Source of the DNA: an uncultured virus (IMG/VR IMGVR_UViG_3300035675_000006)
Lineage: Duplodnaviria > Heunggongvirae > Uroviricota > Caudoviricetes
Direction: 5' to 3' (one strand)
DNA length: 64,000 nucleotides
IMG/VR virus record: IMGVR_UViG_3300035675_000006
Shown here: positions 1 through 64,000 of the stretch, piece by piece
Position numbering within the stretch: position 1 is the stretch's first letter
How the letters are laid out: every line of letters begins with the position of its first letter
Notes under the pieces: model-generated
The model's database searches: none
What the model was told of the DNA's origin: nothing
What the model saw: the letters and a program-made list of their open reading frames with translations, nothing else
Program-made: the position numbers and the translations under genes

Positions 1-2730
1 GCTCTTCTTCTTCAGAAAATCACACCCAATACTGAAGCCGTCTACAAGTGGTTCACGGAGACACGTCAGATCGAGCCAGGAATTCTTCCTGATTTTGGCG
101 TAGGTGCGTACGACCGTGATCAGCTCGAAATGAAATACACGCGTCCCGTGCTGGAAAAATACGGTCTTTGGGCTGAAGGAGCGTACGCTCACTCGATCAT
201 ATTCTTCTACCACCTCTCTCCCAACACCATTTCACATCGCTGCAAACTCAGGCAAATAAACGGCACGTCTCGAGACTGCATGTTCATCGGAACAACCCGG
301 TTCCAGAATGAGACAGGAATCTTTGGTCTCAATCGCTGGCAGCACATGATCAATGCTGAAGCGACAAAAGACGTGTACCTGCTCGAAGGCGAAACAGGAA
401 CGCTTCAGATGCAGTCTGCTGCCTGGAGAGCGTTCAGCAGTGCGAATTACCTTAACGTCATAAGCCGAAGCGGTGTCGGTGGTTTGAACGACAGCACTGT
501 ACGCATTCTGCGAGATGTAGGCATCGAAGCAATACACCTGTTCCCTGATAACGACGCCGGCGGACACGACATGATCACGTCCGCACTAAAGCTCATAGCA
601 CCGCTGCCTATTTCCGTGATCTGGCCCGCGGATTACCAGAAAGGTCAGGATCCGGATGATTACCTGAAAGGCAAATTCTCCACAGGCGGCGTAACGGTTA
701 TTCAGGCGACACTCAAAGGTCTGGTCACCTCTAAATATTTGCTGGCTGCATGGCTGGCAGACAGGCAATTGGACGAATACCAGGCCAACCCAACCGATCC
801 GATCGTACTCCAGAAAACACGGAACATGATCGTGGAGGCAGCTGCCCGAACAGCTCTTGAAGGCATGGAGCTGGATGACTATGTACATCAAATCCAGAAA
901 GTCCTGCCTCAGTTCACGCGTGAAAGCCTGATATCTGAAATGCGTAAATATCAGGCAGGTCACCGCAGAGAATTCAAAGTTGGTCCAGGTGTACGCATTA
1001 TGCGTTCCAACGACGAGTACATGATGGCTGTCACCGAGAAATCACAAGATGGTCCTATTCTTAAGTGGCGTAGCATCCTGAACATGACGATCACAGTCAA
1101 CAAGATGGTTCTTAACGGGGACGGAAGCGAAGCTTACAAAGAAGTCACTCTCCGTCATGCCGGAAAGAATAATCCATCAATCATTTACCCGTCACACCTG
1201 GAGGACCAGAATTCATTCATCAGTTTCCTGGATAAAGCCTATCCTGGAAAATTGAACCACAGCGACGACTTCAAGAAATTCTACCGGCAGATAATAAACC
1301 AGGACAATTACGACGCGCCGCAGGTATATGCATTTGACTCGTTCGGGTACAGAGACAAAAACAAGAAAGACGACCCGTACGAATACCTGAGTCCCAGCGT
1401 CATAATTTCTGAAGGCAAGGTCCTGCCGAATACCAAGTACATAGCACATATCCCGCAGAACCAGCCGTGCGAGCTCTACGATTTCATCCTGGCTCGCGAA
1501 GAGCTGCTGATCAAACAAGTCAATGAAGCCATAGAACTGATCATGGAGTGCCTGCTTAAAATACACGTCCCGTCAGTAACCTACCCGTTGCTGGCATTCG
1601 TGGCAGGTACGTTCATCGACACGCTGCTGGGCAAATCACACGGCAATTACATTCTGGCGCTGCTGGGCCGGTACCAGACAGGCAAGAGCAGGACTGCTCA
1701 GGCATTCCTGAATTTCGCGTGTAATGCAATGCCTGGTGACGGCAAGAACTGCATCGCCGTGTCCAGCACGCTCAACGCATCGGAAAAGGCGTTCCACCAC
1801 GTGTGTGACGCTCCTGGTCTTCTGGACGATTTGAAGTCCGTACACTTCCGGATTTCAAGCATTGCTACAGCCCTGCTGCAGCTGATCCAGAATCACTTCG
1901 ATCGCAAAGGCAAGAGCCGGCTGACACGTGAGCTGGGATTCAGGCAGGCATTCCCGTCACGCTGCGGTTTGATCCTTACGGGTGAAGCCATGCCTTCCAA
2001 AGAAGGCAGCTTCAGTTCGCGCATGCTTAACGTGAACGTGCCTCCTGGCCAGTACAATTCAAGTCTGGCGAAACAGTTCGACGAAAACAGACACCTTCTC
2101 CGCATCTTCACTCCGCATTACATAGCCTACACGCAACGCCTTGAGAAATTCCCCGAACCGCAGTTGATACTTCCGCCCAACATATCTTCAGACCGAGCGT
2201 TCTTCTGCGCCAAACGAATAGGTTGCGGCCTGCGCCTGTTCCTGGACTTCTGCGTGCAATGGCCCGGATCGCCCATGTCACAGAAGAAAGCAGACGACAT
2301 CTGGCAGCAGTTCCAGGTGGTCCTGCCGTCGCTCATCGAAGAGAACGTGATCGATACCCAGGCCAGTGACGACGAACACAAGTTCCTGTCAGCTCTGGCA
2401 CAGATCATCCAGTCTGGAGAAGGCGGGTACGATGATTCCGCCAAGGGCATCAAGATCGGATACCTGGAAGGTCAGACGATTGTCCTGTTCCCCGACATCG
2501 TCATTACCATAGTTAAGCGCTATCTGAGTAACATGGAATTCGACAAGACACAGCTCTACAAGAATCTCAAGCACCTGGGTTATATCTACGACAGCAAGAC
2601 CGTTCGCGATCCGGCGTTTATCAATCCCGACAAAGGCATGGTTAACCGCGGCAGAGCGTGGGTAATGGATAAGCTGAAACTTGAAGAACTACTCGGAAGA
2701 GTAGAGGCTCAGGGTGGGCAAGAAACATGA
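1..2730 (+). CDS. DNA primase (Toprim)-helicase fusion, 5'-truncated by window edge
   Basis: Toprim motifs LLEGE and FPDNDAGG, DPDD; C-terminal P-loop GRYQTGKS and LLDD; frame open from base 1. Confidence 0.8.
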   Translation, partial: ALLLQKITPNTEAVYKWFTETRQIEPGILPDFGVGAYDRDQLEMKYTRPVLEKYGLWAEGAYAHSIIFFYHLSPNTISHRCKLRQINGTSRDCMFIGTTRFQNETGIFGLNRWQHMINAEATKDVYLLEGETGTLQMQSAAWRAFSSANYLNVISRSGVGGLNDSTVRILRDVGIEAIHLFPDNDAGGHDMITSALKLIAPLPISVIWPADYQKGQDPDDYLKGKFSTGGVTVIQATLKGLVTSKYLLAAWLADRQLDEYQANPTDPIVLQKTRNMIVEAAARTALEGMELDDYVHQIQKVLPQFTRESLISEMRKYQAGHRREFKVGPGVRIMRSNDEYMMAVTEKSQDGPILKWRSILNMTITVNKMVLNGDGSEAYKEVTLRHAGKNNPSIIYPSHLEDQNSFISFLDKAYPGKLNHSDDFKKFYRQIINQDNYDAPQVYAFDSFGYRDKNKKDDPYEYLSPSVIISEGKVLPNTKYIAHIPQNQPCELYDFILAREELLIKQVNEAIELIMECLLKIHVPSVTYPLLAFVAGTFIDTLLGKSHGNYILALLGRYQTGKSRTAQAFLNFACNAMPGDGKNCIAVSSTLNASEKAFHHVCDAPGLLDDLKSVHFRISSIATALLQLIQNHFDRKGKSRLTRELGFRQAFPSRCGLILTGEAMPSKEGSFSSRMLNVNVPPGQYNSSLAKQFDENRHLLRIFTPHYIAYTQRLEKFPEPQLILPPNISSDRAFFCAKRIGCGLRLFLDFCVQWPGSPMSQKKADDIWQQFQVVLPSLIEENVIDTQASDDEHKFLSALAQIIQSGEGGYDDSAKGIKIGYLEGQTIVLFPDIVITIVKRYLSNMEFDKTQLYKNLKHLGYIYDSKTVRDPAFINPDKGMVNRGRAWVMDKLKLEELLGRVEAQGGQET

Positions 2731-5477
2731 GCGGTTCCACAAAACCGATGATAAGTCTGGACACCAAAATCAAGATAACAGAAACAATTAACGATTACCC
2801 TACGCTGAACAAAACTGCCGGTTGCGAAGATTGCCCGTACGAAAACAAAGGACGCAAGTGTACCCAGTGGCCGTTGCTTAACGGCTGCGATGTGATGGTC
2901 CTGGTCCATCAGGCAAGCGAAGGCGAGCCTGCTTATTCAGGGCCTTACGGCGGTCAAGCCAGATACTTCGAGTACCTCAAGAAAACCATCCAATACGTGA
3001 AGGCGCACCGGAAAGACGCAGCCCTGGTAAGTTTCGGATTCGCGTATGCCGTGGCCTGCAGCGTCGAAAAAGGCAAGACCTCCTCAGTGGCGGCCAAACA
3101 ATGCGGAAACCTGTTATGTGAATATCTGAGCCGGGACATAGATCCTGTCAAACTCCCCAAGGTGATAGTTGCCATGGGTCTGATGGCCGCAAAGGCATTG
3201 GGTGAAACCAAGCCCATGACTGACCTGCGCGGGAATATAATTCTCAAGAAATTCGGCAAGCACGAGATACCTGTAATTTGCACGTACGGTTACGAGGACT
3301 TGTTTGTCGATTACGGCGAAAAACAGGTACTCAAGAACACACACTTGATCAGCACCATGATGATCGACTTCAACAAAGCGATAGATGTCCGGAACAAGGG
3401 CTACAAGCGCGTTGACCTGGTGGACCTGAAGAAGCGCCTGAAATTCCCCGGCGAGATTGACACGATCGCGCTGCTTACCAATCTGGAAAACAACAAGCTC
3501 CTGACGGCTTTCGACATAGAAACCACGGGATTAAATCCCAGAGCCGAAGACGCCGAGATAACCATGATATCCCTGGCATGGGGCCCTGAACCTGAACAGG
3601 CCTGTTGTATAGATCTCGGGAACCCGTCAGGGACCCTCCTTGAAGCCGTCAAGAAGTTCCTGGTGTCCGACACGCCGAAGATAGCACATCACGCCAAATT
3701 CGATATCGGGTACATCCTGTCCAAATGGGGAATACTCGTAAAGAATCTGGTCGGTGACACGATGCTTTGCCAGTACCTTGTAGACGAGAACCGCGTCGGA
3801 GAAGAAGAGAAACGTCACAAAGGCGAATACACGCTGAAGAAACTTGCCTGGGACTACGAGCCTGAATTAGGCGGATACGAGATGGATTCAGGCGTCGGCA
3901 CGTTGATCAAGCAGGGCAAGATCAAAGAAGCCGACCACGGGCAATTAATGCTCTACGCGGCATTGGATGCCCTGGTTACCTGGCGCCTGTACCGCAAACA
4001 AAAGCGTGCCTTGAACGATCTGCCTATTCTGGGTACTGATGCAGAAATACAGGCCGAGTTTGTGGCGCGCGGCAAGAAAGTCACGCCTTTATATTTACTA
4101 AGTAAAGGCTTGATGGCAGACGCTGTGTACGCGCTGGTCAATCTGGAAACAGCAGGAATGTACGTTGACCTGCCATATGTGAAGCAGGTGGCGTCTACTC
4201 TTGCCAAGCAAGCTGAAGAGCTTGGTAAAGAAATACACAACACGGTTACAGTGGATTTGCCCGATACTCTGCACAGGAAACCTGACAGGGGTAAAGGCAA
4301 GAAGCCGCCTGAATTCAATATCAATAATCCCGCGCATCTGAGATGGTTCCTGTTTACGATACTCGGCTTAAAAGGCGTCAAAGTAACAACTAAAGGCGCT
4401 CAGTCAGCTGATGCTGACGCGCTAAAGCAGCTCAGCGGACAACACCCGATCGTGGACAAGATCCTGACCTGGCGAAAGATCCAGAAGCTGGACAGCTCTT
4501 TCGTCCAGAATATCCTGGACATGACGGACAAGAAAACCACACGGATCCATCCGCACTTTAAGCTTGAAGGGACTGTAACAGGCCGGTTGTCCTGTTCTGA
4601 ACCGAACCTGCAGCAGGTCCCCAAGAAGATGGGTAAGTTCAACGTCAAGAAAATGTTCGGTGCACCTCCGGGACGCATACTCCTGTCGGCTGACATGAGC
4701 CAGGTCGAGGTCGTAGTTCTGGCCTGCTATGCTCCTGACGAAAGCCTGCGCCAGGCAATCAGGGATGGCCTGGACCTGCACTGCTACTCGGCATCCAAGA
4801 TATACAATATCCCTTACGAAGAAATGTTCCAGAAAGGCAAGGTCGACGAAATACCTGAGTACGAACAGAAGCGCTCCCGTGCCAAGCGTGTTACTTTCGG
4901 GATTATCTACGGCATTACGAAATACGGCTTGAGCGTTCAGATCAAATCTACTCCGGACGAGGCACAGGACTTGATTGATAAGTTCCTGGCTCAGTTCCCT
5001 GGCTGCAAAGAATACATAGCTGAAACACACAAGATGGCTGCTACGCAAACGTTCGTAACTACCAAGTTCGGGCGCAAGCGCAGACTTCCCATGCTGCTTC
5101 TAATGCCTGATGACAAACGTGCATTACGTCAGGCTCAGAACGCACGTATACAGTCAACAGCCAGTGATCTGACACTTACGGCTATCACGCGGCTCAGCCG
5201 CGAACTGCCTGCACTTGATGCACGCCTGGTCTGCACAGTCCACGACTCCATACAGGCTGAATGCCCTGACAAGCCTGAGAGTGTCACAGCCGTGTCTGCG
5301 CTCATGAAGGACATCATGATTATAAGGCCCATGAAAGAGCTGGATTGGATAAAAGTCCCGCTGAAAATGGACCTGAAAGTCTGTGCTTCATGGGGTGAGG
5401 AAATGAAGCTGGACGAGTACTTAAACCGCTATGCCTGGATGATAGAATCGGATAATCTGCCAAAAGATTGGAGCTAA
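2727..5477 (+). CDS. polA: Family A DNA polymerase with N-terminal uracil-DNA-glycosylase-like domain and 3'-5' exonuclease
   Basis: CEDCP and PKVIVAMG (UDG family 4-like); DIETTG, HHAKFD, YAALDA (exonuclease); TGRLS, DMSQVE, RAKRVTFGIIYG, VHDS (PolA motifs). Confidence 0.93.
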   Translation: MSGSTKPMISLDTKIKITETINDYPTLNKTAGCEDCPYENKGRKCTQWPLLNGCDVMVLVHQASEGEPAYSGPYGGQARYFEYLKKTIQYVKAHRKDAALVSFGFAYAVACSVEKGKTSSVAAKQCGNLLCEYLSRDIDPVKLPKVIVAMGLMAAKALGETKPMTDLRGNIILKKFGKHEIPVICTYGYEDLFVDYGEKQVLKNTHLISTMMIDFNKAIDVRNKGYKRVDLVDLKKRLKFPGEIDTIALLTNLENNKLLTAFDIETTGLNPRAEDAEITMISLAWGPEPEQACCIDLGNPSGTLLEAVKKFLVSDTPKIAHHAKFDIGYILSKWGILVKNLVGDTMLCQYLVDENRVGEEEKRHKGEYTLKKLAWDYEPELGGYEMDSGVGTLIKQGKIKEADHGQLMLYAALDALVTWRLYRKQKRALNDLPILGTDAEIQAEFVARGKKVTPLYLLSKGLMADAVYALVNLETAGMYVDLPYVKQVASTLAKQAEELGKEIHNTVTVDLPDTLHRKPDRGKGKKPPEFNINNPAHLRWFLFTILGLKGVKVTTKGAQSADADALKQLSGQHPIVDKILTWRKIQKLDSSFVQNILDMTDKKTTRIHPHFKLEGTVTGRLSCSEPNLQQVPKKMGKFNVKKMFGAPPGRILLSADMSQVEVVVLACYAPDESLRQAIRDGLDLHCYSASKIYNIPYEEMFQKGKVDEIPEYEQKRSRAKRVTFGIIYGITKYGLSVQIKSTPDEAQDLIDKFLAQFPGCKEYIAETHKMAATQTFVTTKFGRKRRLPMLLLMPDDKRALRQAQNARIQSTASDLTLTAITRLSRELPALDARLVCTVHDSIQAECPDKPESVTAVSALMKDIMIIRPMKELDWIKVPLKMDLKVCASWGEEMKLDEYLNRYAWMIESDNLPKDWS

Positions 5478-5479
5478 GC

Positions 5480-7087
5480 ATGCCATACTGGGCTGACTCT
5501 GCACGCAAACATGAAGTCCACGATGAGGGCCGCTTGGCACGCATCCTGGAATTTGTGAAGCTGAAGGGTCAGCCTCTCACATTCAATTACCACCCTTTCC
5601 TGCCGACCATTTACAAGTCGCCTCTTACAGACTTCATGTTGATGGCCGGCAGGCAGGTGAGTAAAAGCACGACTCTTAGTATTCTAATCAGTGAGGAAAT
5701 GATGTCGCATCCGTACTTCAGCATCAACTATCTTACGCCACTGAAAGAGCAAACGGCACGGTTCAGTACCATGTACTTGAAACCGATGCTTGAAGGCTCG
5801 CCTGCGATCAAAGACATCTTCATGGGTTCCAGTTCAGAACAGAACGTGTTCCGTAAGCAGTTTGTCAACGGCGCCGTCTGCAACTTGCAGTACGCTTTCC
5901 TGGATGCCGAACGTATCCGCGGCACGCCTGCAGACCGGACAATGTTCGACGAAGTGCAGGACATGTTGTGGGAGAACTTGCCGGTCATCAAAGAGTGCAT
6001 GGGTTTCTCGAACTACAAATGGGAAGCTTATACAGGCACCGCCAAGACTCTCGATAACACCATAGAGAAACTGTGGCAAACCAGTACTCAGCGTGAATGG
6101 GTCATGAAGTGCGTGCACTGTGATACGCACAACGTACCTGCTGAGCCCTGGATCCATAAAATGATCCGCGAACGGGGCTTCTGCTGTTACAAATGCGGCA
6201 AGCTCCTGAATGTCGCCAATGGCGAATGGGTCATGTTCAACAAGAAAGCCTACAGGGACGGGTTCCATATCCCTCAGGTAATTGTCCCTAAGAACGTTGA
6301 TCCGAACGCACCCATGGGTTGGGCCAAGATCTGGCAGAAGAAACAGGAATACCCTGTTGGTAAGTTCTGCAACGAGGTCCTGGGTATTTCATACGACACA
6401 GGCGGCAGGCTCATCACACTTTCTGAAATCAAAGATCAGTGTTGTAAAGATTATGAAATGTGCACTACGCGCCCGGTTGATAATTACTGCAAGCATTATG
6501 TGATCGGCGTTGACTGGGGTATTTCTGCGCAGACCAGCTACACTGTAGCCGTTGCCATGGGCATCATGCCAGCAGGTACCGTGAAAGTCTTTGCCGCGGT
6601 CAAGTTCCTCGGTACGGACATTATGGAACAAATCAGCCAGATCGTGCATATGGCCCAGGCATTCGGCGCTGACTTGATATGTGCGGATTTCGGTGTCGGC
6701 TATACCAACAACCAGATCCTTCGACAGAATTACGGCGGGCGCGTAATGGAATTCCAGTACGTGCGCCAGCGGGCATTCCTGAAGTGGGATGCTCCATCCA
6801 AGAGATATATGCTCAGCCGCACGGCCAGCATGAACATCCTGTTCATGAACATGAAGGCGGGCATGCTGCATTTACCGCGGTTCGAAGAAATCGAACCTTT
6901 CGTCAAAGATATCTTGTCAGTCTACGAGGAAGTCGTGGAGACATCAGGATCGACTATCAAGGTCTTCCTGCACACTCCTGACATCCCGGATGACTTTGTA
7001 CACGCATTGAACTTCGGATGGGTAGGTCTTCGCAAGCTTGTGAATGACCCAATCCTGTCCCTTGAAGTAGGAGAGTCAAGTGCCTGA
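5480..7087 (+). CDS. terL: Terminase large subunit (GpA-like)
   Basis: AGRQVSKST Walker A, FDEVQD Walker B, two CxxC pairs, GVDWG and DDFVHA nuclease motifs. Confidence 0.85.
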   Translation: MPYWADSARKHEVHDEGRLARILEFVKLKGQPLTFNYHPFLPTIYKSPLTDFMLMAGRQVSKSTTLSILISEEMMSHPYFSINYLTPLKEQTARFSTMYLKPMLEGSPAIKDIFMGSSSEQNVFRKQFVNGAVCNLQYAFLDAERIRGTPADRTMFDEVQDMLWENLPVIKECMGFSNYKWEAYTGTAKTLDNTIEKLWQTSTQREWVMKCVHCDTHNVPAEPWIHKMIRERGFCCYKCGKLLNVANGEWVMFNKKAYRDGFHIPQVIVPKNVDPNAPMGWAKIWQKKQEYPVGKFCNEVLGISYDTGGRLITLSEIKDQCCKDYEMCTTRPVDNYCKHYVIGVDWGISAQTSYTVAVAMGIMPAGTVKVFAAVKFLGTDIMEQISQIVHMAQAFGADLICADFGVGYTNNQILRQNYGGRVMEFQYVRQRAFLKWDAPSKRYMLSRTASMNILFMNMKAGMLHLPRFEEIEPFVKDILSVYEEVVETSGSTIKVFLHTPDIPDDFVHALNFGWVGLRKLVNDPILSLEVGESSA

Positions 7088-8306
7088 GATACAGTTGAGT
7101 GAAGCCGGTTTCCGTTTTGACAAAATAACACTTCCTGATTTCAGCAAGCAACCGCAACAGATCCCTCCATTGTTTGACCTTTACTCGGTGGCTTACGCCA
7201 TCGGTGTGGCCCCCAAGACACTTACCTATTTGCTCAAGGTAGATAAGGTGGTCATGGCCAAAGGCAACAAGAAGGTCAACAAGTACAACTTCGTCAAGAA
7301 CAGCCTCTACCAGGATGTCAGCGTGAAGATTGACATCAAAGAACAGCAGGCAAAGGACGGGATGTACAAAGAGATGCGTATCCCGAAGAAAACACCCGGT
7401 GAATTCCGGATTCTTCACGACCCGCATCCCCTGTTGAAATACGTCCAGAGGCAGTTGCTTGAACGCATCCTGACCAAACTGCCACTACCTGAGTACGTCA
7501 CCGGGTTCATGAAAGACGTGAGCATCACCGACACTGCCAAGGTCCATGTTGACAAGGAAGTGGTTTGTTGCGTGGATATCGCGAACTTCTTTCCGAGCAT
7601 CAAGCAACGCATGATCCAGGATATGTTCATGAGCATGGGATGGCCTATGAATGTCTCGAGGATCATGAGCGAACTGTGCACGTACCACAACTTCGTTCCA
7701 CAGGGCGCACCGACAAGTCCTACGATCAGTAATCTGATAGGACATCACCGCTTCGACAAGTCAGTTAAGGCCCTGGCTGATCAGAACGGCTTCATCTATA
7801 CACGCTACGCTGATGACCTGGTGTTCTCCACGGATCGTACGGATACCAAGCACACCGGCGAAGTAGACTACTTCCTGAACAAAGTGGAAGAAGTCATTCG
7901 TAATTCAGGATTCAAAGTCAGCACCGACAAGACCAAGATCATGCGTCACGGCAGCGCACAGATGGTCCTGGGCCAGAGTGTGCGCAATGAAACACCTACC
8001 CTTCCTGGAAAGAAATATCGCTTGCTCAAAGCCATAGTGTTCAATAGTTTGCACCACGGCCTTGAGTCTCAGGCAAAACGTTCCAAGACTGACGTGAATT
8101 CTTTTGTCAGATCGATCAAAGGTCACCTGAACTTCCTGCGGAACGTGGATCCGGTAAAATACGGCAAGTTGGCCCCTATGTTCGAACTGGCTCAGGTTAA
8201 TGCCGGCATGACTCTGTCCAATACGAAGGTCATGAAAAAGTGGATCAACGTTCAGGGTGGCCCTGCTCCCGTGGTCGAAGTCGAAACAGCCAAAAAGAAA
8301 AAATAA
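7080..8306 (+). CDS. Retron-type reverse transcriptase
   Basis: IPKK..R, region X-like TAKVH (NAxxH), DIANFFPSI, PQGAPTSPTISN, YTRYADD, region Y-like VLG (VTG). Confidence 0.92.
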   Translation: MPEIQLSEAGFRFDKITLPDFSKQPQQIPPLFDLYSVAYAIGVAPKTLTYLLKVDKVVMAKGNKKVNKYNFVKNSLYQDVSVKIDIKEQQAKDGMYKEMRIPKKTPGEFRILHDPHPLLKYVQRQLLERILTKLPLPEYVTGFMKDVSITDTAKVHVDKEVVCCVDIANFFPSIKQRMIQDMFMSMGWPMNVSRIMSELCTYHNFVPQGAPTSPTISNLIGHHRFDKSVKALADQNGFIYTRYADDLVFSTDRTDTKHTGEVDYFLNKVEEVIRNSGFKVSTDKTKIMRHGSAQMVLGQSVRNETPTLPGKKYRLLKAIVFNSLHHGLESQAKRSKTDVNSFVRSIKGHLNFLRNVDPVKYGKLAPMFELAQVNAGMTLSNTKVMKKWINVQGGPAPVVEVETAKKKK

Positions 8307-8476
8307 TGCTCAAGGTGGATACGGCCTTCCAAGAGTACATGGTTATGTGGGCGGTACGAAAACTGCTAGAGACCAATCGCAGTTCGCGCAATAAAATACT
8401 CAAACTGAACGTAGATAAATATCCGGGTGGGCCACGCCAGCTGGCCTCTGATCTTTTCCACATATACCCAGGATAA
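8306..8476 (+). CDS. 56-aa protein translationally coupled to the RT
   Basis: TAATG stop/start overlap with RT; MLKVDTAFQEY...FHIYPG. Confidence 0.55.
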   Translation: MLKVDTAFQEYMVMWAVRKLLETNRSSRNKILKLNVDKYPGGPRQLASDLFHIYPG

Positions 8477-8479
8477 CTA

Positions 8480-8649
8480 AAGCAGTCTTTCAAAGCGTTA
8501 CGCTTTGATGATTCCATTCCTCCACACCGGAATTAATGGCAGAGTGCTTCAAATCGTTTGCCCGTTGATACGACGGGAAGTATAATGCCTTCGGCAACTG
8601 TCGGTTTGGGAGGCGCGCCAAAGCGCTAGCCTGGGTGCTAAGAGAGGAT
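8480..8649 (+). ncRNA. Retron-like msr-msd units, cluster A (2 units: 8480-8549, 8553-8649)
   Basis: AAGCA-G-TCT pairs with AGA-G-TGCTT; ATC-G-TTT pairs with AGA-G-GAT; hairpins TCAAAGCG-TTA-CGCTTTGA and CCCGTTG-ATA-CGACGGG. Confidence 0.7.
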
Positions 8650-8652
8650 CAC

Positions 8653-9081
8653 ATGCCACTGCTAAATGAAGTCACGCAGGCCATGATAGACACGGCACTC
8701 GTCCTACCTAGCAGAGGCCTGGTATGGGTGCCTGCAAACGGTCAAATAGTCTATCGTAAGTTCGTTGGCTGCTACGTGTTAAATAAAGCCCGTGATCCAG
8801 ACACGGGTCTCGAAACAGATTCATATTGGGTTGATAACGAAAATATGAATCTAAATGATCTGGTGACCAATTGTGTCTGGTTACCTTCGCCAAATGAAAT
8901 ACGTGATTTAGCTACAGCGTTGACTGCGCCTTCATATTTCCAGAGTTTATGCCAAGCACGTATTTGTCCTGACCAGTGGAAATGCGAATACAGCATTGGC
9001 TTATTCGGCTTCGGAACAACACCTTGGGAATCTGAATTCTATATTCTGGACAAATACATAATCGGGAGGTGCACGGCATGA
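8653..9081 (+). CDS. Hypothetical protein
   Basis: ORF with GAGG RBS. Confidence 0.6.
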   Translation: MPLLNEVTQAMIDTALVLPSRGLVWVPANGQIVYRKFVGCYVLNKARDPDTGLETDSYWVDNENMNLNDLVTNCVWLPSPNEIRDLATALTAPSYFQSLCQARICPDQWKCEYSIGLFGFGTTPWESEFYILDKYIIGRCTA

Positions 9082-9383
9082 GCACTAGTTTGAGCACTGA
9101 TCCGAGTACTTACTTGAAAACTAAGAAAAGCACTCCTGCTCCCCGTGTGAGCAGGATGCAGTCAGGCCAAGGATTAACGCGTATCCTTTCCGAGCGCACC
9201 AAAGAAGCTACCCGTGACCAAACAAAGATAGAGGAGCCAGTGAATGTCTTCGGAGACGCCCAAGCCCCAGCAGACTCAATCGGAACAACCCGACCAGTCG
9301 CCAATATACCGCCTGAGCCCCCCAAAAAACGCGCTCCCAGAAAGCCTGGAGTTCAGCGAAAAACTGAATCCAGTCAAGATTAG
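9078..9383 (+). CDS. Hypothetical basic/Pro-rich protein
   Basis: GGAGG RBS, ATGA overlap with upstream gene. Confidence 0.5.
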   Translation: MSTSLSTDPSTYLKTKKSTPAPRVSRMQSGQGLTRILSERTKEATRDQTKIEEPVNVFGDAQAPADSIGTTRPVANIPPEPPKKRAPRKPGVQRKTESSQD

Positions 9384-9621
9384 TATTCAGATAACCATGC
9401 CTGATGGTAAGGTCATAAAAGAAGACTTCGCCATGGGAGGGTTCATACTTCTGGGACAGGCGATGTACCTGCAAAAAGATAACCCCGAAAAAGCAGTGAT
9501 GCTTCCTGAAACATGTTCCACATTCAATCACCGAGCAGATGTTGTGGACCTGATCGAGAAATTCAAACTGCAGTTGTACCTGAGCAGCATCGTTCAAGGC
9601 ATGGCTAACATACCAAGATGA
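9244..9621 (+). CDS. Hypothetical protein (start uncertain)
   Basis: ORF track. Confidence 0.45.
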   Translation: MSSETPKPQQTQSEQPDQSPIYRLSPPKNALPESLEFSEKLNPVKISIQITMPDGKVIKEDFAMGGFILLGQAMYLQKDNPEKAVMLPETCSTFNHRADVVDLIEKFKLQLYLSSIVQGMANIPR

Positions 9622-9744
9622 TAGCCTTGATATTTATCTGTCTTTCAGTCGTTGCCAAATTAGCCAGCCAGACATGCTTAATACACCAGCTCGACCTTGA
9701 GAAAAGAATCTGGGAATTCGCGGAAACCCACGTGGAGTTTACGG

Positions 9745-9891
9745 ATGATAGACATAATTTTGTTTGTGATCGGAACGGTGTTGCTGCTCTCGACAATACG
9801 CGAGTTAGTAGTCGTGGCGCGACGGATAAACCGGACTGAGAGATTTCTCGAGCAACTGGACAAGGACGCTCAAAAACAATGGCGCTCATAG
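9745..9891 (+). CDS. Small membrane protein
   Basis: GGAG RBS, hydrophobic N-terminus MIDIILFVIGTVLLL. Confidence 0.5.
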   Translation: MIDIILFVIGTVLLLSTIRELVVVARRINRTERFLEQLDKDAQKQWRS

Positions 9892-10454
9892 TCACCCTGC
9901 CAGAAATGACGTGCTCCATGAAGTTCGCAACTAATCAATACGACACCTACGTTGCCAAAGTTTTTGCAGGCAGGAAGCATTTCGTAGGCACTCTCTGCAT
10001 CCAGAATCCGCACCCGTCTCACATCGCGATCACGTCTCATGGCCGCGATCAGATATTCCTGATAGAAGGCAGTCAATATGAAATCATGTGCAGCATAAGC
10101 CGCAAAGGCTTGCCTAAACTCGTGGCCCGATACACAGAAGATCCAGTAAACAGCCAGTTCGTCCAGTACGTGGTACCTGCAGGCGACCCGCGCCTGCGTT
10201 GGGCAAAAATACGCCGTGACTCACTCTTGTGCCAGGCAGGACTGATCACGGACCCCGTCAAAAATCTAACAGCGCAATACTTCGGGGCACTCCCGCTCGG
10301 ATCAAAAATTAACCTCGTTGACCCTTCCAATGAAGTGGTTAAAACCATCGTCATTACGCCAGGAGGTTACAATGAGGAGATCGGATGCGCACTGTCTGGG
10401 AATACCACTACACCAAGCAACCGGATGAACCCCTGCCTACAGGAGCTTTGTTAG
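9879..10454 (+). CDS. Hypothetical protein
   Basis: ORF track. Confidence 0.55.
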   Translation: MALIVTLPEMTCSMKFATNQYDTYVAKVFAGRKHFVGTLCIQNPHPSHIAITSHGRDQIFLIEGSQYEIMCSISRKGLPKLVARYTEDPVNSQFVQYVVPAGDPRLRWAKIRRDSLLCQAGLITDPVKNLTAQYFGALPLGSKINLVDPSNEVVKTIVITPGGYNEEIGCALSGNTTTPSNRMNPCLQELC

Positions 10455-11155
10455 TTCACGCGCATGCTCCGTATGCAGGTAAGACACGGGTTACTGTAGT
10501 GACTGCCGAAAAACCGTCAGGTCATGAGGCCCGGCAGATCCACGTTTATTTCATGGAGGAAATAGAGCCTGTCTGGTACGTGATAGAAAGTGCGAAGGTC
10601 ACGTTCCGGTTGATTCAGCGTTGTCGTTACTGCCATAAATACACCAACACCACGATTGAACCGATCATGGGAGATAGATACCTGATCAAACCCAAGTTCA
10701 ACGCTGCCCAGTGGTCCCGCACGTATGTTCAGGCCACTTTTCCAGAGCATCTGCAGAAATACGATATGCTTCTAATAGAATACCGTCCTGCCGAGCCAGA
10801 CGAAGATTACGTGAAAGTGGATCTGAACGGTCGAGAGCTCAAACTCGCCGTGATCAGATCACCGTTGATGGAAGAGAGATACATACATAGGTCATGCACG
10901 ATACGTGAAGAACTGATTCAGCTAGGCGAGGAACACTACCTTGTCCTGGACGAATACAGCACCCGCGGAGGCAGGTTCTACTACTACCCGCTGAAAGAAA
11001 ACACAGGGCAGTACATAACTGCAGGACAAGTACATCACGCGCCTGGAACCTGGGAATTTTTGAAAGACCTGAGCGCTTTCAAAAAGTACCACAGCAAATT
11101 CCAGGTGTTCAAGTTCATGTACAACAACCAAGCCTTCATAGGCTTCTTCAACTAG
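10385..11155 (+). CDS. Hypothetical protein
   Basis: GAGGAG RBS, 256-aa ORF. Confidence 0.6.
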   Translation: MRTVWEYHYTKQPDEPLPTGALLVHAHAPYAGKTRVTVVTAEKPSGHEARQIHVYFMEEIEPVWYVIESAKVTFRLIQRCRYCHKYTNTTIEPIMGDRYLIKPKFNAAQWSRTYVQATFPEHLQKYDMLLIEYRPAEPDEDYVKVDLNGRELKLAVIRSPLMEERYIHRSCTIREELIQLGEEHYLVLDEYSTRGGRFYYYPLKENTGQYITAGQVHHAPGTWEFLKDLSAFKKYHSKFQVFKFMYNNQAFIGFFN

Positions 11156-11164
11156 GAGACATGC

Positions 11165-11719
11165 ATGGCTGCTCCAAAGGACTTGATCATTTACGGCTGT
11201 TGTGGTGACATCGAAGCCGGAAAAGATACGACAGCCCGGCTCATGTTTCCTTGGGGTTTTCGAGCCCTGTCATTCGGCGATGCCATAAAGGAAACAGCCA
11301 TTTACTACGGGTGGGACGGCAAGAAAGATGAACATGGCCGGCGCCTGCTGCAGCATGTTGGGGACATAGGCCGTGAGTACAATCCAAACATATGGGTTGA
11401 ACGAATGGCTGATCGTCTGGATCGCGAATACGCGGCAGGCATGCGACGATTCGTGCTTCCTGATTGCAGGCAGGAAAACGAGATACTCTGGGTGGTCAAA
11501 ACCCTCGGCGGCAAACTACTCTGGGTGCGTAACAAGACTGCAGAGGACAAAGCCAAGACCGCGGCAGCGTCTACACATAAGACAGAAACAGACTGGAAAC
11601 GTGTCCTCCAGCAGGGAACAGTGCCTTACGTTGAGGTAAACAATAACGGCACCTTACCTGAGACATTTCACAGCATCCACAAGATCCTTACGGAGGATGG
11701 CATACGTCTAATTCGGTGA
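11165..11719 (+). CDS. Deoxynucleoside monophosphate kinase
   Basis: GDIEAGKDT P-loop, SFGDAIKE, RRLLQHVG, DCRQENE. Confidence 0.85.
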   Translation: MAAPKDLIIYGCCGDIEAGKDTTARLMFPWGFRALSFGDAIKETAIYYGWDGKKDEHGRRLLQHVGDIGREYNPNIWVERMADRLDREYAAGMRRFVLPDCRQENEILWVVKTLGGKLLWVRNKTAEDKAKTAAASTHKTETDWKRVLQQGTVPYVEVNNNGTLPETFHSIHKILTEDGIRLIR

Positions 11720-11862
11720 TACGCCTAGGCGTAATCGTTTTGGCGGTAGCCATACTAATCCTGTTCATAGAGGGCCTGGTCAAAATAATGGCTTTCCCAT
11801 TGGCGATCGCGATCGTGTGCTTCGTTCTTTACAAGATCATGCAGCACAAGAATTCACGTTGA
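11716..11862 (+). CDS. 48-aa membrane protein
   Basis: GTGA overlap; MIRLGVIVLAVAILILFIEGLVKIMAFPLAIAIVCFVLY (read manually). Confidence 0.5.
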   Translation: MIRLGVIVLAVAILILFIEGLVKIMAFPLAIAIVCFVLYKIMQHKNSR

Positions 11863-11869
11863 GGATCAC

Positions 11870-12145
11870 ATGCCTAACTACGACCCTGACATGGTATTCT
11901 GGAAAGCAGTGGCGGCTGCCAAAGAATTGTTGCTAAACAGCGAACTCCTCAAGAAAACACACCTGGACATTCCTGCAGACAAGGCTGTGATGAAAGCAAT
12001 GATCCTGCTGATGCTGGCTAACGAGGGCCGCTCAAAACCCCAATTACCTGTCGAGATAAAAGAGTTATGTGACAAATTCAGACAATCCAGCAACCCGTTT
12101 GAACGCATGGACTTGCTGGAAAAGATTAAAAACTACGGTGATTGA
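11870..12145 (+). CDS. Hypothetical protein
   Basis: GAGG RBS. Confidence 0.55.
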   Translation: MPNYDPDMVFWKAVAAAKELLLNSELLKKTHLDIPADKAVMKAMILLMLANEGRSKPQLPVEIKELCDKFRQSSNPFERMDLLEKIKNYGD

Positions 12146-12196
12146 CGCTACCTCAGAACATAGTAAGACCGTGCTTCGGTCTCAGGAGACAAACGC

Positions 12197-14605
12197 ATGG
12201 CTCGCGCAGAGTACATCCGCAATGAGAATATCGACAACGTACTGAAATCACGTTACCTGCACCGAAAAGAAGACGGGACGTTCATGGAAGATCCCGAAGG
12301 CATGCTGGCACGAGTATCCAAAACAATTGCTTCGGCTGAGAAGACTGACAACGAACGCAATTACTGGGAAGAACAGTTTTATAACAGCATGGCTTCCAGG
12401 GAGTTCATGCCTAACAGTCCGACGCTCATGAATGCAGGGCGTAAGTTAAACCAACTGTCCGCTTGCTTCGTGATACCGATCGAAGACAGCATCGACGGCA
12501 TCATGAAGGCCGCTACTGCTACTGCGATAGTTCAGAAGTCAGGTGGCGGCACAGGTTTCACGCTGGACCGGCTCCGACCAACAGGCGACTACATCTATTC
12601 CAGTGGTGGGACTACTTCAGGGCCGATGTCGTTCTGGCGCATTCTGCACCAGGTGACAGAAAGCATCCAGCAAGGCAGTTTCCGCCGCGGCGCCAACATG
12701 ATGATGCTGAGTCTGAGCCATCCGGACATACTCAAATTCATCAACATCAAGCAGGACCTCACACAGTTCACGTCATACAACATTTCAGTGAAGCTGAAAG
12801 ACGCAGACATGGACTGCATTCTGAACCATCCTGAATATGCAATCCAGGTAACCAATCCCCGAACAAACCTAGACTATCTGATTCCCCGAACCATAGACGG
12901 CCCCAAGCTTTTGACTTACACAATCAAAGATTTGATACCTGTAGCAAAGCACTCCAGTGAAAAGGTCTGGACCTATGGAGAGATCTGGAAAGTCATCTGC
13001 CATAATGCATGGCAGACTGGCGAGCCAGGCCTGAGCTTCATAGATCTGGTGCAACGCACGAACACAGTTAATCACCGCGTCCAGATAGAGACAAGCAATC
13101 CGTGCGGCGAGCAGCAGCTGCCTCCGTGGGGTAACTGTTCCCTCGGCAGCATTAACATTGCTGCTTTCGTGAAGGATAACAAGACAATCGATTTTCCGAG
13201 TCTCAAGCGGATAACCCAGACTGCAGTCCGGTTCCTGGACAACTCGATCGACGTTAATAGCTACCCGATACCTGAAATCAAAGAACAAGCCTTGAACGAC
13301 AGGCGCATTGGCATCGGCATAATGGGCTTCGCAGATGCTCTATACAAGATGCGCATTCGTTACAATTCTCCTGAAGGCTATACACTGGCTGAGAACATCA
13401 TGAGCTTCATAAACAAGGAAGCCCATGACTACAGCGAGAAGCTTGCCGGCGAACGCGGTTCGTTCCTGTGGTGGGAAGGTTCCTACTGGCAAAAACAGAA
13501 TCGGCCAATGCGTAACTGCATGCTTACCAACGTGGCACCGACAGGGACTATCAGCATACTCGCAGACTGCTCAGGTGGCCTGGAACCGCTGTACAGTTTG
13601 GGTTTCTGGCGCCAGGTCCTGAACGGTCAGATCATGTGGCAGGGCAACCAGTATTTCGATGCAGCCCTTAAAGAAGCAGGTGTTTCAGACGCTGACAAAC
13701 AGATCATTTACGATTATGTGGCAGGCAAACCTGGATCCAAACAGGAAGGTGCAGGGACACTCTTTGGTTGTCCTGTGAAACTTCCGGACTGGATCAAGAC
13801 AGTCTTCGTAACGGCCCGGGACATCCCGGTGCAAGACCACATAACCATGCAAGCTGCGTTCCAGAAACATGTCGATAACGCGGTGAGCAAGACCGTCAAT
13901 CTGTCTGAGAACGCCAAAGTCGAAGAAGTAGCAGAAGCGTTCCTGTTTGCTTACAAGAACGGCTGCAAAGGCATCACTGTCTATCGTGACAAGTGCCGGA
14001 GCAACCAGCCCATGAGCGTAAGCCTCAGCAGCGACAAAAAACAAGTCCTGCACAAGCCTTCCAAGAAAAAACTACCCCGTGTTGGCAAGCTGATCGGGTA
14101 CAAGTTTACCGAGCCTTTGGGCGACATATATGTAAACATCCGGCACAATGAACATGAAGTCAATGAGGTGTTCGCCAACACGGAACGGTCCAATACTTTA
14201 GTAAGCCTGTATGTGAATGCCCTGTCTCGAGTACTCTCAACAGCGATAAGATACGGCGTTCCCGCGGAGGCTTTCGAGTTCCTGGAAAAGATGCATGACC
14301 CTGAAGAACAGCCGCCGATCATCGGCCCTTTCGGAGTAACGACAGGTCCTGAGGCATTTGGCAGGGCCCTGAAATTCTTTCGCATGGGACTGATGGACGA
14401 CCAGTCCGTGGTCAAGCATCACAAGGACACTTTCGGCGAACTCGAGAAACTTAGACAGGAATTGAACAAGCTTCCTGAAAATTACAAACACACTACAGGC
14501 ACGCTCTGTCCTGAATGCAACGCGCTCATGTACCCGAACCCGGGATGTTCCAATGGGATGCTTTGCTATTCTTGCGGATACACGACAGGGCACTGCAAAG
14601 GCTAG
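12197..14605 (+). CDS. nrdJ: Class II (adenosylcobalamin-dependent) ribonucleotide reductase
   Basis: PNSPTLMNAG, LSACFV, GGGTG, GEPG, NPCGEQ, CSLGSIN, APTGTIS, C-terminal CxxC pairs; no beta subunit nearby. Confidence 0.9.
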   Translation: MARAEYIRNENIDNVLKSRYLHRKEDGTFMEDPEGMLARVSKTIASAEKTDNERNYWEEQFYNSMASREFMPNSPTLMNAGRKLNQLSACFVIPIEDSIDGIMKAATATAIVQKSGGGTGFTLDRLRPTGDYIYSSGGTTSGPMSFWRILHQVTESIQQGSFRRGANMMMLSLSHPDILKFINIKQDLTQFTSYNISVKLKDADMDCILNHPEYAIQVTNPRTNLDYLIPRTIDGPKLLTYTIKDLIPVAKHSSEKVWTYGEIWKVICHNAWQTGEPGLSFIDLVQRTNTVNHRVQIETSNPCGEQQLPPWGNCSLGSINIAAFVKDNKTIDFPSLKRITQTAVRFLDNSIDVNSYPIPEIKEQALNDRRIGIGIMGFADALYKMRIRYNSPEGYTLAENIMSFINKEAHDYSEKLAGERGSFLWWEGSYWQKQNRPMRNCMLTNVAPTGTISILADCSGGLEPLYSLGFWRQVLNGQIMWQGNQYFDAALKEAGVSDADKQIIYDYVAGKPGSKQEGAGTLFGCPVKLPDWIKTVFVTARDIPVQDHITMQAAFQKHVDNAVSKTVNLSENAKVEEVAEAFLFAYKNGCKGITVYRDKCRSNQPMSVSLSSDKKQVLHKPSKKKLPRVGKLIGYKFTEPLGDIYVNIRHNEHEVNEVFANTERSNTLVSLYVNALSRVLSTAIRYGVPAEAFEFLEKMHDPEEQPPIIGPFGVTTGPEAFGRALKFFRMGLMDDQSVVKHHKDTFGELEKLRQELNKLPENYKHTTGTLCPECNALMYPNPGCSNGMLCYSCGYTTGHCKG

Positions 14606-14610
14606 GAGAC

Positions 14611-15114
14611 ATGGGTAATCCATACCTGGGGATCAAGACAGGTGTTTTGGAATGGCGATTCAAAGAAGAAATAAACAGGACTTGGTATTCCACAGGTCGC
14701 ACTTTCGAAATAGAAACTGTATATAAAGGCGCTTGCGGAAGAATGATCTCAGAAACACGCGATATGGAACTGGACAATGAAAACAACCTCATGAACACGC
14801 TTCATTTGCCAGATAATGTGGAATGCATAAGCAGCATGCCTTACAGCCTTTACGATCGCGTAACTCCACCTAGACCAGAACTTCCTTGTACTGAATGTCT
14901 GGTTTTGTATGCCGAGAGGCTTGCTAATTTTACTGACAAGAGCCGGAAGGCTGCACGGAAAGCGCGTAGCAAGAGACGCGTCATGAAGCCCAAGCACAAA
15001 TCCGGCAGGAAACGCAAACAAGACCTACTGAATATCTTTGAGCAAGAACAGCTCCGGCAAGTGAAAAGGCTTGCAGGCAGGCAAATCGTGGATAAGCTCC
15101 TCCCTTGGGATTAA
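14611..15114 (+). CDS. Cys-motif protein (family 1)
   Basis: AGGAG RBS; CTECLVLYAE. Confidence 0.6.
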   Translation: MGNPYLGIKTGVLEWRFKEEINRTWYSTGRTFEIETVYKGACGRMISETRDMELDNENNLMNTLHLPDNVECISSMPYSLYDRVTPPRPELPCTECLVLYAERLANFTDKSRKAARKARSKRRVMKPKHKSGRKRKQDLLNIFEQEQLRQVKRLAGRQIVDKLLPWD

Positions 15115-15133
15115 CCAAGGGAGGAACTAATCC

Positions 15134-16186
15134 ATGGATCAAGGCACGTTCGAAGCAATTCAGGGAAACCTGAATACCGTGGCAGAGATCGTTCGGGTAA
15201 CCCAACAGATCCTGTCAGGGACCGGTCTTACCGAAGTAGGAAACACAGGTGTAACTGGTTCTACTGGACCTGTTGGTGGCCCGGGTATTGAAGGTGTTGA
15301 AGGCCCTCCGGGAATTACCGAAGACGGTGACGCAATGGTTGCTGAGATCGAAGCCCGCGTTGATGACAGATCTATCGTGTCAGGCAACAGGTCTGTCAGC
15401 TTCGGCATTAATGACTATCCAGGATGTCCGTTAGCCGGCTGCATACCTGATGCGCGTAACTGGGCCAAGTTCTGCGTGAACCAGTTCGGCGTTCCTGTGC
15501 AGAATGCCCGGATAGTCCTGGACAGCAAAGCCCAACGCGCAGGCATGTGGGATCAGCTGCAGTGGGCCAAGCAAGGTCTCAAAGCCGGCGACGACCTGAT
15601 TATCACTTACTCAGGTCACGGCGCTCAGGATGCTGGCCCTGGTTCTGATTCTGAACCCGACCGGCTCAACGAAGTCTGGTGCTGCCAGGATTTCGCCTGG
15701 ACACCAGAGACAGAGATTTCCGACAAAGATCTGTACCAGTACGTGAAAGATTTACCCGCCGGCGTCAGGTGCTTTATAGTTTCTGACTCATGCCACAGCG
15801 GTGATTACTTCACTCGTGAACTGACCAGGAATCCGCACAAGATCACGCCCAGGTTCTATCCGATCATACCGCCGAACGTTCATGCCCGACTGCACAGGGC
15901 ACGACAGAATATCTACCGCGGCATGAAATACGGTTTACCTGATGTCGTGTACTTGTCAGGTTGCCGTGCGGACCAGACCAGTGCTGACACGCAGGATCCG
16001 CAGGGCAATCCGTGCGGCGCCCTGACATTCTATGCGCTCAAGAACCTGGCTCTGAACTGGAACAAGAAACCTATGATAGACCTCACGAGTGACATCGTGG
16101 GTGAACTGCATGGCGCAGGTTACTCACAGACGCCACAGTGTGAAGGCGCTCGTCGTAAGGAGATACTGTTCAGTTGGAAAGATTAA
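15134..16186 (+). CDS. Metacaspase-like peptidase C14 with short N-terminal collagen-like repeat
   Basis: GINDY, YSGHG and DSCHSG His/Cys dyad, SGC..Q.S.D, GALT; G-X-Y repeat near N-terminus. Confidence 0.88.
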   Translation: MDQGTFEAIQGNLNTVAEIVRVTQQILSGTGLTEVGNTGVTGSTGPVGGPGIEGVEGPPGITEDGDAMVAEIEARVDDRSIVSGNRSVSFGINDYPGCPLAGCIPDARNWAKFCVNQFGVPVQNARIVLDSKAQRAGMWDQLQWAKQGLKAGDDLIITYSGHGAQDAGPGSDSEPDRLNEVWCCQDFAWTPETEISDKDLYQYVKDLPAGVRCFIVSDSCHSGDYFTRELTRNPHKITPRFYPIIPPNVHARLHRARQNIYRGMKYGLPDVVYLSGCRADQTSADTQDPQGNPCGALTFYALKNLALNWNKKPMIDLTSDIVGELHGAGYSQTPQCEGARRKEILFSWKD

Positions 16187-16551
16187 GGGGGTGCACAGGT
16201 TTCGACGGATTTCGTGAACACCGAGTTGCGTGCCGAGGTGGTTCGGAGGCCTCGTTAAACACCGGACAACGTCTCAACTGCCAAGAACATTGTTCGCGGC
16301 AATTTCGGTCTCCAGACCGGAACTCTCGCTGCCTAACCGGGAGCTAACCAAAAGCTAGGCACTTCTCACTGAGGCTTGGTAGGTGAGAAGGAAGACGTGA
16401 CGTGTACAAGCTATCGCTGATGAATCAGCTAGGTCTTGCCCAGTCGTGTAGTTATCTGGGTAATACTGAAATCTCTGAAACTGCACTACGCACGTAGTAG
16501 CTCTGTCGGATCGACTTCTGGACGCGGGTTCGATTCCCGCCACCTCCACCA
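16187..16551 (+). ncRNA. ssrA: tmRNA
   Basis: GGGGGTG..GGTTTCGAC 5' end, T-arm and CACCTCCACCA 3' end; tag frame 16280-16336 AKNIVRGNFGLQTGTLAA*. Confidence 0.95.
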
Positions 16552-16583
16552 TTTGTGAGGGCCCGCGAGGGCTACTCGTTGGG

Positions 16584-16620
16584 GAGCCCGGGAGCTGTGG
16601 GGTAATCCCGGGCTCTTTTT
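16584..16620 (+). terminator. Rho-independent terminator
   Basis: GAGCCCGGGA/TCCCGGGCTC stem plus T-run. Confidence 0.75.
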
Positions 16621-16627
16621 GATCTAA

Positions 16628-16704
16628 GGACGGGCATGAGGGTTCGAGTCCCTCTCGATGCCGCTGTGAAGCGTCTTGATCATTCAATTGGATAGGACCC
16701 GTCC
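16628..16704 (+). ncRNA. Permuted tRNA-like (YrlA-like) module
   Basis: GGACGGG/CCCGTCC closing stem; T-arm GAGGG-TTCGAGT-CCCTC lies before a D-loop-like AATTGGATA. Confidence 0.6.
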
Positions 16705-16712
16705 ACTTAAGT

Positions 16713-17209
16713 TTTGGTTAAGTACCTGTCACAGGTACGCGAGACGTGACCAGAGTAAACTACGCTTCCGCTCCGCTCGTTTCACTACGTTCCACTGCGC
16801 TGCGCTCCGCTCCGTTTACCCAGGTCAGAGATGTACAACAGAGCAAATTCAGATTGGTTAAGTACCTGTTACGGGTACACGTTACTTAGACCGAAGTCAC
16901 TCCGCTACAGCTGCGCGTGCTTCGCCGCGTCGCTTCCGCTTCGTGACAGGGTCTGTTCTATGTCAGAGCAACTTCAATTTGGTTTAAGCATACGCCACGT
17001 ATGCGCGAGACAAGACCACCGGGTCCAGGTTCCGTTCGTTCGTGTGTTCCCACTCACTCACTTCACCTCGACCCTCCGGTCTCATCAGTAACATAGCAAA
17101 TTAATTTAGTTTACTCCTGCCACGGGAGAATGTAGCATTTGGTCAGCGCCCAATGCGAATCACGCTCTTGAAATTTTTGAAGAGCTGATATCAGGGCCAA
17201 GAAAGTAAA
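16713..17209 (+). ncRNA. Retron-like msr-msd units, cluster B (4 units: 16713-16847, 16852-16973, 16977-17101, 17105-17209)
   Basis: Terminal pairings with G-G apposition; hairpins GTACCTG-TCA-CAGGTAC, GTACCTG-TTA-CGGGTAC, GCATACG-CCA-CGTATGC, CTCCTG-CCA-CGGGAG. Confidence 0.75.
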
Positions 17210-17459
17210 GTAGCTGGCGTGCGTCGTACTGCCTCTGGTTGGGAGGCCAGAGTGTTGCCGTAGCGGCTGCATGGTTTGGACAGGGATCATGCAGAACAGA
17301 CCAGGGAGCGCGGGACATGCTCCACGGATCGGGCAACAGACAACTCGCTACAAGAGGCTTGGTAGGCCCAGGCTGATTTGTCTCCAAAATAATTAGATAC
17401 TGACGATGTTTAGCCCCTCGGTGACCTGTCCAACCGAGGGGCATTTGTTTGGAGGACCA

Positions 17460-17759
17460 ATGACTTTTGAAGAAAAGAAAGAAATGCTCGCTGAGCTTAA
17501 CCCTGAGATGCTTCTGGCAGATGGTTTCGAGGACGCCTTAATCGGCCATGTACAGCAATTCAATAAGACACTAGCCCTTTATGACTACGAGAAATGTGTC
17601 GCCATCCTGATGTTCCGGGATAAAATGACTGACGAAGAAGCTCGAGAGTTTCTGGAATTCAACACATTGGGCGCTTACGTCGGTGAGAATACCCCTGCGT
17701 TCGCGTTCTTTTTTCAGGAGAACAAACCAGATGAAAAGCCTCAGGATAGCGGTTCTTAG
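17460..17759 (+). CDS. Hypothetical phage protein
   Basis: GGAGG RBS; ADGFEDALIG..YDYEKC..EFNTLGAYVGENTP. Confidence 0.7.
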   Translation: MTFEEKKEMLAELNPEMLLADGFEDALIGHVQQFNKTLALYDYEKCVAILMFRDKMTDEEAREFLEFNTLGAYVGENTPAFAFFFQENKPDEKPQDSGS

Positions 17760-18129
17760 TCTGCTGCTTTACGGCTGTCTGTACGGTGGGGAGAACAAAG
17801 ACAAGTTCATACAGGCAGCTAAAGATTATATAGCCAAGCACTCTACGCCTGAGGCTGAAGCTAAGTGGCAAAAAAAGTGGACAGATCGCGTCGAGACCAT
17901 GATCCAGGACAGGAATGCGAGTGACGAGGAGAGCGCGCTGAAACGAGTGGTATTTGACTGGTGCGCGGACAACGGAGAAAAATGGAGACAAGAGATTCCC
18001 ATAAAAGACAAGTTGCAGATGTGCAGGTACTACCTGATCTGCCGAAGCAAAGGTTACGCGATGCCATACCAAATCGAAGAACAGCTAACCGACGAGAATC
18101 TGGAAAAGTTCATGAACGACAAGCAGTAA
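17731..18129 (+). CDS. Secreted/lipoprotein-like hypothetical protein
   Basis: AGGAG RBS, signal-like MKSLRIAVLSLLLYGC. Confidence 0.6.
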   Translation: MKSLRIAVLSLLLYGCLYGGENKDKFIQAAKDYIAKHSTPEAEAKWQKKWTDRVETMIQDRNASDEESALKRVVFDWCADNGEKWRQEIPIKDKLQMCRYYLICRSKGYAMPYQIEEQLTDENLEKFMNDKQ

Positions 18130-18137
18130 GTGCATTC

Positions 18138-18695
18138 GTGAACTATAACCGGACGCGTGAAGAACAGGAGGAAATGCTGTTCTTCTGCGTGGCTGTTGCC
18201 GGCAAAACATCAAGGACGGTCAACCCTGCTGTTAAGCGTTTCTTTGCGGAGAGAATGCATGATGAGTCCCCATTCAATTATTTGCGAAGGCTCCTTGATA
18301 GTCAGCAACTGCTCTCCCAGATGCGACTGCATAAGCTTGGGCAGTATACCAAACTCCTCAAGTTCAGCCTTCATGTCACGAAAGAACGCCTGGATCCAAC
18401 CACTGCCGGACTTGAGACCCTGGAATCAATCCATGGAATCGGTCCCAAGACAGCCCGATTCTTCCTGCTGTACACACGCCCAGATCAGAACATAGCCGTA
18501 CTGGATACACACATACTCGCTTACCTGCGTGAACAAGGCTACCCTGCGCCTAAAGCAACGCCCCAGAACCGGGCAAAATATCGGGAACTGGAACTATTAG
18601 TTCTCAGGCTTGCCAGAGAAGCAGGCTTGTCTCCTGTAGAGTTCGACGATCACATCTGGAATATACGCTCCAAGAAAATCCAGAGCCGGGTGTAG
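18138..18695 (+). CDS. HhH DNA glycosylase (OGG/EndoIII-like), start uncertain
   Basis: IHGIGPKTARFF HhH motif and VLDTHI. Confidence 0.8.
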   Translation: MNYNRTREEQEEMLFFCVAVAGKTSRTVNPAVKRFFAERMHDESPFNYLRRLLDSQQLLSQMRLHKLGQYTKLLKFSLHVTKERLDPTTAGLETLESIHGIGPKTARFFLLYTRPDQNIAVLDTHILAYLREQGYPAPKATPQNRAKYRELELLVLRLAREAGLSPVEFDDHIWNIRSKKIQSRV

Positions 18696-18712
18696 CTGGC
18701 GCCAGCTACACA

Positions 18713-19391
18713 TACAGTTTCTGCTCTTGTCACGAGAGCCTGATTCTGCACGTGCTGCGCCGTGCGGCACATGTCGACGACTTCGAGAGATTCCCCGAAG
18801 TCCTAGTATTCGAGTACTAGTCCTCAATATTGAGTTAATTACTTGAGAGTACTAGTACATCATAAAGTGTACCAAGGATCCTAGGCGCTGGTGTGCACGC
18901 CAGCGTTAGTAGCAGTCGCTTCTGTGTCACGCAGAACTGTTTACCGCGTCCTGCGGCGCGTTTTCTACACATGTTATGTATGTAGTAGAAAATGTTTGAT
19001 ATGCTGTATTGCAATCACAACGTGCTTTAACAGTTTTTCTGCGTTACGCAGAAATGCATGCTGCGTCCTTCGGCGCGATGCCCCGGTCAGTCCAGTAGGG
19101 CCAGTAGATCCCGTGGCACCAGTCGGTCCTGTAGCACCCGTCGGACCGGTCACCCCCAGTAAATACAAAGTGTTGTAATAGTTCGTTCTGCGTTACGCAG
19201 AAATGCTTTAGGTGTCCTCCTGCGTCGTCCACCAGGAGCTGTAGGCAAAAACGCCTACAGCCGCCTACAGCCATCAAAACACATAGTATTTCAATCGTGG
19301 TTTTCTGGATGTTACGTCCAGGAGAGACGTGACCTTCGCAGGTCGAAATTAACAAGTTCCAAGCACGACACCCCGCCTGCGCGCGAGCACG
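18713..19391 (+). ncRNA. Retron-like msr-msd units, cluster C (5 units: 18713-18871, 18911-19026, 19028-19175, 19177-19290, 19296-19391)
   Basis: Terminal pairings TACA-G/G-TGTA, AGCA-G/G-TGCT, TAACA-G/G-TGTTG, AATA-G/G-TATT, CGTG-G/G-CACG; triloop hairpins such as GCTCTTG-TCA-CGAGAGC and TTCTGCG-TTA-CGCAGAA. Confidence 0.75.
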
Positions 19392-19431
19392 CGTGTGAGA
19401 AACCAGAGAGCACTTTAACAGGAGAGAGAAC

Positions 19432-19737
19432 ATGGCTGCAGTACCTGCCCCGGAAGAGTTTACTTTGATGTTAAAGCCATCTGAGATGGCTGCACTTTTA
19501 ACAGTTATTGGCACATCGCCAATGCTCACTCGAAGTAATAACAACGCGAAATTTGTCCAAGACGTTGACAAAGAGTTGTCTCGGTATTACACCCTAGCTG
19601 AGCTAGGTGTTGTATCAATGGGTGCAGAAAACGAAACGGCTACTGTTTGCGTTAACTTGTTCGAGCAGTTCCAGAGACTTGTTAGGGCCAAGATGGAGGC
19701 AACAAAAGCAAAACTATGTCTACCACTCAAGTCCTGA
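19432..19737 (+). CDS. Hypothetical protein
   Basis: AGGAG RBS. Confidence 0.6.
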   Translation: MAAVPAPEEFTLMLKPSEMAALLTVIGTSPMLTRSNNNAKFVQDVDKELSRYYTLAELGVVSMGAENETATVCVNLFEQFQRLVRAKMEATKAKLCLPLKS

Positions 19738-20120
19738 TTTTCGCATTGATCACCTGGGGAATCACCAGCATCGTGACATTCGGTGCCATATTCAGGCCAA
19801 TCAGACATTTGTTCGCCAAGTGCAAGTACACTCGGAAAAATCTCGGATACCTGCTGCACTGCCCCATGTGTACTGGCTTCTGGGCAGGTCTGGGCGTGCA
19901 CTTTCTGGAGCCTGTCTCTGGACCAGTGCAAGATGCATTCATAGGTGCAGGGATTTGTTACTTGCTTCGGGCAGTCTTTGTATATGCTTGCGAAGACTGT
20001 GCCATGAATCTTCCGGAGTTCAACGAAACGATGCCTGTGGAAAAGGAGATGCAGAATGGGATTCAAAGTTCAGATAACCTTGGAGAAGGACGGCAAGAAG
20101 GCGACGTTGGCAACGGTTGA
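19716..20120 (+). CDS. Membrane protein (DUF1360-like)
   Basis: Hydrophobic segments and CPMCTGFW motif. Confidence 0.6.
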   Translation: MSTTQVLIFALITWGITSIVTFGAIFRPIRHLFAKCKYTRKNLGYLLHCPMCTGFWAGLGVHFLEPVSGPVQDAFIGAGICYLLRAVFVYACEDCAMNLPEFNETMPVEKEMQNGIQSSDNLGEGRQEGDVGNG

Positions 20121-20388
20121 GAACATTGACGTAGTCGAACAGGTGGCTGACGAACAAAAGGCCACATTCAGGTTCCATGTCGAAGGCGCGACCACACAGA
20201 CAATGGGTGGCGGCGCAGTTCTTATGGTCCTGGACAAAATTCCTGCCATTAAGAAAATCTTCGACACACCAGTTCCGCAGAAAGCTCCTGCAGCTCAGAT
20301 AGTGGCTGCACCTGTAGCTCTCCCTGAAACTCCCCGAGACATTCCGAATGCTTCCCCAGAAGCAGCCCCGAATACTGAAACTAAGTGA
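20056..20388 (+). CDS. Hypothetical protein
   Basis: AAGGAG RBS. Confidence 0.55.
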   Translation: MGFKVQITLEKDGKKATLATVENIDVVEQVADEQKATFRFHVEGATTQTMGGGAVLMVLDKIPAIKKIFDTPVPQKAPAAQIVAAPVALPETPRDIPNASPEAAPNTETK

Positions 20389-21181
20389 CGGACGTAGCGT
20401 AATCCTGGATTACGACACGGACGCCAGTACTCTGCAATGGATACTAAAGAACGAGATAATTCCACATGAAGGTCCTGATTACGAATACTTACGAAGGATA
20501 GTCCGTTACCGGTTTCAACTGACCCTTGAAGAATTCGTGGAGAAGCAGTCATTTCCTCCAGTAACAGACTATCCGTTATTCAGTGCCGAAGAATTCCTGA
20601 AATCATTGCCACCCGAAGCTTTTGACCGGCAGCTTTGGGTGCATCCTGTGATCTACGTGATACACCAGTGGGTAGACTCAGGGCGCGTACTTAAGCACTT
20701 AGTACCTGATATCCAGTGTCACAGTGACTTCGACGCAGCCATACAAATCATTCGCCGGGAACGCGAAAAGCACTACGATGCTGCTGATGCGTGGATCGCT
20801 ACCAATTTCAATATCACCCGTGAAGCGTTCATTGAGCTATTCATAAAAAGCCGGGTGCTTCACGGAGATAACGTCTATTCCCACATAGGCAGCAATCCCG
20901 GGATCATTCGACGCTACAGACGTGACATTGTCTCCCTGGTCGATCGAGGTAACAGCTGGGCTCACAAGGCTAAAGCCAATCTGCTAAACATAACTCGTCA
21001 ATCAAAAAGATCACTGAGCGAGATCAATAGGGCTAACAAAGCCATAGATGCGATCGCCGAGGCTGTGAACAGTCTCGAGCTTGAGAAGCTGATTGAAGAG
21101 AGTGAAAGGATCATAGAAGAATGGCAAAGGCTGAGAACAACTCAAGCGCTCCGGGAAGCGCAGAAGACAAAGAAAAAGTAG
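20348..21181 (+). CDS. Hypothetical protein
   Basis: 277-aa ORF. Confidence 0.6.
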   Translation: MLPQKQPRILKLSDGRSVILDYDTDASTLQWILKNEIIPHEGPDYEYLRRIVRYRFQLTLEEFVEKQSFPPVTDYPLFSAEEFLKSLPPEAFDRQLWVHPVIYVIHQWVDSGRVLKHLVPDIQCHSDFDAAIQIIRREREKHYDAADAWIATNFNITREAFIELFIKSRVLHGDNVYSHIGSNPGIIRRYRRDIVSLVDRGNSWAHKAKANLLNITRQSKRSLSEINRANKAIDAIAEAVNSLELEKLIEESERIIEEWQRLRTTQALREAQKTKKK

Positions 21182-21438
21182 GCTGCCACCACGAGATGAT
21201 CTGGATCGAAGAAGAGAAGTATTACCGGTTACACTGCGTCTATCCCAAAGGTAATCCTGACGGGACGGACCGCAAGATGCGCACTTGCAAGTTACTGTTC
21301 ATGGGCAAAGTCTGTGTACAGTGTCTCCTGAACACAGTCCAAAATATGTTCAAATTGGCCGACAAGCAGTTCCGTGAAGAAAAAGAGCAGGAAGCCAAAC
21401 TGAAGGCTGAACGCGAATCGCAGAAGAAGGAGGCTTGA
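21121..21438 (+). CDS. Cys-motif protein (family 1)
   Basis: CVQCLLNTVQ. Confidence 0.5.
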   Translation: MAKAENNSSAPGSAEDKEKVGCHHEMIWIEEEKYYRLHCVYPKGNPDGTDRKMRTCKLLFMGKVCVQCLLNTVQNMFKLADKQFREEKEQEAKLKAERESQKKEA

Positions 21439-21439
21439 G

Positions 21440-22216
21440 GTGGCAGACGAACAAACTCCTGCATTACCTGCACCTGCACCGGCACCGGCGCCTGATCCGA
21501 CAAACTTACCTACAGCTCCTGAAGTAAAAGTAAACCATCAGGAGAATTTCTGGATGCGCAGGCAAGATGCGCTTCTTAAGAAGATGCTCCTGTCTGATCC
21601 TCAGCCTATCGGCGATATTGTTGAGTTACGCGCAGTAGAACGTCGATATCCTGAAGATCGCAAGCCGGGATTGATTTCACCCGGTGCGGTATCTGCAGTA
21701 CGTCTCACGAACTGGGAGAAACCTGTCATGTTCGATGTCGTGGCTTATGACGAATCGAGCATGCTTCAGGTGGAAATCATATTCGGCAAGTTTTACCTGA
21801 CCGCGGCAACCTGGGTGGACACAGACAAAGTAATAGAGCACTACGTCTCGAACTCTAACTTTGTCTGGCCTATCAGGGCTGTTGAAGTATTCGGCGGATT
21901 CACTTCCGACGAATACGAACAGAATATACTGATGGATGCCAAGAACGTAACTAGTCCGCTGGCCTGGGAATTCTTCGAAGACGCCTGCAATAATCATACG
22001 ACACCCCCGCCATTCTGGAGCAGGCCTCCAGCAATATGGGAAGAACAGTTAAGACAGGATACTGAATGGCTCGGTGAATGGGTTCATAACAGAGTCTGGG
22101 ATAAAGTCTACAAACTCAACCAGTTCCTGGAAGAACTGTTCCTGGTGCCGCGGGACCCTATTTTCATGGGAGCTCAACGTGCGTCACATGATCCTTTCGA
22201 GCGTTTGGGCATGTGA
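21440..22216 (+). CDS. Hypothetical protein
   Basis: GGAGG RBS, 258-aa ORF. Confidence 0.6.
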   Translation: MADEQTPALPAPAPAPAPDPTNLPTAPEVKVNHQENFWMRRQDALLKKMLLSDPQPIGDIVELRAVERRYPEDRKPGLISPGAVSAVRLTNWEKPVMFDVVAYDESSMLQVEIIFGKFYLTAATWVDTDKVIEHYVSNSNFVWPIRAVEVFGGFTSDEYEQNILMDAKNVTSPLAWEFFEDACNNHTTPPPFWSRPPAIWEEQLRQDTEWLGEWVHNRVWDKVYKLNQFLEELFLVPRDPIFMGAQRASHDPFERLGM

Positions 22217-22287
22217 AAAAATACTGCCCAAACAGGCATAATATTATGCTGTATAAGGTTTTTAATTCTCTTGGAAAGGAGAAAGGC

Positions 22288-22596
22288 ATGAAGCATTTCT
22301 GGGTTGGAGTCGTGTTGTTTTTAGCTGGTTGCGGAAGTGGCAGTCAATCTGCGGTTCCGGCCTACACCGATGCAGATAGGGCCCGGGACATACAGACCAA
22401 CGGCATGGTTTGTGTGATTTTGGCGATATGTGCTGTCCTGTTGATCAAGGCAGCATTCGACCTGTTCAGCACCATGAAAAAGACCCCGGAAAAGATAGTC
22501 ATCAGGAAGAAAGAGGGACCTCCCGCGGGTCCAGCCAATCCTGTGACTCCTGAGGAACCCGGAACCGCTGAAGAAATCGAGGATGATCGCCCTTGA
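22288..22596 (+). CDS. Lipoprotein with TM helix
   Basis: AAGGAG RBS, lipobox LAGC. Confidence 0.65.
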   Translation: MKHFWVGVVLFLAGCGSGSQSAVPAYTDADRARDIQTNGMVCVILAICAVLLIKAAFDLFSTMKKTPEKIVIRKKEGPPAGPANPVTPEEPGTAEEIEDDRP

Positions 22597-23273
22597 TCAG
22601 CATACTGTTGACAAGTAGTGGTTGTTTCGACAGCCACTATGACACTATGCGTGCTCGTGCACAGGCAACTGTGCACGAGACATGCATGAACGAAGGCATC
22701 GGCAAGGCTCTAGCTGGTATCAAGGATGTATACGATATCAAGTTTGGCATAGAGCCCATTACCAAGCAGGAGATAATCGAATGCATCAATTCGGGTCAGG
22801 AAATCAAACCTCGTATGCAAGTGATCGCGGAAACAGCTAACGGTAATGTTACCGCAGATGCAGATTACGAGGGCAAGATAAGCCTGCGTTCAATCCTACT
22901 CAGTGTCTGCGGTACTCCAAATGATATTCGTCTGCTGACACCTGCAGAAAGAGCATCCCATGCTATATCCAGTACCGAGCATTGGGGTGACCCGCAAAAA
23001 AGCCTGTCCCTTACGAAACAGTTTGCGACAGTCCTTTGTTTTACCCGTTCTCCCACACAAATGCTTCGCGAAGGAGCATTTCTCCGGGGAGACGGCACAG
23101 ATGAAGGGACTCTGTGCTTCTGTAAACACAGGGCTCTTAATCAACAATATCCTCCCGTGAATCAAGTTCTGATGACCCAGCAGGGATGTCAGGAATGCAT
23201 GATCAATAGCATTGAAGACATATACAACAAAACCTACTTCTCAGAGCTGCTCAAATGCGTACGCGAAACTTGA
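22593..23273 (+). CDS. Cys-motif protein (family 1)
   Basis: CQECMINSIE. Confidence 0.55.
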   Translation: MISILLTSSGCFDSHYDTMRARAQATVHETCMNEGIGKALAGIKDVYDIKFGIEPITKQEIIECINSGQEIKPRMQVIAETANGNVTADADYEGKISLRSILLSVCGTPNDIRLLTPAERASHAISSTEHWGDPQKSLSLTKQFATVLCFTRSPTQMLREGAFLRGDGTDEGTLCFCKHRALNQQYPPVNQVLMTQQGCQECMINSIEDIYNKTYFSELLKCVRET

Positions 23274-24046
23274 GCTATCCTGCAGTAGCCGACAGATTCG
23301 TTGCGGGCCTTGAGGGTTATTCACATTGTCCTCGGCATCGCAACCCACGCATGTACACGGATGGTAAGACCATCTGGTCATACGGAGAACATTTTCCGAT
23401 CGCGCGACATGAGGGCATTTGGTACATGCCCAGCGGTCCTGTGAAGATCATCAGCCGAACTAGCTGTAGTTACAGTTCGACGACGAATCGGCAGATATCG
23501 ATAGTGCACCGCAAGATCATACAAAGCGCAACACCTGAGCTGCGTGTTCTGGAGATGCGCTACGAAATCAAGCACTACGATTTGAAAGAAGGCTGTGAGT
23601 ATATTTGTCAAAATGCTGTATCGAAAATAACCAGACTGATGCTAAGCTATTCCCGGTGCTCAAGGGATTGGTCGAAGCGTAGCACTTTGTACTGGGTGCA
23701 ATGCGCTTTGCATCAGTTGGAGGCCGCACAATGGATACTGGGGAAACGAACGGAGGTAAACCGGATCAGCATGCCGGAGTACCTGGAGAGCAGCCTCCCC
23801 CCGTGGGATCTGTTAATGTCCCTCGCCGACTTTATTTCCCCCCACTTAAATCTATACCTAAACCTAAGCCTAAAACTCCCAAGCCTCTACAAGAGAGTGA
23901 AATTAAACTGCCGACAGAAGGTGTGGGGAACTACTGGATCGTCGCCAAAAAAGGGTTCCTCGAAAAATGTCGGTACACCGCAGACAAATACTATTGCCCC
24001 GTCTGCGGGGACTGGCAAATCGGACAACCCGCCCAGCATTTCCTAG
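23255..24046 (+). CDS. Hypothetical protein
   Basis: 263-aa ORF. Confidence 0.55.
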   Translation: MRTRNLSYPAVADRFVAGLEGYSHCPRHRNPRMYTDGKTIWSYGEHFPIARHEGIWYMPSGPVKIISRTSCSYSSTTNRQISIVHRKIIQSATPELRVLEMRYEIKHYDLKEGCEYICQNAVSKITRLMLSYSRCSRDWSKRSTLYWVQCALHQLEAAQWILGKRTEVNRISMPEYLESSLPPWDLLMSLADFISPHLNLYLNLSLKLPSLYKRVKLNCRQKVWGTTGSSPKKGSSKNVGTPQTNTIAPSAGTGKSDNPPSIS

Positions 24047-24141
24047 GAATGCGGATTCAAGTGACGTGCTGTAACTGTAAGCACGTTATTGACTACAGGA
24101 AGAAAAGAGATAAATAATTCCTGTAGGAAGAGGGTTCAATC

Positions 24142-24363
24142 ATGGGAAGACGACCAAGGCCGTTGCCTATAAGGCCAGAAATCCAAGACAAAGTAGTACC
24201 TGACCAGTTGTACTTGGTCTTATTTAAACCACCTGGTGAAAAAGAAAACTATCCACCCCACGCATTTGCATATGTGAGAGAAGAGGAACGCGAGCTAAAA
24301 CTCGCGTTTTTGCTTTCACATGGATTCAAATGTGTGAAGCGTGAGTACAGATTAGCCAGATAA
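24142..24363 (+). CDS. Hypothetical protein
   Basis: GAGG RBS; its stop codon abuts the first array unit. Confidence 0.55.
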   Translation: MGRRPRPLPIRPEIQDKVVPDQLYLVLFKPPGEKENYPPHAFAYVREEERELKLAFLLSHGFKCVKREYRLAR

Positions 24364-26578
24364 CAGTTTTTCTCCTGTCACGGGAGAATGAACAGTGTGT
24401 GCTGCGCCACGTTTACCACCCACGTGGCCAGTCGCGATCGAGAAGTCAGAAAGAGAGTGTTACAAAGTTTTCGGTTACCTGCCTGTCACGGGCAGACGAG
24501 AAGTTGCGCAGTTGTCATGCGCAGTAGAACTGCAGAGCGAATAAACATGGTCTAATTCCCGTCACGGGAATTTGCTAGTTGTGTGCTCCGCCACGTCCCG
24601 ACGGCGATGATCATGAAGATCTCGCGAGACGCGGCAATAAAGCATGACACGATCAGCCCACCTGCTGGAGGTGAGCTCATCACAATAAACAAATTGGTTT
24701 TAGCTGTCTGCCACAGGCAGCTGATAGTTGTGTGCTCCGCCACGCACGCACGGTACCTCGTGCACGTACGCGGGCGGACGGAGTCAGAGCAATATTCAGC
24801 TCGATGATCCGGATGGCCATCAGCGCTGAAGAATTACAGAGCAATTCAGATCGGTTTAAGCTGCTTGTTACGGGCAGCTGAAAGGTGTGTGCTTCGCCAC
24901 GATTGCCCGCAGGCGCAATCCGATTGCGTCGCCGAGCAATGCATCCAGGGCCTGGCGAAACATCAGAGCGATAAAGATTGGTCCTACTCTCGGTACGAGA
25001 GCATGGGATGTGTGTGCTGCGCCACGGTCAAGACACGAACCCGAGGTCCTGAGCCGGCCGGGCAGCCATACTTAAAGCAAAGCAATTTACTGGTCTTTAC
25101 CCGCTACGGGTAAATGTTGGTTGTGTGCTTCGCCACAGCCGGACACAGGCGGACGTCGACCTGGTCCAGGTTATGAGATCAGAGCAGTTTCTCCTGGCTA
25201 GTTTTTAGTCTCTGTCACGGAGACAAGCCACATGCCTGCGGCCCGGGATCCAGGTCCTGGCGCCCTGAGGCCTCGCGACCGATCGATATCACTCGACGAC
25301 GTCTCGAGCTCAGCTGGAGTACTTTTAGATAATAAAGTAGCTTAACGATTTTGGTTTTACTCTCGACACGAGAGTGTGAGATGCGTGTGCTGCGCCACAG
25401 TGCGGGCGACGCTGCAGGGCCCGGGAGGCCTTATCGATAACTCAAAGCAAAAACAGATCGGTTTTCTGTCTGTCACGGACAGACGCTTTTCGTGTGCTTC
25501 GCCACGAATTGATGGAGCGTCTCCAGGATCCTGGGGACCCAGTCAAGAATACAGAGCGATTCAATTCAGTTTAACTCTTGTTACGAGAGCTTGCTTATCG
25601 TGTGCTTCGCCACGAATCTGACGGATAGTTTGTCAGACCACACCCAGCTGATGTCTGGGCGGAGTGGAATGCAAAGTGAAACAGATTGGTTTTAGCTTCT
25701 GATACGGAAGCTTGTTTGCTGTGTGCTGCGCCACGTTGTCAATTCTGCGAAGTTCCTATTTTGTTCCTGCAGAATTCCTGCGCCGCGGCGCCGGCGGATA
25801 ATACAGACACAGAGCAATTCAAATGCGCAGAGTGTAGCCATCCCGGTTGGCCCAGAGACGTACGGCTCTGGTGATATCGAGAATGGTTACTCTCACATGT
25901 TGGTTCTTTCTTCCCGTCACGGGAAGACGAAGCCGTTGGCCCCACCCCAACTTGGGACCACGTTTCTCCTATGAAAAGAAGGTCGTAAGTTTCATCGATC
26001 GGAGTACCTAGTCTCGAGGGGTCGTTCGGGAGTGATTCAGTTAAGCTTCAGTTCAACACCCCGGGACGTGATATTGCCTCGTGCCGCGGCAGGTCGGTTC
26101 GAGAGTCTGTCTGGTGGCTTACGATTTTCATAACCTGGTGGTCGATCGCCGAGTTATGGATTTCGGGCGCCAATAAGACAGCATGTTTTTGCCTCGAGGG
26201 AAAAGTGTCTCCTCAAGGAGACAGAGATGTGTCTTCGAGGAGATCTGCTCTCTCAATAGGAATGCTAATATGGATCTCGAGAGAAGTCCACTTTTCCGTG
26301 AAAGTTCCTGGAGACCAGGTTCTGTAAGTCCTTAATGGGACTGGACTTAGTTTTTGAGGTGTTCGAGGGAAAGTACGTATTGGTCGCCGGAGCTAGAAAA
26401 ATAGGTTCGAAGATTAAGCTTCGGATGTATACACAGAGCAACTTAAAGATTGGTCTTTCTGTTCGTCACGAGCAGAAGAAGTTCGCGTGCTTCGCCGCCC
26501 GGATAATTTACCGGGTAGCCCGGACCCACATACGTCCGAGCCTCAGGCGCCATGGCATGCAAAATGCACAAAGCAATT
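24361..26578 (+). ncRNA. Array of 14 retron-like msr-msd units, cluster D
   Basis: Units start at 24361, 24470, 24546, 24692, 24850, 24976, 25089, 25196, 25349, 25456, 25565, 25684, 25899, 26448. Each has a 5' arm plus G, a G-NNA-C hairpin, usually GTGTGCT(C/T/G)CGCCAC, a unique payload and a complementary 3' arm. Confidence 0.85.
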
Positions 26579-26660
26579 CAAGCTTGACCGTTATGATATT
26601 CTCCTGTCTAATGTGGCTCAATCTATGCCTCGGGAGGAGGCTAGTTGAAAGGAGATTTTC

Positions 26661-27056
26661 ATGGCGGCTCATCAAATTGTCCGTGAGGTTAGAAATCTCA
26701 ACGGATACAAACAAGTTCGGGAAAAGGTCGTTTCACTTTTCGCTCCAGGGGTTGACGATGATAGTTCAAAATACTACATCGTCGGATCTACCTGGCTGCG
26801 CATAACCGGAACGATCAGCGAGATGTACGTTTGTAAAACGTCTACCCGCGGTGCTGCGTCCTGGACAATGGTATCCCCGTCCAGCATAACAGGTCCTGCT
26901 GGTGCTCCGGGAGGCGCTGTTGGGCCTACAGGTCCTGCATTAACAGGACCGACAGGACCGACCAGCTTGATTACAGGTCCGGAAGGCGAACAAGGTCCGA
27001 CAGGCGTAACAGGTCCGACAGGCGTTCAAGGCGAAATAGGCCCGACAGGTGTTTAA
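26661..27056 (+). CDS. Collagen-like (Gly-Pro-Thr) repeat protein
   Basis: AAGGAG RBS; GPT repeats; paralog of next gene. Confidence 0.8.
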
Positions 27057-27097
27057 TCTCCGTTAACCACGGCTGATAATAAAAGGAGATTAAACTC

Positions 27098-27487
27098 ATG
27101 GCTGCCCACGCAATAGTTAGAGAGGTTCGCAACCTGAACGGGTACAAACAGGTTCGCGAATCCGTAGTCAGTATCTACGAGCCTGGTGTGGATGACGATG
27201 TCAAGTCATACTACACCCAGGGCTCTCTGTGGCACAGGATCACTGGGACAATCAATACGATCTATGTCTGCAAGTCGCCTACACTGGGAGCTGCAACATG
27301 GTCATTAATTTTCCCAACGTTAGTCGCTGGACCAACAGGGCCTATCACAGGTCCTACAGGTCCTAGCTACTATCTGGTGACAGGCCCTACAGGTGCCACA
27401 GGCCCTACGGGTGCCATAGGCTCGACAGGCCCGCAAGGCACGACAGGACCGCAAGGCGAGATAGGTCCTACAGGTCCTGGTCCGTAA
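27098..27487 (+). CDS. Collagen-like (Gly-Pro-Thr) repeat protein, tandem paralog
   Basis: Shared [21 protein letters not shown]-terminus. Confidence 0.8.
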
Positions 27488-27496
27488 GTAACTGGT

Positions 27497-27573
27497 CGCG
27501 GCATGGCGCAGCACGGCAGCGCGCTGGGTTCATACCCCGGAGGTCACAGGTTCAAATCCTGTTGCCGCTACCA
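27497..27573 (+). tRNA. tRNA-fMet(CAT), initiator
   Basis: 1:72 mismatch, GGG/CCC anticodon stem, CAT anticodon, CCA end. Confidence 0.9.
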
Positions 27574-27648
27574 ACTAATGGGGTCCAAAAGCGAAATCCC
27601 CCGGACTAACCTCCGGAAGTAGCTGGCGGACTCCACCAATAGTAATCA

Positions 27649-27691
27649 ATAGAGCCGTCTCAGGTAACTGTCCCTGAGGCGGCTCTTTTTG
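27649..27691 (+). terminator. Rho-independent terminator
   Basis: AGAGCCGTCTCAGG/CCTGAGGCGGCTCT stem plus T-run. Confidence 0.8.
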
Positions 27692-27724
27692 TTTACAGAC
27701 AGTGCGAAAAGGAGGACGTTCAAG

Positions 27725-28663
27725 ATGGCAGCTGAAAGAGGTCCGGGCGGGAAGTTCCTACCGAAGGGACAAAAGTCCCTGCAACAGAAGGTCGAAGGAG
27801 CCGATACGCAGACGGTTCTTACAGCCGTGAAGGACGTCAAAGCTGAAGACATCGTCCAAGACATCGGTGCTCTGCAGCTCGAGACTCAGCAGAAGCTGGG
27901 CCAGCTGTCGACGGCTCTCACCACGAAGATCGCGGTTCTTCGCAACGTGGAAAGCGCCATCGGTATCAAACAGGCACGTCTCCAGGAATTGCATGAGATC
28001 GAAGCCGAAGCCATCAGTCTCGACGAGCTTCGCGCCAAGGAGGATCAAGTCCAGGAAGAGCATGCCAAGGCCCGAATCGCTCGGGACCAGCAGTGGCGTG
28101 AGGAAGAAGAACAGCATCAGAAGGAGCAGCAACGCCAGGAAGACGAGCACAACTATCAGCGTGCCTTGGCTGAAAAGAAAGCCCGGGACATGTTCCAGGC
28201 TGAGATGGATTCTACTCGGCGCCAGGAACTAATGCGCAAGCAGGACCTGGAAAAATCATGGGCAGATCGCGAAGCCGCCCTGAAGCTTCGGGAAGCCGAG
28301 TTCGCAGAGGCCAAAGCTGCGATCCAGACTTTCCCCGAGAAGATCAAGAGCGAAGTCAGCAAGGCCGAAGCGATCCTGGGTAACACGCTCAAGCGTGATT
28401 ATACCCACGCCACTGCGCTGCTGCAGAAAGACATGGACGCGGAGCGCTCGCTCAACGCGTCTCGAATCACGTTCTTGGAGAACCAACTTAAGGCCAAGGA
28501 CGCACAGATCGCGGACATCCAGACACAGCTGTCTGCTGCTCGCGCCGACGCACGGTCGGTTGCCGAGAAGGCCCTCGAAGCTGCATCCGGGAAGGAAGTC
28601 ACCAAGGCGCTTCAACAGGCCATGGAAACCCAGCAGCCGCAAGCATCGGGTCCTCGTCGCTAG
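27725..28663 (+). CDS. Long coiled-coil protein
   Basis: AGGAGG RBS; E/Q/K/A-rich heptads. Confidence 0.75.
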   Translation: MAAERGPGGKFLPKGQKSLQQKVEGADTQTVLTAVKDVKAEDIVQDIGALQLETQQKLGQLSTALTTKIAVLRNVESAIGIKQARLQELHEIEAEAISLDELRAKEDQVQEEHAKARIARDQQWREEEEQHQKEQQRQEDEHNYQRALAEKKARDMFQAEMDSTRRQELMRKQDLEKSWADREAALKLREAEFAEAKAAIQTFPEKIKSEVSKAEAILGNTLKRDYTHATALLQKDMDAERSLNASRITFLENQLKAKDAQIADIQTQLSAARADARSVAEKALEAASGKEVTKALQQAMETQQPQASGPRR

Positions 28664-28698
28664 TTGACACACCTCTGTAAAATACTAGTCTGAGTCCG

Positions 28699-28776
28699 CG
28701 GGGTGTAGCTCAGCTTGGCTAGAGCGTCTGGTTTGGGTCCAGAAGGCCGCACGTTCAAATCGTGTCACCCCGACCA
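28699..28776 (+). tRNA. tRNA-Pro(TGG)
   Basis: Cloverleaf; TCTGG-TTTGGGT-CCAGA; CCA end. Confidence 0.92.
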
Positions 28777-28779
28777 TCA

Positions 28780-28867
28780 GGCCTGGTGGCGGAACGGCAG
28801 ACGCTACGGACTTAAAATCCGTTGTCCCAAAAAGGACGTGTGGGTTCGATTCCCATCCGGGCCACCA
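28780..28867 (+). tRNA. tRNA-Leu(TAA)
   Basis: ACGGA-CTTAAAA-TCCGT; long variable arm; CCA end. Confidence 0.92.
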
Positions 28868-28889
28868 CCACTAACAAAAAGGAGAGTAA

Positions 28890-29219
28890 GTGGAAGATCC
28901 CAACAAGCTCCAACGTGATGTTTCTCTTTTGCTCAACGAAAGAGAGATGGTTGTGATTACAGCACGGGACATTTACTGCGCAAGTATCAGGGCAGGAAAT
29001 GGCTCGTCTGTTGAAGCAGCCGTTGATGTCGCTGAACAGATCGTGACCGCTGTGAACCAGAAATACGCTGAGCGTCTCAGCGAGGCCGAGGAGAAGTTTG
29101 ACACCGCGGTCGAGGAACTGCAGAATCTCAAGAAGAAGATGATGGAGGGCATGAGCCAGCAGCAGCAAGGCAAAATTCTCCGGGTACCGGGTTGCTCGGG
29201 GTTAGAATGCGGCCACTAG
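28890..29219 (+). CDS. Hypothetical protein
   Basis: AAGGAG RBS, GTG start. Confidence 0.65.
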   Translation: MEDPNKLQRDVSLLLNEREMVVITARDIYCASIRAGNGSSVEAAVDVAEQIVTAVNQKYAERLSEAEEKFDTAVEELQNLKKKMMEGMSQQQQGKILRVPGCSGLECGH

Positions 29220-29226
29220 AAGTTTC

Positions 29227-29299
29227 GGTCTCGTAGCTCAGCGGTGAGAGCGATCGGCTCATAACCGATTGGGCGCTGGTTCGAATCCAGCCGGGACCA
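29227..29299 (+). tRNA. tRNA-Met/Ile2(CAT)
   Basis: ATCGG-CTCATAA-CCGAT; T-arm GGTTCGAATCC. Confidence 0.88.
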
Positions 29300-29475
29300 C
29301 AGAAATAACCCGCACGTTTACGCTTAATAGGCTCCGAAACAGGTGCCTGCAGACCTCAGCGGTCTGCGGGTTTAACCCGATTAGGGGCATTTCAAGTTCA
29401 TGTTCAAAACCGGGCAACTACGCTACGGTGTTACGTTGTCGGGCGCACGTTTAACGGCACAAGACACGGTGCTAA

Positions 29476-29619
29476 CGAGTCTTGAGGGTAACTCAAACCG
29501 AAGGTCGCGGGTTCGAATCCCGCCCCGCGCTCAAATAGCTCTCACAAGAGAACTATCTGGGCGCGGGTAGCTCAGTGGCAGAGCATTGGCGTTTAAGTTA
29601 AAAAACCTCAGTGAACTCG
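29476..29619 (+). ncRNA. Permuted tRNA-like (YrlA-like) module within a larger structured region
   Basis: T-arm GCGGG-TTCGAAT-CCCGC, then CCCGCGC/GCGCGGG acceptor-like stem closed by a hairpin, then D-arm TAGCTCAGTGGCAGAGC; basal stem CGAGT..TGAGG/CCTCA..ACTCG. Confidence 0.7.
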
Positions 29620-29739
29620 GAACCCTGTGGCCAAAATTCGTCAGCCTCTTAAGCTGAAAAGAATTTACCAGGGGGGCCGGTGGCGGGGAAGCTGCCGGCC
29701 CTCCGCTTTTTCATTCTTCCCAACAAGGAGAACACACAG

Positions 29740-30501
29740 ATGGGCAAGCCCTTACACACGCTGTTGGTGGTCCACGATCAGCTCAAGGAGCGGGTCGCGA
29801 AGATGATTTCCGAAACCTTGAAAGTCTTCAAGGGCGGTCAGGCCAAGGTTGAGTCAGGTCCCTTGAAGGGGATTGACAAGTCCTACACTCCGATTTCGGA
29901 AGACGGGATGAAGTTCGAGCCCGTCAAAAAGAATTTGATCACAACAGTCCCTGAGAGGTTGAACTTCACGTTCGACGCCTTTGAGGCGCTGTTCGATCAC
30001 GTGGCAACCCGGGACCTGACCAATACAACCGCGTTCGCGGATGTCGAAGTCGACGGCACGGTCATCCTGAAACACATCCCCGTCGATACTTTGATCGAGG
30101 GTCAGAAGCTCCTGACCCAGATCAGAGAGCTCCTGAAAGAGATCCCGACACTGGACGGCTCCCATGACTGGAAGCCCTCGGAAAAACCAGGTGTCTGGAT
30201 GCTCGGTCCTGTCGTGACGTACTACCGGACCAAGATCACGAAGCCTTTGGAAATGGCTCCTGCAACAAAGGAGCACAAGGCTCAGATCAAGGAGATCACT
30301 GAAGACGTCATTCAGGGATCGTACTTCACGAAGTACTACGACGGGTCAATGACCAGCGCGGCTCAGGAAGCGCTGCTGGCCGAGTGTGACAAGTTGATCG
30401 CGGCCTTCAAAGAAGCTCAGAAGATCGCGAACAGCGTCGAAGTACTGAATCTGAAGGTCGGCGCTGTGATTCTGGGCCGTCTGCGGGCAAAGTTACAGTA
30501 A
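29740..30501 (+). CDS. Conserved phage protein (DUF7873-like, from recollection)
   Basis: AAGGAG RBS; G..KSY.P..EDG, IPTLD..W, PATKEHKAQ. Confidence 0.65.
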   Translation: MGKPLHTLLVVHDQLKERVAKMISETLKVFKGGQAKVESGPLKGIDKSYTPISEDGMKFEPVKKNLITTVPERLNFTFDAFEALFDHVATRDLTNTTAFADVEVDGTVILKHIPVDTLIEGQKLLTQIRELLKEIPTLDGSHDWKPSEKPGVWMLGPVVTYYRTKITKPLEMAPATKEHKAQIKEITEDVIQGSYFTKYYDGSMTSAAQEALLAECDKLIAAFKEAQKIANSVEVLNLKVGAVILGRLRAKLQ

Positions 30502-30542
30502 GCAGACGCCGCTTTTGCTCCTTTCCACGGCGTCCTTACCGT

Positions 30543-30583
30543 GTGGGGATCTAGCTAGTAATAGCTAGGTCCCCACTTTTTTT
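30543..30583 (+). terminator. Rho-independent terminator
   Basis: GTGGGGATCTAGCTA/TAGCTAGGTCCCCAC stem plus T7. Confidence 0.85.
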
Positions 30584-30609
30584 TAGCCACCTTTTTCCAG
30601 GAGACTGCA

Positions 30610-31638
30610 ATGATCAAATGTTTTTATCACGCCCACTGCGCTGACGGCATTGGCGCAGCATGGGCTGTCTACAAAACAGGGCAGGAAGCCGAATTCATCC
30701 CGATCGGCTACGACACTGCCCTGCGAATGGAAAGTCTGGAGGGGCAAGACGTCCTTGCCGTTGATTTCAGTTTCAAACCGGAGGTTCTGGCAGAGCTGCT
30801 CAAGATCGCCAAGACCGTGACAATAATCGACCATCATCAGACAGCGTACGAATATATGATCAACGATTATCCGAACATACCTTTGAGCGCTTCCAAGCTC
30901 AAACCCTATATTGACCGGAACCACTCAGGCGCCGTGCTGGCCTGGAAGCATTTCTTTCCAGGCAAGGACATTCCTGAAATACTCCTGTACATCGAAGATC
31001 GTGATCGATGGCAGTGGAATCTTGAATACTCAAAAGAGATATCCGGGTGGCTCACGACCAAATCGTGGGACAGACCGCAGTTATTCGATGCGTATGCCGA
31101 AGAACTGTTCGGAGAGAGGGGGACCTGTCTGAAGATCGGAAAAGCCGTGGCTGCATACATCGACAAGCAGGTCGAGAAAGTGTGCAACAACGCCACGACC
31201 ATGAAGTTTGACGGGTACACCGCCTGGTCAGCGCAGAGTCCCTTGCTGCAATCTGAAATAGGGCACTACCTGTTAAAAGAAAAGGCGTGTGACCTGGCTG
31301 TCATATGGAACGAGGGCGTGGATAAAATACACGTCAGCTTGCGCAGTACGGACAAGATCGACGTGTCCATCCTGCCCACTGTCAAGAAGTACAAAGGCGG
31401 CGGTCACAAGACCGCGGCTGGATTCTCAATACCGACCAACGATATTGACTCGTTCGGCCTGCACTTCATCGCCTCGATACAAGGCAGTCAAGAAATGCTT
31501 GATTTCTTTGCCAAGCATCCTATACATACGAAGCAAGCGCTGCTCCACCTAAAATGGCTGATGGACAGCATCCAGGAAGTGAAACTTGTCGATACACCGT
31601 ACTGGCCACCTAAATGGCCCAACAAGCCCAGACCCTAA
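30610..31638 (+). CDS. DHH/DHHA1 phosphoesterase
   Basis: H..C.DG, VDFS, IDHH, SLRS, GGGH. Confidence 0.88.
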   Translation: MIKCFYHAHCADGIGAAWAVYKTGQEAEFIPIGYDTALRMESLEGQDVLAVDFSFKPEVLAELLKIAKTVTIIDHHQTAYEYMINDYPNIPLSASKLKPYIDRNHSGAVLAWKHFFPGKDIPEILLYIEDRDRWQWNLEYSKEISGWLTTKSWDRPQLFDAYAEELFGERGTCLKIGKAVAAYIDKQVEKVCNNATTMKFDGYTAWSAQSPLLQSEIGHYLLKEKACDLAVIWNEGVDKIHVSLRSTDKIDVSILPTVKKYKGGGHKTAAGFSIPTNDIDSFGLHFIASIQGSQEMLDFFAKHPIHTKQALLHLKWLMDSIQEVKLVDTPYWPPKWPNKPRP

Positions 31639-32116
31639 ACACGGCCTTATACTGTCCATTGAAGGCCGTAAAATGGGAGTAACCGTCAGCATGAGCAGCG
31701 TGATGTATAATTGCACACTAGTGAATGCTGTGTTGATCGAAACAGTCAATAGCCTGCGTAGAAAGGATCCTGCGCAGGTTATTGACTTTAAAGAATTGCA
31801 TAAGTTAACCTGGCAATTCAAAGGAGGCATGCTTCAGATATTCAGGGCCCAGTGTTTAGCTGAAATATCAAAACGACCAGAAATGCTCATGCGTGTAGGC
31901 ATGCTGTATAACATGATGCTCCGGGCATGCCAGGACTTGACTACTGTATACTTGTTACTCGGTATGAAATTACCGAGAATTCTGAAATACGTGTCCGACG
32001 AGAAATTCAGACGTTACCTGTTCAAACTTCACCGTAAAGAATTTCCCCAACCGGATGACGAAATATCTTGTCATGAGTCTGACAGGATACGGCGCCTTTG
32101 CGCAGAATGGAATTGA
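31586..32116 (+). CDS. Hypothetical protein
   Basis: ORF track. Confidence 0.45.
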   Translation: MSIHRTGHLNGPTSPDPKHGLILSIEGRKMGVTVSMSSVMYNCTLVNAVLIETVNSLRRKDPAQVIDFKELHKLTWQFKGGMLQIFRAQCLAEISKRPEMLMRVGMLYNMMLRACQDLTTVYLLLGMKLPRILKYVSDEKFRRYLFKLHRKEFPQPDDEISCHESDRIRRLCAEWN

Positions 32117-32424
32117 GAATGGACATACACCTGTTGTTCCGGCCCGATCCGACATACCTGTCTATCCGCAAGGGAATCTGTGGCTGCAGCAGGCTGAACA
32201 TGACTATCACTGGCAATAAGAAAAAGAGAGAGATCGCCAACGATTTTTGTACCTATCTGTACGGGGACCTGTCAGAAGAAACACGAGAACGGCTACATAT
32301 CATGCCTTTCTCACCCAGGCAAGAAGACGAGAGTCTGCCTGCGCCGTGCATCGAATGCTTATGCGTGTTAGCCGAGGAACTGGAGAACTGGAGACATGGA
32401 CAGCCGTCTCACGTATACGAGTAA
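32098..32424 (+). CDS. Cys-motif protein (family 1)
   Basis: CIECLCVLAE. Confidence 0.55.
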   Translation: MRRMELRMDIHLLFRPDPTYLSIRKGICGCSRLNMTITGNKKKREIANDFCTYLYGDLSEETRERLHIMPFSPRQEDESLPAPCIECLCVLAEELENWRHGQPSHVYE

Positions 32425-32740
32425 CGAGGAGCTGCCAGTTTCTAAACAACAAGCATATATAGGCTGGAGCAAAAGATCAGGAACGATGTTTACAGTCCAA
32501 GGCCTTTGTGGCCGTGTGCTAGGCATGTGCTGCAATCAAGATTGGATGACACTAAAGCCCATTCCAGACAAAATAGCCATAGGCTGCAATGTGTGGTGGC
32601 AGGACAAAAGAACTAATTGGCTGGATATAGATATGACCTCAGATCATCCGAAATTAGAGGCATGCTGTCCGGAGTGTCTGATAAATGCAGCAGAATTGCT
32701 GGCTGTGTGCGAGAGGGAGAGAAGACATGGATCGAAATGA
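32396..32740 (+). CDS. Cys-motif protein (family 1)
   Basis: CPECLINAAE. Confidence 0.55.
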   Translation: MDSRLTYTSNEELPVSKQQAYIGWSKRSGTMFTVQGLCGRVLGMCCNQDWMTLKPIPDKIAIGCNVWWQDKRTNWLDIDMTSDHPKLEACCPECLINAAELLAVCERERRHGSK

Positions 32741-32942
32741 AGAATTCAAGATCATGCAGATGCTCGACGAAGTGATTTCAGAACACGCGAGTCACATCCA
32801 GGATCAAGAGAACGCTCACCGTGAAAAAGAATTCCGCATGCACATAAGTAGTGCACGCGTTCAGGCCAGGGAAGAACTCAAAGAGTTGCTCGTCAAGCAG
32901 CTGAGAGAAGCGTATCAGGGGCCCGTCGGGGACCGGTCCTAA
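32727..32942 (+). CDS. Hypothetical protein
   Basis: GGAG RBS. Confidence 0.5.
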   Translation: MDRNEEFKIMQMLDEVISEHASHIQDQENAHREKEFRMHISSARVQAREELKELLVKQLREAYQGPVGDRS

Positions 32943-33137
32943 CAACGAAAGGAGTCGAAGTGGAAGTCTACGAGGGACAGAATACAATGAAGCATTCCCA
33001 GGCACTGTTAATGGGCATATGGGGGAAGTGCTGTTGCGGGGGAAGTTTGCTTCTGAGGTACAATGAGCATCGGACTGGCGGAGAAGTGAAATGTAAGGCC
33101 TGTGAAAAGTCACATGGGAGGTTTACCAAGGAGACTA

Positions 33138-33398
33138 ATGATGGCGACCGTAACAAATCCAGGCACTGCAATACGTCGGTTTGAGAAGGGCGAGGTTCGG
33201 GATGTCCGCGGACCCATAGAAGACGAAAGCGGGATAGTATTCTTTGAATCACACATCAAAGGCCAGCCTGGTGTGCGCGAACGTAAGTGGTTTATCCAGC
33301 TGGGTAAGATCCTGAAGTGCGAGATAAACAACCCTGAGGACAAAGAGAGAAATGAACGGAAAATCCAGAAGTTCATTACCAAGTGGAATGAAACCTGA
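33138..33398 (+). CDS. Hypothetical protein
   Basis: GGAG RBS. Confidence 0.5.
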   Translation: MMATVTNPGTAIRRFEKGEVRDVRGPIEDESGIVFFESHIKGQPGVRERKWFIQLGKILKCEINNPEDKERNERKIQKFITKWNET

Positions 33399-33798
33399 CG
33401 CACTACGTAAGTTAACAGATTCGTTAGCCAAATACGCGAACCTGCCTCTCGAAGAGCTCCAGAAGAAAGTCTTCGAAGAGACGGGGGACAAGCCCTGTGA
33501 TCTGCTGGTTCCTGGTCCAGGTCTTGAAATGCGCGCTAAGAGAATGGGCGCCAGACTGTGCTTATTGGAGCTCAAGCAGCAGAAAGCGAGAGAGATAGTT
33601 GCCGAGTTGCGCCGGCGTTACGAACGTGATTGTTACTTGGCCAAGCTCGAACCAGTTAGAGTTTGGGAAGCAGATGTCCTAGATTCAATTCTCGGGTCTG
33701 GTCAGGATGCAGCTTCGCAAGAACCGTCATCAGAAGCTGGTTCGACTGAGCCTCCCGCTTCCGGGCATTCTTCGCCACAAAGCCAGCAACCGTCGTAA
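33388..33798 (+). CDS. Hypothetical protein
   Basis: ORF track. Confidence 0.45.
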   Translation: MKPDALRKLTDSLAKYANLPLEELQKKVFEETGDKPCDLLVPGPGLEMRAKRMGARLCLLELKQQKAREIVAELRRRYERDCYLAKLEPVRVWEADVLDSILGSGQDAASQEPSSEAGSTEPPASGHSSPQSQQPS

Positions 33799-34417
33799 TC
33801 ACGGTACATATCAAACCTACTACATAAGCCCAGGTCTCGTTGGTATTTACTATCACGTCTACAGCCTGTTTGGGAAACATGTTAACGTCATGACCTACAT
33901 TGCCGAAAGTAGCCTTCAGGCTGTCTACTTTCTGGTCTATCTTGTTGCTTAAGCCCACCTGACCATTGGCGTTGGCTGTGACCATGGCTTCAAGAGAAGC
34001 CTTGATCTCGTTCAGGATCTGCAGCTTAGCTTCTAGGTGCGCAGTCGCAGTCATCTGGTTGCTCAGGTTTATCTTCATGTCGTTAAGAGCATTGACAGTA
34101 CTCTCGAGCTTGGCTTTGAACTCGGCGCTGGCTGTCATGTTCGTGTCAAACTGCAGCTTGAACAGTTCTTTCAGATTAAGTTCAAGCTTGGATACTGACG
34201 CTGTGACCAGTCCTGAGAGCTGGTTCTGCGTAGTCTCGTTGCTGGCTCTTATCTCACGCGTGATCTCACCGGTGTCTACTTTCTCCGTAGTAACCTGTGC
34301 CGGCGGGACATTTATGATCGGACCTGTTGTAGTTACCGGAGCCTGGTCCTGCTTTGTGTTGTTATCAGCTACACAGCCTGACAGCAGAACCAGCAAACAA
34401 GCCAGAGCAAGTTTCAT
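33656..34417 (-). CDS. Lipoprotein with coiled coil and C-terminal TM helix
   Basis: AGGAG RBS, lipobox LSGC. Confidence 0.7.
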   Translation of the reverse strand: MKLALACLLVLLSGCVADNNTKQDQAPVTTTGPIINVPPAQVTTEKVDTGEITREIRASNETTQNQLSGLVTASVSKLELNLKELFKLQFDTNMTASAEFKAKLESTVNALNDMKINLSNQMTATAHLEAKLQILNEIKASLEAMVTANANGQVGLSNKIDQKVDSLKATFGNVGHDVNMFPKQAVDVIVNTNETWAYVVGLICTVITTVAGFVAKNARKREAQSNQLLMTVLAKLHPDQTRELNLGHLLPKL

Positions 34418-34598
34418 GTGATGTCTCCTGTGTCAAGCCACACCCAAGACACGTGAATTAACCAGTACTGCTGTGTACTCCATGAACAATTCCAACACCG
34501 GAGCCATGAACTCCGGAAATCGAGCGGCACAACAGCAAAGACAGTATATCCTGCAGCTATAAATAGCCATGTGTATTACTCCTATTTTTACGCACAGA

Positions 34599-36071
34599 TC
34601 ATCTGACAGCTTTGCGTGGAGTACCTGCATCGCGCATCACCTGTAGCAATTGGTCCACAAGGTGTTGCTTCTCTGAGGAGCGATTTTGCATGTACCGATC
34701 GGACCCGATGTCAGGATCGGCCAGGCCGAGTCTTTCCATCCAACCCTGCGCAGGAACTGCGTAGAAGCGTTGGACTTTCACGTGGCGTTCATTTTCTGGG
34801 AGGTGAGCATGAGATTTGTGACGTACAGCGCGCCCGACGACCTGATCGATACGAGCGTTATTCCAGTGGGGCTCCATAACTTGAACAAGCTTGGTGCCTT
34901 TCAAGTCAAGTCCCTCAGCACCGGCACCGGATATAAGCAGGACTTTGATCTTGCCCTGATTATACGCCTCCACCATTTTACGCCGCTCTTTGTCGCCGAT
35001 CTCGCCTGTGAATACAGCATTGGATATACCAGCTGCAGACAACTTACTGGCGAGAGGCTTTATCCCGCTGTCAAGATAATTGGAATAAACTACCCCACGG
35101 AAATTAGGATCAGCTGACATGTGTTTATTTATTTCATGATGCATGCGCTGTAGTTTTGGCGAATGTTCGAACGGGTCACCTCCGAATGCAGTACTGTATG
35201 AAGCAGGATTATTAGAAACCTGCCGTACGGCATTTAGGAAAGAGTTCAGGCGAATAGCTTCGGCTTTGGTAGGCGGTAGGTTGTGTCTGACTTTGTACTC
35301 GAGTGTCGGATCAGTAGCCATCAGGCCGCGGTACAAATCTGTTTGCGGGCTGGACATGTTAACTTCTATGTCCTGCTCATGCTTATTAGGAAACTCACCG
35401 GAACTCGGGTGATAGTCTACGCGGCCCGCCATAAGCTGCTTGAGCACGCCTGTGTTCTTAAGTGTCGGTTCGACACCAGGATCTATTCCTCTGATCCAAT
35501 CAACCCAACCTTGCTGACGAGGTTTGTACTCTATGAACTGCTGTTCGAATTCTTCCTTGGTTTTGGGCACAGCTCTGTCAGGCGCGATTGCTTTTAACAA
35601 AGGCACTATCTCTGACGGATCATTTCTCACCGGAGTACCGGTCAGAAGCACTTTCTTGCCCGCAGCCATTTCTGGAAGTTTGGACAGAGCCGATTCGGGA
35701 CGGCCCATACGGTGTGCTTCATCAAAGACAGTTATGTCTCCTGGATCGACAGCACCTGTTCGAACTGCTTTGGAATAAGAAGTAATGCCGTAATCTTCGC
35801 CTTCACCGCGGAACTTGGTCAGATCTTTCTTGTAGTTCTCACGCAATGCGGCAGGCACGACAACGGTTTTCTTGCCACCGATGCCTTCTGCTGCGGCGAT
35901 GCTGGCTAGAGTCTTGCCGCTGCCCAGACCATGATAAACAAGCATGCCAGTATTAGGCGGCAACGCTTTGACTTTCTCGGCAACACGAGTCTGCTGCGGG
36001 CCCAGGACTACTTCGGGCTTCAGATCGGCAAGCTTAAAAAGTAATTTCCGTACTTCGGTTTCCAGTGGCAT
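34599..36071 (-). CDS. SF2 (SNF2-like) helicase/ATPase
   Basis: HGLGSGKT, DEAH, LTGTP, EGLDL, QVVGRAVR. Confidence 0.9.
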   Translation of the reverse strand: MPLETEVRKLLFKLADLKPEVVLGPQQTRVAEKVKALPPNTGMLVYHGLGSGKTLASIAAAEGIGGKKTVVVPAALRENYKKDLTKFRGEGEDYGITSYSKAVRTGAVDPGDITVFDEAHRMGRPESALSKLPEMAAGKKVLLTGTPVRNDPSEIVPLLKAIAPDRAVPKTKEEFEQQFIEYKPRQQGWVDWIRGIDPGVEPTLKNTGVLKQLMAGRVDYHPSSGEFPNKHEQDIEVNMSSPQTDLYRGLMATDPTLEYKVRHNLPPTKAEAIRLNSFLNAVRQVSNNPASYSTAFGGDPFEHSPKLQRMHHEINKHMSADPNFRGVVYSNYLDSGIKPLASKLSAAGISNAVFTGEIGDKERRKMVEAYNQGKIKVLLISGAGAEGLDLKGTKLVQVMEPHWNNARIDQVVGRAVRHKSHAHLPENERHVKVQRFYAVPAQGWMERLGLADPDIGSDRYMQNRSSEKQHLVDQLLQVMRDAGTPRKAVR

Positions 36072-36119
36072 ATTTGCATCTCCGGTATTAGTTTACTGGA
36101 CATATGCCCTGAAGCAAGG

Positions 36120-36195
36120 GCCACCGTAGCTCAGCGAGAAGAGCTGCGCTTTTGTAAAGCGCAGGTCGGGGGTGCAAATCCCTCCGGTGGCTCCA
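36120..36195 (+). tRNA. tRNA-Thr(TGT)
   Basis: GCGCT-TTTGTAA-AGCGC; GCCACCG/CGGTGGC acceptor; CCA end. Confidence 0.85.
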
Positions 36196-36434
36196 TTTAA
36201 CCCAATTACCATGGAGGTGACTCGTGCTGTACGGGGGAATGGATAGCCCAAAGACGGGAGATAGATTAAACCTAAATGGCAAGAGGTATGTCATAACTCG
36301 CACGACAGGATATGGCTACACCATTGAACCGGAAGGGATGAACTGGTGGAAGCGGATGCTCGCGAAGTTCTGTTGCTGGATAATGGACACAACTGGATCA
36401 AGGTAAATCGGGTAGCCTTCATAAAGGAGCCAAG

Positions 36435-36653
36435 ATGGTCGACACCCTGATGTGGATTGTAATGGCAGTCGCGCTAATAGGTAACATCCTGGTCATAAAA
36501 AAAAACCGTAACGGATTCATGCTATGGTTCGTGACAAACTGGCTGTGGGTCGCTTACGACCTTGATAAAGGCGCTCATGCTCAAGCAGCCATGATGCTTA
36601 TCTACGCAGGACTGGCAGCCTGGGGCTGGATCGCCTGGAAGAAAGATCCATGA
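36435..36653 (+). CDS. Small 3-TM membrane protein (PnuC-like half)
   Basis: Three hydrophobic segments, G..LW...N..W and WGW..W. Confidence 0.6.
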   Translation: MVDTLMWIVMAVALIGNILVIKKNRNGFMLWFVTNWLWVAYDLDKGAHAQAAMMLIYAGLAAWGWIAWKKDP

Positions 36654-36766
36654 ACTACGGACTAAGCAATGACTGGCAGCAAGCACATGGTTGTCTGCAA
36701 GAAATACTGATCTGGCTAGGTGTCATGTCTCTGGTTGGTTTGATCTGGTGCTTATTGGTAGGATAA

Positions 36767-37198
36767 GTGCAAACCTTCCTGCCCTATCCTGACTTTCAAG
36801 AATCAGCCAGGTGTCTTGATAATCGACGCCTTGGAAAACAGCGTGTAGAAGGCTTCCAGATAATGCGTGTGCTGATTGGACTGAGCACAGGTTGGCAAAA
36901 CCACCCAGCTGTACGCATGTGGCGCGGCTATGTCGGATCTCTCGCAAATTACACAGTAGTCTGTTGCGATGAATGGATCCGCCGCGGTTATCGGGACAGT
37001 ATTCGTTTCCAGGTCGAATGCCTGATAACGCCTTACGAAAAGTACGCGTTGCCTTACTGGCTGGGCAATCCAGAGTTTCATACCAGCCATCGCAGTAATC
37101 TGCTACGTAAAGATCCTGTCTTTTACGGACGGTACGGCTGGACCGAACCTTCGGATCTTCCATACGTGTGGCCAAAGGAGAAACAGAAATGGGTGTGA
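36767..37198 (+). CDS. Pyrimidine-dimer DNA glycosylase-like (MSMEG_6728 family)
   Basis: MQTFLP, LD..RLGKQRVE, HPAVRMW, SHRSNLLRKDP. Confidence 0.85.
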   Translation: MQTFLPYPDFQESARCLDNRRLGKQRVEGFQIMRVLIGLSTGWQNHPAVRMWRGYVGSLANYTVVCCDEWIRRGYRDSIRFQVECLITPYEKYALPYWLGNPEFHTSHRSNLLRKDPVFYGRYGWTEPSDLPYVWPKEKQKWV

Positions 37199-38289
37199 TG
37201 GAAAGCGTTGCGCTCTTTTTCAAAGAGGGCTCAAGCGATAAGGTTTACCAAGCCTGCATTGAATCTCACAATGACGGCTATGTGGTGAACTTTGAGTACG
37301 GACGTCGTGGCAGTACACTTACCAGCGGCACGAAGACACCTGATCCTGTGCCGTTCATCAAGGCTAAAGCCATCTACGACAAGCTGGTCAAAGAAAAGAC
37401 CAGCAAAGGTTACACCGTGGACGGCTCAGGCACACCTTACTCGAGCACAGACAAAGAAGCCCGGGATACTGGCTTCAGGTGCCAGTTACTGAACCCAATC
37501 GACGAAGAAGAAGCTCTGGATCTTGTCGCAGACCCTGACTGGTGGATGCAGGAGAAGTACGATGGCAAACGTGTGCCGATAAAGAAAGAACGGCAGGAAA
37601 TCACAGGTCTTAACCGCAAAGGCTTGACTATCGGTCTGCCCGAGCCAATAGTTGCCTGCATGAAGCGCATTGGCTGCAACTGCATGCTTGATGGCGAGTG
37701 CATCAGTGACAGGTACTACGCATTTGATTGCATGAGCTATCACGACAAAGACACGACTGCAGAGCCATACAGCCAACGCTTTCACAGACTAGCTGATCTG
37801 CTGACACCGGAAGCCATGTACTTGTCTCATGGTATCCGGGATATGCCGACGCTGGTCCTGGCCAACACCGCACGTACACCTAGCGAGAAAAAGAAGATGC
37901 TTGCTGAAATGCGCAAGCGAAACGCTGAGGGCGTTGTGTTCAAGCGCATTACGGCGCCATATACTGCAGGCAGGCCCAACTCCGGAGGCGCACAGCGTAA
38001 GTTCAAGTTCTACGCGACTGCATCAGCGGTAGTGCTGAAGCGCACTTCCGGGAAACGAAGTGTCGAAATGGGAGTCTACGATCAGAATGTTATGGTGGGT
38101 GTAGGCGCGGTTACTGTCTTGCCAAACTTTGATGTGCCTGAAGTAGGCAAGATAATTGAGGTCAGGTACTTGTACGCCCACAAAGGCGGCAAGTTATATC
38201 AGCCAATCTACCTTGGTGAACGCGACGATATTCGGCACGTAGACTGCGTTCTTTCACAGCTCAAGTACAAGAAAGAAGAGGAAGAGTGA
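37189..38289 (+). CDS. ATP-dependent DNA ligase with N-terminal WGR domain
   Basis: SDKVY and YGRRG (WGR); EKYDGKR, LDGE, FD, EGVVFK (ligase). Confidence 0.85.
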   Translation: MGVMESVALFFKEGSSDKVYQACIESHNDGYVVNFEYGRRGSTLTSGTKTPDPVPFIKAKAIYDKLVKEKTSKGYTVDGSGTPYSSTDKEARDTGFRCQLLNPIDEEEALDLVADPDWWMQEKYDGKRVPIKKERQEITGLNRKGLTIGLPEPIVACMKRIGCNCMLDGECISDRYYAFDCMSYHDKDTTAEPYSQRFHRLADLLTPEAMYLSHGIRDMPTLVLANTARTPSEKKKMLAEMRKRNAEGVVFKRITAPYTAGRPNSGGAQRKFKFYATASAVVLKRTSGKRSVEMGVYDQNVMVGVGAVTVLPNFDVPEVGKIIEVRYLYAHKGGKLYQPIYLGERDDIRHVDCVLSQLKYKKEEEE

Positions 38290-38621
38290 TGTTCGTGGAA
38301 CTGACTCCGGAGAATGAACAGAAGCTTGAGAAGAAGCGCAAGCTGGAACGCTCACGCTACTTCGGTCTCTGTGTGGTGGTCACTAATTCCAAAGGCCAGG
38401 TCACACACTACTGGGCTTACGATCATTTAAGTACACGTCTCGACACGCAAGACCCACAGCTGTTCGCTACACGTAAAGCCTTGATCTGGCGAAGAAATGC
38501 TTTGATCAACGAAGGCTTCAAGGCTAAGCTGGCCGTGTGGTTCTTTGACGATTCATACATGGAGCCTCTGGAAAAGTACATCAATCTGAAGTCCAGGTTT
38601 CCAGGATCACCGCGCTTGTAG
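38286..38621 (+). CDS. Hypothetical protein
   Basis: GTGA overlap. Confidence 0.55.
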   Translation: MMFVELTPENEQKLEKKRKLERSRYFGLCVVVTNSKGQVTHYWAYDHLSTRLDTQDPQLFATRKALIWRRNALINEGFKAKLAVWFFDDSYMEPLEKYINLKSRFPGSPRL

Positions 38622-38687
38622 CTCAGTTGGTAGAGTAGCGGACTTTTAATCCGTTGGTCGTGGGTTCAAGTCCCACCGAGCGCACCA
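38612..38687 (+). tRNA. tRNA-Lys(TTT)
   Basis: GCGGA-CTTTTAA-TCCGT; CCA end. Confidence 0.92.
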
Positions 38688-39421
38688 TACCGGAGACACA
38701 CGTAGTGGGCACACTAAAACAAGTTGTTGATGTTGGGATCACGACGCCTATCGGCAGATTATTTGGAGCCGATGAAGCAGCTAGAGTTTTGGGAATAACA
38801 GGAAAAAGATTGATGGAATTGGCTTTGGCAGAGATAGCCCCGCACCACCACATTGATAATGGACCACCTGTCTTCATAAAAGATGAACTCAGAGAATGGG
38901 CAAAAGATAATTTGTACACGAATCATAAAGGAGAACGCATACCTACTCGTGTCACAGTTATAACAGTCGACAAGCGTAACCCGCCAGAGTACCAGAACGT
39001 CCCCACGTCCATACGCCCCATGTACAGCTACTTAGGATGTTATAAACTCGAGACCCACACTCCATGTGTATATTTCTTATGTCTGAATGACGAAGTAGTA
39101 TACGTAGGTCAAACTGTTACATTGGCCGGACGTATCAGCACCCACATGTGTGAATCTGTTAAGGATTTTGACAGGGTATTCTTTCTTCCGGTAGATCCAG
39201 CTGATTTGGATACTGTTGAAATCGCACTCATCAGAGCATTACGTCCAAAAGAAAACAAACAACGTTTAGCTGACTACGGCGAAGAAATGCATAAATACGA
39301 GCAACAAAAACTGGCTAAATACAGTTGCTGCGTTTCTAGTGTAGATGGGAAGAACGTGATCACTTGCACAGCTCCTCTTTCTGTGACCAACGGAGAGCCT
39401 CATGCAGAAAAACCAGACTGA
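38654..39421 (+). CDS. HTH plus GIY-YIG nuclease protein (true start probably downstream of the tRNA)
   Basis: VYFL...YVGQT...R...H...E; N-terminal EAARVLGI. Confidence 0.7.
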   Translation: MVVGSSPTERTIPETHVVGTLKQVVDVGITTPIGRLFGADEAARVLGITGKRLMELALAEIAPHHHIDNGPPVFIKDELREWAKDNLYTNHKGERIPTRVTVITVDKRNPPEYQNVPTSIRPMYSYLGCYKLETHTPCVYFLCLNDEVVYVGQTVTLAGRISTHMCESVKDFDRVFFLPVDPADLDTVEIALIRALRPKENKQRLADYGEEMHKYEQQKLAKYSCCVSSVDGKNVITCTAPLSVTNGEPHAEKPD

Positions 39422-39655
39422 AGTAAGCGCATTAATGGGTCCTGGTCGTTACTGGGGAAGACCAATCAGGTTATCAGCTATCGGAGGCTGTCTACCAGAG
39501 AAGCCACCGAAGATTCCAAAGAAGGTCTTTTGTGAGACTTGCAAGAAGCGCCCCGGCACCAAGCGTTTCGATAATGGTCTTGCATGTGGAACCCACTGTG
39601 ATACGTGCTTCAATAAGATGGTTTCGGATTGTCGCAGCAGGAACTGGTGAAGTAC

Positions 39656-39727
39656 TACCCTGTCGCTCAATGGCTAGGGCAACGGCCTTTGGCGCCGTCT
39701 ATCCAGGTTCGAGTCCTGGCAGGGTAA
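39656..39727 (+). tRNA. tRNA-Gln(TTG)
   Basis: ACGGC-CTTTGGC-GCCGT; TACCCTG/CAGGGTA acceptor. Confidence 0.85.
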
Positions 39728-39732
39728 TTGTC

Positions 39733-39806
39733 GTCCCCGTCTTCTAAGCGGCTTAGGATAGCAGGTTTTCAACCTGTTGATGCGGGTTCGATTCCCGCCG
39801 GGGACA
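39733..39806 (+). tRNA. tRNA-Glu(TTC)
   Basis: GCAGG-TTTTCAA-CCTGT. Confidence 0.88.
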
Positions 39807-39811
39807 CTTTG

Positions 39812-39888
39812 GCGTGCGTAGCTCAGTTGGTTAGAGCACTACTCCGATAAGGTAGGGGTCCTTGGTTCAACTCCAAGCGCACGCACCA
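39812..39888 (+). tRNA. tRNA-Ile(GAT)
   Basis: CTACT-CCGATAA-GGTAG; CCA end. Confidence 0.85.
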
Positions 39889-39895
39889 ACTTTAG

Positions 39896-39985
39896 GGCAG
39901 GATGGCAGAGCGGTCGATTGCACCTGTTTTGAAAACAGGAGGGCTCGCAAGGGTCCCGTGGGTTCGAATCCTACTCCTGCCGCCA
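39896..39985 (+). tRNA. tRNA-Ser(TGA)
   Basis: CCTGT-TTTGAAA-ACAGG; long variable arm; GCCA end. Confidence 0.92.
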
Positions 39986-40003
39986 CTCAAGAAAGGATTG
40001 AGA

Positions 40004-40285
40004 ATGGTCAAAAAACGCAGACGTGGTCGTCCCCGCATCTTGAGAAAAAGCCGCATCAGCAAGAAATTCCTCGACAGTTTCAAAGTATCCGGACCTGAAG
40101 CACCCAAACCTCTGCCTGATGACTTGGTCGCTCAAGCCAGACGTCAGTTGGATCACCGACCGAAATGTGAAATTTGCAAAACGATTCTGAGCTCGTATAA
40201 CAAGTCTCAACCTCCGCGCTGCAGCTTGCACCAGGCACGTCAAGGGATAGGAGACCCCTATGCACTTCAAAAGGAAGAAGTGTAA
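40004..40285 (+). CDS. Basic Zn-finger-like protein
   Basis: RRGRPR, CEIC...C..H. Confidence 0.55.
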   Translation: MVKKRRRGRPRILRKSRISKKFLDSFKVSGPEAPKPLPDDLVAQARRQLDHRPKCEICKTILSSYNKSQPPRCSLHQARQGIGDPYALQKEEV

Positions 40286-40413
40286 GCGTCAAGTCAGGTG
40301 TACACTGTGCACGCCTGACCGGTGGAAGGGCAACAAGAAATCGCGATTCAAAGACAAAGAACAGGCCATTCGTAAACGTTCACTGGAAGAGGAGTTTCCT
40401 GAGGACTACAAAT

Positions 40414-40623
40414 ATGAACGCTGATGAAAAACAGATCATGAAAGAATTAACCGAGAGCCTGGAAGACATGGTTCGCCAGCATTGCTACTGCGAACAGAAG
40501 ACCGGCTACTACGATTCAGGCGCGCTGACAGCAGACGCGGATGCCATGCGTCTGCTCGCCAAGCTTGGAAAATTTGAGATAGAACTCGATCGCGGGAGGA
40601 TAGTGCGTGGAAGCTTCAAGTGA
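40414..40623 (+). CDS. Hypothetical protein
   Basis: GAGG RBS. Confidence 0.55.
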   Translation: MNADEKQIMKELTESLEDMVRQHCYCEQKTGYYDSGALTADADAMRLLAKLGKFEIELDRGRIVRGSFK

Positions 40624-40936
40624 AAATGAACCGAAAGAGGTCTACTTGGCCCTTATCGGTGATTGTGGCGGAGAATGCAACGGGCAATGTGCCAAAGCAA
40701 AACCCCTCATATTCTCAACAGATGGCGCGATAATGTTCCGTCCGGAACAAATCAAATCCTTCCAGGGCATGGAAGGCAGACGTATCGGCCCTGACGGCCC
40801 CACCGGCAAAGTACAGAAGTTGCTGGTGATCAACAGTGGTATGCGAAACGAGCAACTGTTCATTGTGCGTGAAGTCTTGCATGAACCAAGCGAAATCGAC
40901 GCGATATGCCGCGTCTCCAATATCATAGGAGAATGA
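40607..40936 (+). CDS. Hypothetical protein
   Basis: GGAGG RBS. Confidence 0.55.
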   Translation: MEASSENEPKEVYLALIGDCGGECNGQCAKAKPLIFSTDGAIMFRPEQIKSFQGMEGRRIGPDGPTGKVQKLLVINSGMRNEQLFIVREVLHEPSEIDAICRVSNIIGE

Positions 40937-40937
40937 G

Positions 40938-41516
40938 ATGGAGTTCAAACCTGGCGATGTCGTCCAGGCGTTCTTCCAGGACAGGTGGCAGACAGCTACA
41001 GTTGTGGACTACGGACGGAAATGGACGCATGTGAAATTCTCACATCGGGCCCGGAATACGAAGTTGCCAATCGATAAACTTCGTGAGATCAAGAAAGTCC
41101 AACCGTACAAGGCACCTGAAAAAGTACCCGACAGCCAACAAGCGAGAACCCGTTATGGCAATCCTGAAGAAATCAACATGGATCACTTCGACATGTTCTT
41201 CCGGATTCGTGACGGCACGCGCCCGATGGCTACCATAGTTTCTTACTACAAAGAAGAGGCCATGGTCATGTTCGAGGCCGTGAAGAAATTCAGAGCCATG
41301 CTTACCGAACCCACGCCTGCCACTCCGACAGAAGTAAAGCCATTGCCTTTACCGATGGTCAACATGGTAAAGCCTGATGCAAATCCTAAGCCTCCGACTC
41401 CCGCGCCGGCGCCACCGAAGCCTGCGCCTGTAAAACCAGAACCCGCGTCTGCTCCTGTCGAGCAGCGAAAAAAGCGCGGTAGGCCTTCCAAGAAACCCAA
41501 GGAAGTCGCATTTTAG
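40938..41516 (+). CDS. Hypothetical protein, Pro-rich tail with AT-hook-like KRGRP
   Basis: AGGAG RBS. Confidence 0.65.
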   Translation: MEFKPGDVVQAFFQDRWQTATVVDYGRKWTHVKFSHRARNTKLPIDKLREIKKVQPYKAPEKVPDSQQARTRYGNPEEINMDHFDMFFRIRDGTRPMATIVSYYKEEAMVMFEAVKKFRAMLTEPTPATPTEVKPLPLPMVNMVKPDANPKPPTPAPAPPKPAPVKPEPASAPVEQRKKRGRPSKKPKEVAF

Positions 41517-41525
41517 GAGAAGCTT

Positions 41526-41894
41526 ATGTTCGTGAAACTGGATAAGACTGCGTTCATGGTGAACTGGGAACACGGCACCGGTCCTACCGGGCAGCGGTTC
41601 ACGAAGTGCTTTTTGCACGAGCTGGTGCACAAAGATGAAGAGCCCACGCGGGATAACGTTTCAACTCTGCCCAGTTACGAGGGCATGGCAGTATGTTCCA
41701 AGAAAGATCAATTCAGCAAGAATAAGGGCCGCAAGAAAAGCCTGTCTCGCGCCATATCCAATCACCTAGTCTTCCCATTGGAGGCACGCCTGAAATTCTG
41801 GGATGCCTATTTCAAAATGCAAGGCGTGTGCTACGATTCCAAGAAGCTGGCGAAGACGCTGGGCTTCATGGTCTACGAGAAAATTGGGCCCTAA
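41526..41894 (+). CDS. Hypothetical phage protein
   Basis: G.A.CS.KDQF.K..GR...L.RA motif. Confidence 0.65.
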   Translation: MFVKLDKTAFMVNWEHGTGPTGQRFTKCFLHELVHKDEEPTRDNVSTLPSYEGMAVCSKKDQFSKNKGRKKSLSRAISNHLVFPLEARLKFWDAYFKMQGVCYDSKKLAKTLGFMVYEKIGP

Positions 41895-41895
41895 A

Positions 41896-42282
41896 ATGAA
41901 ACCCTACGGATGGATGGTCTTCGAGACTGCAGCGCCACCGGACATCCGATACTTCTCGTTCAGTGGCGATTGCGGCAGGAGACTCTATCTATCCGCACGG
42001 GATGTCACGCTCATACATACTGAACCCTGCGGGGGATTCACGCTCGAAAACAGGCCCACGCAAGTCGAATACAACCACTGTCAAGAAGAGTACTACAAGA
42101 CGCTTAACGACCCGCGGAGATACATCACTGAAGGCGGGGCAGTTCCTGAGTGCCCCGCCTGTCTGACACGGATCATAGAAAGCCTGTACGAAAGTTACCT
42201 GTTGAGCAACCCTGAGGAGAACGACCATGAAGCAAAAGACACCTTCGCTCCCGAGATTCCGCGTGACGTTAAGAAGCCCTGA
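41896..42282 (+). CDS. Cys-motif protein (family 1)
   Basis: CPACLTRIIE. Confidence 0.55.
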   Translation: MKPYGWMVFETAAPPDIRYFSFSGDCGRRLYLSARDVTLIHTEPCGGFTLENRPTQVEYNHCQEEYYKTLNDPRRYITEGGAVPECPACLTRIIESLYESYLLSNPEENDHEAKDTFAPEIPRDVKKP

Positions 42283-42438
42283 GATCAGCAAGACCTACGT
42301 AATCGAATCACAGGATGAGCCTACCGCTTACCAGTGGGGCGAGCAGCAGATCAAGTACTGGGTTAAATGCTTCACGTCAGGCAAGGAGCTGGGCTTCGAC
42401 GAGAATCCCAAAAAGCTCAAGCTGCAGGTTTCAGCGTT

Positions 42439-42675
42439 GTGAAGCTTCTTAAGTATGGCCGTGAGATACGCGCGCAGGGTAAGTGCAAACGTATCATTGT
42501 CATAGATTCTGAAACGGGCATGTACAAATACTGCAGTACGGGAGCGCGCTCAGGCAGGACTATCGCGCATCTGAGATACCATTTATGCTCCAACGATTGT
42601 CAGGCCTGCTTGATTCAGTTCATGGAAACCATGGTGACGAAAAAATGGGAAGAACGTTCACTGAGGAAGAGGTAG
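42439..42675 (+). CDS. Cys-motif protein (family 1)
   Basis: GKC...CQACLIQFME. Confidence 0.55.
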   Translation: MKLLKYGREIRAQGKCKRIIVIDSETGMYKYCSTGARSGRTIAHLRYHLCSNDCQACLIQFMETMVTKKWEERSLRKR

Positions 42676-43013
42676 ATTGGGCATGGGTTGACACGCAACT
42701 CAAAGGCAAGTGTGGACGCATGTTTGCTGTAACCAACGCGACAGATAAATACGTCATGTGTTATCGGTTGGCTGCCACAGTAGTTCCTGAAAATCATGAC
42801 CTTAATACATCGTCGCCATTACCTATTTGTGCAGCTTGTCTTGCAGACGTAGCTGAAACTCTTCAGAAGTATAGTTTGCTGTACACTGTTACCGAAGACG
42901 GTTTAATAAAGCGCTTTGAAGGGATCAGATACCGATGCCCACCAGAAGATCGCAGTATGCCGGCATGGACGATTCCGACAACCCGGGCCCAAAGGGAGAA
43001 CCAGGACCAATAG
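42645..43013 (+). CDS. Cys-motif protein (family 1)
   Basis: GKCG...CAACLADVAE. Confidence 0.55.
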   Translation: MGRTFTEEEVDWAWVDTQLKGKCGRMFAVTNATDKYVMCYRLAATVVPENHDLNTSSPLPICAACLADVAETLQKYSLLYTVTEDGLIKRFEGIRYRCPPEDRSMPAWTIPTTRAQRENQDQ

Positions 43014-43193
43014 GTATGGGTTTCGATAATCATTACCCTCGTCGTAAAGACCACCGCAAGCCGTATCACGCACGTGGTAAGCATGACAGAACATGCAGAC
43101 CGAACGGCACATGCCCTTACTGCCAGAACAACAGGCGTCATTCCAACTTCAAGAAAAAACTAATCGCAGAAGATAAACTGAAGGAGTTCAAAG

Positions 43194-43514
43194 ATGATCC
43201 AGGTAGATGACATGAACTTCATGGACGAGGTTTCGCAGGCTACAAAGCCCACGCTCGTTTGCTTCGGGTCCAGTAGCTGCGCTCCATGCAGACACATGCA
43301 GCCGATACTGGAGAAGCTCGAGCACGACTGTCCTGACATCAAGTTCGTCAAGGTGTACGCTGAAGAAGCACCAGATACATGCTGCCAGCTGGGAATACGA
43401 AATGTCCCAACGATAGTCCTGTTCAAGGACAGCCAAAATCTTGACGCGCTGGTTGGTTTTCAAAACGAATACAAGCTGCGGGACTTTCTGCAAACCAACG
43501 GAGTCTGTGGATGA
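43194..43514 (+). CDS. trxA: Thioredoxin
   Basis: CAPC active site, VPT cis-Pro loop. Confidence 0.88.
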   Translation: MIQVDDMNFMDEVSQATKPTLVCFGSSSCAPCRHMQPILEKLEHDCPDIKFVKVYAEEAPDTCCQLGIRNVPTIVLFKDSQNLDALVGFQNEYKLRDFLQTNGVCG

Positions 43515-43852
43515 AAATAGCCCTGGCTCTAGCGTTTTACTTCATAGCCACGGTTTGCTGGTTCTACGGTGAAGCAAGATTTCTGAAAGCAGTCACAGAT
43601 CACGATGACTGGGTAGCCGGCCTGGCCTGGGCAGCTCTCAGTTTCATAGCCATACCTCTGTTTACCTTCGGGACATACTGGATCTACAAGGACAGTGAGT
43701 CCTGGTGGTGGGTCCAGTTCCCGTACTGGGTCATGAGCATGGCCGTTTCGTACTGGGCGTTCTCACGAGAGCTTGGAACTGTGTTCTCGTGGCGCCTGGT
43801 TGTGGGCTGCGTGCTGATTCTGGCAGCTGCAGCAATCGTTGGTTCAGAGTAG
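43511..43852 (+). CDS. 4-TM membrane protein
   Basis: Hydrophobic segments. Confidence 0.65.
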   Translation: MKIALALAFYFIATVCWFYGEARFLKAVTDHDDWVAGLAWAALSFIAIPLFTFGTYWIYKDSESWWWVQFPYWVMSMAVSYWAFSRELGTVFSWRLVVGCVLILAAAAIVGSE

Positions 43853-43873
43853 ACTCTTAGATAGGAGAAAGGC

Positions 43874-44152
43874 ATGTCATCCGAGTTGCTGGATCGTCCA
43901 CCGGAGGCGGAAATGCCGAAGAAGAAAGCGGTCGCCAAACCTAAAGCTCCTCCTGCCCCGCCAAAACCTGAAGATCTCATGGCTGCGCGCCTGGCTGAAA
44001 AATACACTGAGCGCACAGGTTACAAGCGCCGGATCGCCCACTTGTGGAACAATTACTTCCGAGTCGACTACCTGCCCTACAATCCCGAGGACAAGACAAT
44101 CTCAGACTTCATCCGTGTGGATGAAAAAGACTTCAAAGTCTTCCCGCGGTAG
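43874..44152 (+). CDS. Hypothetical protein
   Basis: AGGAG RBS. Confidence 0.6.
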   Translation: MSSELLDRPPEAEMPKKKAVAKPKAPPAPPKPEDLMAARLAEKYTERTGYKRRIAHLWNNYFRVDYLPYNPEDKTISDFIRVDEKDFKVFPR

Positions 44153-44161
44153 GAGACAGTC

Positions 44162-44737
44162 ATGGGCTACCCCAATCCCTATAAGCCACAGCAGCAGTCA
44201 GTTATCTACACATCGGATAGCACGATACCTCCGTGGCCAAATCCAGTGCCTGACGTTGGTGCTGGTGATCCGTACGACCCTAATGATCTACGCAATCACC
44301 AGCATATTTACACAAGCACGGGGATAGATAATACTGACAAGCCAAACTGGCCGAGTCTGCACACCAATCGCAAACTGCCCTTCGGGACAGTCACTTATTT
44401 TTCGTGGCTATTGCAGAGTGCGCGCATATTTGGTAAGTGCGGTGCGGTACTCTGCGTCGATAAGTGCTCCTCCGCGGATTACCTGATAATGGAATGTTGG
44501 GATATAAACGAGAGCGGCACTTACACATGGAACTCATGCAAGTGCCGGCATACCCAGTGGTATGATTCGCCAACCGAACGCGTTCTCTGGGTCTTGCCAG
44601 AGAACGACTGTTTTCAGTGTCTGGTCAGCACCGTAGAGTCGGTAGTCAACCTCATGGTAGGAGGAGCCGTGAATGGCGGGAGACATCAAGAAATACCAGT
44701 ACAAAAACCAGGAGATATCAGTAAAGGGTCTGTGTAA
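44162..44737 (+). CDS. Cys-motif protein (family 1)
   Basis: GKCG...CFQCLVSTVE. Confidence 0.6.
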   Translation: MGYPNPYKPQQQSVIYTSDSTIPPWPNPVPDVGAGDPYDPNDLRNHQHIYTSTGIDNTDKPNWPSLHTNRKLPFGTVTYFSWLLQSARIFGKCGAVLCVDKCSSADYLIMECWDINESGTYTWNSCKCRHTQWYDSPTERVLWVLPENDCFQCLVSTVESVVNLMVGGAVNGGRHQEIPVQKPGDISKGSV

Positions 44738-45002
44738 GGACGGCACGTGCATCCACACATACTATTCACCTTATGGCTTTCAACGATTGATATGTGAAGT
44801 CGACAAGCCAAATCATCCTGGATTTGAAACAGTGTTCGATAATCGAGGCGGCATAAATCTACATGACCCATTACCTGTGTGCCTGCCCTGTCTTTTGCAA
44901 CTGATAGAAGCGGGATTCAACCGGACCATGATCCGGCACGAATCCCGGTACAACGCACGCAAAGGCGCGCGTAAGAAACTCCAATACGTGAGGTTACTGT
45001 GA
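44673..45002 (+). CDS. Cys-motif protein (family 1)
   Basis: GLC...CLPCLLQLIE. Confidence 0.55.
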   Translation: MAGDIKKYQYKNQEISVKGLCKDGTCIHTYYSPYGFQRLICEVDKPNHPGFETVFDNRGGINLHDPLPVCLPCLLQLIEAGFNRTMIRHESRYNARKGARKKLQYVRLL

Positions 45003-45307
45003 TTGACGATCGGTACTACCTGCGGCATTTGAAGTACGCAGACTGGATGCGTCGCGAAACGTACAAAAATCCTGGTGCATGCGGCACACATGGCGTGTGC
45101 ATAAACCTAACTGAAGGCGATCCCGGCCTGGCCCACTGTGGTTTCAGTGAAAAAGCAGGGATAGCCTGCTTCGATACTGGCTTCAAATTATGGCGTTACG
45201 GCATACCAGAGGAAAAACCAGAATGCTTCATGTGCGTGCTTGAACTCACGGAGTACGCGTTCAATGTGTTTGCACATGTCATGTCCTGCGAGGTGGCAAT
45301 ATCTTGA
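44999..45307 (+). CDS. Cys-motif protein (family 1)
   Basis: GACG...CFMCVLELTE. Confidence 0.55.
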   Translation: MIDDRYYLRHLKYADWMRRETYKNPGACGTHGVCINLTEGDPGLAHCGFSEKAGIACFDTGFKLWRYGIPEEKPECFMCVLELTEYAFNVFAHVMSCEVAIS

Positions 45308-45534
45308 GTCCCATATTCTTTCATAGAACATACCGGATACCAGGGCTATGTAGTAAAGGTCCAGGCGATGAATGCTACTTTGTTAATAACAACATCCACA
45401 CCCCTTACCTGCCGCGGCACTGCATGGGCATGCGCAACGTGACTAATCTTCACGAAACGGATTATGATAATGCTACATGTAGAGCTTGTCTGATAAACGC
45501 CATAGAGTGCCTGCGGAATAAGTATACTGTCTAA
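45304..45534 (+). CDS. Cys-motif protein (family 1)
   Basis: GLC...CRACLINAIE. Confidence 0.55.
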   Translation: MSPIFFHRTYRIPGLCSKGPGDECYFVNNNIHTPYLPRHCMGMRNVTNLHETDYDNATCRACLINAIECLRNKYTV

Positions 45535-45546
45535 GGAGATCAAGAG

Positions 45547-45948
45547 ATGCGTTACAAAGGCCTCTGTGGCGGACATCTGAGCATTGACATGCACGGTGTC
45601 TGCTGCGAGCTTCAGTACAAAGGACGTGTTGATACCGTCGCGCCTCCCTTGCGCGCGGATTTTCTAAAGATCTCACACATGACGCTGACCACCCCTCTTA
45701 ACCGTCACATGTTAAAAGAGGAGCGCTGCTGGAGGTGCCTGGTAGATGGTTTCGAACGAGCCTACACGGAAACGAAGAAAAGGCATTTTGTACCGCAAAA
45801 AATATCTGTGTATCGGCATGCTAAAGACGACGATATATCACAGGCCATGTGGCAGAAAAAAAATACAAGCCTGGGAAAGCCACGCCAACTCCGGAAGGTT
45901 CAAAGCAAAGTGCGTGGATACGCCCGGCGTACAAAACCACACAGGTGA
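45547..45948 (+). CDS. Cys-motif protein (family 1)
   Basis: GLCG...CWRCLVDGFE. Confidence 0.55.
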   Translation: MRYKGLCGGHLSIDMHGVCCELQYKGRVDTVAPPLRADFLKISHMTLTTPLNRHMLKEERCWRCLVDGFERAYTETKKRHFVPQKISVYRHAKDDDISQAMWQKKNTSLGKPRQLRKVQSKVRGYARRTKPHR

Positions 45949-46067
45949 TTTTCCGTGGCTTCCAGAATGCATCCCCTGCCTGATAGACGTGGTTGACCAA
46001 ATAGCCAACGCGCTACATACTGACGAACTCAAGACAGGCTCCAAGGTCACGAACTGGAGACTCCCTG

Positions 46068-46289
46068 GTGGCAAACGAATCTTTACACAGGATGCATAGC
46101 CCTTTGTGCATGAAGGGTAAATGCGGCAAGTACTCGCTGACATTCGCGTACGCACACAAGTCCAGTAAAGCTGTCCTGACGAGCGGTGTAGTCTGTCAGG
46201 GATCTGCATGGTACGAAGACAGTCGATTATGCAACGAGTGCATGATTGAGACAGCTGAGAGGCTAAGAAACGAATGCATGAATCCATAA
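46068..46289 (+). CDS. Cys-motif protein (family 1)
   Basis: GKCG...CNECMIETAE. Confidence 0.55.
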   Translation: MANESLHRMHSPLCMKGKCGKYSLTFAYAHKSSKAVLTSGVVCQGSAWYEDSRLCNECMIETAERLRNECMNP

Positions 46290-46457
46290 ATAAGCCCTTG
46301 GCTACGATAAGTCTTCCCGGTCGAATGGCCTACCTGCTTATGCAAATAAGCATGACTCGGGTCTTGGAAGAGCAAGCTATTCCTGTAAAATTCGAAGATT
46401 GGGTGAATCAAGCCGAGGACGTGTTCAACGACAGGATGTCAGAAAACGAGGGACGCC

Positions 46458-47171
46458 ATGAAACTAGGACCGTTGGTTCCTGATGAAAAATACGCCGAAG
46501 TGCTAGACGCGCTTCGAGGTCGCAAGTGGTGCATCTACAGACCGCGGGGAAACGCCGGCGACTGCATGATCGCCGAGGGCACTCACCAGCTGTGCCAACG
46601 ACATGGCATAACTCTGTGTGGTGCCGCTGAGTGCAACGGCTGGATAATTTCAGGAGGAGGCTATCTCACTGGCCTGTGGGGCGAAGAACCCAAGGTGGCC
46701 AAGATAATCTCCAAGGCATTGGCGCAAAAGTTCCCCGTGGTGATCCTACCACATACGCTGCTGCATCCGCCCATAATACTCCAGAAGGCTAAAGTATTCG
46801 TGCGGGAGAAGGCGTCACAGGATCAGTGTCCCGGATCCGTGCTTGGGCCGGACATGTCTTTCGCTGTCGCTGTAAGCTTGAAGCTGGAAGATCCGACCCG
46901 TGGCGAAGGCGTTTTCCTGCGTGATGACCAGGAAAGCATCATGCCTCCGCCACACAATGATCCAATGGGTGTCACCGACTGGGACTGGCAAGAATATATA
47001 CAGCTAGCCGCACGCCACCAGAGCATCGTTACGGACCGGCTGCATTTCGCCATAGCTTCTTTGTATGCAGGCAGGGAAACTACGCTACTCCCGAACTCGT
47101 TCCACAAGAACCGAAGCATGTGGGAAACGTGGCTGAAGGACCTGGGCTGCAAGTGGAAGGAGACCGTCTGA
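46458..47171 (+). CDS. Polysaccharide pyruvyltransferase family protein
   Basis: GNAGD, GGG, VRE..S, PDMSF, TDRLH. Confidence 0.82.
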   Translation: MKLGPLVPDEKYAEVLDALRGRKWCIYRPRGNAGDCMIAEGTHQLCQRHGITLCGAAECNGWIISGGGYLTGLWGEEPKVAKIISKALAQKFPVVILPHTLLHPPIILQKAKVFVREKASQDQCPGSVLGPDMSFAVAVSLKLEDPTRGEGVFLRDDQESIMPPPHNDPMGVTDWDWQEYIQLAARHQSIVTDRLHFAIASLYAGRETTLLPNSFHKNRSMWETWLKDLGCKWKETV

Positions 47172-47788
47172 TGCTTGCCATAAACAAGATCCTGGTCATA
47201 AATCTGGTCAGACGCGTGGATAGACTGCAGCACATGACTGCAGAGCTCGCCCACTGGGGTAAGACTTTCGAACGCATGGATGCAATAACTCTTCCGGACA
47301 AGAAGAATTTCCCCAATAGGTACATTCGATCCAATTGGATCAGTCACGAGGAATGTCTTGAGGTGGCGCGTCAGAACACAACAGGCCTGACACTCGTGCT
47401 GGAAGATGACGTGCGCATAAAGAGCTTTCCTGAAGTTGAGCAATGCGCGACAGACATCCAGGCTATACCAGAATGGGACATGTTGTATTTCTATGGCTCG
47501 GGCAAACGCGGAGCCATAGACCGTCTGCAAGGCGTCTACAATTCACACTGCTATGTAGTAAACCCTATGTCCGCTGCCAAAGTCCTGAAGCACACCCGGG
47601 AGAAACGTGAGCTGATAGAAGCAGGGCAAGAGACACAGAACGACTGCCTGCTGATCGACCTGTACTGGGGAAACTATCTTCAGCGCATGCTGCAGATATA
47701 CGGAACAGAAATGCTGATAACCCAGGACAAAGAGAAGTTCGGCAGTGACACGGGTAGTGGATGGAAAGGGCAATACTCGCATGACTAG
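47171..47788 (+). CDS. Glycosyltransferase family 25
   Basis: INL.RR.DR, SH, LEDD, H.Y.V. Confidence 0.82.
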   Translation: MLAINKILVINLVRRVDRLQHMTAELAHWGKTFERMDAITLPDKKNFPNRYIRSNWISHEECLEVARQNTTGLTLVLEDDVRIKSFPEVEQCATDIQAIPEWDMLYFYGSGKRGAIDRLQGVYNSHCYVVNPMSAAKVLKHTREKRELIEAGQETQNDCLLIDLYWGNYLQRMLQIYGTEMLITQDKEKFGSDTGSGWKGQYSHD

Positions 47789-47994
47789 GAAGGTAATGAA
47801 TCTGGACAAGATGCTGCGACACAATCATGCGCTGCCAGTGCGGCCACCTCTGGATAACGAAGCAGCTACAGTTCATTTCAGGATGCTGCTTATGGCGCAA
47901 TCCAATATGCCTTACCCGGCAAAAGATTGGGAAGAAGACATAGAAGTGATGGAAAAGTTCTTCAATGAACGATGCCTGAAAAAGGAGAAGTGAA

Positions 47995-48819
47995 ATGGCT
48001 GACGGTCAGCCTGATCTCGATTTCAAAAGAGACATTTACGAAAAATACAACAGACAAGTATGCTGCAACTGCAAAAGATATCACTGGCTCATTCGCCGTG
48101 AATCAGCCTCGCAAATGGACCTCAGCCAGGATGTCTGGTGCATCCTGTCCCGACTGGCAAACTTTTCCTACGAACCCGATAGAATAGGGGGATATATCAA
48201 GAAAAGCGCGTACCATGTGTGCTTGAGATCAGGATCCAGATCTCAGATCATACGCATTCCTAATCACAAATACTACAGATTATGTAAAGCCAACTTGAAC
48301 TATCTCCCTGAAGAAGAAGCACAGCTGTTGCTTTCAAAGCCTCGTGACAGATTCGTAATGCCGTTGACTGACAATATAGACATTCCTGAAGAAGATCCTG
48401 AGATGTATAACAGAGGCATGTATCGTCTGAAAGACGTGCTACCTGAATTCATAAAGAAGCTTTCTCCCCAACAGCAGTTGGTACTGGCCTTACGGTTTGG
48501 TCTTGGGGATTTGCCTGAACAAACCATGGAATACATAGGTAAAATACTAGGGCGCACCAGAGAATACGTTCGTCAGATAGAAGAAAAAGCCGTACGCAAT
48601 CTACGTCAAAAACTTCTAGAGTCAGGTATTCTAGATGAGGATGAACACGCGCGATTATCAAAGATACCTCATCAAAAATGTTCTTATATGCTTAACTCTA
48701 CTACACCGTCAAAAGCCACTCGCCCTGATGAAACACCTGTTCCCCATGGTGTGAAACACGTTAGTTCGAAAACTCTTGGCCAAAAGCTATGTCATATGAA
48801 AGGGAGGCTATATGGGTAA
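47995..48819 (+). CDS. Sigma-70-like factor (region 4 HTH)
   Basis: IRIP; LALRFGL..TMEYIG..LGRTREYVRQIEEKA. Confidence 0.8.
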   Translation: MADGQPDLDFKRDIYEKYNRQVCCNCKRYHWLIRRESASQMDLSQDVWCILSRLANFSYEPDRIGGYIKKSAYHVCLRSGSRSQIIRIPNHKYYRLCKANLNYLPEEEAQLLLSKPRDRFVMPLTDNIDIPEEDPEMYNRGMYRLKDVLPEFIKKLSPQQQLVLALRFGLGDLPEQTMEYIGKILGRTREYVRQIEEKAVRNLRQKLLESGILDEDEHARLSKIPHQKCSYMLNSTTPSKATRPDETPVPHGVKHVSSKTLGQKLCHMKGRLYG

Positions 48820-49546
48820 AGTGTCTTTCTGCACGACCTGCAAGGGCCGGCTTTACCAATTCAGACAGACCATCTTCAAGAACATAGAAGACAACGCTGA
48901 TCATCCAGACACAGAATTCGTTGTGCTCAACCACAACTCGCCAGACCACCTGGATGATTGGGTTCGAGACAACCTGAAGCCATTTCTTGAGTCAGGCAAA
49001 CTGTGCTACTACAAAATGATAGACGTTCTTCCGTGGCACGTATGCCATGCCAAGAACGCCGCGCATCGCCTGGCTACCGGGGAGATCGTGTGCAACCTGG
49101 ATGGCGACAACTTCACAGGGCCGGGATTCGCGTCATTCATCAATGCCGAGATTGCCAAGAACCGTGATATTATTGGCTGGTTGCGCCGGGGTAGTTCAAC
49201 GTGCGGGCGCATATATCTGCTGGCTGAGCATTTCAAGAAGCTGGGCGGATACGACGAAAAATTCATGCCCATGTCTTACCAGGATATGGATCTCATCGCT
49301 CGAGCCCAGAAGATAGGCTTGAAGCTGGTCCATACGCGTGATCGGGCTGAATTCACGCAAGTCATCCCGAACGCGAATGATAAGACTAAATACTGCAAAG
49401 CCAACCTGTCTCTTATGATGATGGATCAGCATAACCGTGCCATCAGCAAGAGACGCATGGATATGAAAATCTACAGTGTAAATCCCGGAGGCTATGGTAA
49501 ATGTAAGGTGTTGAAGAACTTCACAGAAATCATTGAACTTGCATAG
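48812..49546 (+). CDS. Glycosyltransferase (GT2/GT7-C-like)
   Basis: AKN, LDGD, GGYDE...QD.D. Confidence 0.8.
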   Translation: MGKVSFCTTCKGRLYQFRQTIFKNIEDNADHPDTEFVVLNHNSPDHLDDWVRDNLKPFLESGKLCYYKMIDVLPWHVCHAKNAAHRLATGEIVCNLDGDNFTGPGFASFINAEIAKNRDIIGWLRRGSSTCGRIYLLAEHFKKLGGYDEKFMPMSYQDMDLIARAQKIGLKLVHTRDRAEFTQVIPNANDKTKYCKANLSLMMMDQHNRAISKRRMDMKIYSVNPGGYGKCKVLKNFTEIIELA

Positions 49547-49554
49547 GAGAAAAC

Positions 49555-50391
49555 ATGAAAGTGCTCCTGATCGGTCGTGGTCATCTGGGGACGTTCCTGA
49601 AGAAGAGATTCGCCGTTCCGGATCACCTGCATTACACCGGCGAGCTTGCAGACATCAAGATGTTCAGCAACCTGGCTGTGAACACTGCGGGCAAGACATC
49701 TCTGGAGTGGTGCGAAGCGAACCCCACGGAGACATTCCGGTGCAACGTGATCGCACCACTGATGGCGTTCCGGCAGTTCAAGACGCAGAACCACCCCAAA
49801 CACAGCCTGTTCGTGCACATATCTTCAGGCTGCGTGTGGGACGGGCCCTTCCCGCCAATAGGCCTTGGTTTCACTCCCAATGAGCCTGTGACGCCTCAAT
49901 GCTTCTATTCCTGGACCAAAGCCGCTTGTGACGGTTTGCTGCTCCAGGAGTCACAGGGATGGAATCTAGCCATACTCAGGCCGCGACAGGTATACTCACC
50001 GCTCGCGTCACCTAGGAACACTCTTACAAAGATCAGAACTTATCCCAAACTTATCCGTACGCAAAACAGCATGACTAGTGCAGATACAATCGCTCTAACA
50101 ATAGATCGAATTGCTATGTACCCTGATCATGCTCTCAATGGTAGGATAATCAACGTGTACGATCGCGGGGTAATAACGCCTTATGAAGTAGGTTGTATGC
50201 TGGCTACGGCAGGATTACGTGAGAAACCTGAGCTGCTGGAGAAAAAAGACCTGGACCTTACTCTTAAGCCTAAACGGGTAGATACTGTTCTCGAGGACAA
50301 GTTCTTTGAGGACCTCGTTCGCCCACCCAAGATCGAAGACGAAATGCCGCGCATTATTCAGGAGTACAAAAAAGCATGTCTTACGCCGTAA
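49555..50391 (+). CDS. RmlD-like NAD(P)-dependent sugar-nucleotide reductase/epimerase
   Basis: GRGHLG, NTAG, HISSGC, YSWTK. Confidence 0.8.
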   Translation: MKVLLIGRGHLGTFLKKRFAVPDHLHYTGELADIKMFSNLAVNTAGKTSLEWCEANPTETFRCNVIAPLMAFRQFKTQNHPKHSLFVHISSGCVWDGPFPPIGLGFTPNEPVTPQCFYSWTKAACDGLLLQESQGWNLAILRPRQVYSPLASPRNTLTKIRTYPKLIRTQNSMTSADTIALTIDRIAMYPDHALNGRIINVYDRGVITPYEVGCMLATAGLREKPELLEKKDLDLTLKPKRVDTVLEDKFFEDLVRPPKIEDEMPRIIQEYKKACLTP

Positions 50392-50873
50392 GATTCTCCC
50401 TGCTCAAGTGGATCAAAGAGCACATACCTGCTGGACACGTGATACTTGAGTTAGGAAGCGGCTCTGGGACCACTCAGGAGCTCTCCAAAACATATCAGTT
50501 GCACTCAGTTGAGCATGATAAAGAGTGGCTGCATAAGTATCGCAGCCACTACATACATGCGCCTCTGATTAACGGCTGGTACGATCCAGCCATACATGAA
50601 CAGTTGCCGAGGCTATACAACCTGCTGATCATAGACGGCCCTCCTGGAAAAGACAGGGTCAACGTAATCAGGCATTTCAACATGTTTCTCCTGTATGTAC
50701 CGGTGCTTATCGACGACACTGAAAGACCGGGTGAGAAAGAGATAATCAAGCATTTGATAGGACTAGGATATTTTGTGATTGGAGAAGACAAAAGATTTCC
50801 CGCCAAACAGTGGACAGCATTGTCCAGAAAGGCGCTCTTCGATGGATCCGGAACTGCACAAGAAACTCAGTGA
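50376..50873 (+). CDS. SAM-dependent methyltransferase-like protein
   Basis: LELGSG, SVEH, IIDGP, IDD. Confidence 0.75.
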   Translation: MSYAVRFSLLKWIKEHIPAGHVILELGSGSGTTQELSKTYQLHSVEHDKEWLHKYRSHYIHAPLINGWYDPAIHEQLPRLYNLLIIDGPPGKDRVNVIRHFNMFLLYVPVLIDDTERPGEKEIIKHLIGLGYFVIGEDKRFPAKQWTALSRKALFDGSGTAQETQ

Positions 50874-51043
50874 TACACGTGACTTGTTCAGGCAAAATCA
50901 TCGTCCGGATATGCACGCCATACATCTGCGCCTCGTACTGGCAAATATACGCGCACTGAATGCTCTCAACGAAATGTATCCTACCTGGCGTCTCAGCACT
51001 GATGTGAGCGCCATCGAGACCTTCTACAACAAGAGAATCAAGC

Positions 51044-52619
51044 ATGAACGACTATAAACTGTCGTTCCATAAAGCAGATCGCGACTACTGCGTGCGTTAC
51101 AGCGTTTGGTCAGGTGAGACATGTATACTTATGGCGTTGTCTTGGGAGTACCAGAAGATGTGGACTTTGAGTGATCTTTACACGCCTCACGTAGCCTTTG
51201 GTAAAACACGCCAGGATGTATGCATCGCTCTTGAAAAAGAATATAGACCTTGTCCTAGCTGTGATGTGATTGGAGGCATTGAACTGTTTTGGAACAAGGT
51301 GATCAAGCATGAACGCGCCAAGTAGAGTGTTCGCGAACCATTGGAACGGTGGCGACATAACTATCAATATGGAACGACGCGCGCCGCACTGGACCTGCCA
51401 GCCTGCAAACTTCTGCCGCAATGGAAATACCGTACCATGGATATACACTTGTTACGAACTCACGAACCGTATTCATCCACCATGCATTGACTGTAACATG
51501 GTCGGCGCCGGAGAGCTGCTGTTCAACGAACTCATGGATAGAATGCGAAAGGAACAGGCTCATGCATGAGAAACAGCACTTTGAATTGATGGGTAAACGT
51601 AACGTATCACTTTTCAGAAAATTAGGTTTTAGCTGGTGCTGTCTGGCCTCCTGGGAAAAACCACCAGGTAAAGATTGGCAGGGCGGTGCTTGCTCAAAGA
51701 ACATGATGTGCAAAAACTGCGATTTCACACAAGCTATAGAGTTCGCGTTCAATCACCGTATGAAGTACTTGTACAGAAAGGAGCGCGAACGTGCATCTCG
51801 GCGAAGACACAAACATCAAGGTTAGAGAAGAAGGCACTCTGGTTCAAATAAAATTCGATAGCGGCCACGGCTTGTGTACACCTATATCTCTCGATGTCCG
51901 CACTGGAGGAGAAATAACCGCTCCGTGCTTTAACTATACGCTGGAAAGAGAACCCTGTTTCGACTGCCCGATGGTCCAGTCCATTGAAGCGGCCTTCAAC
52001 GAGATAATGCGTCGATACAGGTGGCGCCGAATCAAGAAGGTTCGGACTCAACGTAAGAGGAAGCACAGACGATGGCGAGAAAGACCAGCGAAGAAACGCA
52101 TGCGCTAGACGTAAACGTATACTGCAAGAAGCACAGGCACCTGGCTCGATACGCTGCTTACGTGCTGTCAGACAATATCACTCAGCTGGAATACTGCTGT
52201 CTCATGCAGACTATAGGGGCCAAAGAATACCCGTGCTCGCAGTGTTCCCATGTTGCCGTCATCGAAAGCATCTTCAATAAGGCCGTGAGAACACGTCCTC
52301 CATGGCGAGGGAGAGTGTGGGATCTAAATGTCCGGAGGGACTAGCCTTGGCATTCTCAGAAGAACAGATACACGCAGGTTTGCTGTACTTCTTCGCCGGA
52401 CGATGCATGAACTGTCTCGAAGGATACGTGCTGTGCGGTCATAAATACGGTGAGTGCACTGAGTGCGATCCTGTGTCGGTCATCGAGAGCTTCTACAATC
52501 ATTACGTCACGGACAGTAAATCCGTGAACGACATGTTGTCCAAACTGAACGAGTCAAGAAAGGACTCCAATGAAGAACGCAACAGTGACGGGTCGGACCA
52601 GGATAGTTCCCAAGCCTAA
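51044..52619 (+). other. Six tandem Cys-rich paralogs (family 2): 51044-51325, 51309-51569, 51562-51825, 51791-52108, 52072-52344, 52302-52619
   Basis: CxxC-x6-E-xx-(F/Y/W)N motif in each. Confidence 0.7.
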
Positions 52620-52703
52620 CTTCCAGAACATCCCGGTGCATACAGCTCTTGGTAGAGAGCTGCGCAAAGCGATCGAGCAACTGAACAAGAAGAAAGGCAG
52701 CTG

Positions 52704-53051
52704 ATGATCACGGAACCCCATACAGGCCAGCAACTGTGGACGACAGCGCCCATTGGCCAGGATCTGGCTTATGGTGACAAGTTCTCTCCACCCTGGTGCG
52801 GAAAAGCGCACCAGATAAGCCAGATGTACAGACAGCTTACGCTGGTGCAGGACGACAACTCGTCGTTGATGATAGGCTTCGACCAGTTGTATGCTACAGA
52901 AGAAGAAGCCTACCGGGCTTACGCGCAGCTTCTGCGCGAACGCATGAAAGTTGATCGCGTGAACTTGTCATTCACATTGGACAAACTGCACAAGATGCGT
53001 GCAAGAGAACGCAAACAGAAATACCGTAAAAAAATTAAGGAGGCGTCATGA
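52704..53051 (+). CDS. Hypothetical protein
   Basis: ORF track. Confidence 0.55.
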   Translation: MITEPHTGQQLWTTAPIGQDLAYGDKFSPPWCGKAHQISQMYRQLTLVQDDNSSLMIGFDQLYATEEEAYRAYAQLLRERMKVDRVNLSFTLDKLHKMRARERKQKYRKKIKEAS

Positions 53052-53629
53052 TCTACACGCATGTCCCGTACAGCCCGGCAACGTGTCCTATGAATCTCGG
53101 GCTCGCCTACAATCTGTTCATGCAACAGCTCGAAGAAGACGACTGGGCCTGCTTCCTGGACCACGACGCGATGTTCACCACGGACACCTGGTACAAGCAG
53201 CTCGAGGAGATCATAGCTTTACCTGATACAAAGCTGGGACTGCTCACGGCAATTACCAACCGGGTGGGCAACGACGAACAGCTGATATTCACCAAAGACT
53301 CTCCTGAAGCCAAGAACCATGATATCTATTTTCATAGGAAGATCGGTAAAGACATGCATATCGCCGAAGGCAACTCGCTGCGCGTAGCACGCAAGATCAT
53401 CGGCGGCGTCATGATGTTGATCTCAAAGAAAATGTGGCGCCAGGTCGGGGGCTTCAAAGAAGGCTTCCTTGGAGTCGATGGCGACATGGATGAGAAGGTC
53501 CGCAAAGCGGGTTACGTAACCTACATAGCAGACGGCATTTACGTGTACCATTGGTACCGTGCCGCGCCCGAGGAAAACGGGCTTAAGCCTTACAAGTACG
53601 ACAAGAGCACTTACCTGCCCCCGGTGTGA
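53048..53629 (+). CDS. Glycosyltransferase family 2-like
   Basis: AYN, LDHD, GGF..GF.GVD, VYH. Confidence 0.75.
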   Translation: MIYTHVPYSPATCPMNLGLAYNLFMQQLEEDDWACFLDHDAMFTTDTWYKQLEEIIALPDTKLGLLTAITNRVGNDEQLIFTKDSPEAKNHDIYFHRKIGKDMHIAEGNSLRVARKIIGGVMMLISKKMWRQVGGFKEGFLGVDGDMDEKVRKAGYVTYIADGIYVYHWYRAAPEENGLKPYKYDKSTYLPPV

Positions 53630-53898
53630 AAATGCACAACCCTGACGTTGCACGCAACAAGCCCAAGCATCTGTCATATCATTTGCAAGATAGATATCTG
53701 ATACGCAATCCCTGTCCTATATTTATTAGCAATGCGCTATTCACATACAATGACTATGCTGGATTACTTCAATGCAACAGCCAGCCTTGGATGCAGGAGA
53801 TGCATAATTGCGTCTGCTGCGGTCCGGAAGAATACTTAGCTAGCGCAGAGCTAATCTTTAACGTAATCCAGGCGCGCAGAAAACTCGTCTCAGAATAG
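53626..53898 (+). CDS. Cys-rich paralog (family 2)
   Basis: CCGPEEYLASAELIFN. Confidence 0.55.
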   Translation: MKMHNPDVARNKPKHLSYHLQDRYLIRNPCPIFISNALFTYNDYAGLLQCNSQPWMQEMHNCVCCGPEEYLASAELIFNVIQARRKLVSE

Positions 53899-53941
53899 GC
53901 GGCGGCATCTACGTGAGATAAAACATGTCAAAGGAGAAGAG

Positions 53942-54361
53942 ATGAACCAGTTACCCGAGAAGTACATTCCTGATTTTAGTCCGTACGAGACAGTAATGCG
54001 TGACGCTTTGAGTGGAGAACCCGTCGGTTGGGGACACAAACCATTAAAGCGCTTTGCAGATGATGAATTCAGTGAACTCGGAAAAGTAGGAGAATGGTTC
54101 TGCTTGCAAGGCAGCTATGCCAACTTATGGTGCCTGGTCACACGTAAATTGACACTTACTGAAGCGATAGACAAGTATGGTCCTGTAACAGAAGTACACA
54201 CTGGGCCGAATGGCGGATTTAAAGATGTTACTTTCGGTACAAAGAAGTTCTGCTCCGAGTGGCTGGACCCTCGTCAAACTATGAACGTAGCTGATAATCT
54301 GATCCGTGCTGACAAACGCGCTCCGCGGATGCCAGATCGTAAGTTGTCTCGATTCTACTAA
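53942..54361 (+). CDS. Hypothetical protein
   Basis: AAGGAG RBS. Confidence 0.6.
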   Translation: MNQLPEKYIPDFSPYETVMRDALSGEPVGWGHKPLKRFADDEFSELGKVGEWFCLQGSYANLWCLVTRKLTLTEAIDKYGPVTEVHTGPNGGFKDVTFGTKKFCSEWLDPRQTMNVADNLIRADKRAPRMPDRKLSRFY

Positions 54362-54472
54362 TCAGAGGAGCCTGTTACATGCATGAAAAACTGATCCCAG
54401 TCCCCTGCTCAGGCTGCGGCAGAATCCTGAGCCTGCCCAAGACGGACAAGAACCCCAAGCCCAGAGGCGTGT

Positions 54473-56283
54473 GTGAGACTTGTCAGGCCAGGACAATCCG
54501 TGTCAGTCCGCGCCCCGAGAAACAAGCCGATGCTCGAACTTCAAATCAGGCGTAGCTTTCGCGTGCTTCGGACAGCCTTTTCATGTCCGCCAAGATATGA
54601 CTGCAACGTGGTCATACTTCGGTATGATCTCGGGATAGTGGACATATGCAAAGAACTCACACGCCAAAATTATTTAGATCAGAAATGCTACGACTGCCCT
54701 TACGAGCTGGAAGATCTACCTGAGATCACTGAAGTGGTCTACAACGAACTGGTCAGGCACCAGTCAGGGACTGGTCCTACTGCAGGAGACAAACATGGCG
54801 AAGAACCGAAAACCCAACCCGATTCATGACGTCACAGGTTGCTGCCGCTGGCCGCAGCAGGAAGAGAAGCTGAGGCGCCAGAGGCAGAAGCCTGAGCAGC
54901 AAGTAAAGTTCGTAGACGACTGGAACTCGCGCGACGGCTTCATCACGAACCCGCCGGCGGAGACCAAGCCTGAAGAACCCAAATCGGAGAAATAGATGCT
55001 TATCCCGGTGAACATCCATGGCATCATGTTCCACAAAGACACCTGTCCAGAAGACTGCCCCATGAAAAACAAGGGCAACTGGACAGGCTGTCTTTACTAC
55101 AACAAGCTCACGAAACAGACCGTCAGCACGTGCCCGAAAGTGACTTGGGCTGACAAGACCGAAGCAGCCGAGTTCATCAAGAAGCAGTCGGAAGACAAGT
55201 CATGCAATTCGAAATGATCAATGAACCGTCTCTCACACGCTGTCACCGTGTGGACAATATATGGAAAGAGCCATTGCATTGCTCTTCCATCATAGAGTTG
55301 GATAAGCTGACGAACACGGCGCGTGTCTGCACGCAATACTTTTACAGGGCACATCGTCCGCAGCCAGCCTACGGCACGTGCTGTGAAGAGCCTGATCTGC
55401 TTCAGGCTCTTGAAATGTGCTTTAACCATTTGATGCAGGAGAACAAACATGGCACGTAAACAATACGGTTGGCCTGCAGTACCCCGTAACAAACGCTGCA
55501 TGATCCTGGCCAGCTACGATACTTATCCGTACATGCTGGTCCACCAGGCCATGAAACTGCCTAACGATGAATACAGGTGGGTGTCTGGCTGGCATGCAGG
55601 ACACCAGAACCTGGGTACTTGGCCTAAAGGCCATTCGAGTCTGCTGGCTGTGTTGTCCACCAGGGACGGCGAGAGACTGGAAGAAGACCTGAAGCGGCTC
55701 ACCAACGAACACCGCGCGTTAAAAGATTGCTTGCATCTGGCCTACATGCTCAAGCGTGATGCACTCTTGACACATTACCCCGTGCGTCTCCCGCGGGGCG
55801 TAGCGGACTTGCACGAGATATGAACAGCGATCTGCGCATCTGGCTGGGATCACAGGAACTCAGCGAATACACTTCTGTGATCTGCAAGAACAGTTCTGGT
55901 GGCACGTGCTTTGTCCTGTACCTTCACCGATGGGGCACTGCGCCACGTCTGTGCCACAGCATTGAGGAGACCTATACTCAAGCCTGCCACGACTGCCCCA
56001 TGGTCAGCGCCTTCGAGATGGCCTACACCGAGTTCATGCGAAAGAAGAAGACATGTTCCGACTAGCTCATAGCTTCACCGTATACCCTAATAATCTGAAA
56101 ATACAGTACTTGAGCTGCTCTTACAAAAACTGCCCAGGCAAAGAGGACGACAACATGTGTGCTCACTGCATATCGGTGAATCCAAGTATATGCTGTGAGA
56201 TAGACCAAATGGAACTGGCAGAGTTCCTGTACAACTGGATGAAAAGGAGATCAAGAGACCATGAAAGCGTTCACACTCATTGA
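54473..56283 (+). other. Small ORFs, mostly family 2 paralogs: 54473-54829, 54996-55217, 55202-55459, 55820-56065, 56053-56283, plus unrelated 55449-55823
   Basis: C-terminal C..(D/E)..E..(F/Y)N motif. Confidence 0.6.
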
Positions 56284-56575
56284 AGCTTTGTGCTGCGTAG
56301 CTGTTGTTCTCATCCTGGGAGGACTAGCATGGCAAGCCATTGCTGGACCAGGACAACCCACTGTGCTCAAAGAACAGGCTGTGGGCGCCCCAGGCAGCAT
56401 CGAAGCGAGCCAGACCCGGACTATTATGAAAGTATCGCATTACCAGCTCGAGAAGTTCGTAACAGATATGCCTACTGATGTCAGGTTAGTCCAGGCCATA
56501 CCTGTGTTCTCAGGAAGCGGCAAGACGCTCGATATCAGCCACTACCTGTGCATCACTGAGAAAGTGACCAAGTGA
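56261..56575 (+). CDS. Prepilin-type N-terminal cleavage motif protein
   Basis: MKAFTLIEAL followed by a hydrophobic helix. Confidence 0.7.
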   Translation: MKAFTLIEALCCVAVVLILGGLAWQAIAGPGQPTVLKEQAVGAPGSIEASQTRTIMKVSHYQLEKFVTDMPTDVRLVQAIPVFSGSGKTLDISHYLCITEKVTK

Positions 56576-59500
56576 ACAAGCCAGTGTATTGCATATTAGA
56601 AGAGAATGACGTAATACTATTACGCGTACACGGCCATGACCCTAATGTATGCTCCATGATACAGTTCAACGCTAAAAGACCGGAAGCATATGCATGCTGT
56701 GAATATGCTTTCAATCTTCACAAAAGGTGTCATGACTGTCCTCACGACATGTGCCACATACCTGAAGCCATAGACTTGTGCTTCAACAAGATGCTTGAGT
56801 GCATGAGGAGAGACCTGTGGCTAAATTCAATATAATCGAAGGCGGTCCAAATAGCGGTGTGTGGGCACATACCAGCGAGAAGCACCTGCATGTCCTGTCA
56901 GCCGATGGCACGTGTGGAATACTGTTTCACTCGGTGGCCCTGGACGAATGCGTGATCTGCGACCTGTTCACAAATCCCATGCATCCCGCCTGGGTGCGAT
57001 GCCATGACTGCAACACTGTCCCTGAAGACCTGATACCCATCATTGAGATGCTCAAGAACTACGCGGAGGGCAATCATGTACCTGCGCAGAAATGAACGTG
57101 GCGGATTAAGTCTTCGATGCAGGTCTTGTAGCTATCAAGGCTTCGTATGCATGGAGTACGACGATCGCGTGTTTCCCGGAGACATATTCGTGTGCGGTCG
57201 TGCCGACGGTTACTGGACTGATGGCGTCCCTGAATGCGAGTACATAGATCTGCTCATGTCAGCTGAGATACTCATGAACTGGAGGGTGCATGTTAAAACT
57301 GACAGTCGTTAAACCATATATCTACGGAGACAGCGTAAACATGCTACGAGTTGATTCACACCACTGCGCTGGAACATGTTTCTGCACATATGCTGATAAA
57401 GATTTACGCCCTTACGTGTGCCATAATGGCACTGTAGGAAGCATGAGTGAGATAACAGACCTGTGCCATGATATAGACTGGATCGAGCTGTCCGAGCTTC
57501 TCAGAAACTGGAGGAAGCATGCTGGTAGCTAGGGCCACGGTTGACACGCTCATGATCTATCAGGACACATGTCAAACAGCCGCTTGCTTCTTCACAGATT
57601 GCCGGCCCATGGGCGCTTGCCATTACTATACTGTCCTGTGCGGCCTGGTGTCCACTTGCAAGCATTACAAGACACAGGACTACATACAGCTGGCAGAACT
57701 ACTGAGAAACTCAGGAGGGCGTCAATGTACGAGTTCCGCCATCAGAGAATGAGTAGCGCCACCCTGTTCACTCGCAAGGGCTGCGGCCTGTCATGCGTGT
57801 ATCGCGTGAAATACAAACAGGACATAACGCGCTGCTGTTTACACATAGACTACTGCAAGTCAATTGACCTGATAGATCTGGCCGAGTTCATAGTCAACTG
57901 GACTGACAGGAGGCAACATGCTGGGAATCAGACATAACACTGATTATGGCAACACAGAGCTTTACTCCGAAACGCGAAACATCGAAACCAACACGCTGGG
58001 CTGGACGCAATGTTCCGGGGTATGCATGGCTAGATACCCTCCAAGACCAAGCCTGGAAGTGAATTACCCGATCAGCACTTTTGGAATGTGTGAGCTGTTC
58101 ACGTTCTGTCACCGTGACGAACTGGTCACTCTTTGTGAAAGGCTCAAGAATGCGCTACGTACTCAAGAGTGACGGGATAGGGCCATTCATGAGACAGAAG
58201 TCTTGCGATGGCATATGCCTGACTCTGATGCGTGTGCCTGCGAATGATAGCGAAGAACCAATCACCATGTACAGACATTGCCATCTTATGTCCGATTGCA
58301 CGCGCGTAAACATGATAGACCTAGCCGAGTCTCTGTACTGCCAAATCAGGAGCAAGCCATGCACACCTTCGATGTGAACCATAAGGCGCCATACCTGCAG
58401 ATCGCATGGCGCTCATGTCCCCGCGATTGCCCTGGGAAGAGCCGTGACTCTTACACGCACCCGACATACAGCTGTGTGTTCCCTGTGATATCGGAACAAC
58501 AGCAGGCTCAGACATGCTACACATTTCGTTGCGAGCCTGAGAGCCTGATAGACCTGGCGGAGTTCCTGAAGCAGAGAGTCTCTAACACAGGAGAAAACAC
58601 GTGTGACTCATGTGAGTGACGTAACCATATCACATCTCAAGTGCTCTGCCATATATGCTCACAATAACAACTGCCCGTACAAGAGAACTTCCATCAGCTT
58701 GTACCACAATTACAATCGCGCGCTTACATGCCTGCATTTCGACGAACTGAATATATGCCCTGGCTGCGACATGACTCTGGCCATAGAGCTTGTCTTCACA
58801 GAGCTCATGCTGGCCAAGCGTCTTAACCAATGGAAACCAGTGTGCTGACACAAGGAGAACCGAGAAACTGTGAAGGTAGCATGGTGTGAATCGTCGGGCT
58901 GTGTGCTGATAAGGTATATCGACGGCTATGCCGTTCGTGGCCCTGACATGTGCACTGTCTTGTCATACTCTCTGTGCTGGGAGCTCGAGGATTGCTGCAT
59001 AACACGTGTACTCAGGTTCTATGGCAAGCCGTGCAATGGCTGTTCTCTTAACATACCCTACGGTGTGGTTCCTGCATTCGAGATAGCTTTCAACAGGGCC
59101 ATACAGGACTTTCAGCATGGCGTTCTCAGGAGCTAGCCATGAAGCATGAGATCTACGAGTTCACCGTGGACGGCAATCTTTGCGGAGTGAGGCGACGCGA
59201 TAACACCTGTTTCATAGTCAACTGCCGCACCCGCTTAGGTGCAGTACAGATCTGTCCATATTACGAGTTTATACATGGCCGTTGCTGGCTGTCAGACAAC
59301 GCTGAGAAAAGGTTTCATTGCAACAACGAGGACTTCGTAGCTATCGCAGAGATGCTTTACAACGGTTTGCTGAGCATCCCGAAGAAGAAGCGGAGAAGCA
59401 AGCGTGTATAAGCAGCGACCCATGGAGCTCGTGCACGCTTACGGGGCGCTATACCTAACTGTCATAGATTGCCCTGCACATACCGACAGCGACGGCAATA

Positions 59501-62500
59501 CCTATCAGGTGCCGGGAGACCTGTTCTCTTTTTACTCGCACGTGAGAACCAACGCGTTCCAGATATGTCCACACACCTGCTGTGGACCGCAGGAGTACAT
59601 CCAGGCAGCCGAGCTGATTTACAATGAGGCGTTCAATCCCGGGAGAACCAAATGCATAAGCTGACGCTGCATGTCCACAATGAATACGTCGGCGTGTACG
59701 TCAGGGATTGCCACCGGGGCCCGGCTAACAGGATGCTGGCGGGCTGCTACTTGTTTCCTGATCACTTCGAGCCCATGTTTGAACGGTGCATTTACGAGTG
59801 CTGTGGCCCTGAAGAATACATACTTGCTGCCGAGATGGTGTACACGCATTTTCACGAACCCGAGAAGAGAAAGCGAGGTTAAACATGGGGTACATGAAGA
59901 CCTACGGCAAGATCAAGTGCGGCTTCTGTTACGAACTAATGAAAGTTGAGCACACTTGCACGGAAACATACAAGTGCACTGCAGGCAAATGTCCCAACTG
60001 CAAGGCTACTTTTTACTCGCAGACTAATTTCCCCAGCAGGTTCAAGGGCCACAGGATAGGTCCTGCGCCCAAACCCAAACCAAGAAAGAGAGTCTGACCA
60101 TGCCGCCCAAGAAAAAGACCAAGAAAGTCACGGAGTTTTACGGGCTGTACGACAAAAGCGCGGGAGAACTACAAGGCGGGCTCTACAAGACCGTCGCCGA
60201 GGCTGTCTCTGAAGCCGAAGACATATTCCAGGAAGCCGAAGAGAACGGCGAAGACGTCAAAGACAACTACACGAATTTCTACGTGGTCAAGATCACTCCC
60301 GTGGGCTACCTGGAACCTGAGATCACCAAGACAGTGGACGCGATACTGCACACGGACGAGAAGGACATGGGTTAGATGATCAAACTGTCAGTGATACCTA
60401 ACCGTGAGCTGATAAGCGTCAAGGACAACAAGAAGAGCATGACGCAACAGACCGCTCTGGTCCTGTATAACACTGAATGCAAGCGAACCAACGGGCCCAT
60501 CTCGCTGTATATGAAAAGCAAGTATGTCTGGGTCTGTTTCCCGTTCGATTCGCAAGGAGAAATATGCCCCGGCTGCGACATGGTCCTCGCGACTGAGATG
60601 CTTTTCACGGAACTCATGAATATCAAACATGCGGGAGAATGCACTGATGCCTGACACAGAAAGTGATTACGTGTTCTTCTACGAACCAGGCCAGTACCGG
60701 TTCGGCGTCAGACAGAAGGCCGCGGCCTGCAGCATAGCGATCTATCATTACGGCAACGCACGCGTGGACATCTGCTCTTTCTACAATCACGAGATCGGAA
60801 AGTGCCGGGTTTGCGGGACTACTCTCTTGCGCGATCAGCCAGGGTGCCGTGACATAGACTTCCTGCAGGTCCTGGAGCTCATGTACAACAAAGTCATGGA
60901 CACTGTCGAGAAACAGGAGGTGTGAGCCGTGTCCGTAAGCAAACATTGTGGCCTGTATCTGTTCAAACGCCAAAGTGAGATACGCATCCAGGCAAACAAG
61001 TACGTAGGCTGCTGGACACTCTGGTACGATCGCCTGGGGCGCCCGTCAGAGCACCAGATCTGCTGCAGCGCCATTGGCCTGGGCAACTGCAGGGACTGCC
61101 CGTACACGGCTCAGGACGTCATGACTGCTCTGGAAGTTTTCTACACGGAGATACTCAGGAGGCCCGACCATGCAGAAGCTTCTGCTGGCATACGAGAAGA
61201 ATAACAAGCTTGTGACTATCACGGTGCAAGGATGCAAACTTCTGGTGTACTATCCTGGATGCTTCAAGCAATACTCTTACGGGATCACCACGTGCTGCAG
61301 GTCAGCGCTCGGAGCTCCCGACGCTGACTTCTGCAGGCGCTGCGAGCCTGCCGATCTGGTCCAGGCTCTCGAGATGTTTTACACGCACATGCGAGGACAG
61401 CCATGCTGAGATCCATGAGGTTCGTAGTGACCGACATGCGCATAAACTTCTATAACAGCCACGACTGTCTCACATGCACGTGCCGCAGGTTCGAGCCCGA
61501 CGCGGGCCAGTGGCGCTTCTGCGCGCTCATAAATATGAACAGCTCTCTGTGCAGCCATCCGGAATACACATGCACAGGCCTGGACCTGATTGAAGTATGC
61601 GAGCTGCTCTTCGATGGCCTGCGCACGGGACAGATACCTTACGTGTATACGCGCCAGGACCTGGTAGCACAGATCAGGAGCGTGACATGTTCACCATAGT
61701 CACGCGTAACAGGCACTTCGGCGTGCTATATAATAAGTGCCCATTGCCATGCGCGGCCAAGCCCGACGACAGGCTCATACCTTGCGTGTGCACTATGGCC
61801 CACTACCGCATAGCCGTATGTCACAGGATACCTCGTGAAGACTACATAGCTCTGACCGAGTTCTTCATGGAATACCTCAGGAGCAAGTCATGCGAAAAGT
61901 CCAGATAAGGCTCGGAGTGTACGAAGTGTTCAGTTTTAGAGCGCCAATGTTCTGTCTCAAGCATCCGCACTGCATAGGAACGTGCCTGGTCGATGACAGG
62001 CTGTTCGGTCTCAACACATGCAGGCAAATAACCCAGTGCTCTCGCAAGGGCCTGGACCTGGTCGAGCTCGCCGAGTACATGCGCAACTATACAGGGAGAT
62101 AACATGGTACTTGAAATGCGCCGGACTCTGGACACCGAGCGACTGATGCTTCACACGCCACGCTGTCCGTATGTGTGCATGTCTACGAACAAAGACGGAC
62201 CGTGCAACCTGTTCGCCCTGTGCGTTTACACGTCACCGTGCCTTCTTGAGATAGCCGAGTACATAGCCAATCATGATTACTACGGTTTGGACTGGCCCGA
62301 GAATAGGAAAGGAACAAGCTGTGAGCCCAAGTGACAAGTACGCGCTCACTATGTCCTTTCAAGGCCTGGATGTCGTGTGCGTTAACAAGATGCTCCCTGA
62401 GCCGGCATGTCCTCTTGACTGCCTGAGATCCCATCCTGATACAACAGAATTTTCATATACGTACTGCATATATCTAACAGCCTGTTCGCGGATAGACCTG

Positions 62501-63186
62501 ATAGATCTGGCTGAGTGCCTGGGCAATCAGATCAGGAGCAAACCATGTTCGAAGTCCTGATACGCCATAACCGTTACGGCATCATGTACACGCAGTGTTC
62601 TCAGCCGTGCTGCGAAAAGTCTGAAGACATGGTCCTGGCCTGCGTCAGTATGTACCTTAACGACAAGAAAGAAGTGGGTGTGTGCAGAGCAGTGAACTAC
62701 GAGGCTCTGGTGAGTCTCGCCGAGTTCCTGCGCGGGCAGGTCAGGAACACGTCAGGGACTAGTCATGTTCCAGAAATCTAAATACGCGCATCTCTCGGAG
62801 GGCCTCTTCGTGACAACCTACAGCATGGACTGCGCCATCAAGGGCAAGCAGTGCTACGCGACCGTGTGCATGTGGTACATGCGCGGCATTCCCCAGCTGT
62901 GCTATCACCTGCAGGAGAGCCCCGAGGGCCTGCTCGAGCTTGCCGAGTTCCTTCGCAATAACTGCACTTATCCGAGGGACAAGTCATGTTCAAAGTAGTC
63001 GCGTACGCTCCAGACCTGCGCGTGTCATATGTGTCATGCGAGCATCACGACAAGTGTGCGTTTCATAACTTCTGCCTGTGCAGGAGCGCGTTCGAACCTC
63101 CACAGCCATGCAAGCACCTGCAGTTCAGGCCAGAGCTGCTTCTCGAGATTGCTGAGTACTTGAAGAATAACTGCAGATACCCGTAG
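56572..63186 (+). other. Run of about 25 tandem overlapping Cys-rich paralogs (family 2), 66-100 aa each
   Basis: C-terminal motifs such as DLIDLAEF, DWIELSELLRN, LLELAEFLRN, CCGPEEY..AAE, CPGCDM.LA.E..FTELM; AGGAG RBS in the preceding gene tail. Confidence 0.75.
60100..60375 (+). CDS. Hypothetical acidic protein
   Basis: ORF track. Confidence 0.6.
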   Translation: MPPKKKTKKVTEFYGLYDKSAGELQGGLYKTVAEAVSEAEDIFQEAEENGEDVKDNYTNFYVVKITPVGYLEPEITKTVDAILHTDEKDMG

Positions 63187-63205
63187 TGAACACAGGAGAA
63201 CAACC

Positions 63206-63862
63206 GTGGCCGAAAAGAAAGACCATGAACGCATCACCCGGGACATGACACTCAACGTGACGCAGTCCGCTCCTCCCGCGGGGACGACGCTGCTCACCGT
63301 CATGGACAACCGGGAAAGCCTAAGACATAATCTGTCCGAGCTTGAACCCAACGTCCCTGGAAAAATAGACGTCGATTACCACGTGCGCCCGGTCCTGGCG
63401 ATACGCATGCGCACCGTGCGGACGTACAGCAAAGTCATTTACCCGAACGAGATGGGTGCCTTCACGCCGAGAGCCAGGACAGAATCATGGACCACTCACA
63501 AAGAATACATGGACAACCACTGGTCAGTTCTTTTCGGAAACAACGAGTCGATTCTCATAAGTTTCCTGGTGCCCTCGATCATGTATGTCGACGAACCTTA
63601 CAGCTGGTCGGAACTCACCGAGGAAATACCCAACTACTGCGAGAATGAGGACGCGCCGGATTACATGTCTTTCAGTACGAACGTCATGCTGAGTTCACCG
63701 GACACATGTATCGTCAAGGCACAGCTGAAGAAGATCATGAAGCAGATACGTCCTGAAGGATACGCAGGCGACATCTGGTTCATAGACAAGGAGACGGGCG
63801 AAGAAACGCGTTTTATGCCTGACCCGAAAACCGTTCAGAAACAGCCAGAGAGCACGCCATGA
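63206..63862 (+). CDS. Hypothetical protein
   Basis: AGGAG RBS, GTG start. Confidence 0.6.
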   Translation: MAEKKDHERITRDMTLNVTQSAPPAGTTLLTVMDNRESLRHNLSELEPNVPGKIDVDYHVRPVLAIRMRTVRTYSKVIYPNEMGAFTPRARTESWTTHKEYMDNHWSVLFGNNESILISFLVPSIMYVDEPYSWSELTEEIPNYCENEDAPDYMSFSTNVMLSSPDTCIVKAQLKKIMKQIRPEGYAGDIWFIDKETGEETRFMPDPKTVQKQPESTP

Positions 63863-64000
63863 GATTGCTCATAGACAGCCCAGAGCTGGACAAGAAATAC
63901 CGGAACGTTATACGAGCGTGCGTAACAGCGCTAATAAGTAAGCACAAAACAGCCTACAGGGTTAGTCTGAAAACCGGGCTGAATCAAGGGACTATCTCGC

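Follow-up and report, generated by a model that had tools for sequence, protein, structure and literature searches.

A retron-clade reverse transcriptase adjoining members of a dispersed hairpin-unit family in an uncultured phage: hints of a multi-template module

Retrons are known as bacterial anti-phage systems that combine one reverse transcriptase (RT), one ncRNA and a toxic effector, and their hallmark is a branched msDNA primed from the 2'-OH of a conserved G. What might an RT of this kind do in a phage genome, where it is followed by a small gene and by two short hairpin units that recur in distant arrays? The question is raised by a 64,000-nt stretch of DNA (IMG/VR record IMGVR_UViG_3300035675_000006; hereafter the window), in which an earlier note, made from the letters of the sequence, had described a coupled 56-aa ORF and two minimal ncRNA units as the link between an RT and remote clusters. 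Here, this observation was partly confirmed and its interpretation partly supported. The reading we prefer, to which we give a probability of about 0.4, is that one RT and a small partner serve many template RNAs bearing a common handle. As read from its sequence, the RT-unit assembly hints that phages may put reverse transcription to a use not described so far.

The window was read as a large lytic-type phage, uncultured and of wetland origin; it is unrelated to T4, and among isolates its terminase comes closest to that of Salmonella phage Arash (32%). No lysogeny gene was found among the 38 ORFs scanned, and a phage sigma factor gene occupies positions 47995-48816. The stretch is carried by four DNA runs from one wetland/freshwater study, and by no RNA run among the sequencing runs listed. 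A gene of unknown function, the DNA polymerase, the terminase, the RT and orf56 follow one another in an overlapping operon, the GTG start of the RT overlapping the terminase stop by 8 nt. Because it is located inside this replication and packaging operon, the RT looks like a core phage gene, not an inserted defence island. The RT locus comprises the following features:

7080-8306, + strand: RT of the retron clade, 408 aa (Pfam, NCBIfam, PADLOC, alignment)
8306-8476, + strand: orf56, conserved basic protein of 56 aa (ORF call, homologues)
8469-8517, + strand: unit 1 (model R1, 14.6 bits, E 0.015; hairpin class)
8540-8598, + strand: unit 2 (model R1, 18.8 bits, E 8e-4; hairpin class)
8558-8586, + strand: sigma-70-type promoter-like site, TTGCCC-17 nt-TATAAT (consensus match, 10/12)
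8599-8652, + strand: payload or leader of unit 2, with GGCGCGCC, AGCGCT and GCTAGC, then AAGAGAGGA (sequence, palindrome count)
8653-9081, + strand: orf142, conserved phage protein (homologues at 79, 71, 66 and 53% identity)

By its HMM matches, the RT is a member of the retron clade. Pfam RVT_1 matched it at 3.4e-21, NCBIfam retron_St85 at 206 bits (7e-61; under the family cutoff of 235) and the PADLOC retron RT models at 4e-70 to 1e-47, the top ones being RT_XIII (4e-70), RT_III-A (4e-68) and RT_II-A (1e-65). Judged by its YADD motif (residues 243-246), the enzyme is catalytically intact. The retron classification of Mestre et al. 2020 (PMC7736814) describes retrons as an RT, an msr-msd ncRNA and an effector, with a NAXXH motif in region X and a VTG triplet in region Y of the RT. 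In the phage RT, the corresponding residues are TAKVH (152-156) for region X and VLG (296-298) for region Y, A153, H156 and G298 being invariant in a 13-sequence alignment of relatives; the X and Y residues most conserved in retrons (H, G) are kept, and N and T are substituted. Beside the RT, no effector was recognised in the terminase, orf56 or orf142 by Pfam, NCBIfam, PADLOC or PHROG, in line with the earlier note. A phage-encoded RT, a small accessory ORF nearby and a non-coding template also recall DGRs; however, the models that the RT matches are of the retron type, and no DGR family is among the matches listed. A DGR was rejected for want of a template/variable repeat pair: when the four unit regions were compared with the window by blastn-short, only two unit-to-unit matches, of 15-19 nt, came up.

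The ATG of orf56 (8306-8308) overlaps the RT stop (TAA, 8304-8306) in the sequence TAATG. Its homologues P0123 (80% identity), P0125 (59%) and P0126 (52%) are each 56 aa long, making a family of four members of uniform length. The overlap and these three homologues uphold the proposed coupled 56-aa ORF: on sequence grounds, orf56 is a real, conserved gene, translationally coupled to the RT. The longest contigs with homologues measure 5902 nt for RT, orf56 and orf142 alike, and 2342 nt for both RT and orf142; these matching contigs indicate conserved synteny of the three homologues. Synteny was the check that the earlier note had proposed, its reading being staked on RT homologues that keep the ORF and the downstream units; as regards the ORF it stands, since the homologues retain orf56. 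An AF2 model of the protein shows helices at 7-26 and 42-53 (mean pLDDT 66), and Pfam, NCBIfam, PADLOC and PHROG assigned no family either to orf56 or to orf142, for which the protein atlas gave no lead. The predicted complex of the RT with this candidate cofactor scored 0.02 against a mark of 0.32, a value that does not speak on binding either way. Coupled small ORFs of a consistent family were not detected behind 30 more distant phage RTs; only one of these RTs (L201) has an overlapping ORF, of 46 aa and with no evident likeness to orf56 by eye.

The spacer after orf56 (177 nt) holds two diverged members of the unit family. As had been noted, AAGCAGTCT (8480-8488) starts 3 nt past the orf56 stop (8474-8476). 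Unit 1 has a degenerate 5' box overlapping the last orf56 codons and a hairpin (HP1a, 8490-8508) of eight Watson-Crick pairs with a TTA triloop closed by G-C, without a second hairpin. Unit 2 displays a 5' box (CAGAG..CAA..GTTT), a hairpin of seven pairs including one U.G with an ATA triloop (HP1b, 8561-8577) and a short HP2-like hairpin, GCC-TTC-GGC, at 8587-8595. The closure of unit 1 that had been called perfect did not hold up: 8 of its 9 pairs form around a central G.G mismatch, and the duplex (-9.9 kcal/mol, z -0.96, equalled by 18% of shuffles) is not beyond chance. The MFE fold of the spacer does not use it, and model R1 places AGAGTGCTT (8541-8549) in the 5' box of unit 2, not as the 3' arm of unit 1. 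Taken as a whole, the spacer is not more stably folded than its shuffles (z -1.04 on the + strand, -0.01 on the - strand). The palindromes reported for the second unit are present (GGCGCGCC at 8612-8619, AGCGCT at 8622-8627, GCTAGC at 8625-8630), but their local number is not significant, with 4 palindromic hexamers against 2.9 expected over 8477-8649 (156 of 500 shuffles reach 4) and 3 against 1.4 in the payload of unit 2 (70 of 500 shuffles). The promoter-like site overlaps this unit, HP1b lying between its -35 and -10, and is one of only six sites scoring at least 10/12 on both strands of the window. From this site to orf142, a leader of about 60 nt is predicted, with a Shine-Dalgarno-like AAGAGAGGA (8640-8648) ahead of the ATG at 8653. 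Unit 2 probably doubles as promoter and leader for orf142.

The unit family counts 25 copies, every one on the + strand; two are located by the RT, and the other 23 make up three non-coding clusters at a distance of 8-18 kb from it:

16698-17138, + strand: unit cluster 1, four units, directly after the phage tmRNA (R1 matches)
18701-19347, + strand: unit cluster 2, five units, their payloads rich in palindromes (R1 matches, hexamer count)
24348-26500, + strand: main array, 14 units over some 2.2 kb of non-coding DNA (repeats, covariation, R1, palindrome count)

All units follow one plan, in which a 5' box precedes a triloop hairpin of 7-8 bp with a G-NNA-C closure (HP1) and sometimes a second hairpin (HP2). 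In the main array, HP2 is usually present; it contains a bulged U and has a UNC triloop, and the variable payload that comes next abounds in perfect 6-bp palindromes. The units there are spaced by 107-262 nt, with no credible ORFs between them. Cluster 1 gave R1 matches at 16698, 16839 (with an HP2 piece at 16912), 16964 and 17092. Contigs of two other runs, X3 and X4, have 28 nt in place of the cluster 2 unit at 19151-19294, a single event whose junction falls at unit boundaries. All clusters end upstream of a + strand gene block. A minus-strand ORF over cluster 2 (19044-19571) was dismissed, as its translation looks like junk, and so was a collagen-like antisense resemblance of one payload, which had no significant match within the window.

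The structure of the units is well supported. Pairing extends to 97.4% of the cells of the 14-unit alignment, compensatory change is seen at 9 of 14 pairs, and covariation scores 0.69, a value that none of 500 shuffles attains (0.27). Two positions each have U.G pairs in 7 of the 14 aligned units, which fits the + strand only and points to a + strand RNA. Hairpins with a stem of at least 7 bp, at most one G.U pair and an NNA triloop closed by G-C (the hairpin class) number 19 on the + strand, where 100 Markov-1 simulations give about 1 and never more than 4, and 18 of them fall within the unit clusters or the RT spacer, where they correspond to 8490-8508 and 8561-8577. The covariance model R1 was built from 14 array units only, the RT-proximal units being left out of its training. 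R1 also matched positions 28903-28968, inside a probable gene and with the triloop absent, at 18.2 bits; in view of this similar score, the R1 score alone is not decisive. The claim of two ncRNA units by the RT is thus sustained in so far as both belong to the array family by R1 and hairpin class, but their reading as canonical retron ncRNAs is not supported. The Rfam search gave no relevant or retron match, and no a1/a2 closure was found, whether in the array units (duplex of the 5' box with the remainder of the unit; 12 units, mean z +0.30) or in the RT-proximal ones (unit 1, z -0.96, 18% of shuffles; unit 2, z -1.47, 7.6%). With no such closure, priming would not follow the textbook retron route.

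The payloads have a second characteristic. The main array contains 75 palindromic hexamers against 33.6 +/- 5.4 expected (0 of 500 shuffles), a 2.2-fold excess concentrated just 3' of HP2, and cluster 2 contains 20 against 11.2 (2 of 500 shuffles); cluster 1, with 4 against 7.1, is not palindrome-rich. Octamers account for 21 of the 75, about 25% being expected from the hexamers, so that the hexamers are not the tips of longer hairpins. With about twice the chance number of 6-bp palindromes in the payloads of two clusters, a product of these units may present restriction-type sites. Two more specific ideas were rejected. A "catalogue" of non-redundant palindromes is not borne out by the 40 distinct words seen among 75, as many as random draws give (39.0 +/- 2.6), and a store of words avoided by the genome has the wrong sign (rho +0.32 with word frequency elsewhere in the window). 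No purging of palindromes was apparent in the remainder of the window (940 observed, 962 expected).

The physical link between RT and arrays that had been proposed is real in that the spacer carries two units of the array family. As a functional link within this window, however, adjacency is weak, since unit clusters occupy about 4-5 of the 25 intergenic gaps longer than 150 nt and would adjoin the RT by chance with a probability of about 0.2. RT relatives of 64-84% are on record. Among RT relatives with DNA examined, the nearest (G001, RT identity 43%, a 72-kb contig rated 63% complete) has no comparable array, its sole repeat being an 18-nt tandem at 14.9 kb. On 82 other phage RT loci (950 kb), R1 gave one match, with an E-value of 0.91, and nothing above 12.7 bits. 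Viral-contig scans by RT and by a 5-member alignment gave no match, and the one metagenome scan, with generic motifs, only RTs of at most 38% identity, of which 80 loci were kept. A motif scan of viral contigs (119 stretches) returned a single match in each of the 80 listed and no array, and was read as chance. No description of such arrays was found in the full text of CC-licensed PMC papers and bioRxiv. Modest backing for the RT link comes from the palindromes of other phage RT loci. A 150-nt window with at least nine palindromic hexamers occurs in 27 of 78 loci, at no more than 800 nt from the RT in 8 of these 27; the 400-nt RT flanks are palindrome-denser than the rest in 44 of 75 loci, several of them near-duplicates (Wilcoxon p 0.01), and in one locus (L277) a polylinker-like stretch lies immediately upstream of the RT start.

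Repeated intergenic hairpins of phages have a known precedent in the PeSLs of the T4-type phages RB49 and phi1, which are promoter plus stem-loop motifs of about 60-100 nt with G-T pairs in their stems and which most commonly place the hairpin between -35 and -10, with a Shine-Dalgarno and an ATG behind it (PMC2839356). The units might be cassettes of this type (promoter with stem-loop attenuator, modular shuffling), with regulatory or recombination functions unrelated to the RT, an explanation that we consider possible though somewhat unlikely. Unit 2, with its 10/12 promoter around a hairpin, its Shine-Dalgarno and the ATG of a conserved gene, reproduces that commonest layout. The units are likewise composite intergenic repeats with a stem-loop and G.T/G.U pairs, and the presence or absence of 19151-19294 between close strains, with its junction at unit boundaries, is what a PeSL-mediated deletion predicts, albeit seen as one event. 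The end of all clusters upstream of a + strand gene block and the phage sigma factor gene also agree with it. Yet the sigma-70-like promoter of unit 2 has no counterpart in the main array, where all 11 units represented in the 14-unit alignment have G as the final letter of the -10 hexamer. PeSLs flank ORFans, whereas the 14 array units have no credible ORFs between them, and only unit 2 and the unit that closes each cluster have a Shine-Dalgarno and ATG 3' of the motif. The unit hairpins lack U-tracts, the phage is not T4-related, and cassettes of this kind require neither the covarying second hairpin nor the 2.2-fold palindrome excess. A reading as N4-type hairpin promoters was set aside; no virion RNA polymerase was found among the 38 ORFs scanned, but a sigma factor is encoded.

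The strand-specific, covarying structure would equally suit stand-alone small RNAs of the phage (sponges, regulators, processing signals), for example cut out of long leaders, bound by some other protein and adjoining the RT by coincidence. The chance of about 0.2 for this adjacency, the missing retron closure and the absence of arrays from G001 despite its related RT are all compatible with such RNAs, but an RNA function alone gives no cause for 6-bp palindromes outside longer hairpins, and in other phage RT loci palindrome-rich non-coding stretches prefer the RT flanks; we regard this explanation as unlikely. A conventional retron for superinfection exclusion, with the spacer as its ncRNA, orf56 or orf142 as an unrecognised effector and the arrays as unrelated elements, appears very improbable. 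The RT is of the retron clade, the trio of RT, orf56 and orf142 is conserved, and temperate phages do carry retron RTs. Against this stand the lack of a1/a2 closure, of a significant fold and of a known effector family, the position of the RT in a replication and packaging operon with no lysogeny gene in the 38 ORFs scanned, and spacer hairpins that are clearly of the array family. The comparison with retrons is a mixed one. The clade, YADD, the H of region X and the G of region Y are common to both, as is a structured non-coding element contiguous with the RT on the same strand. In contrast to retrons, the phage module sits without an effector in the core operon of a large lytic-type phage, its non-coding element is downstream of the RT instead of upstream, its RT reads TAKVH/VLG instead of NAXXH/VTG and falls below the curated cutoffs of named families, and about 25 units over four sites take the place of one ncRNA.

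On the preferred reading, of one RT serving many handle-bearing RNAs, the stretch would be the tail of a phage-borne, effector-less retron-type module, in which the hairpin part shared by the units may be the handle that the RT, perhaps together with Orf56, binds on each of them. A single enzyme would thereby have many RNAs as substrates and would copy their variable payloads, located behind the handle, to short cDNAs, as a "multi-template retron". The cDNA, or an RNA:DNA hybrid, may offer restriction-type palindromes to host DNA-targeting defences, as bait or decoy. Restriction enzymes need duplex DNA, which counts against a bait role for a single-stranded product. In its full form, with a dedicated 56-aa partner, a two-hairpin handle common to some 25 RNAs from four clusters, palindrome-loaded cDNAs as bait, decoy or sensor in counter-defence and priming without a1/a2, this "one enzyme, many templates" retron is unlikely.

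If the RT does not copy the units, they would still represent an undescribed, strongly covarying family of phage RNAs or regulatory cassettes. If it does, phages would be putting reverse transcription to a new use, and the template architecture would be new as well, with many templates under one handle and no a1/a2 stem, of possible interest for retron-based DNA-production technology. Should the counter-defence reading be true as well, retron chemistry would have been turned to phage counter-defence, against restriction enzymes or other DNA-sensing defences.

The window covers part of the genome of a large, lytic-looking and uncultured phage in which the retron-clade reverse transcriptase (RT) is the fourth member of a chain of overlapping genes that opens with an unknown 866-aa gene and continues as follows:

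2727-5477, family-A DNA polymerase
5468-7087, large terminase
7080-8306, + strand, RT ORF (408 aa), starting 8 nt before the terminase stop

Other genes include a dNMP kinase, a ribonucleotide reductase, a helicase, a ligase, a sigma factor, 11 tRNAs (all at 27.5-40 kb) and a tmRNA, while several families of diverged direct repeats at 51480-63200 (D5, D7-D9, D11, D14, D15) point to small paralogous genes arranged as a block. By terminase, the closest isolated phage is Salmonella phage Arash (32% identity), in which the RT is absent at the corresponding place. A sequencing-run search detected the DNA of the window in four DNA runs, all from one wetland/freshwater study, and in none of the RNA runs.

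The RT matched Pfam RVT_1 (3.4e-21) and, best of all, retron RT models (PADLOC RT_XIII, 4e-70; RT_III-A, 4e-68; RT_II-A, 1e-65), with a score of 206 bits against NCBIfam retron_St85 that falls under the curated cutoff of 235. Its YADD is intact. Mestre et al. (PMC7736814) give two retron motifs, NAXXH in region X and VTG in region Y, versus TAKVH and VLG here; the region X H and the region Y G are invariant across 13 RT relatives. Metagenome relatives were found at 84, 74, 66 and 64% identity, and a broader clade at 35-41%.

The earlier note had coupled a 56-aa ORF to the RT, and this is borne out: the last A of the RT stop TAA (8304-8306) is the first A of the ATG (8306-8308) that opens the 56 codons. 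A word-indexed search yielded one homologue of 56 aa (80% identity); when 1.84 billion representatives were searched in full with a profile, two more emerged (59% and 52%), each of exactly 56 aa. With 20 invariant columns and mainly conservative substitutions in this family, orf56 is a real gene, whose product is modelled by AF2 as two helices (mean pLDDT 66). The longest contig is reported alike at 5902 nt for homologues of orf56 (52%), of the RT (84%) and of orf142, the next gene at 8653-9081 (79%), and at 2342 nt for homologues of the RT (74%) and of orf142 (66%); from these matching sizes, not from contig sequence, we infer synteny of the three genes. In L201/G001, which carry the nearest RT relative with available DNA (43%), an overlapping 46-aa ORF lies behind the RT, with no similarity to orf56 evident by eye, and 29 phage RT loci that are more distant showed no consistent small ORF behind the RT.

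The non-coding units of this phage were defined from an alignment of 14, all taken from the distant clusters, which share a 5' box (CAGAGCAA..GGTTT), a hairpin HP1 of 8 bp with an NNA triloop closed by G-C, and a second hairpin, HP2, whose stem of 5-6 bp carries a bulged U and whose triloop is UNC. Pairing was found in 97.4% of the alignment cells (27-58% in slid controls), both sides had changed in 9 of the 14 pairs, and the covariation score was 0.69 versus 0.27 in shuffles, none of 500 reaching it. Two positions carry U.G pairs in 7/14 units, which on the opposite strand would be C.A. Run unfiltered over the window, a covariance model built from these units recovered them together with 9 further cluster units and two RT-proximal matches, all on the + strand. 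Because a match at 28903-28968, inside a probable gene and without the triloop, scores similarly to the latter two, the model score alone was not relied on. A strict hairpin class (stem of at least 7 bp, at most 1 G.U, G-NNA-C triloop) has 19 members on the + strand where ~1 is expected, 18 of them in the clusters or next to the RT. Other phage RT loci, 950 kb in all and searched with default filters, gave no model match above 12.7 bits. The total is 25 units: 4 at 16.7-17.1 kb (cluster 1, immediately downstream of the tmRNA at 16187-16551, Rfam 133.6 bits), 5 at 18.7-19.3 kb (cluster 2), 14 at 24.3-26.5 kb (main array) and 2 beside the RT. Just downstream of the main array are two small ORFs with collagen-like (tail-fibre-like) repeats (26661-27484); the cluster 2 payload 19080-19150 resembles the reverse complement of this repeat, with no significant match anywhere in the window.

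The two RT-proximal units occupy the 177-nt spacer between orf56 and the orf142 ATG (8653), each with one hairpin:

8490-8508, + strand, hairpin of unit 1, 8 pairs, loop TTA
8561-8577, + strand, hairpin HP1b of unit 2, 7 pairs, one of them U.G, loop ATA

Model matches at 8540-8598 (18.8 bits, E 8e-4) and 8469-8517 (14.6 bits, E 0.015), both on the + strand, together with the hairpin class, uphold the proposed kinship with the arrays, and these hairpins clearly belong to the distant-cluster family. The "perfect closure" described for unit 1 (8480-8488 with 8541-8549) did not hold, having 8/9 pairs and being equalled by 18% of shuffles, and the whole spacer does not fold beyond chance.

Palindromes mark the payloads, the variable stretches behind the hairpins, in two of the three clusters. 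Against 500 dinucleotide shuffles, perfect palindromic hexamers number 75 in the main array (33.6 +/- 5.4 expected, 0/500), where there are also 21 octamers (8.7 expected), and 20 in cluster 2 (11.2 expected, 2/500); cluster 1 is not enriched (4 versus 7.1), and two control stretches showed weak or no enrichment. As about a quarter of hexamers would extend to octamers by chance (21/75 observed), the signal lies at 6 bp rather than at the tips of longer hairpins. Palindromes concentrate right behind HP2, and the densest "natural polylinker" of the window, the HP2-less unit 25208-25345, packs 13 different-looking 6-bp palindromes into ~80 nt. Many array palindromes are words that common type II enzymes recognise. 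The sites noted earlier in the unit-2 payload (GGCGCGCC, AGCGCT, GCTAGC) are present, but their excess is not significant (3 versus 1.4 expected, 70/500 shuffles). This result, a diversity at the level of random draws (40 distinct versus 39.0), a positive correlation with word frequency elsewhere in the window (rho 0.32) and a remaining window that is not purged of palindromes (940 versus 962 expected) count against a simple decoy story. The sole word absent outside the unit regions is CGGCCG (0 versus 6.9 expected), found once in the main array (25055). At 25647-25648, two adjacent central changes in run X4 convert CAGCTG to CAATTG, which is weak evidence because two central transitions preserve palindromy automatically.

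Outside the window, 78 viral-contig loci with retron-type RTs 26-45% identical to the clade member P0008 were surveyed; identity to the window RT, measured for three, was 32-43%. A 150-nt stretch with at least 9 palindromic hexamers occurred in 27/78 loci, and in 8 of these its distance from the RT was no more than 800 nt, a zone covering ~13% of a locus. The 400-nt RT flanks were denser than the rest in 44 of 75 usable loci (16.1 versus 13.9 per kb; Wilcoxon p 0.01, inflated by near-duplicate loci). In L277, two hairpins and then ~ten different 6-bp palindromes run up to the RT start codon (5791-6000), a polylinker-like payload in the canonical position of an upstream ncRNA. L206 and L203 (RT identity 32-37%) encode a Cys-rich RT with an N-terminal extension and have arrays immediately upstream of it. 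In L206 (4560-5140), GGAAAGGTAGGC is repeated ~8 times, and behind every copy comes a spacer that forms a hairpin; L203 (5090-5430) has a row of 7-8-bp triloop hairpins.

Whether the RT uses the units has to be weighed against other readings. They might be cassettes like the PeSLs of T4-type phages, which combine a strong sigma-70-like promoter with a stem-loop and mediate modular shuffling (PMC2839356). Unit 2 shares this layout: a promoter-like site, TTGCCC-17-TATAAT (8558-8586, 10/12), brackets HP1b and is followed after ~60 nt by a good Shine-Dalgarno and the orf142 ATG, the commonest PeSL arrangement in that paper. Only 6 sites of at least 10/12 quality exist over both strands of the window. 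Shuffling would also be consistent with whole-unit gain or loss between strains, 28 other nt taking the place of unit 19151-19294 in contigs from X3 and X4, two further runs of the wetland/freshwater study. The array units, however, do not fit: all 11 aligned main-array units have G as the last base of the hexamer in the -10 position, 14 consecutive units lie 107-262 nt apart with no credible ORFs between them, and PeSLs require neither HP2 nor the payload composition. This reading is the main rival, somewhat less probable than our preferred one. A further sigma-70-type promoter-like site (24089-24118, TTGACT-18-AATAAT, 10/12) precedes the main array by ~250 nt, and another lies ahead of a tRNA (29098). 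Small RNAs independent of the RT are unlikely, and a conventional retron with a single ncRNA is improbable.

The "physical link" between RT and arrays stands insofar as two units adjoin the RT, but this adjacency is the only link within the window and would arise by chance with a probability of ~0.2, since the units fill 4-5 of 25 gaps. Full-text searches of CC-licensed PMC papers and bioRxiv preprints, judged by the title and opening of the abstract, brought up no pertinent account of such a phage system. Our preferred reading, to which we give a probability of 0.4, is that the RT, probably together with Orf56, would bind the hairpin handle shared by the units and copy the payloads behind it. 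The canonical a1/a2 closing repeats of retron ncRNAs were not found; thus, if copying occurs, its priming would differ from that of textbook retrons.
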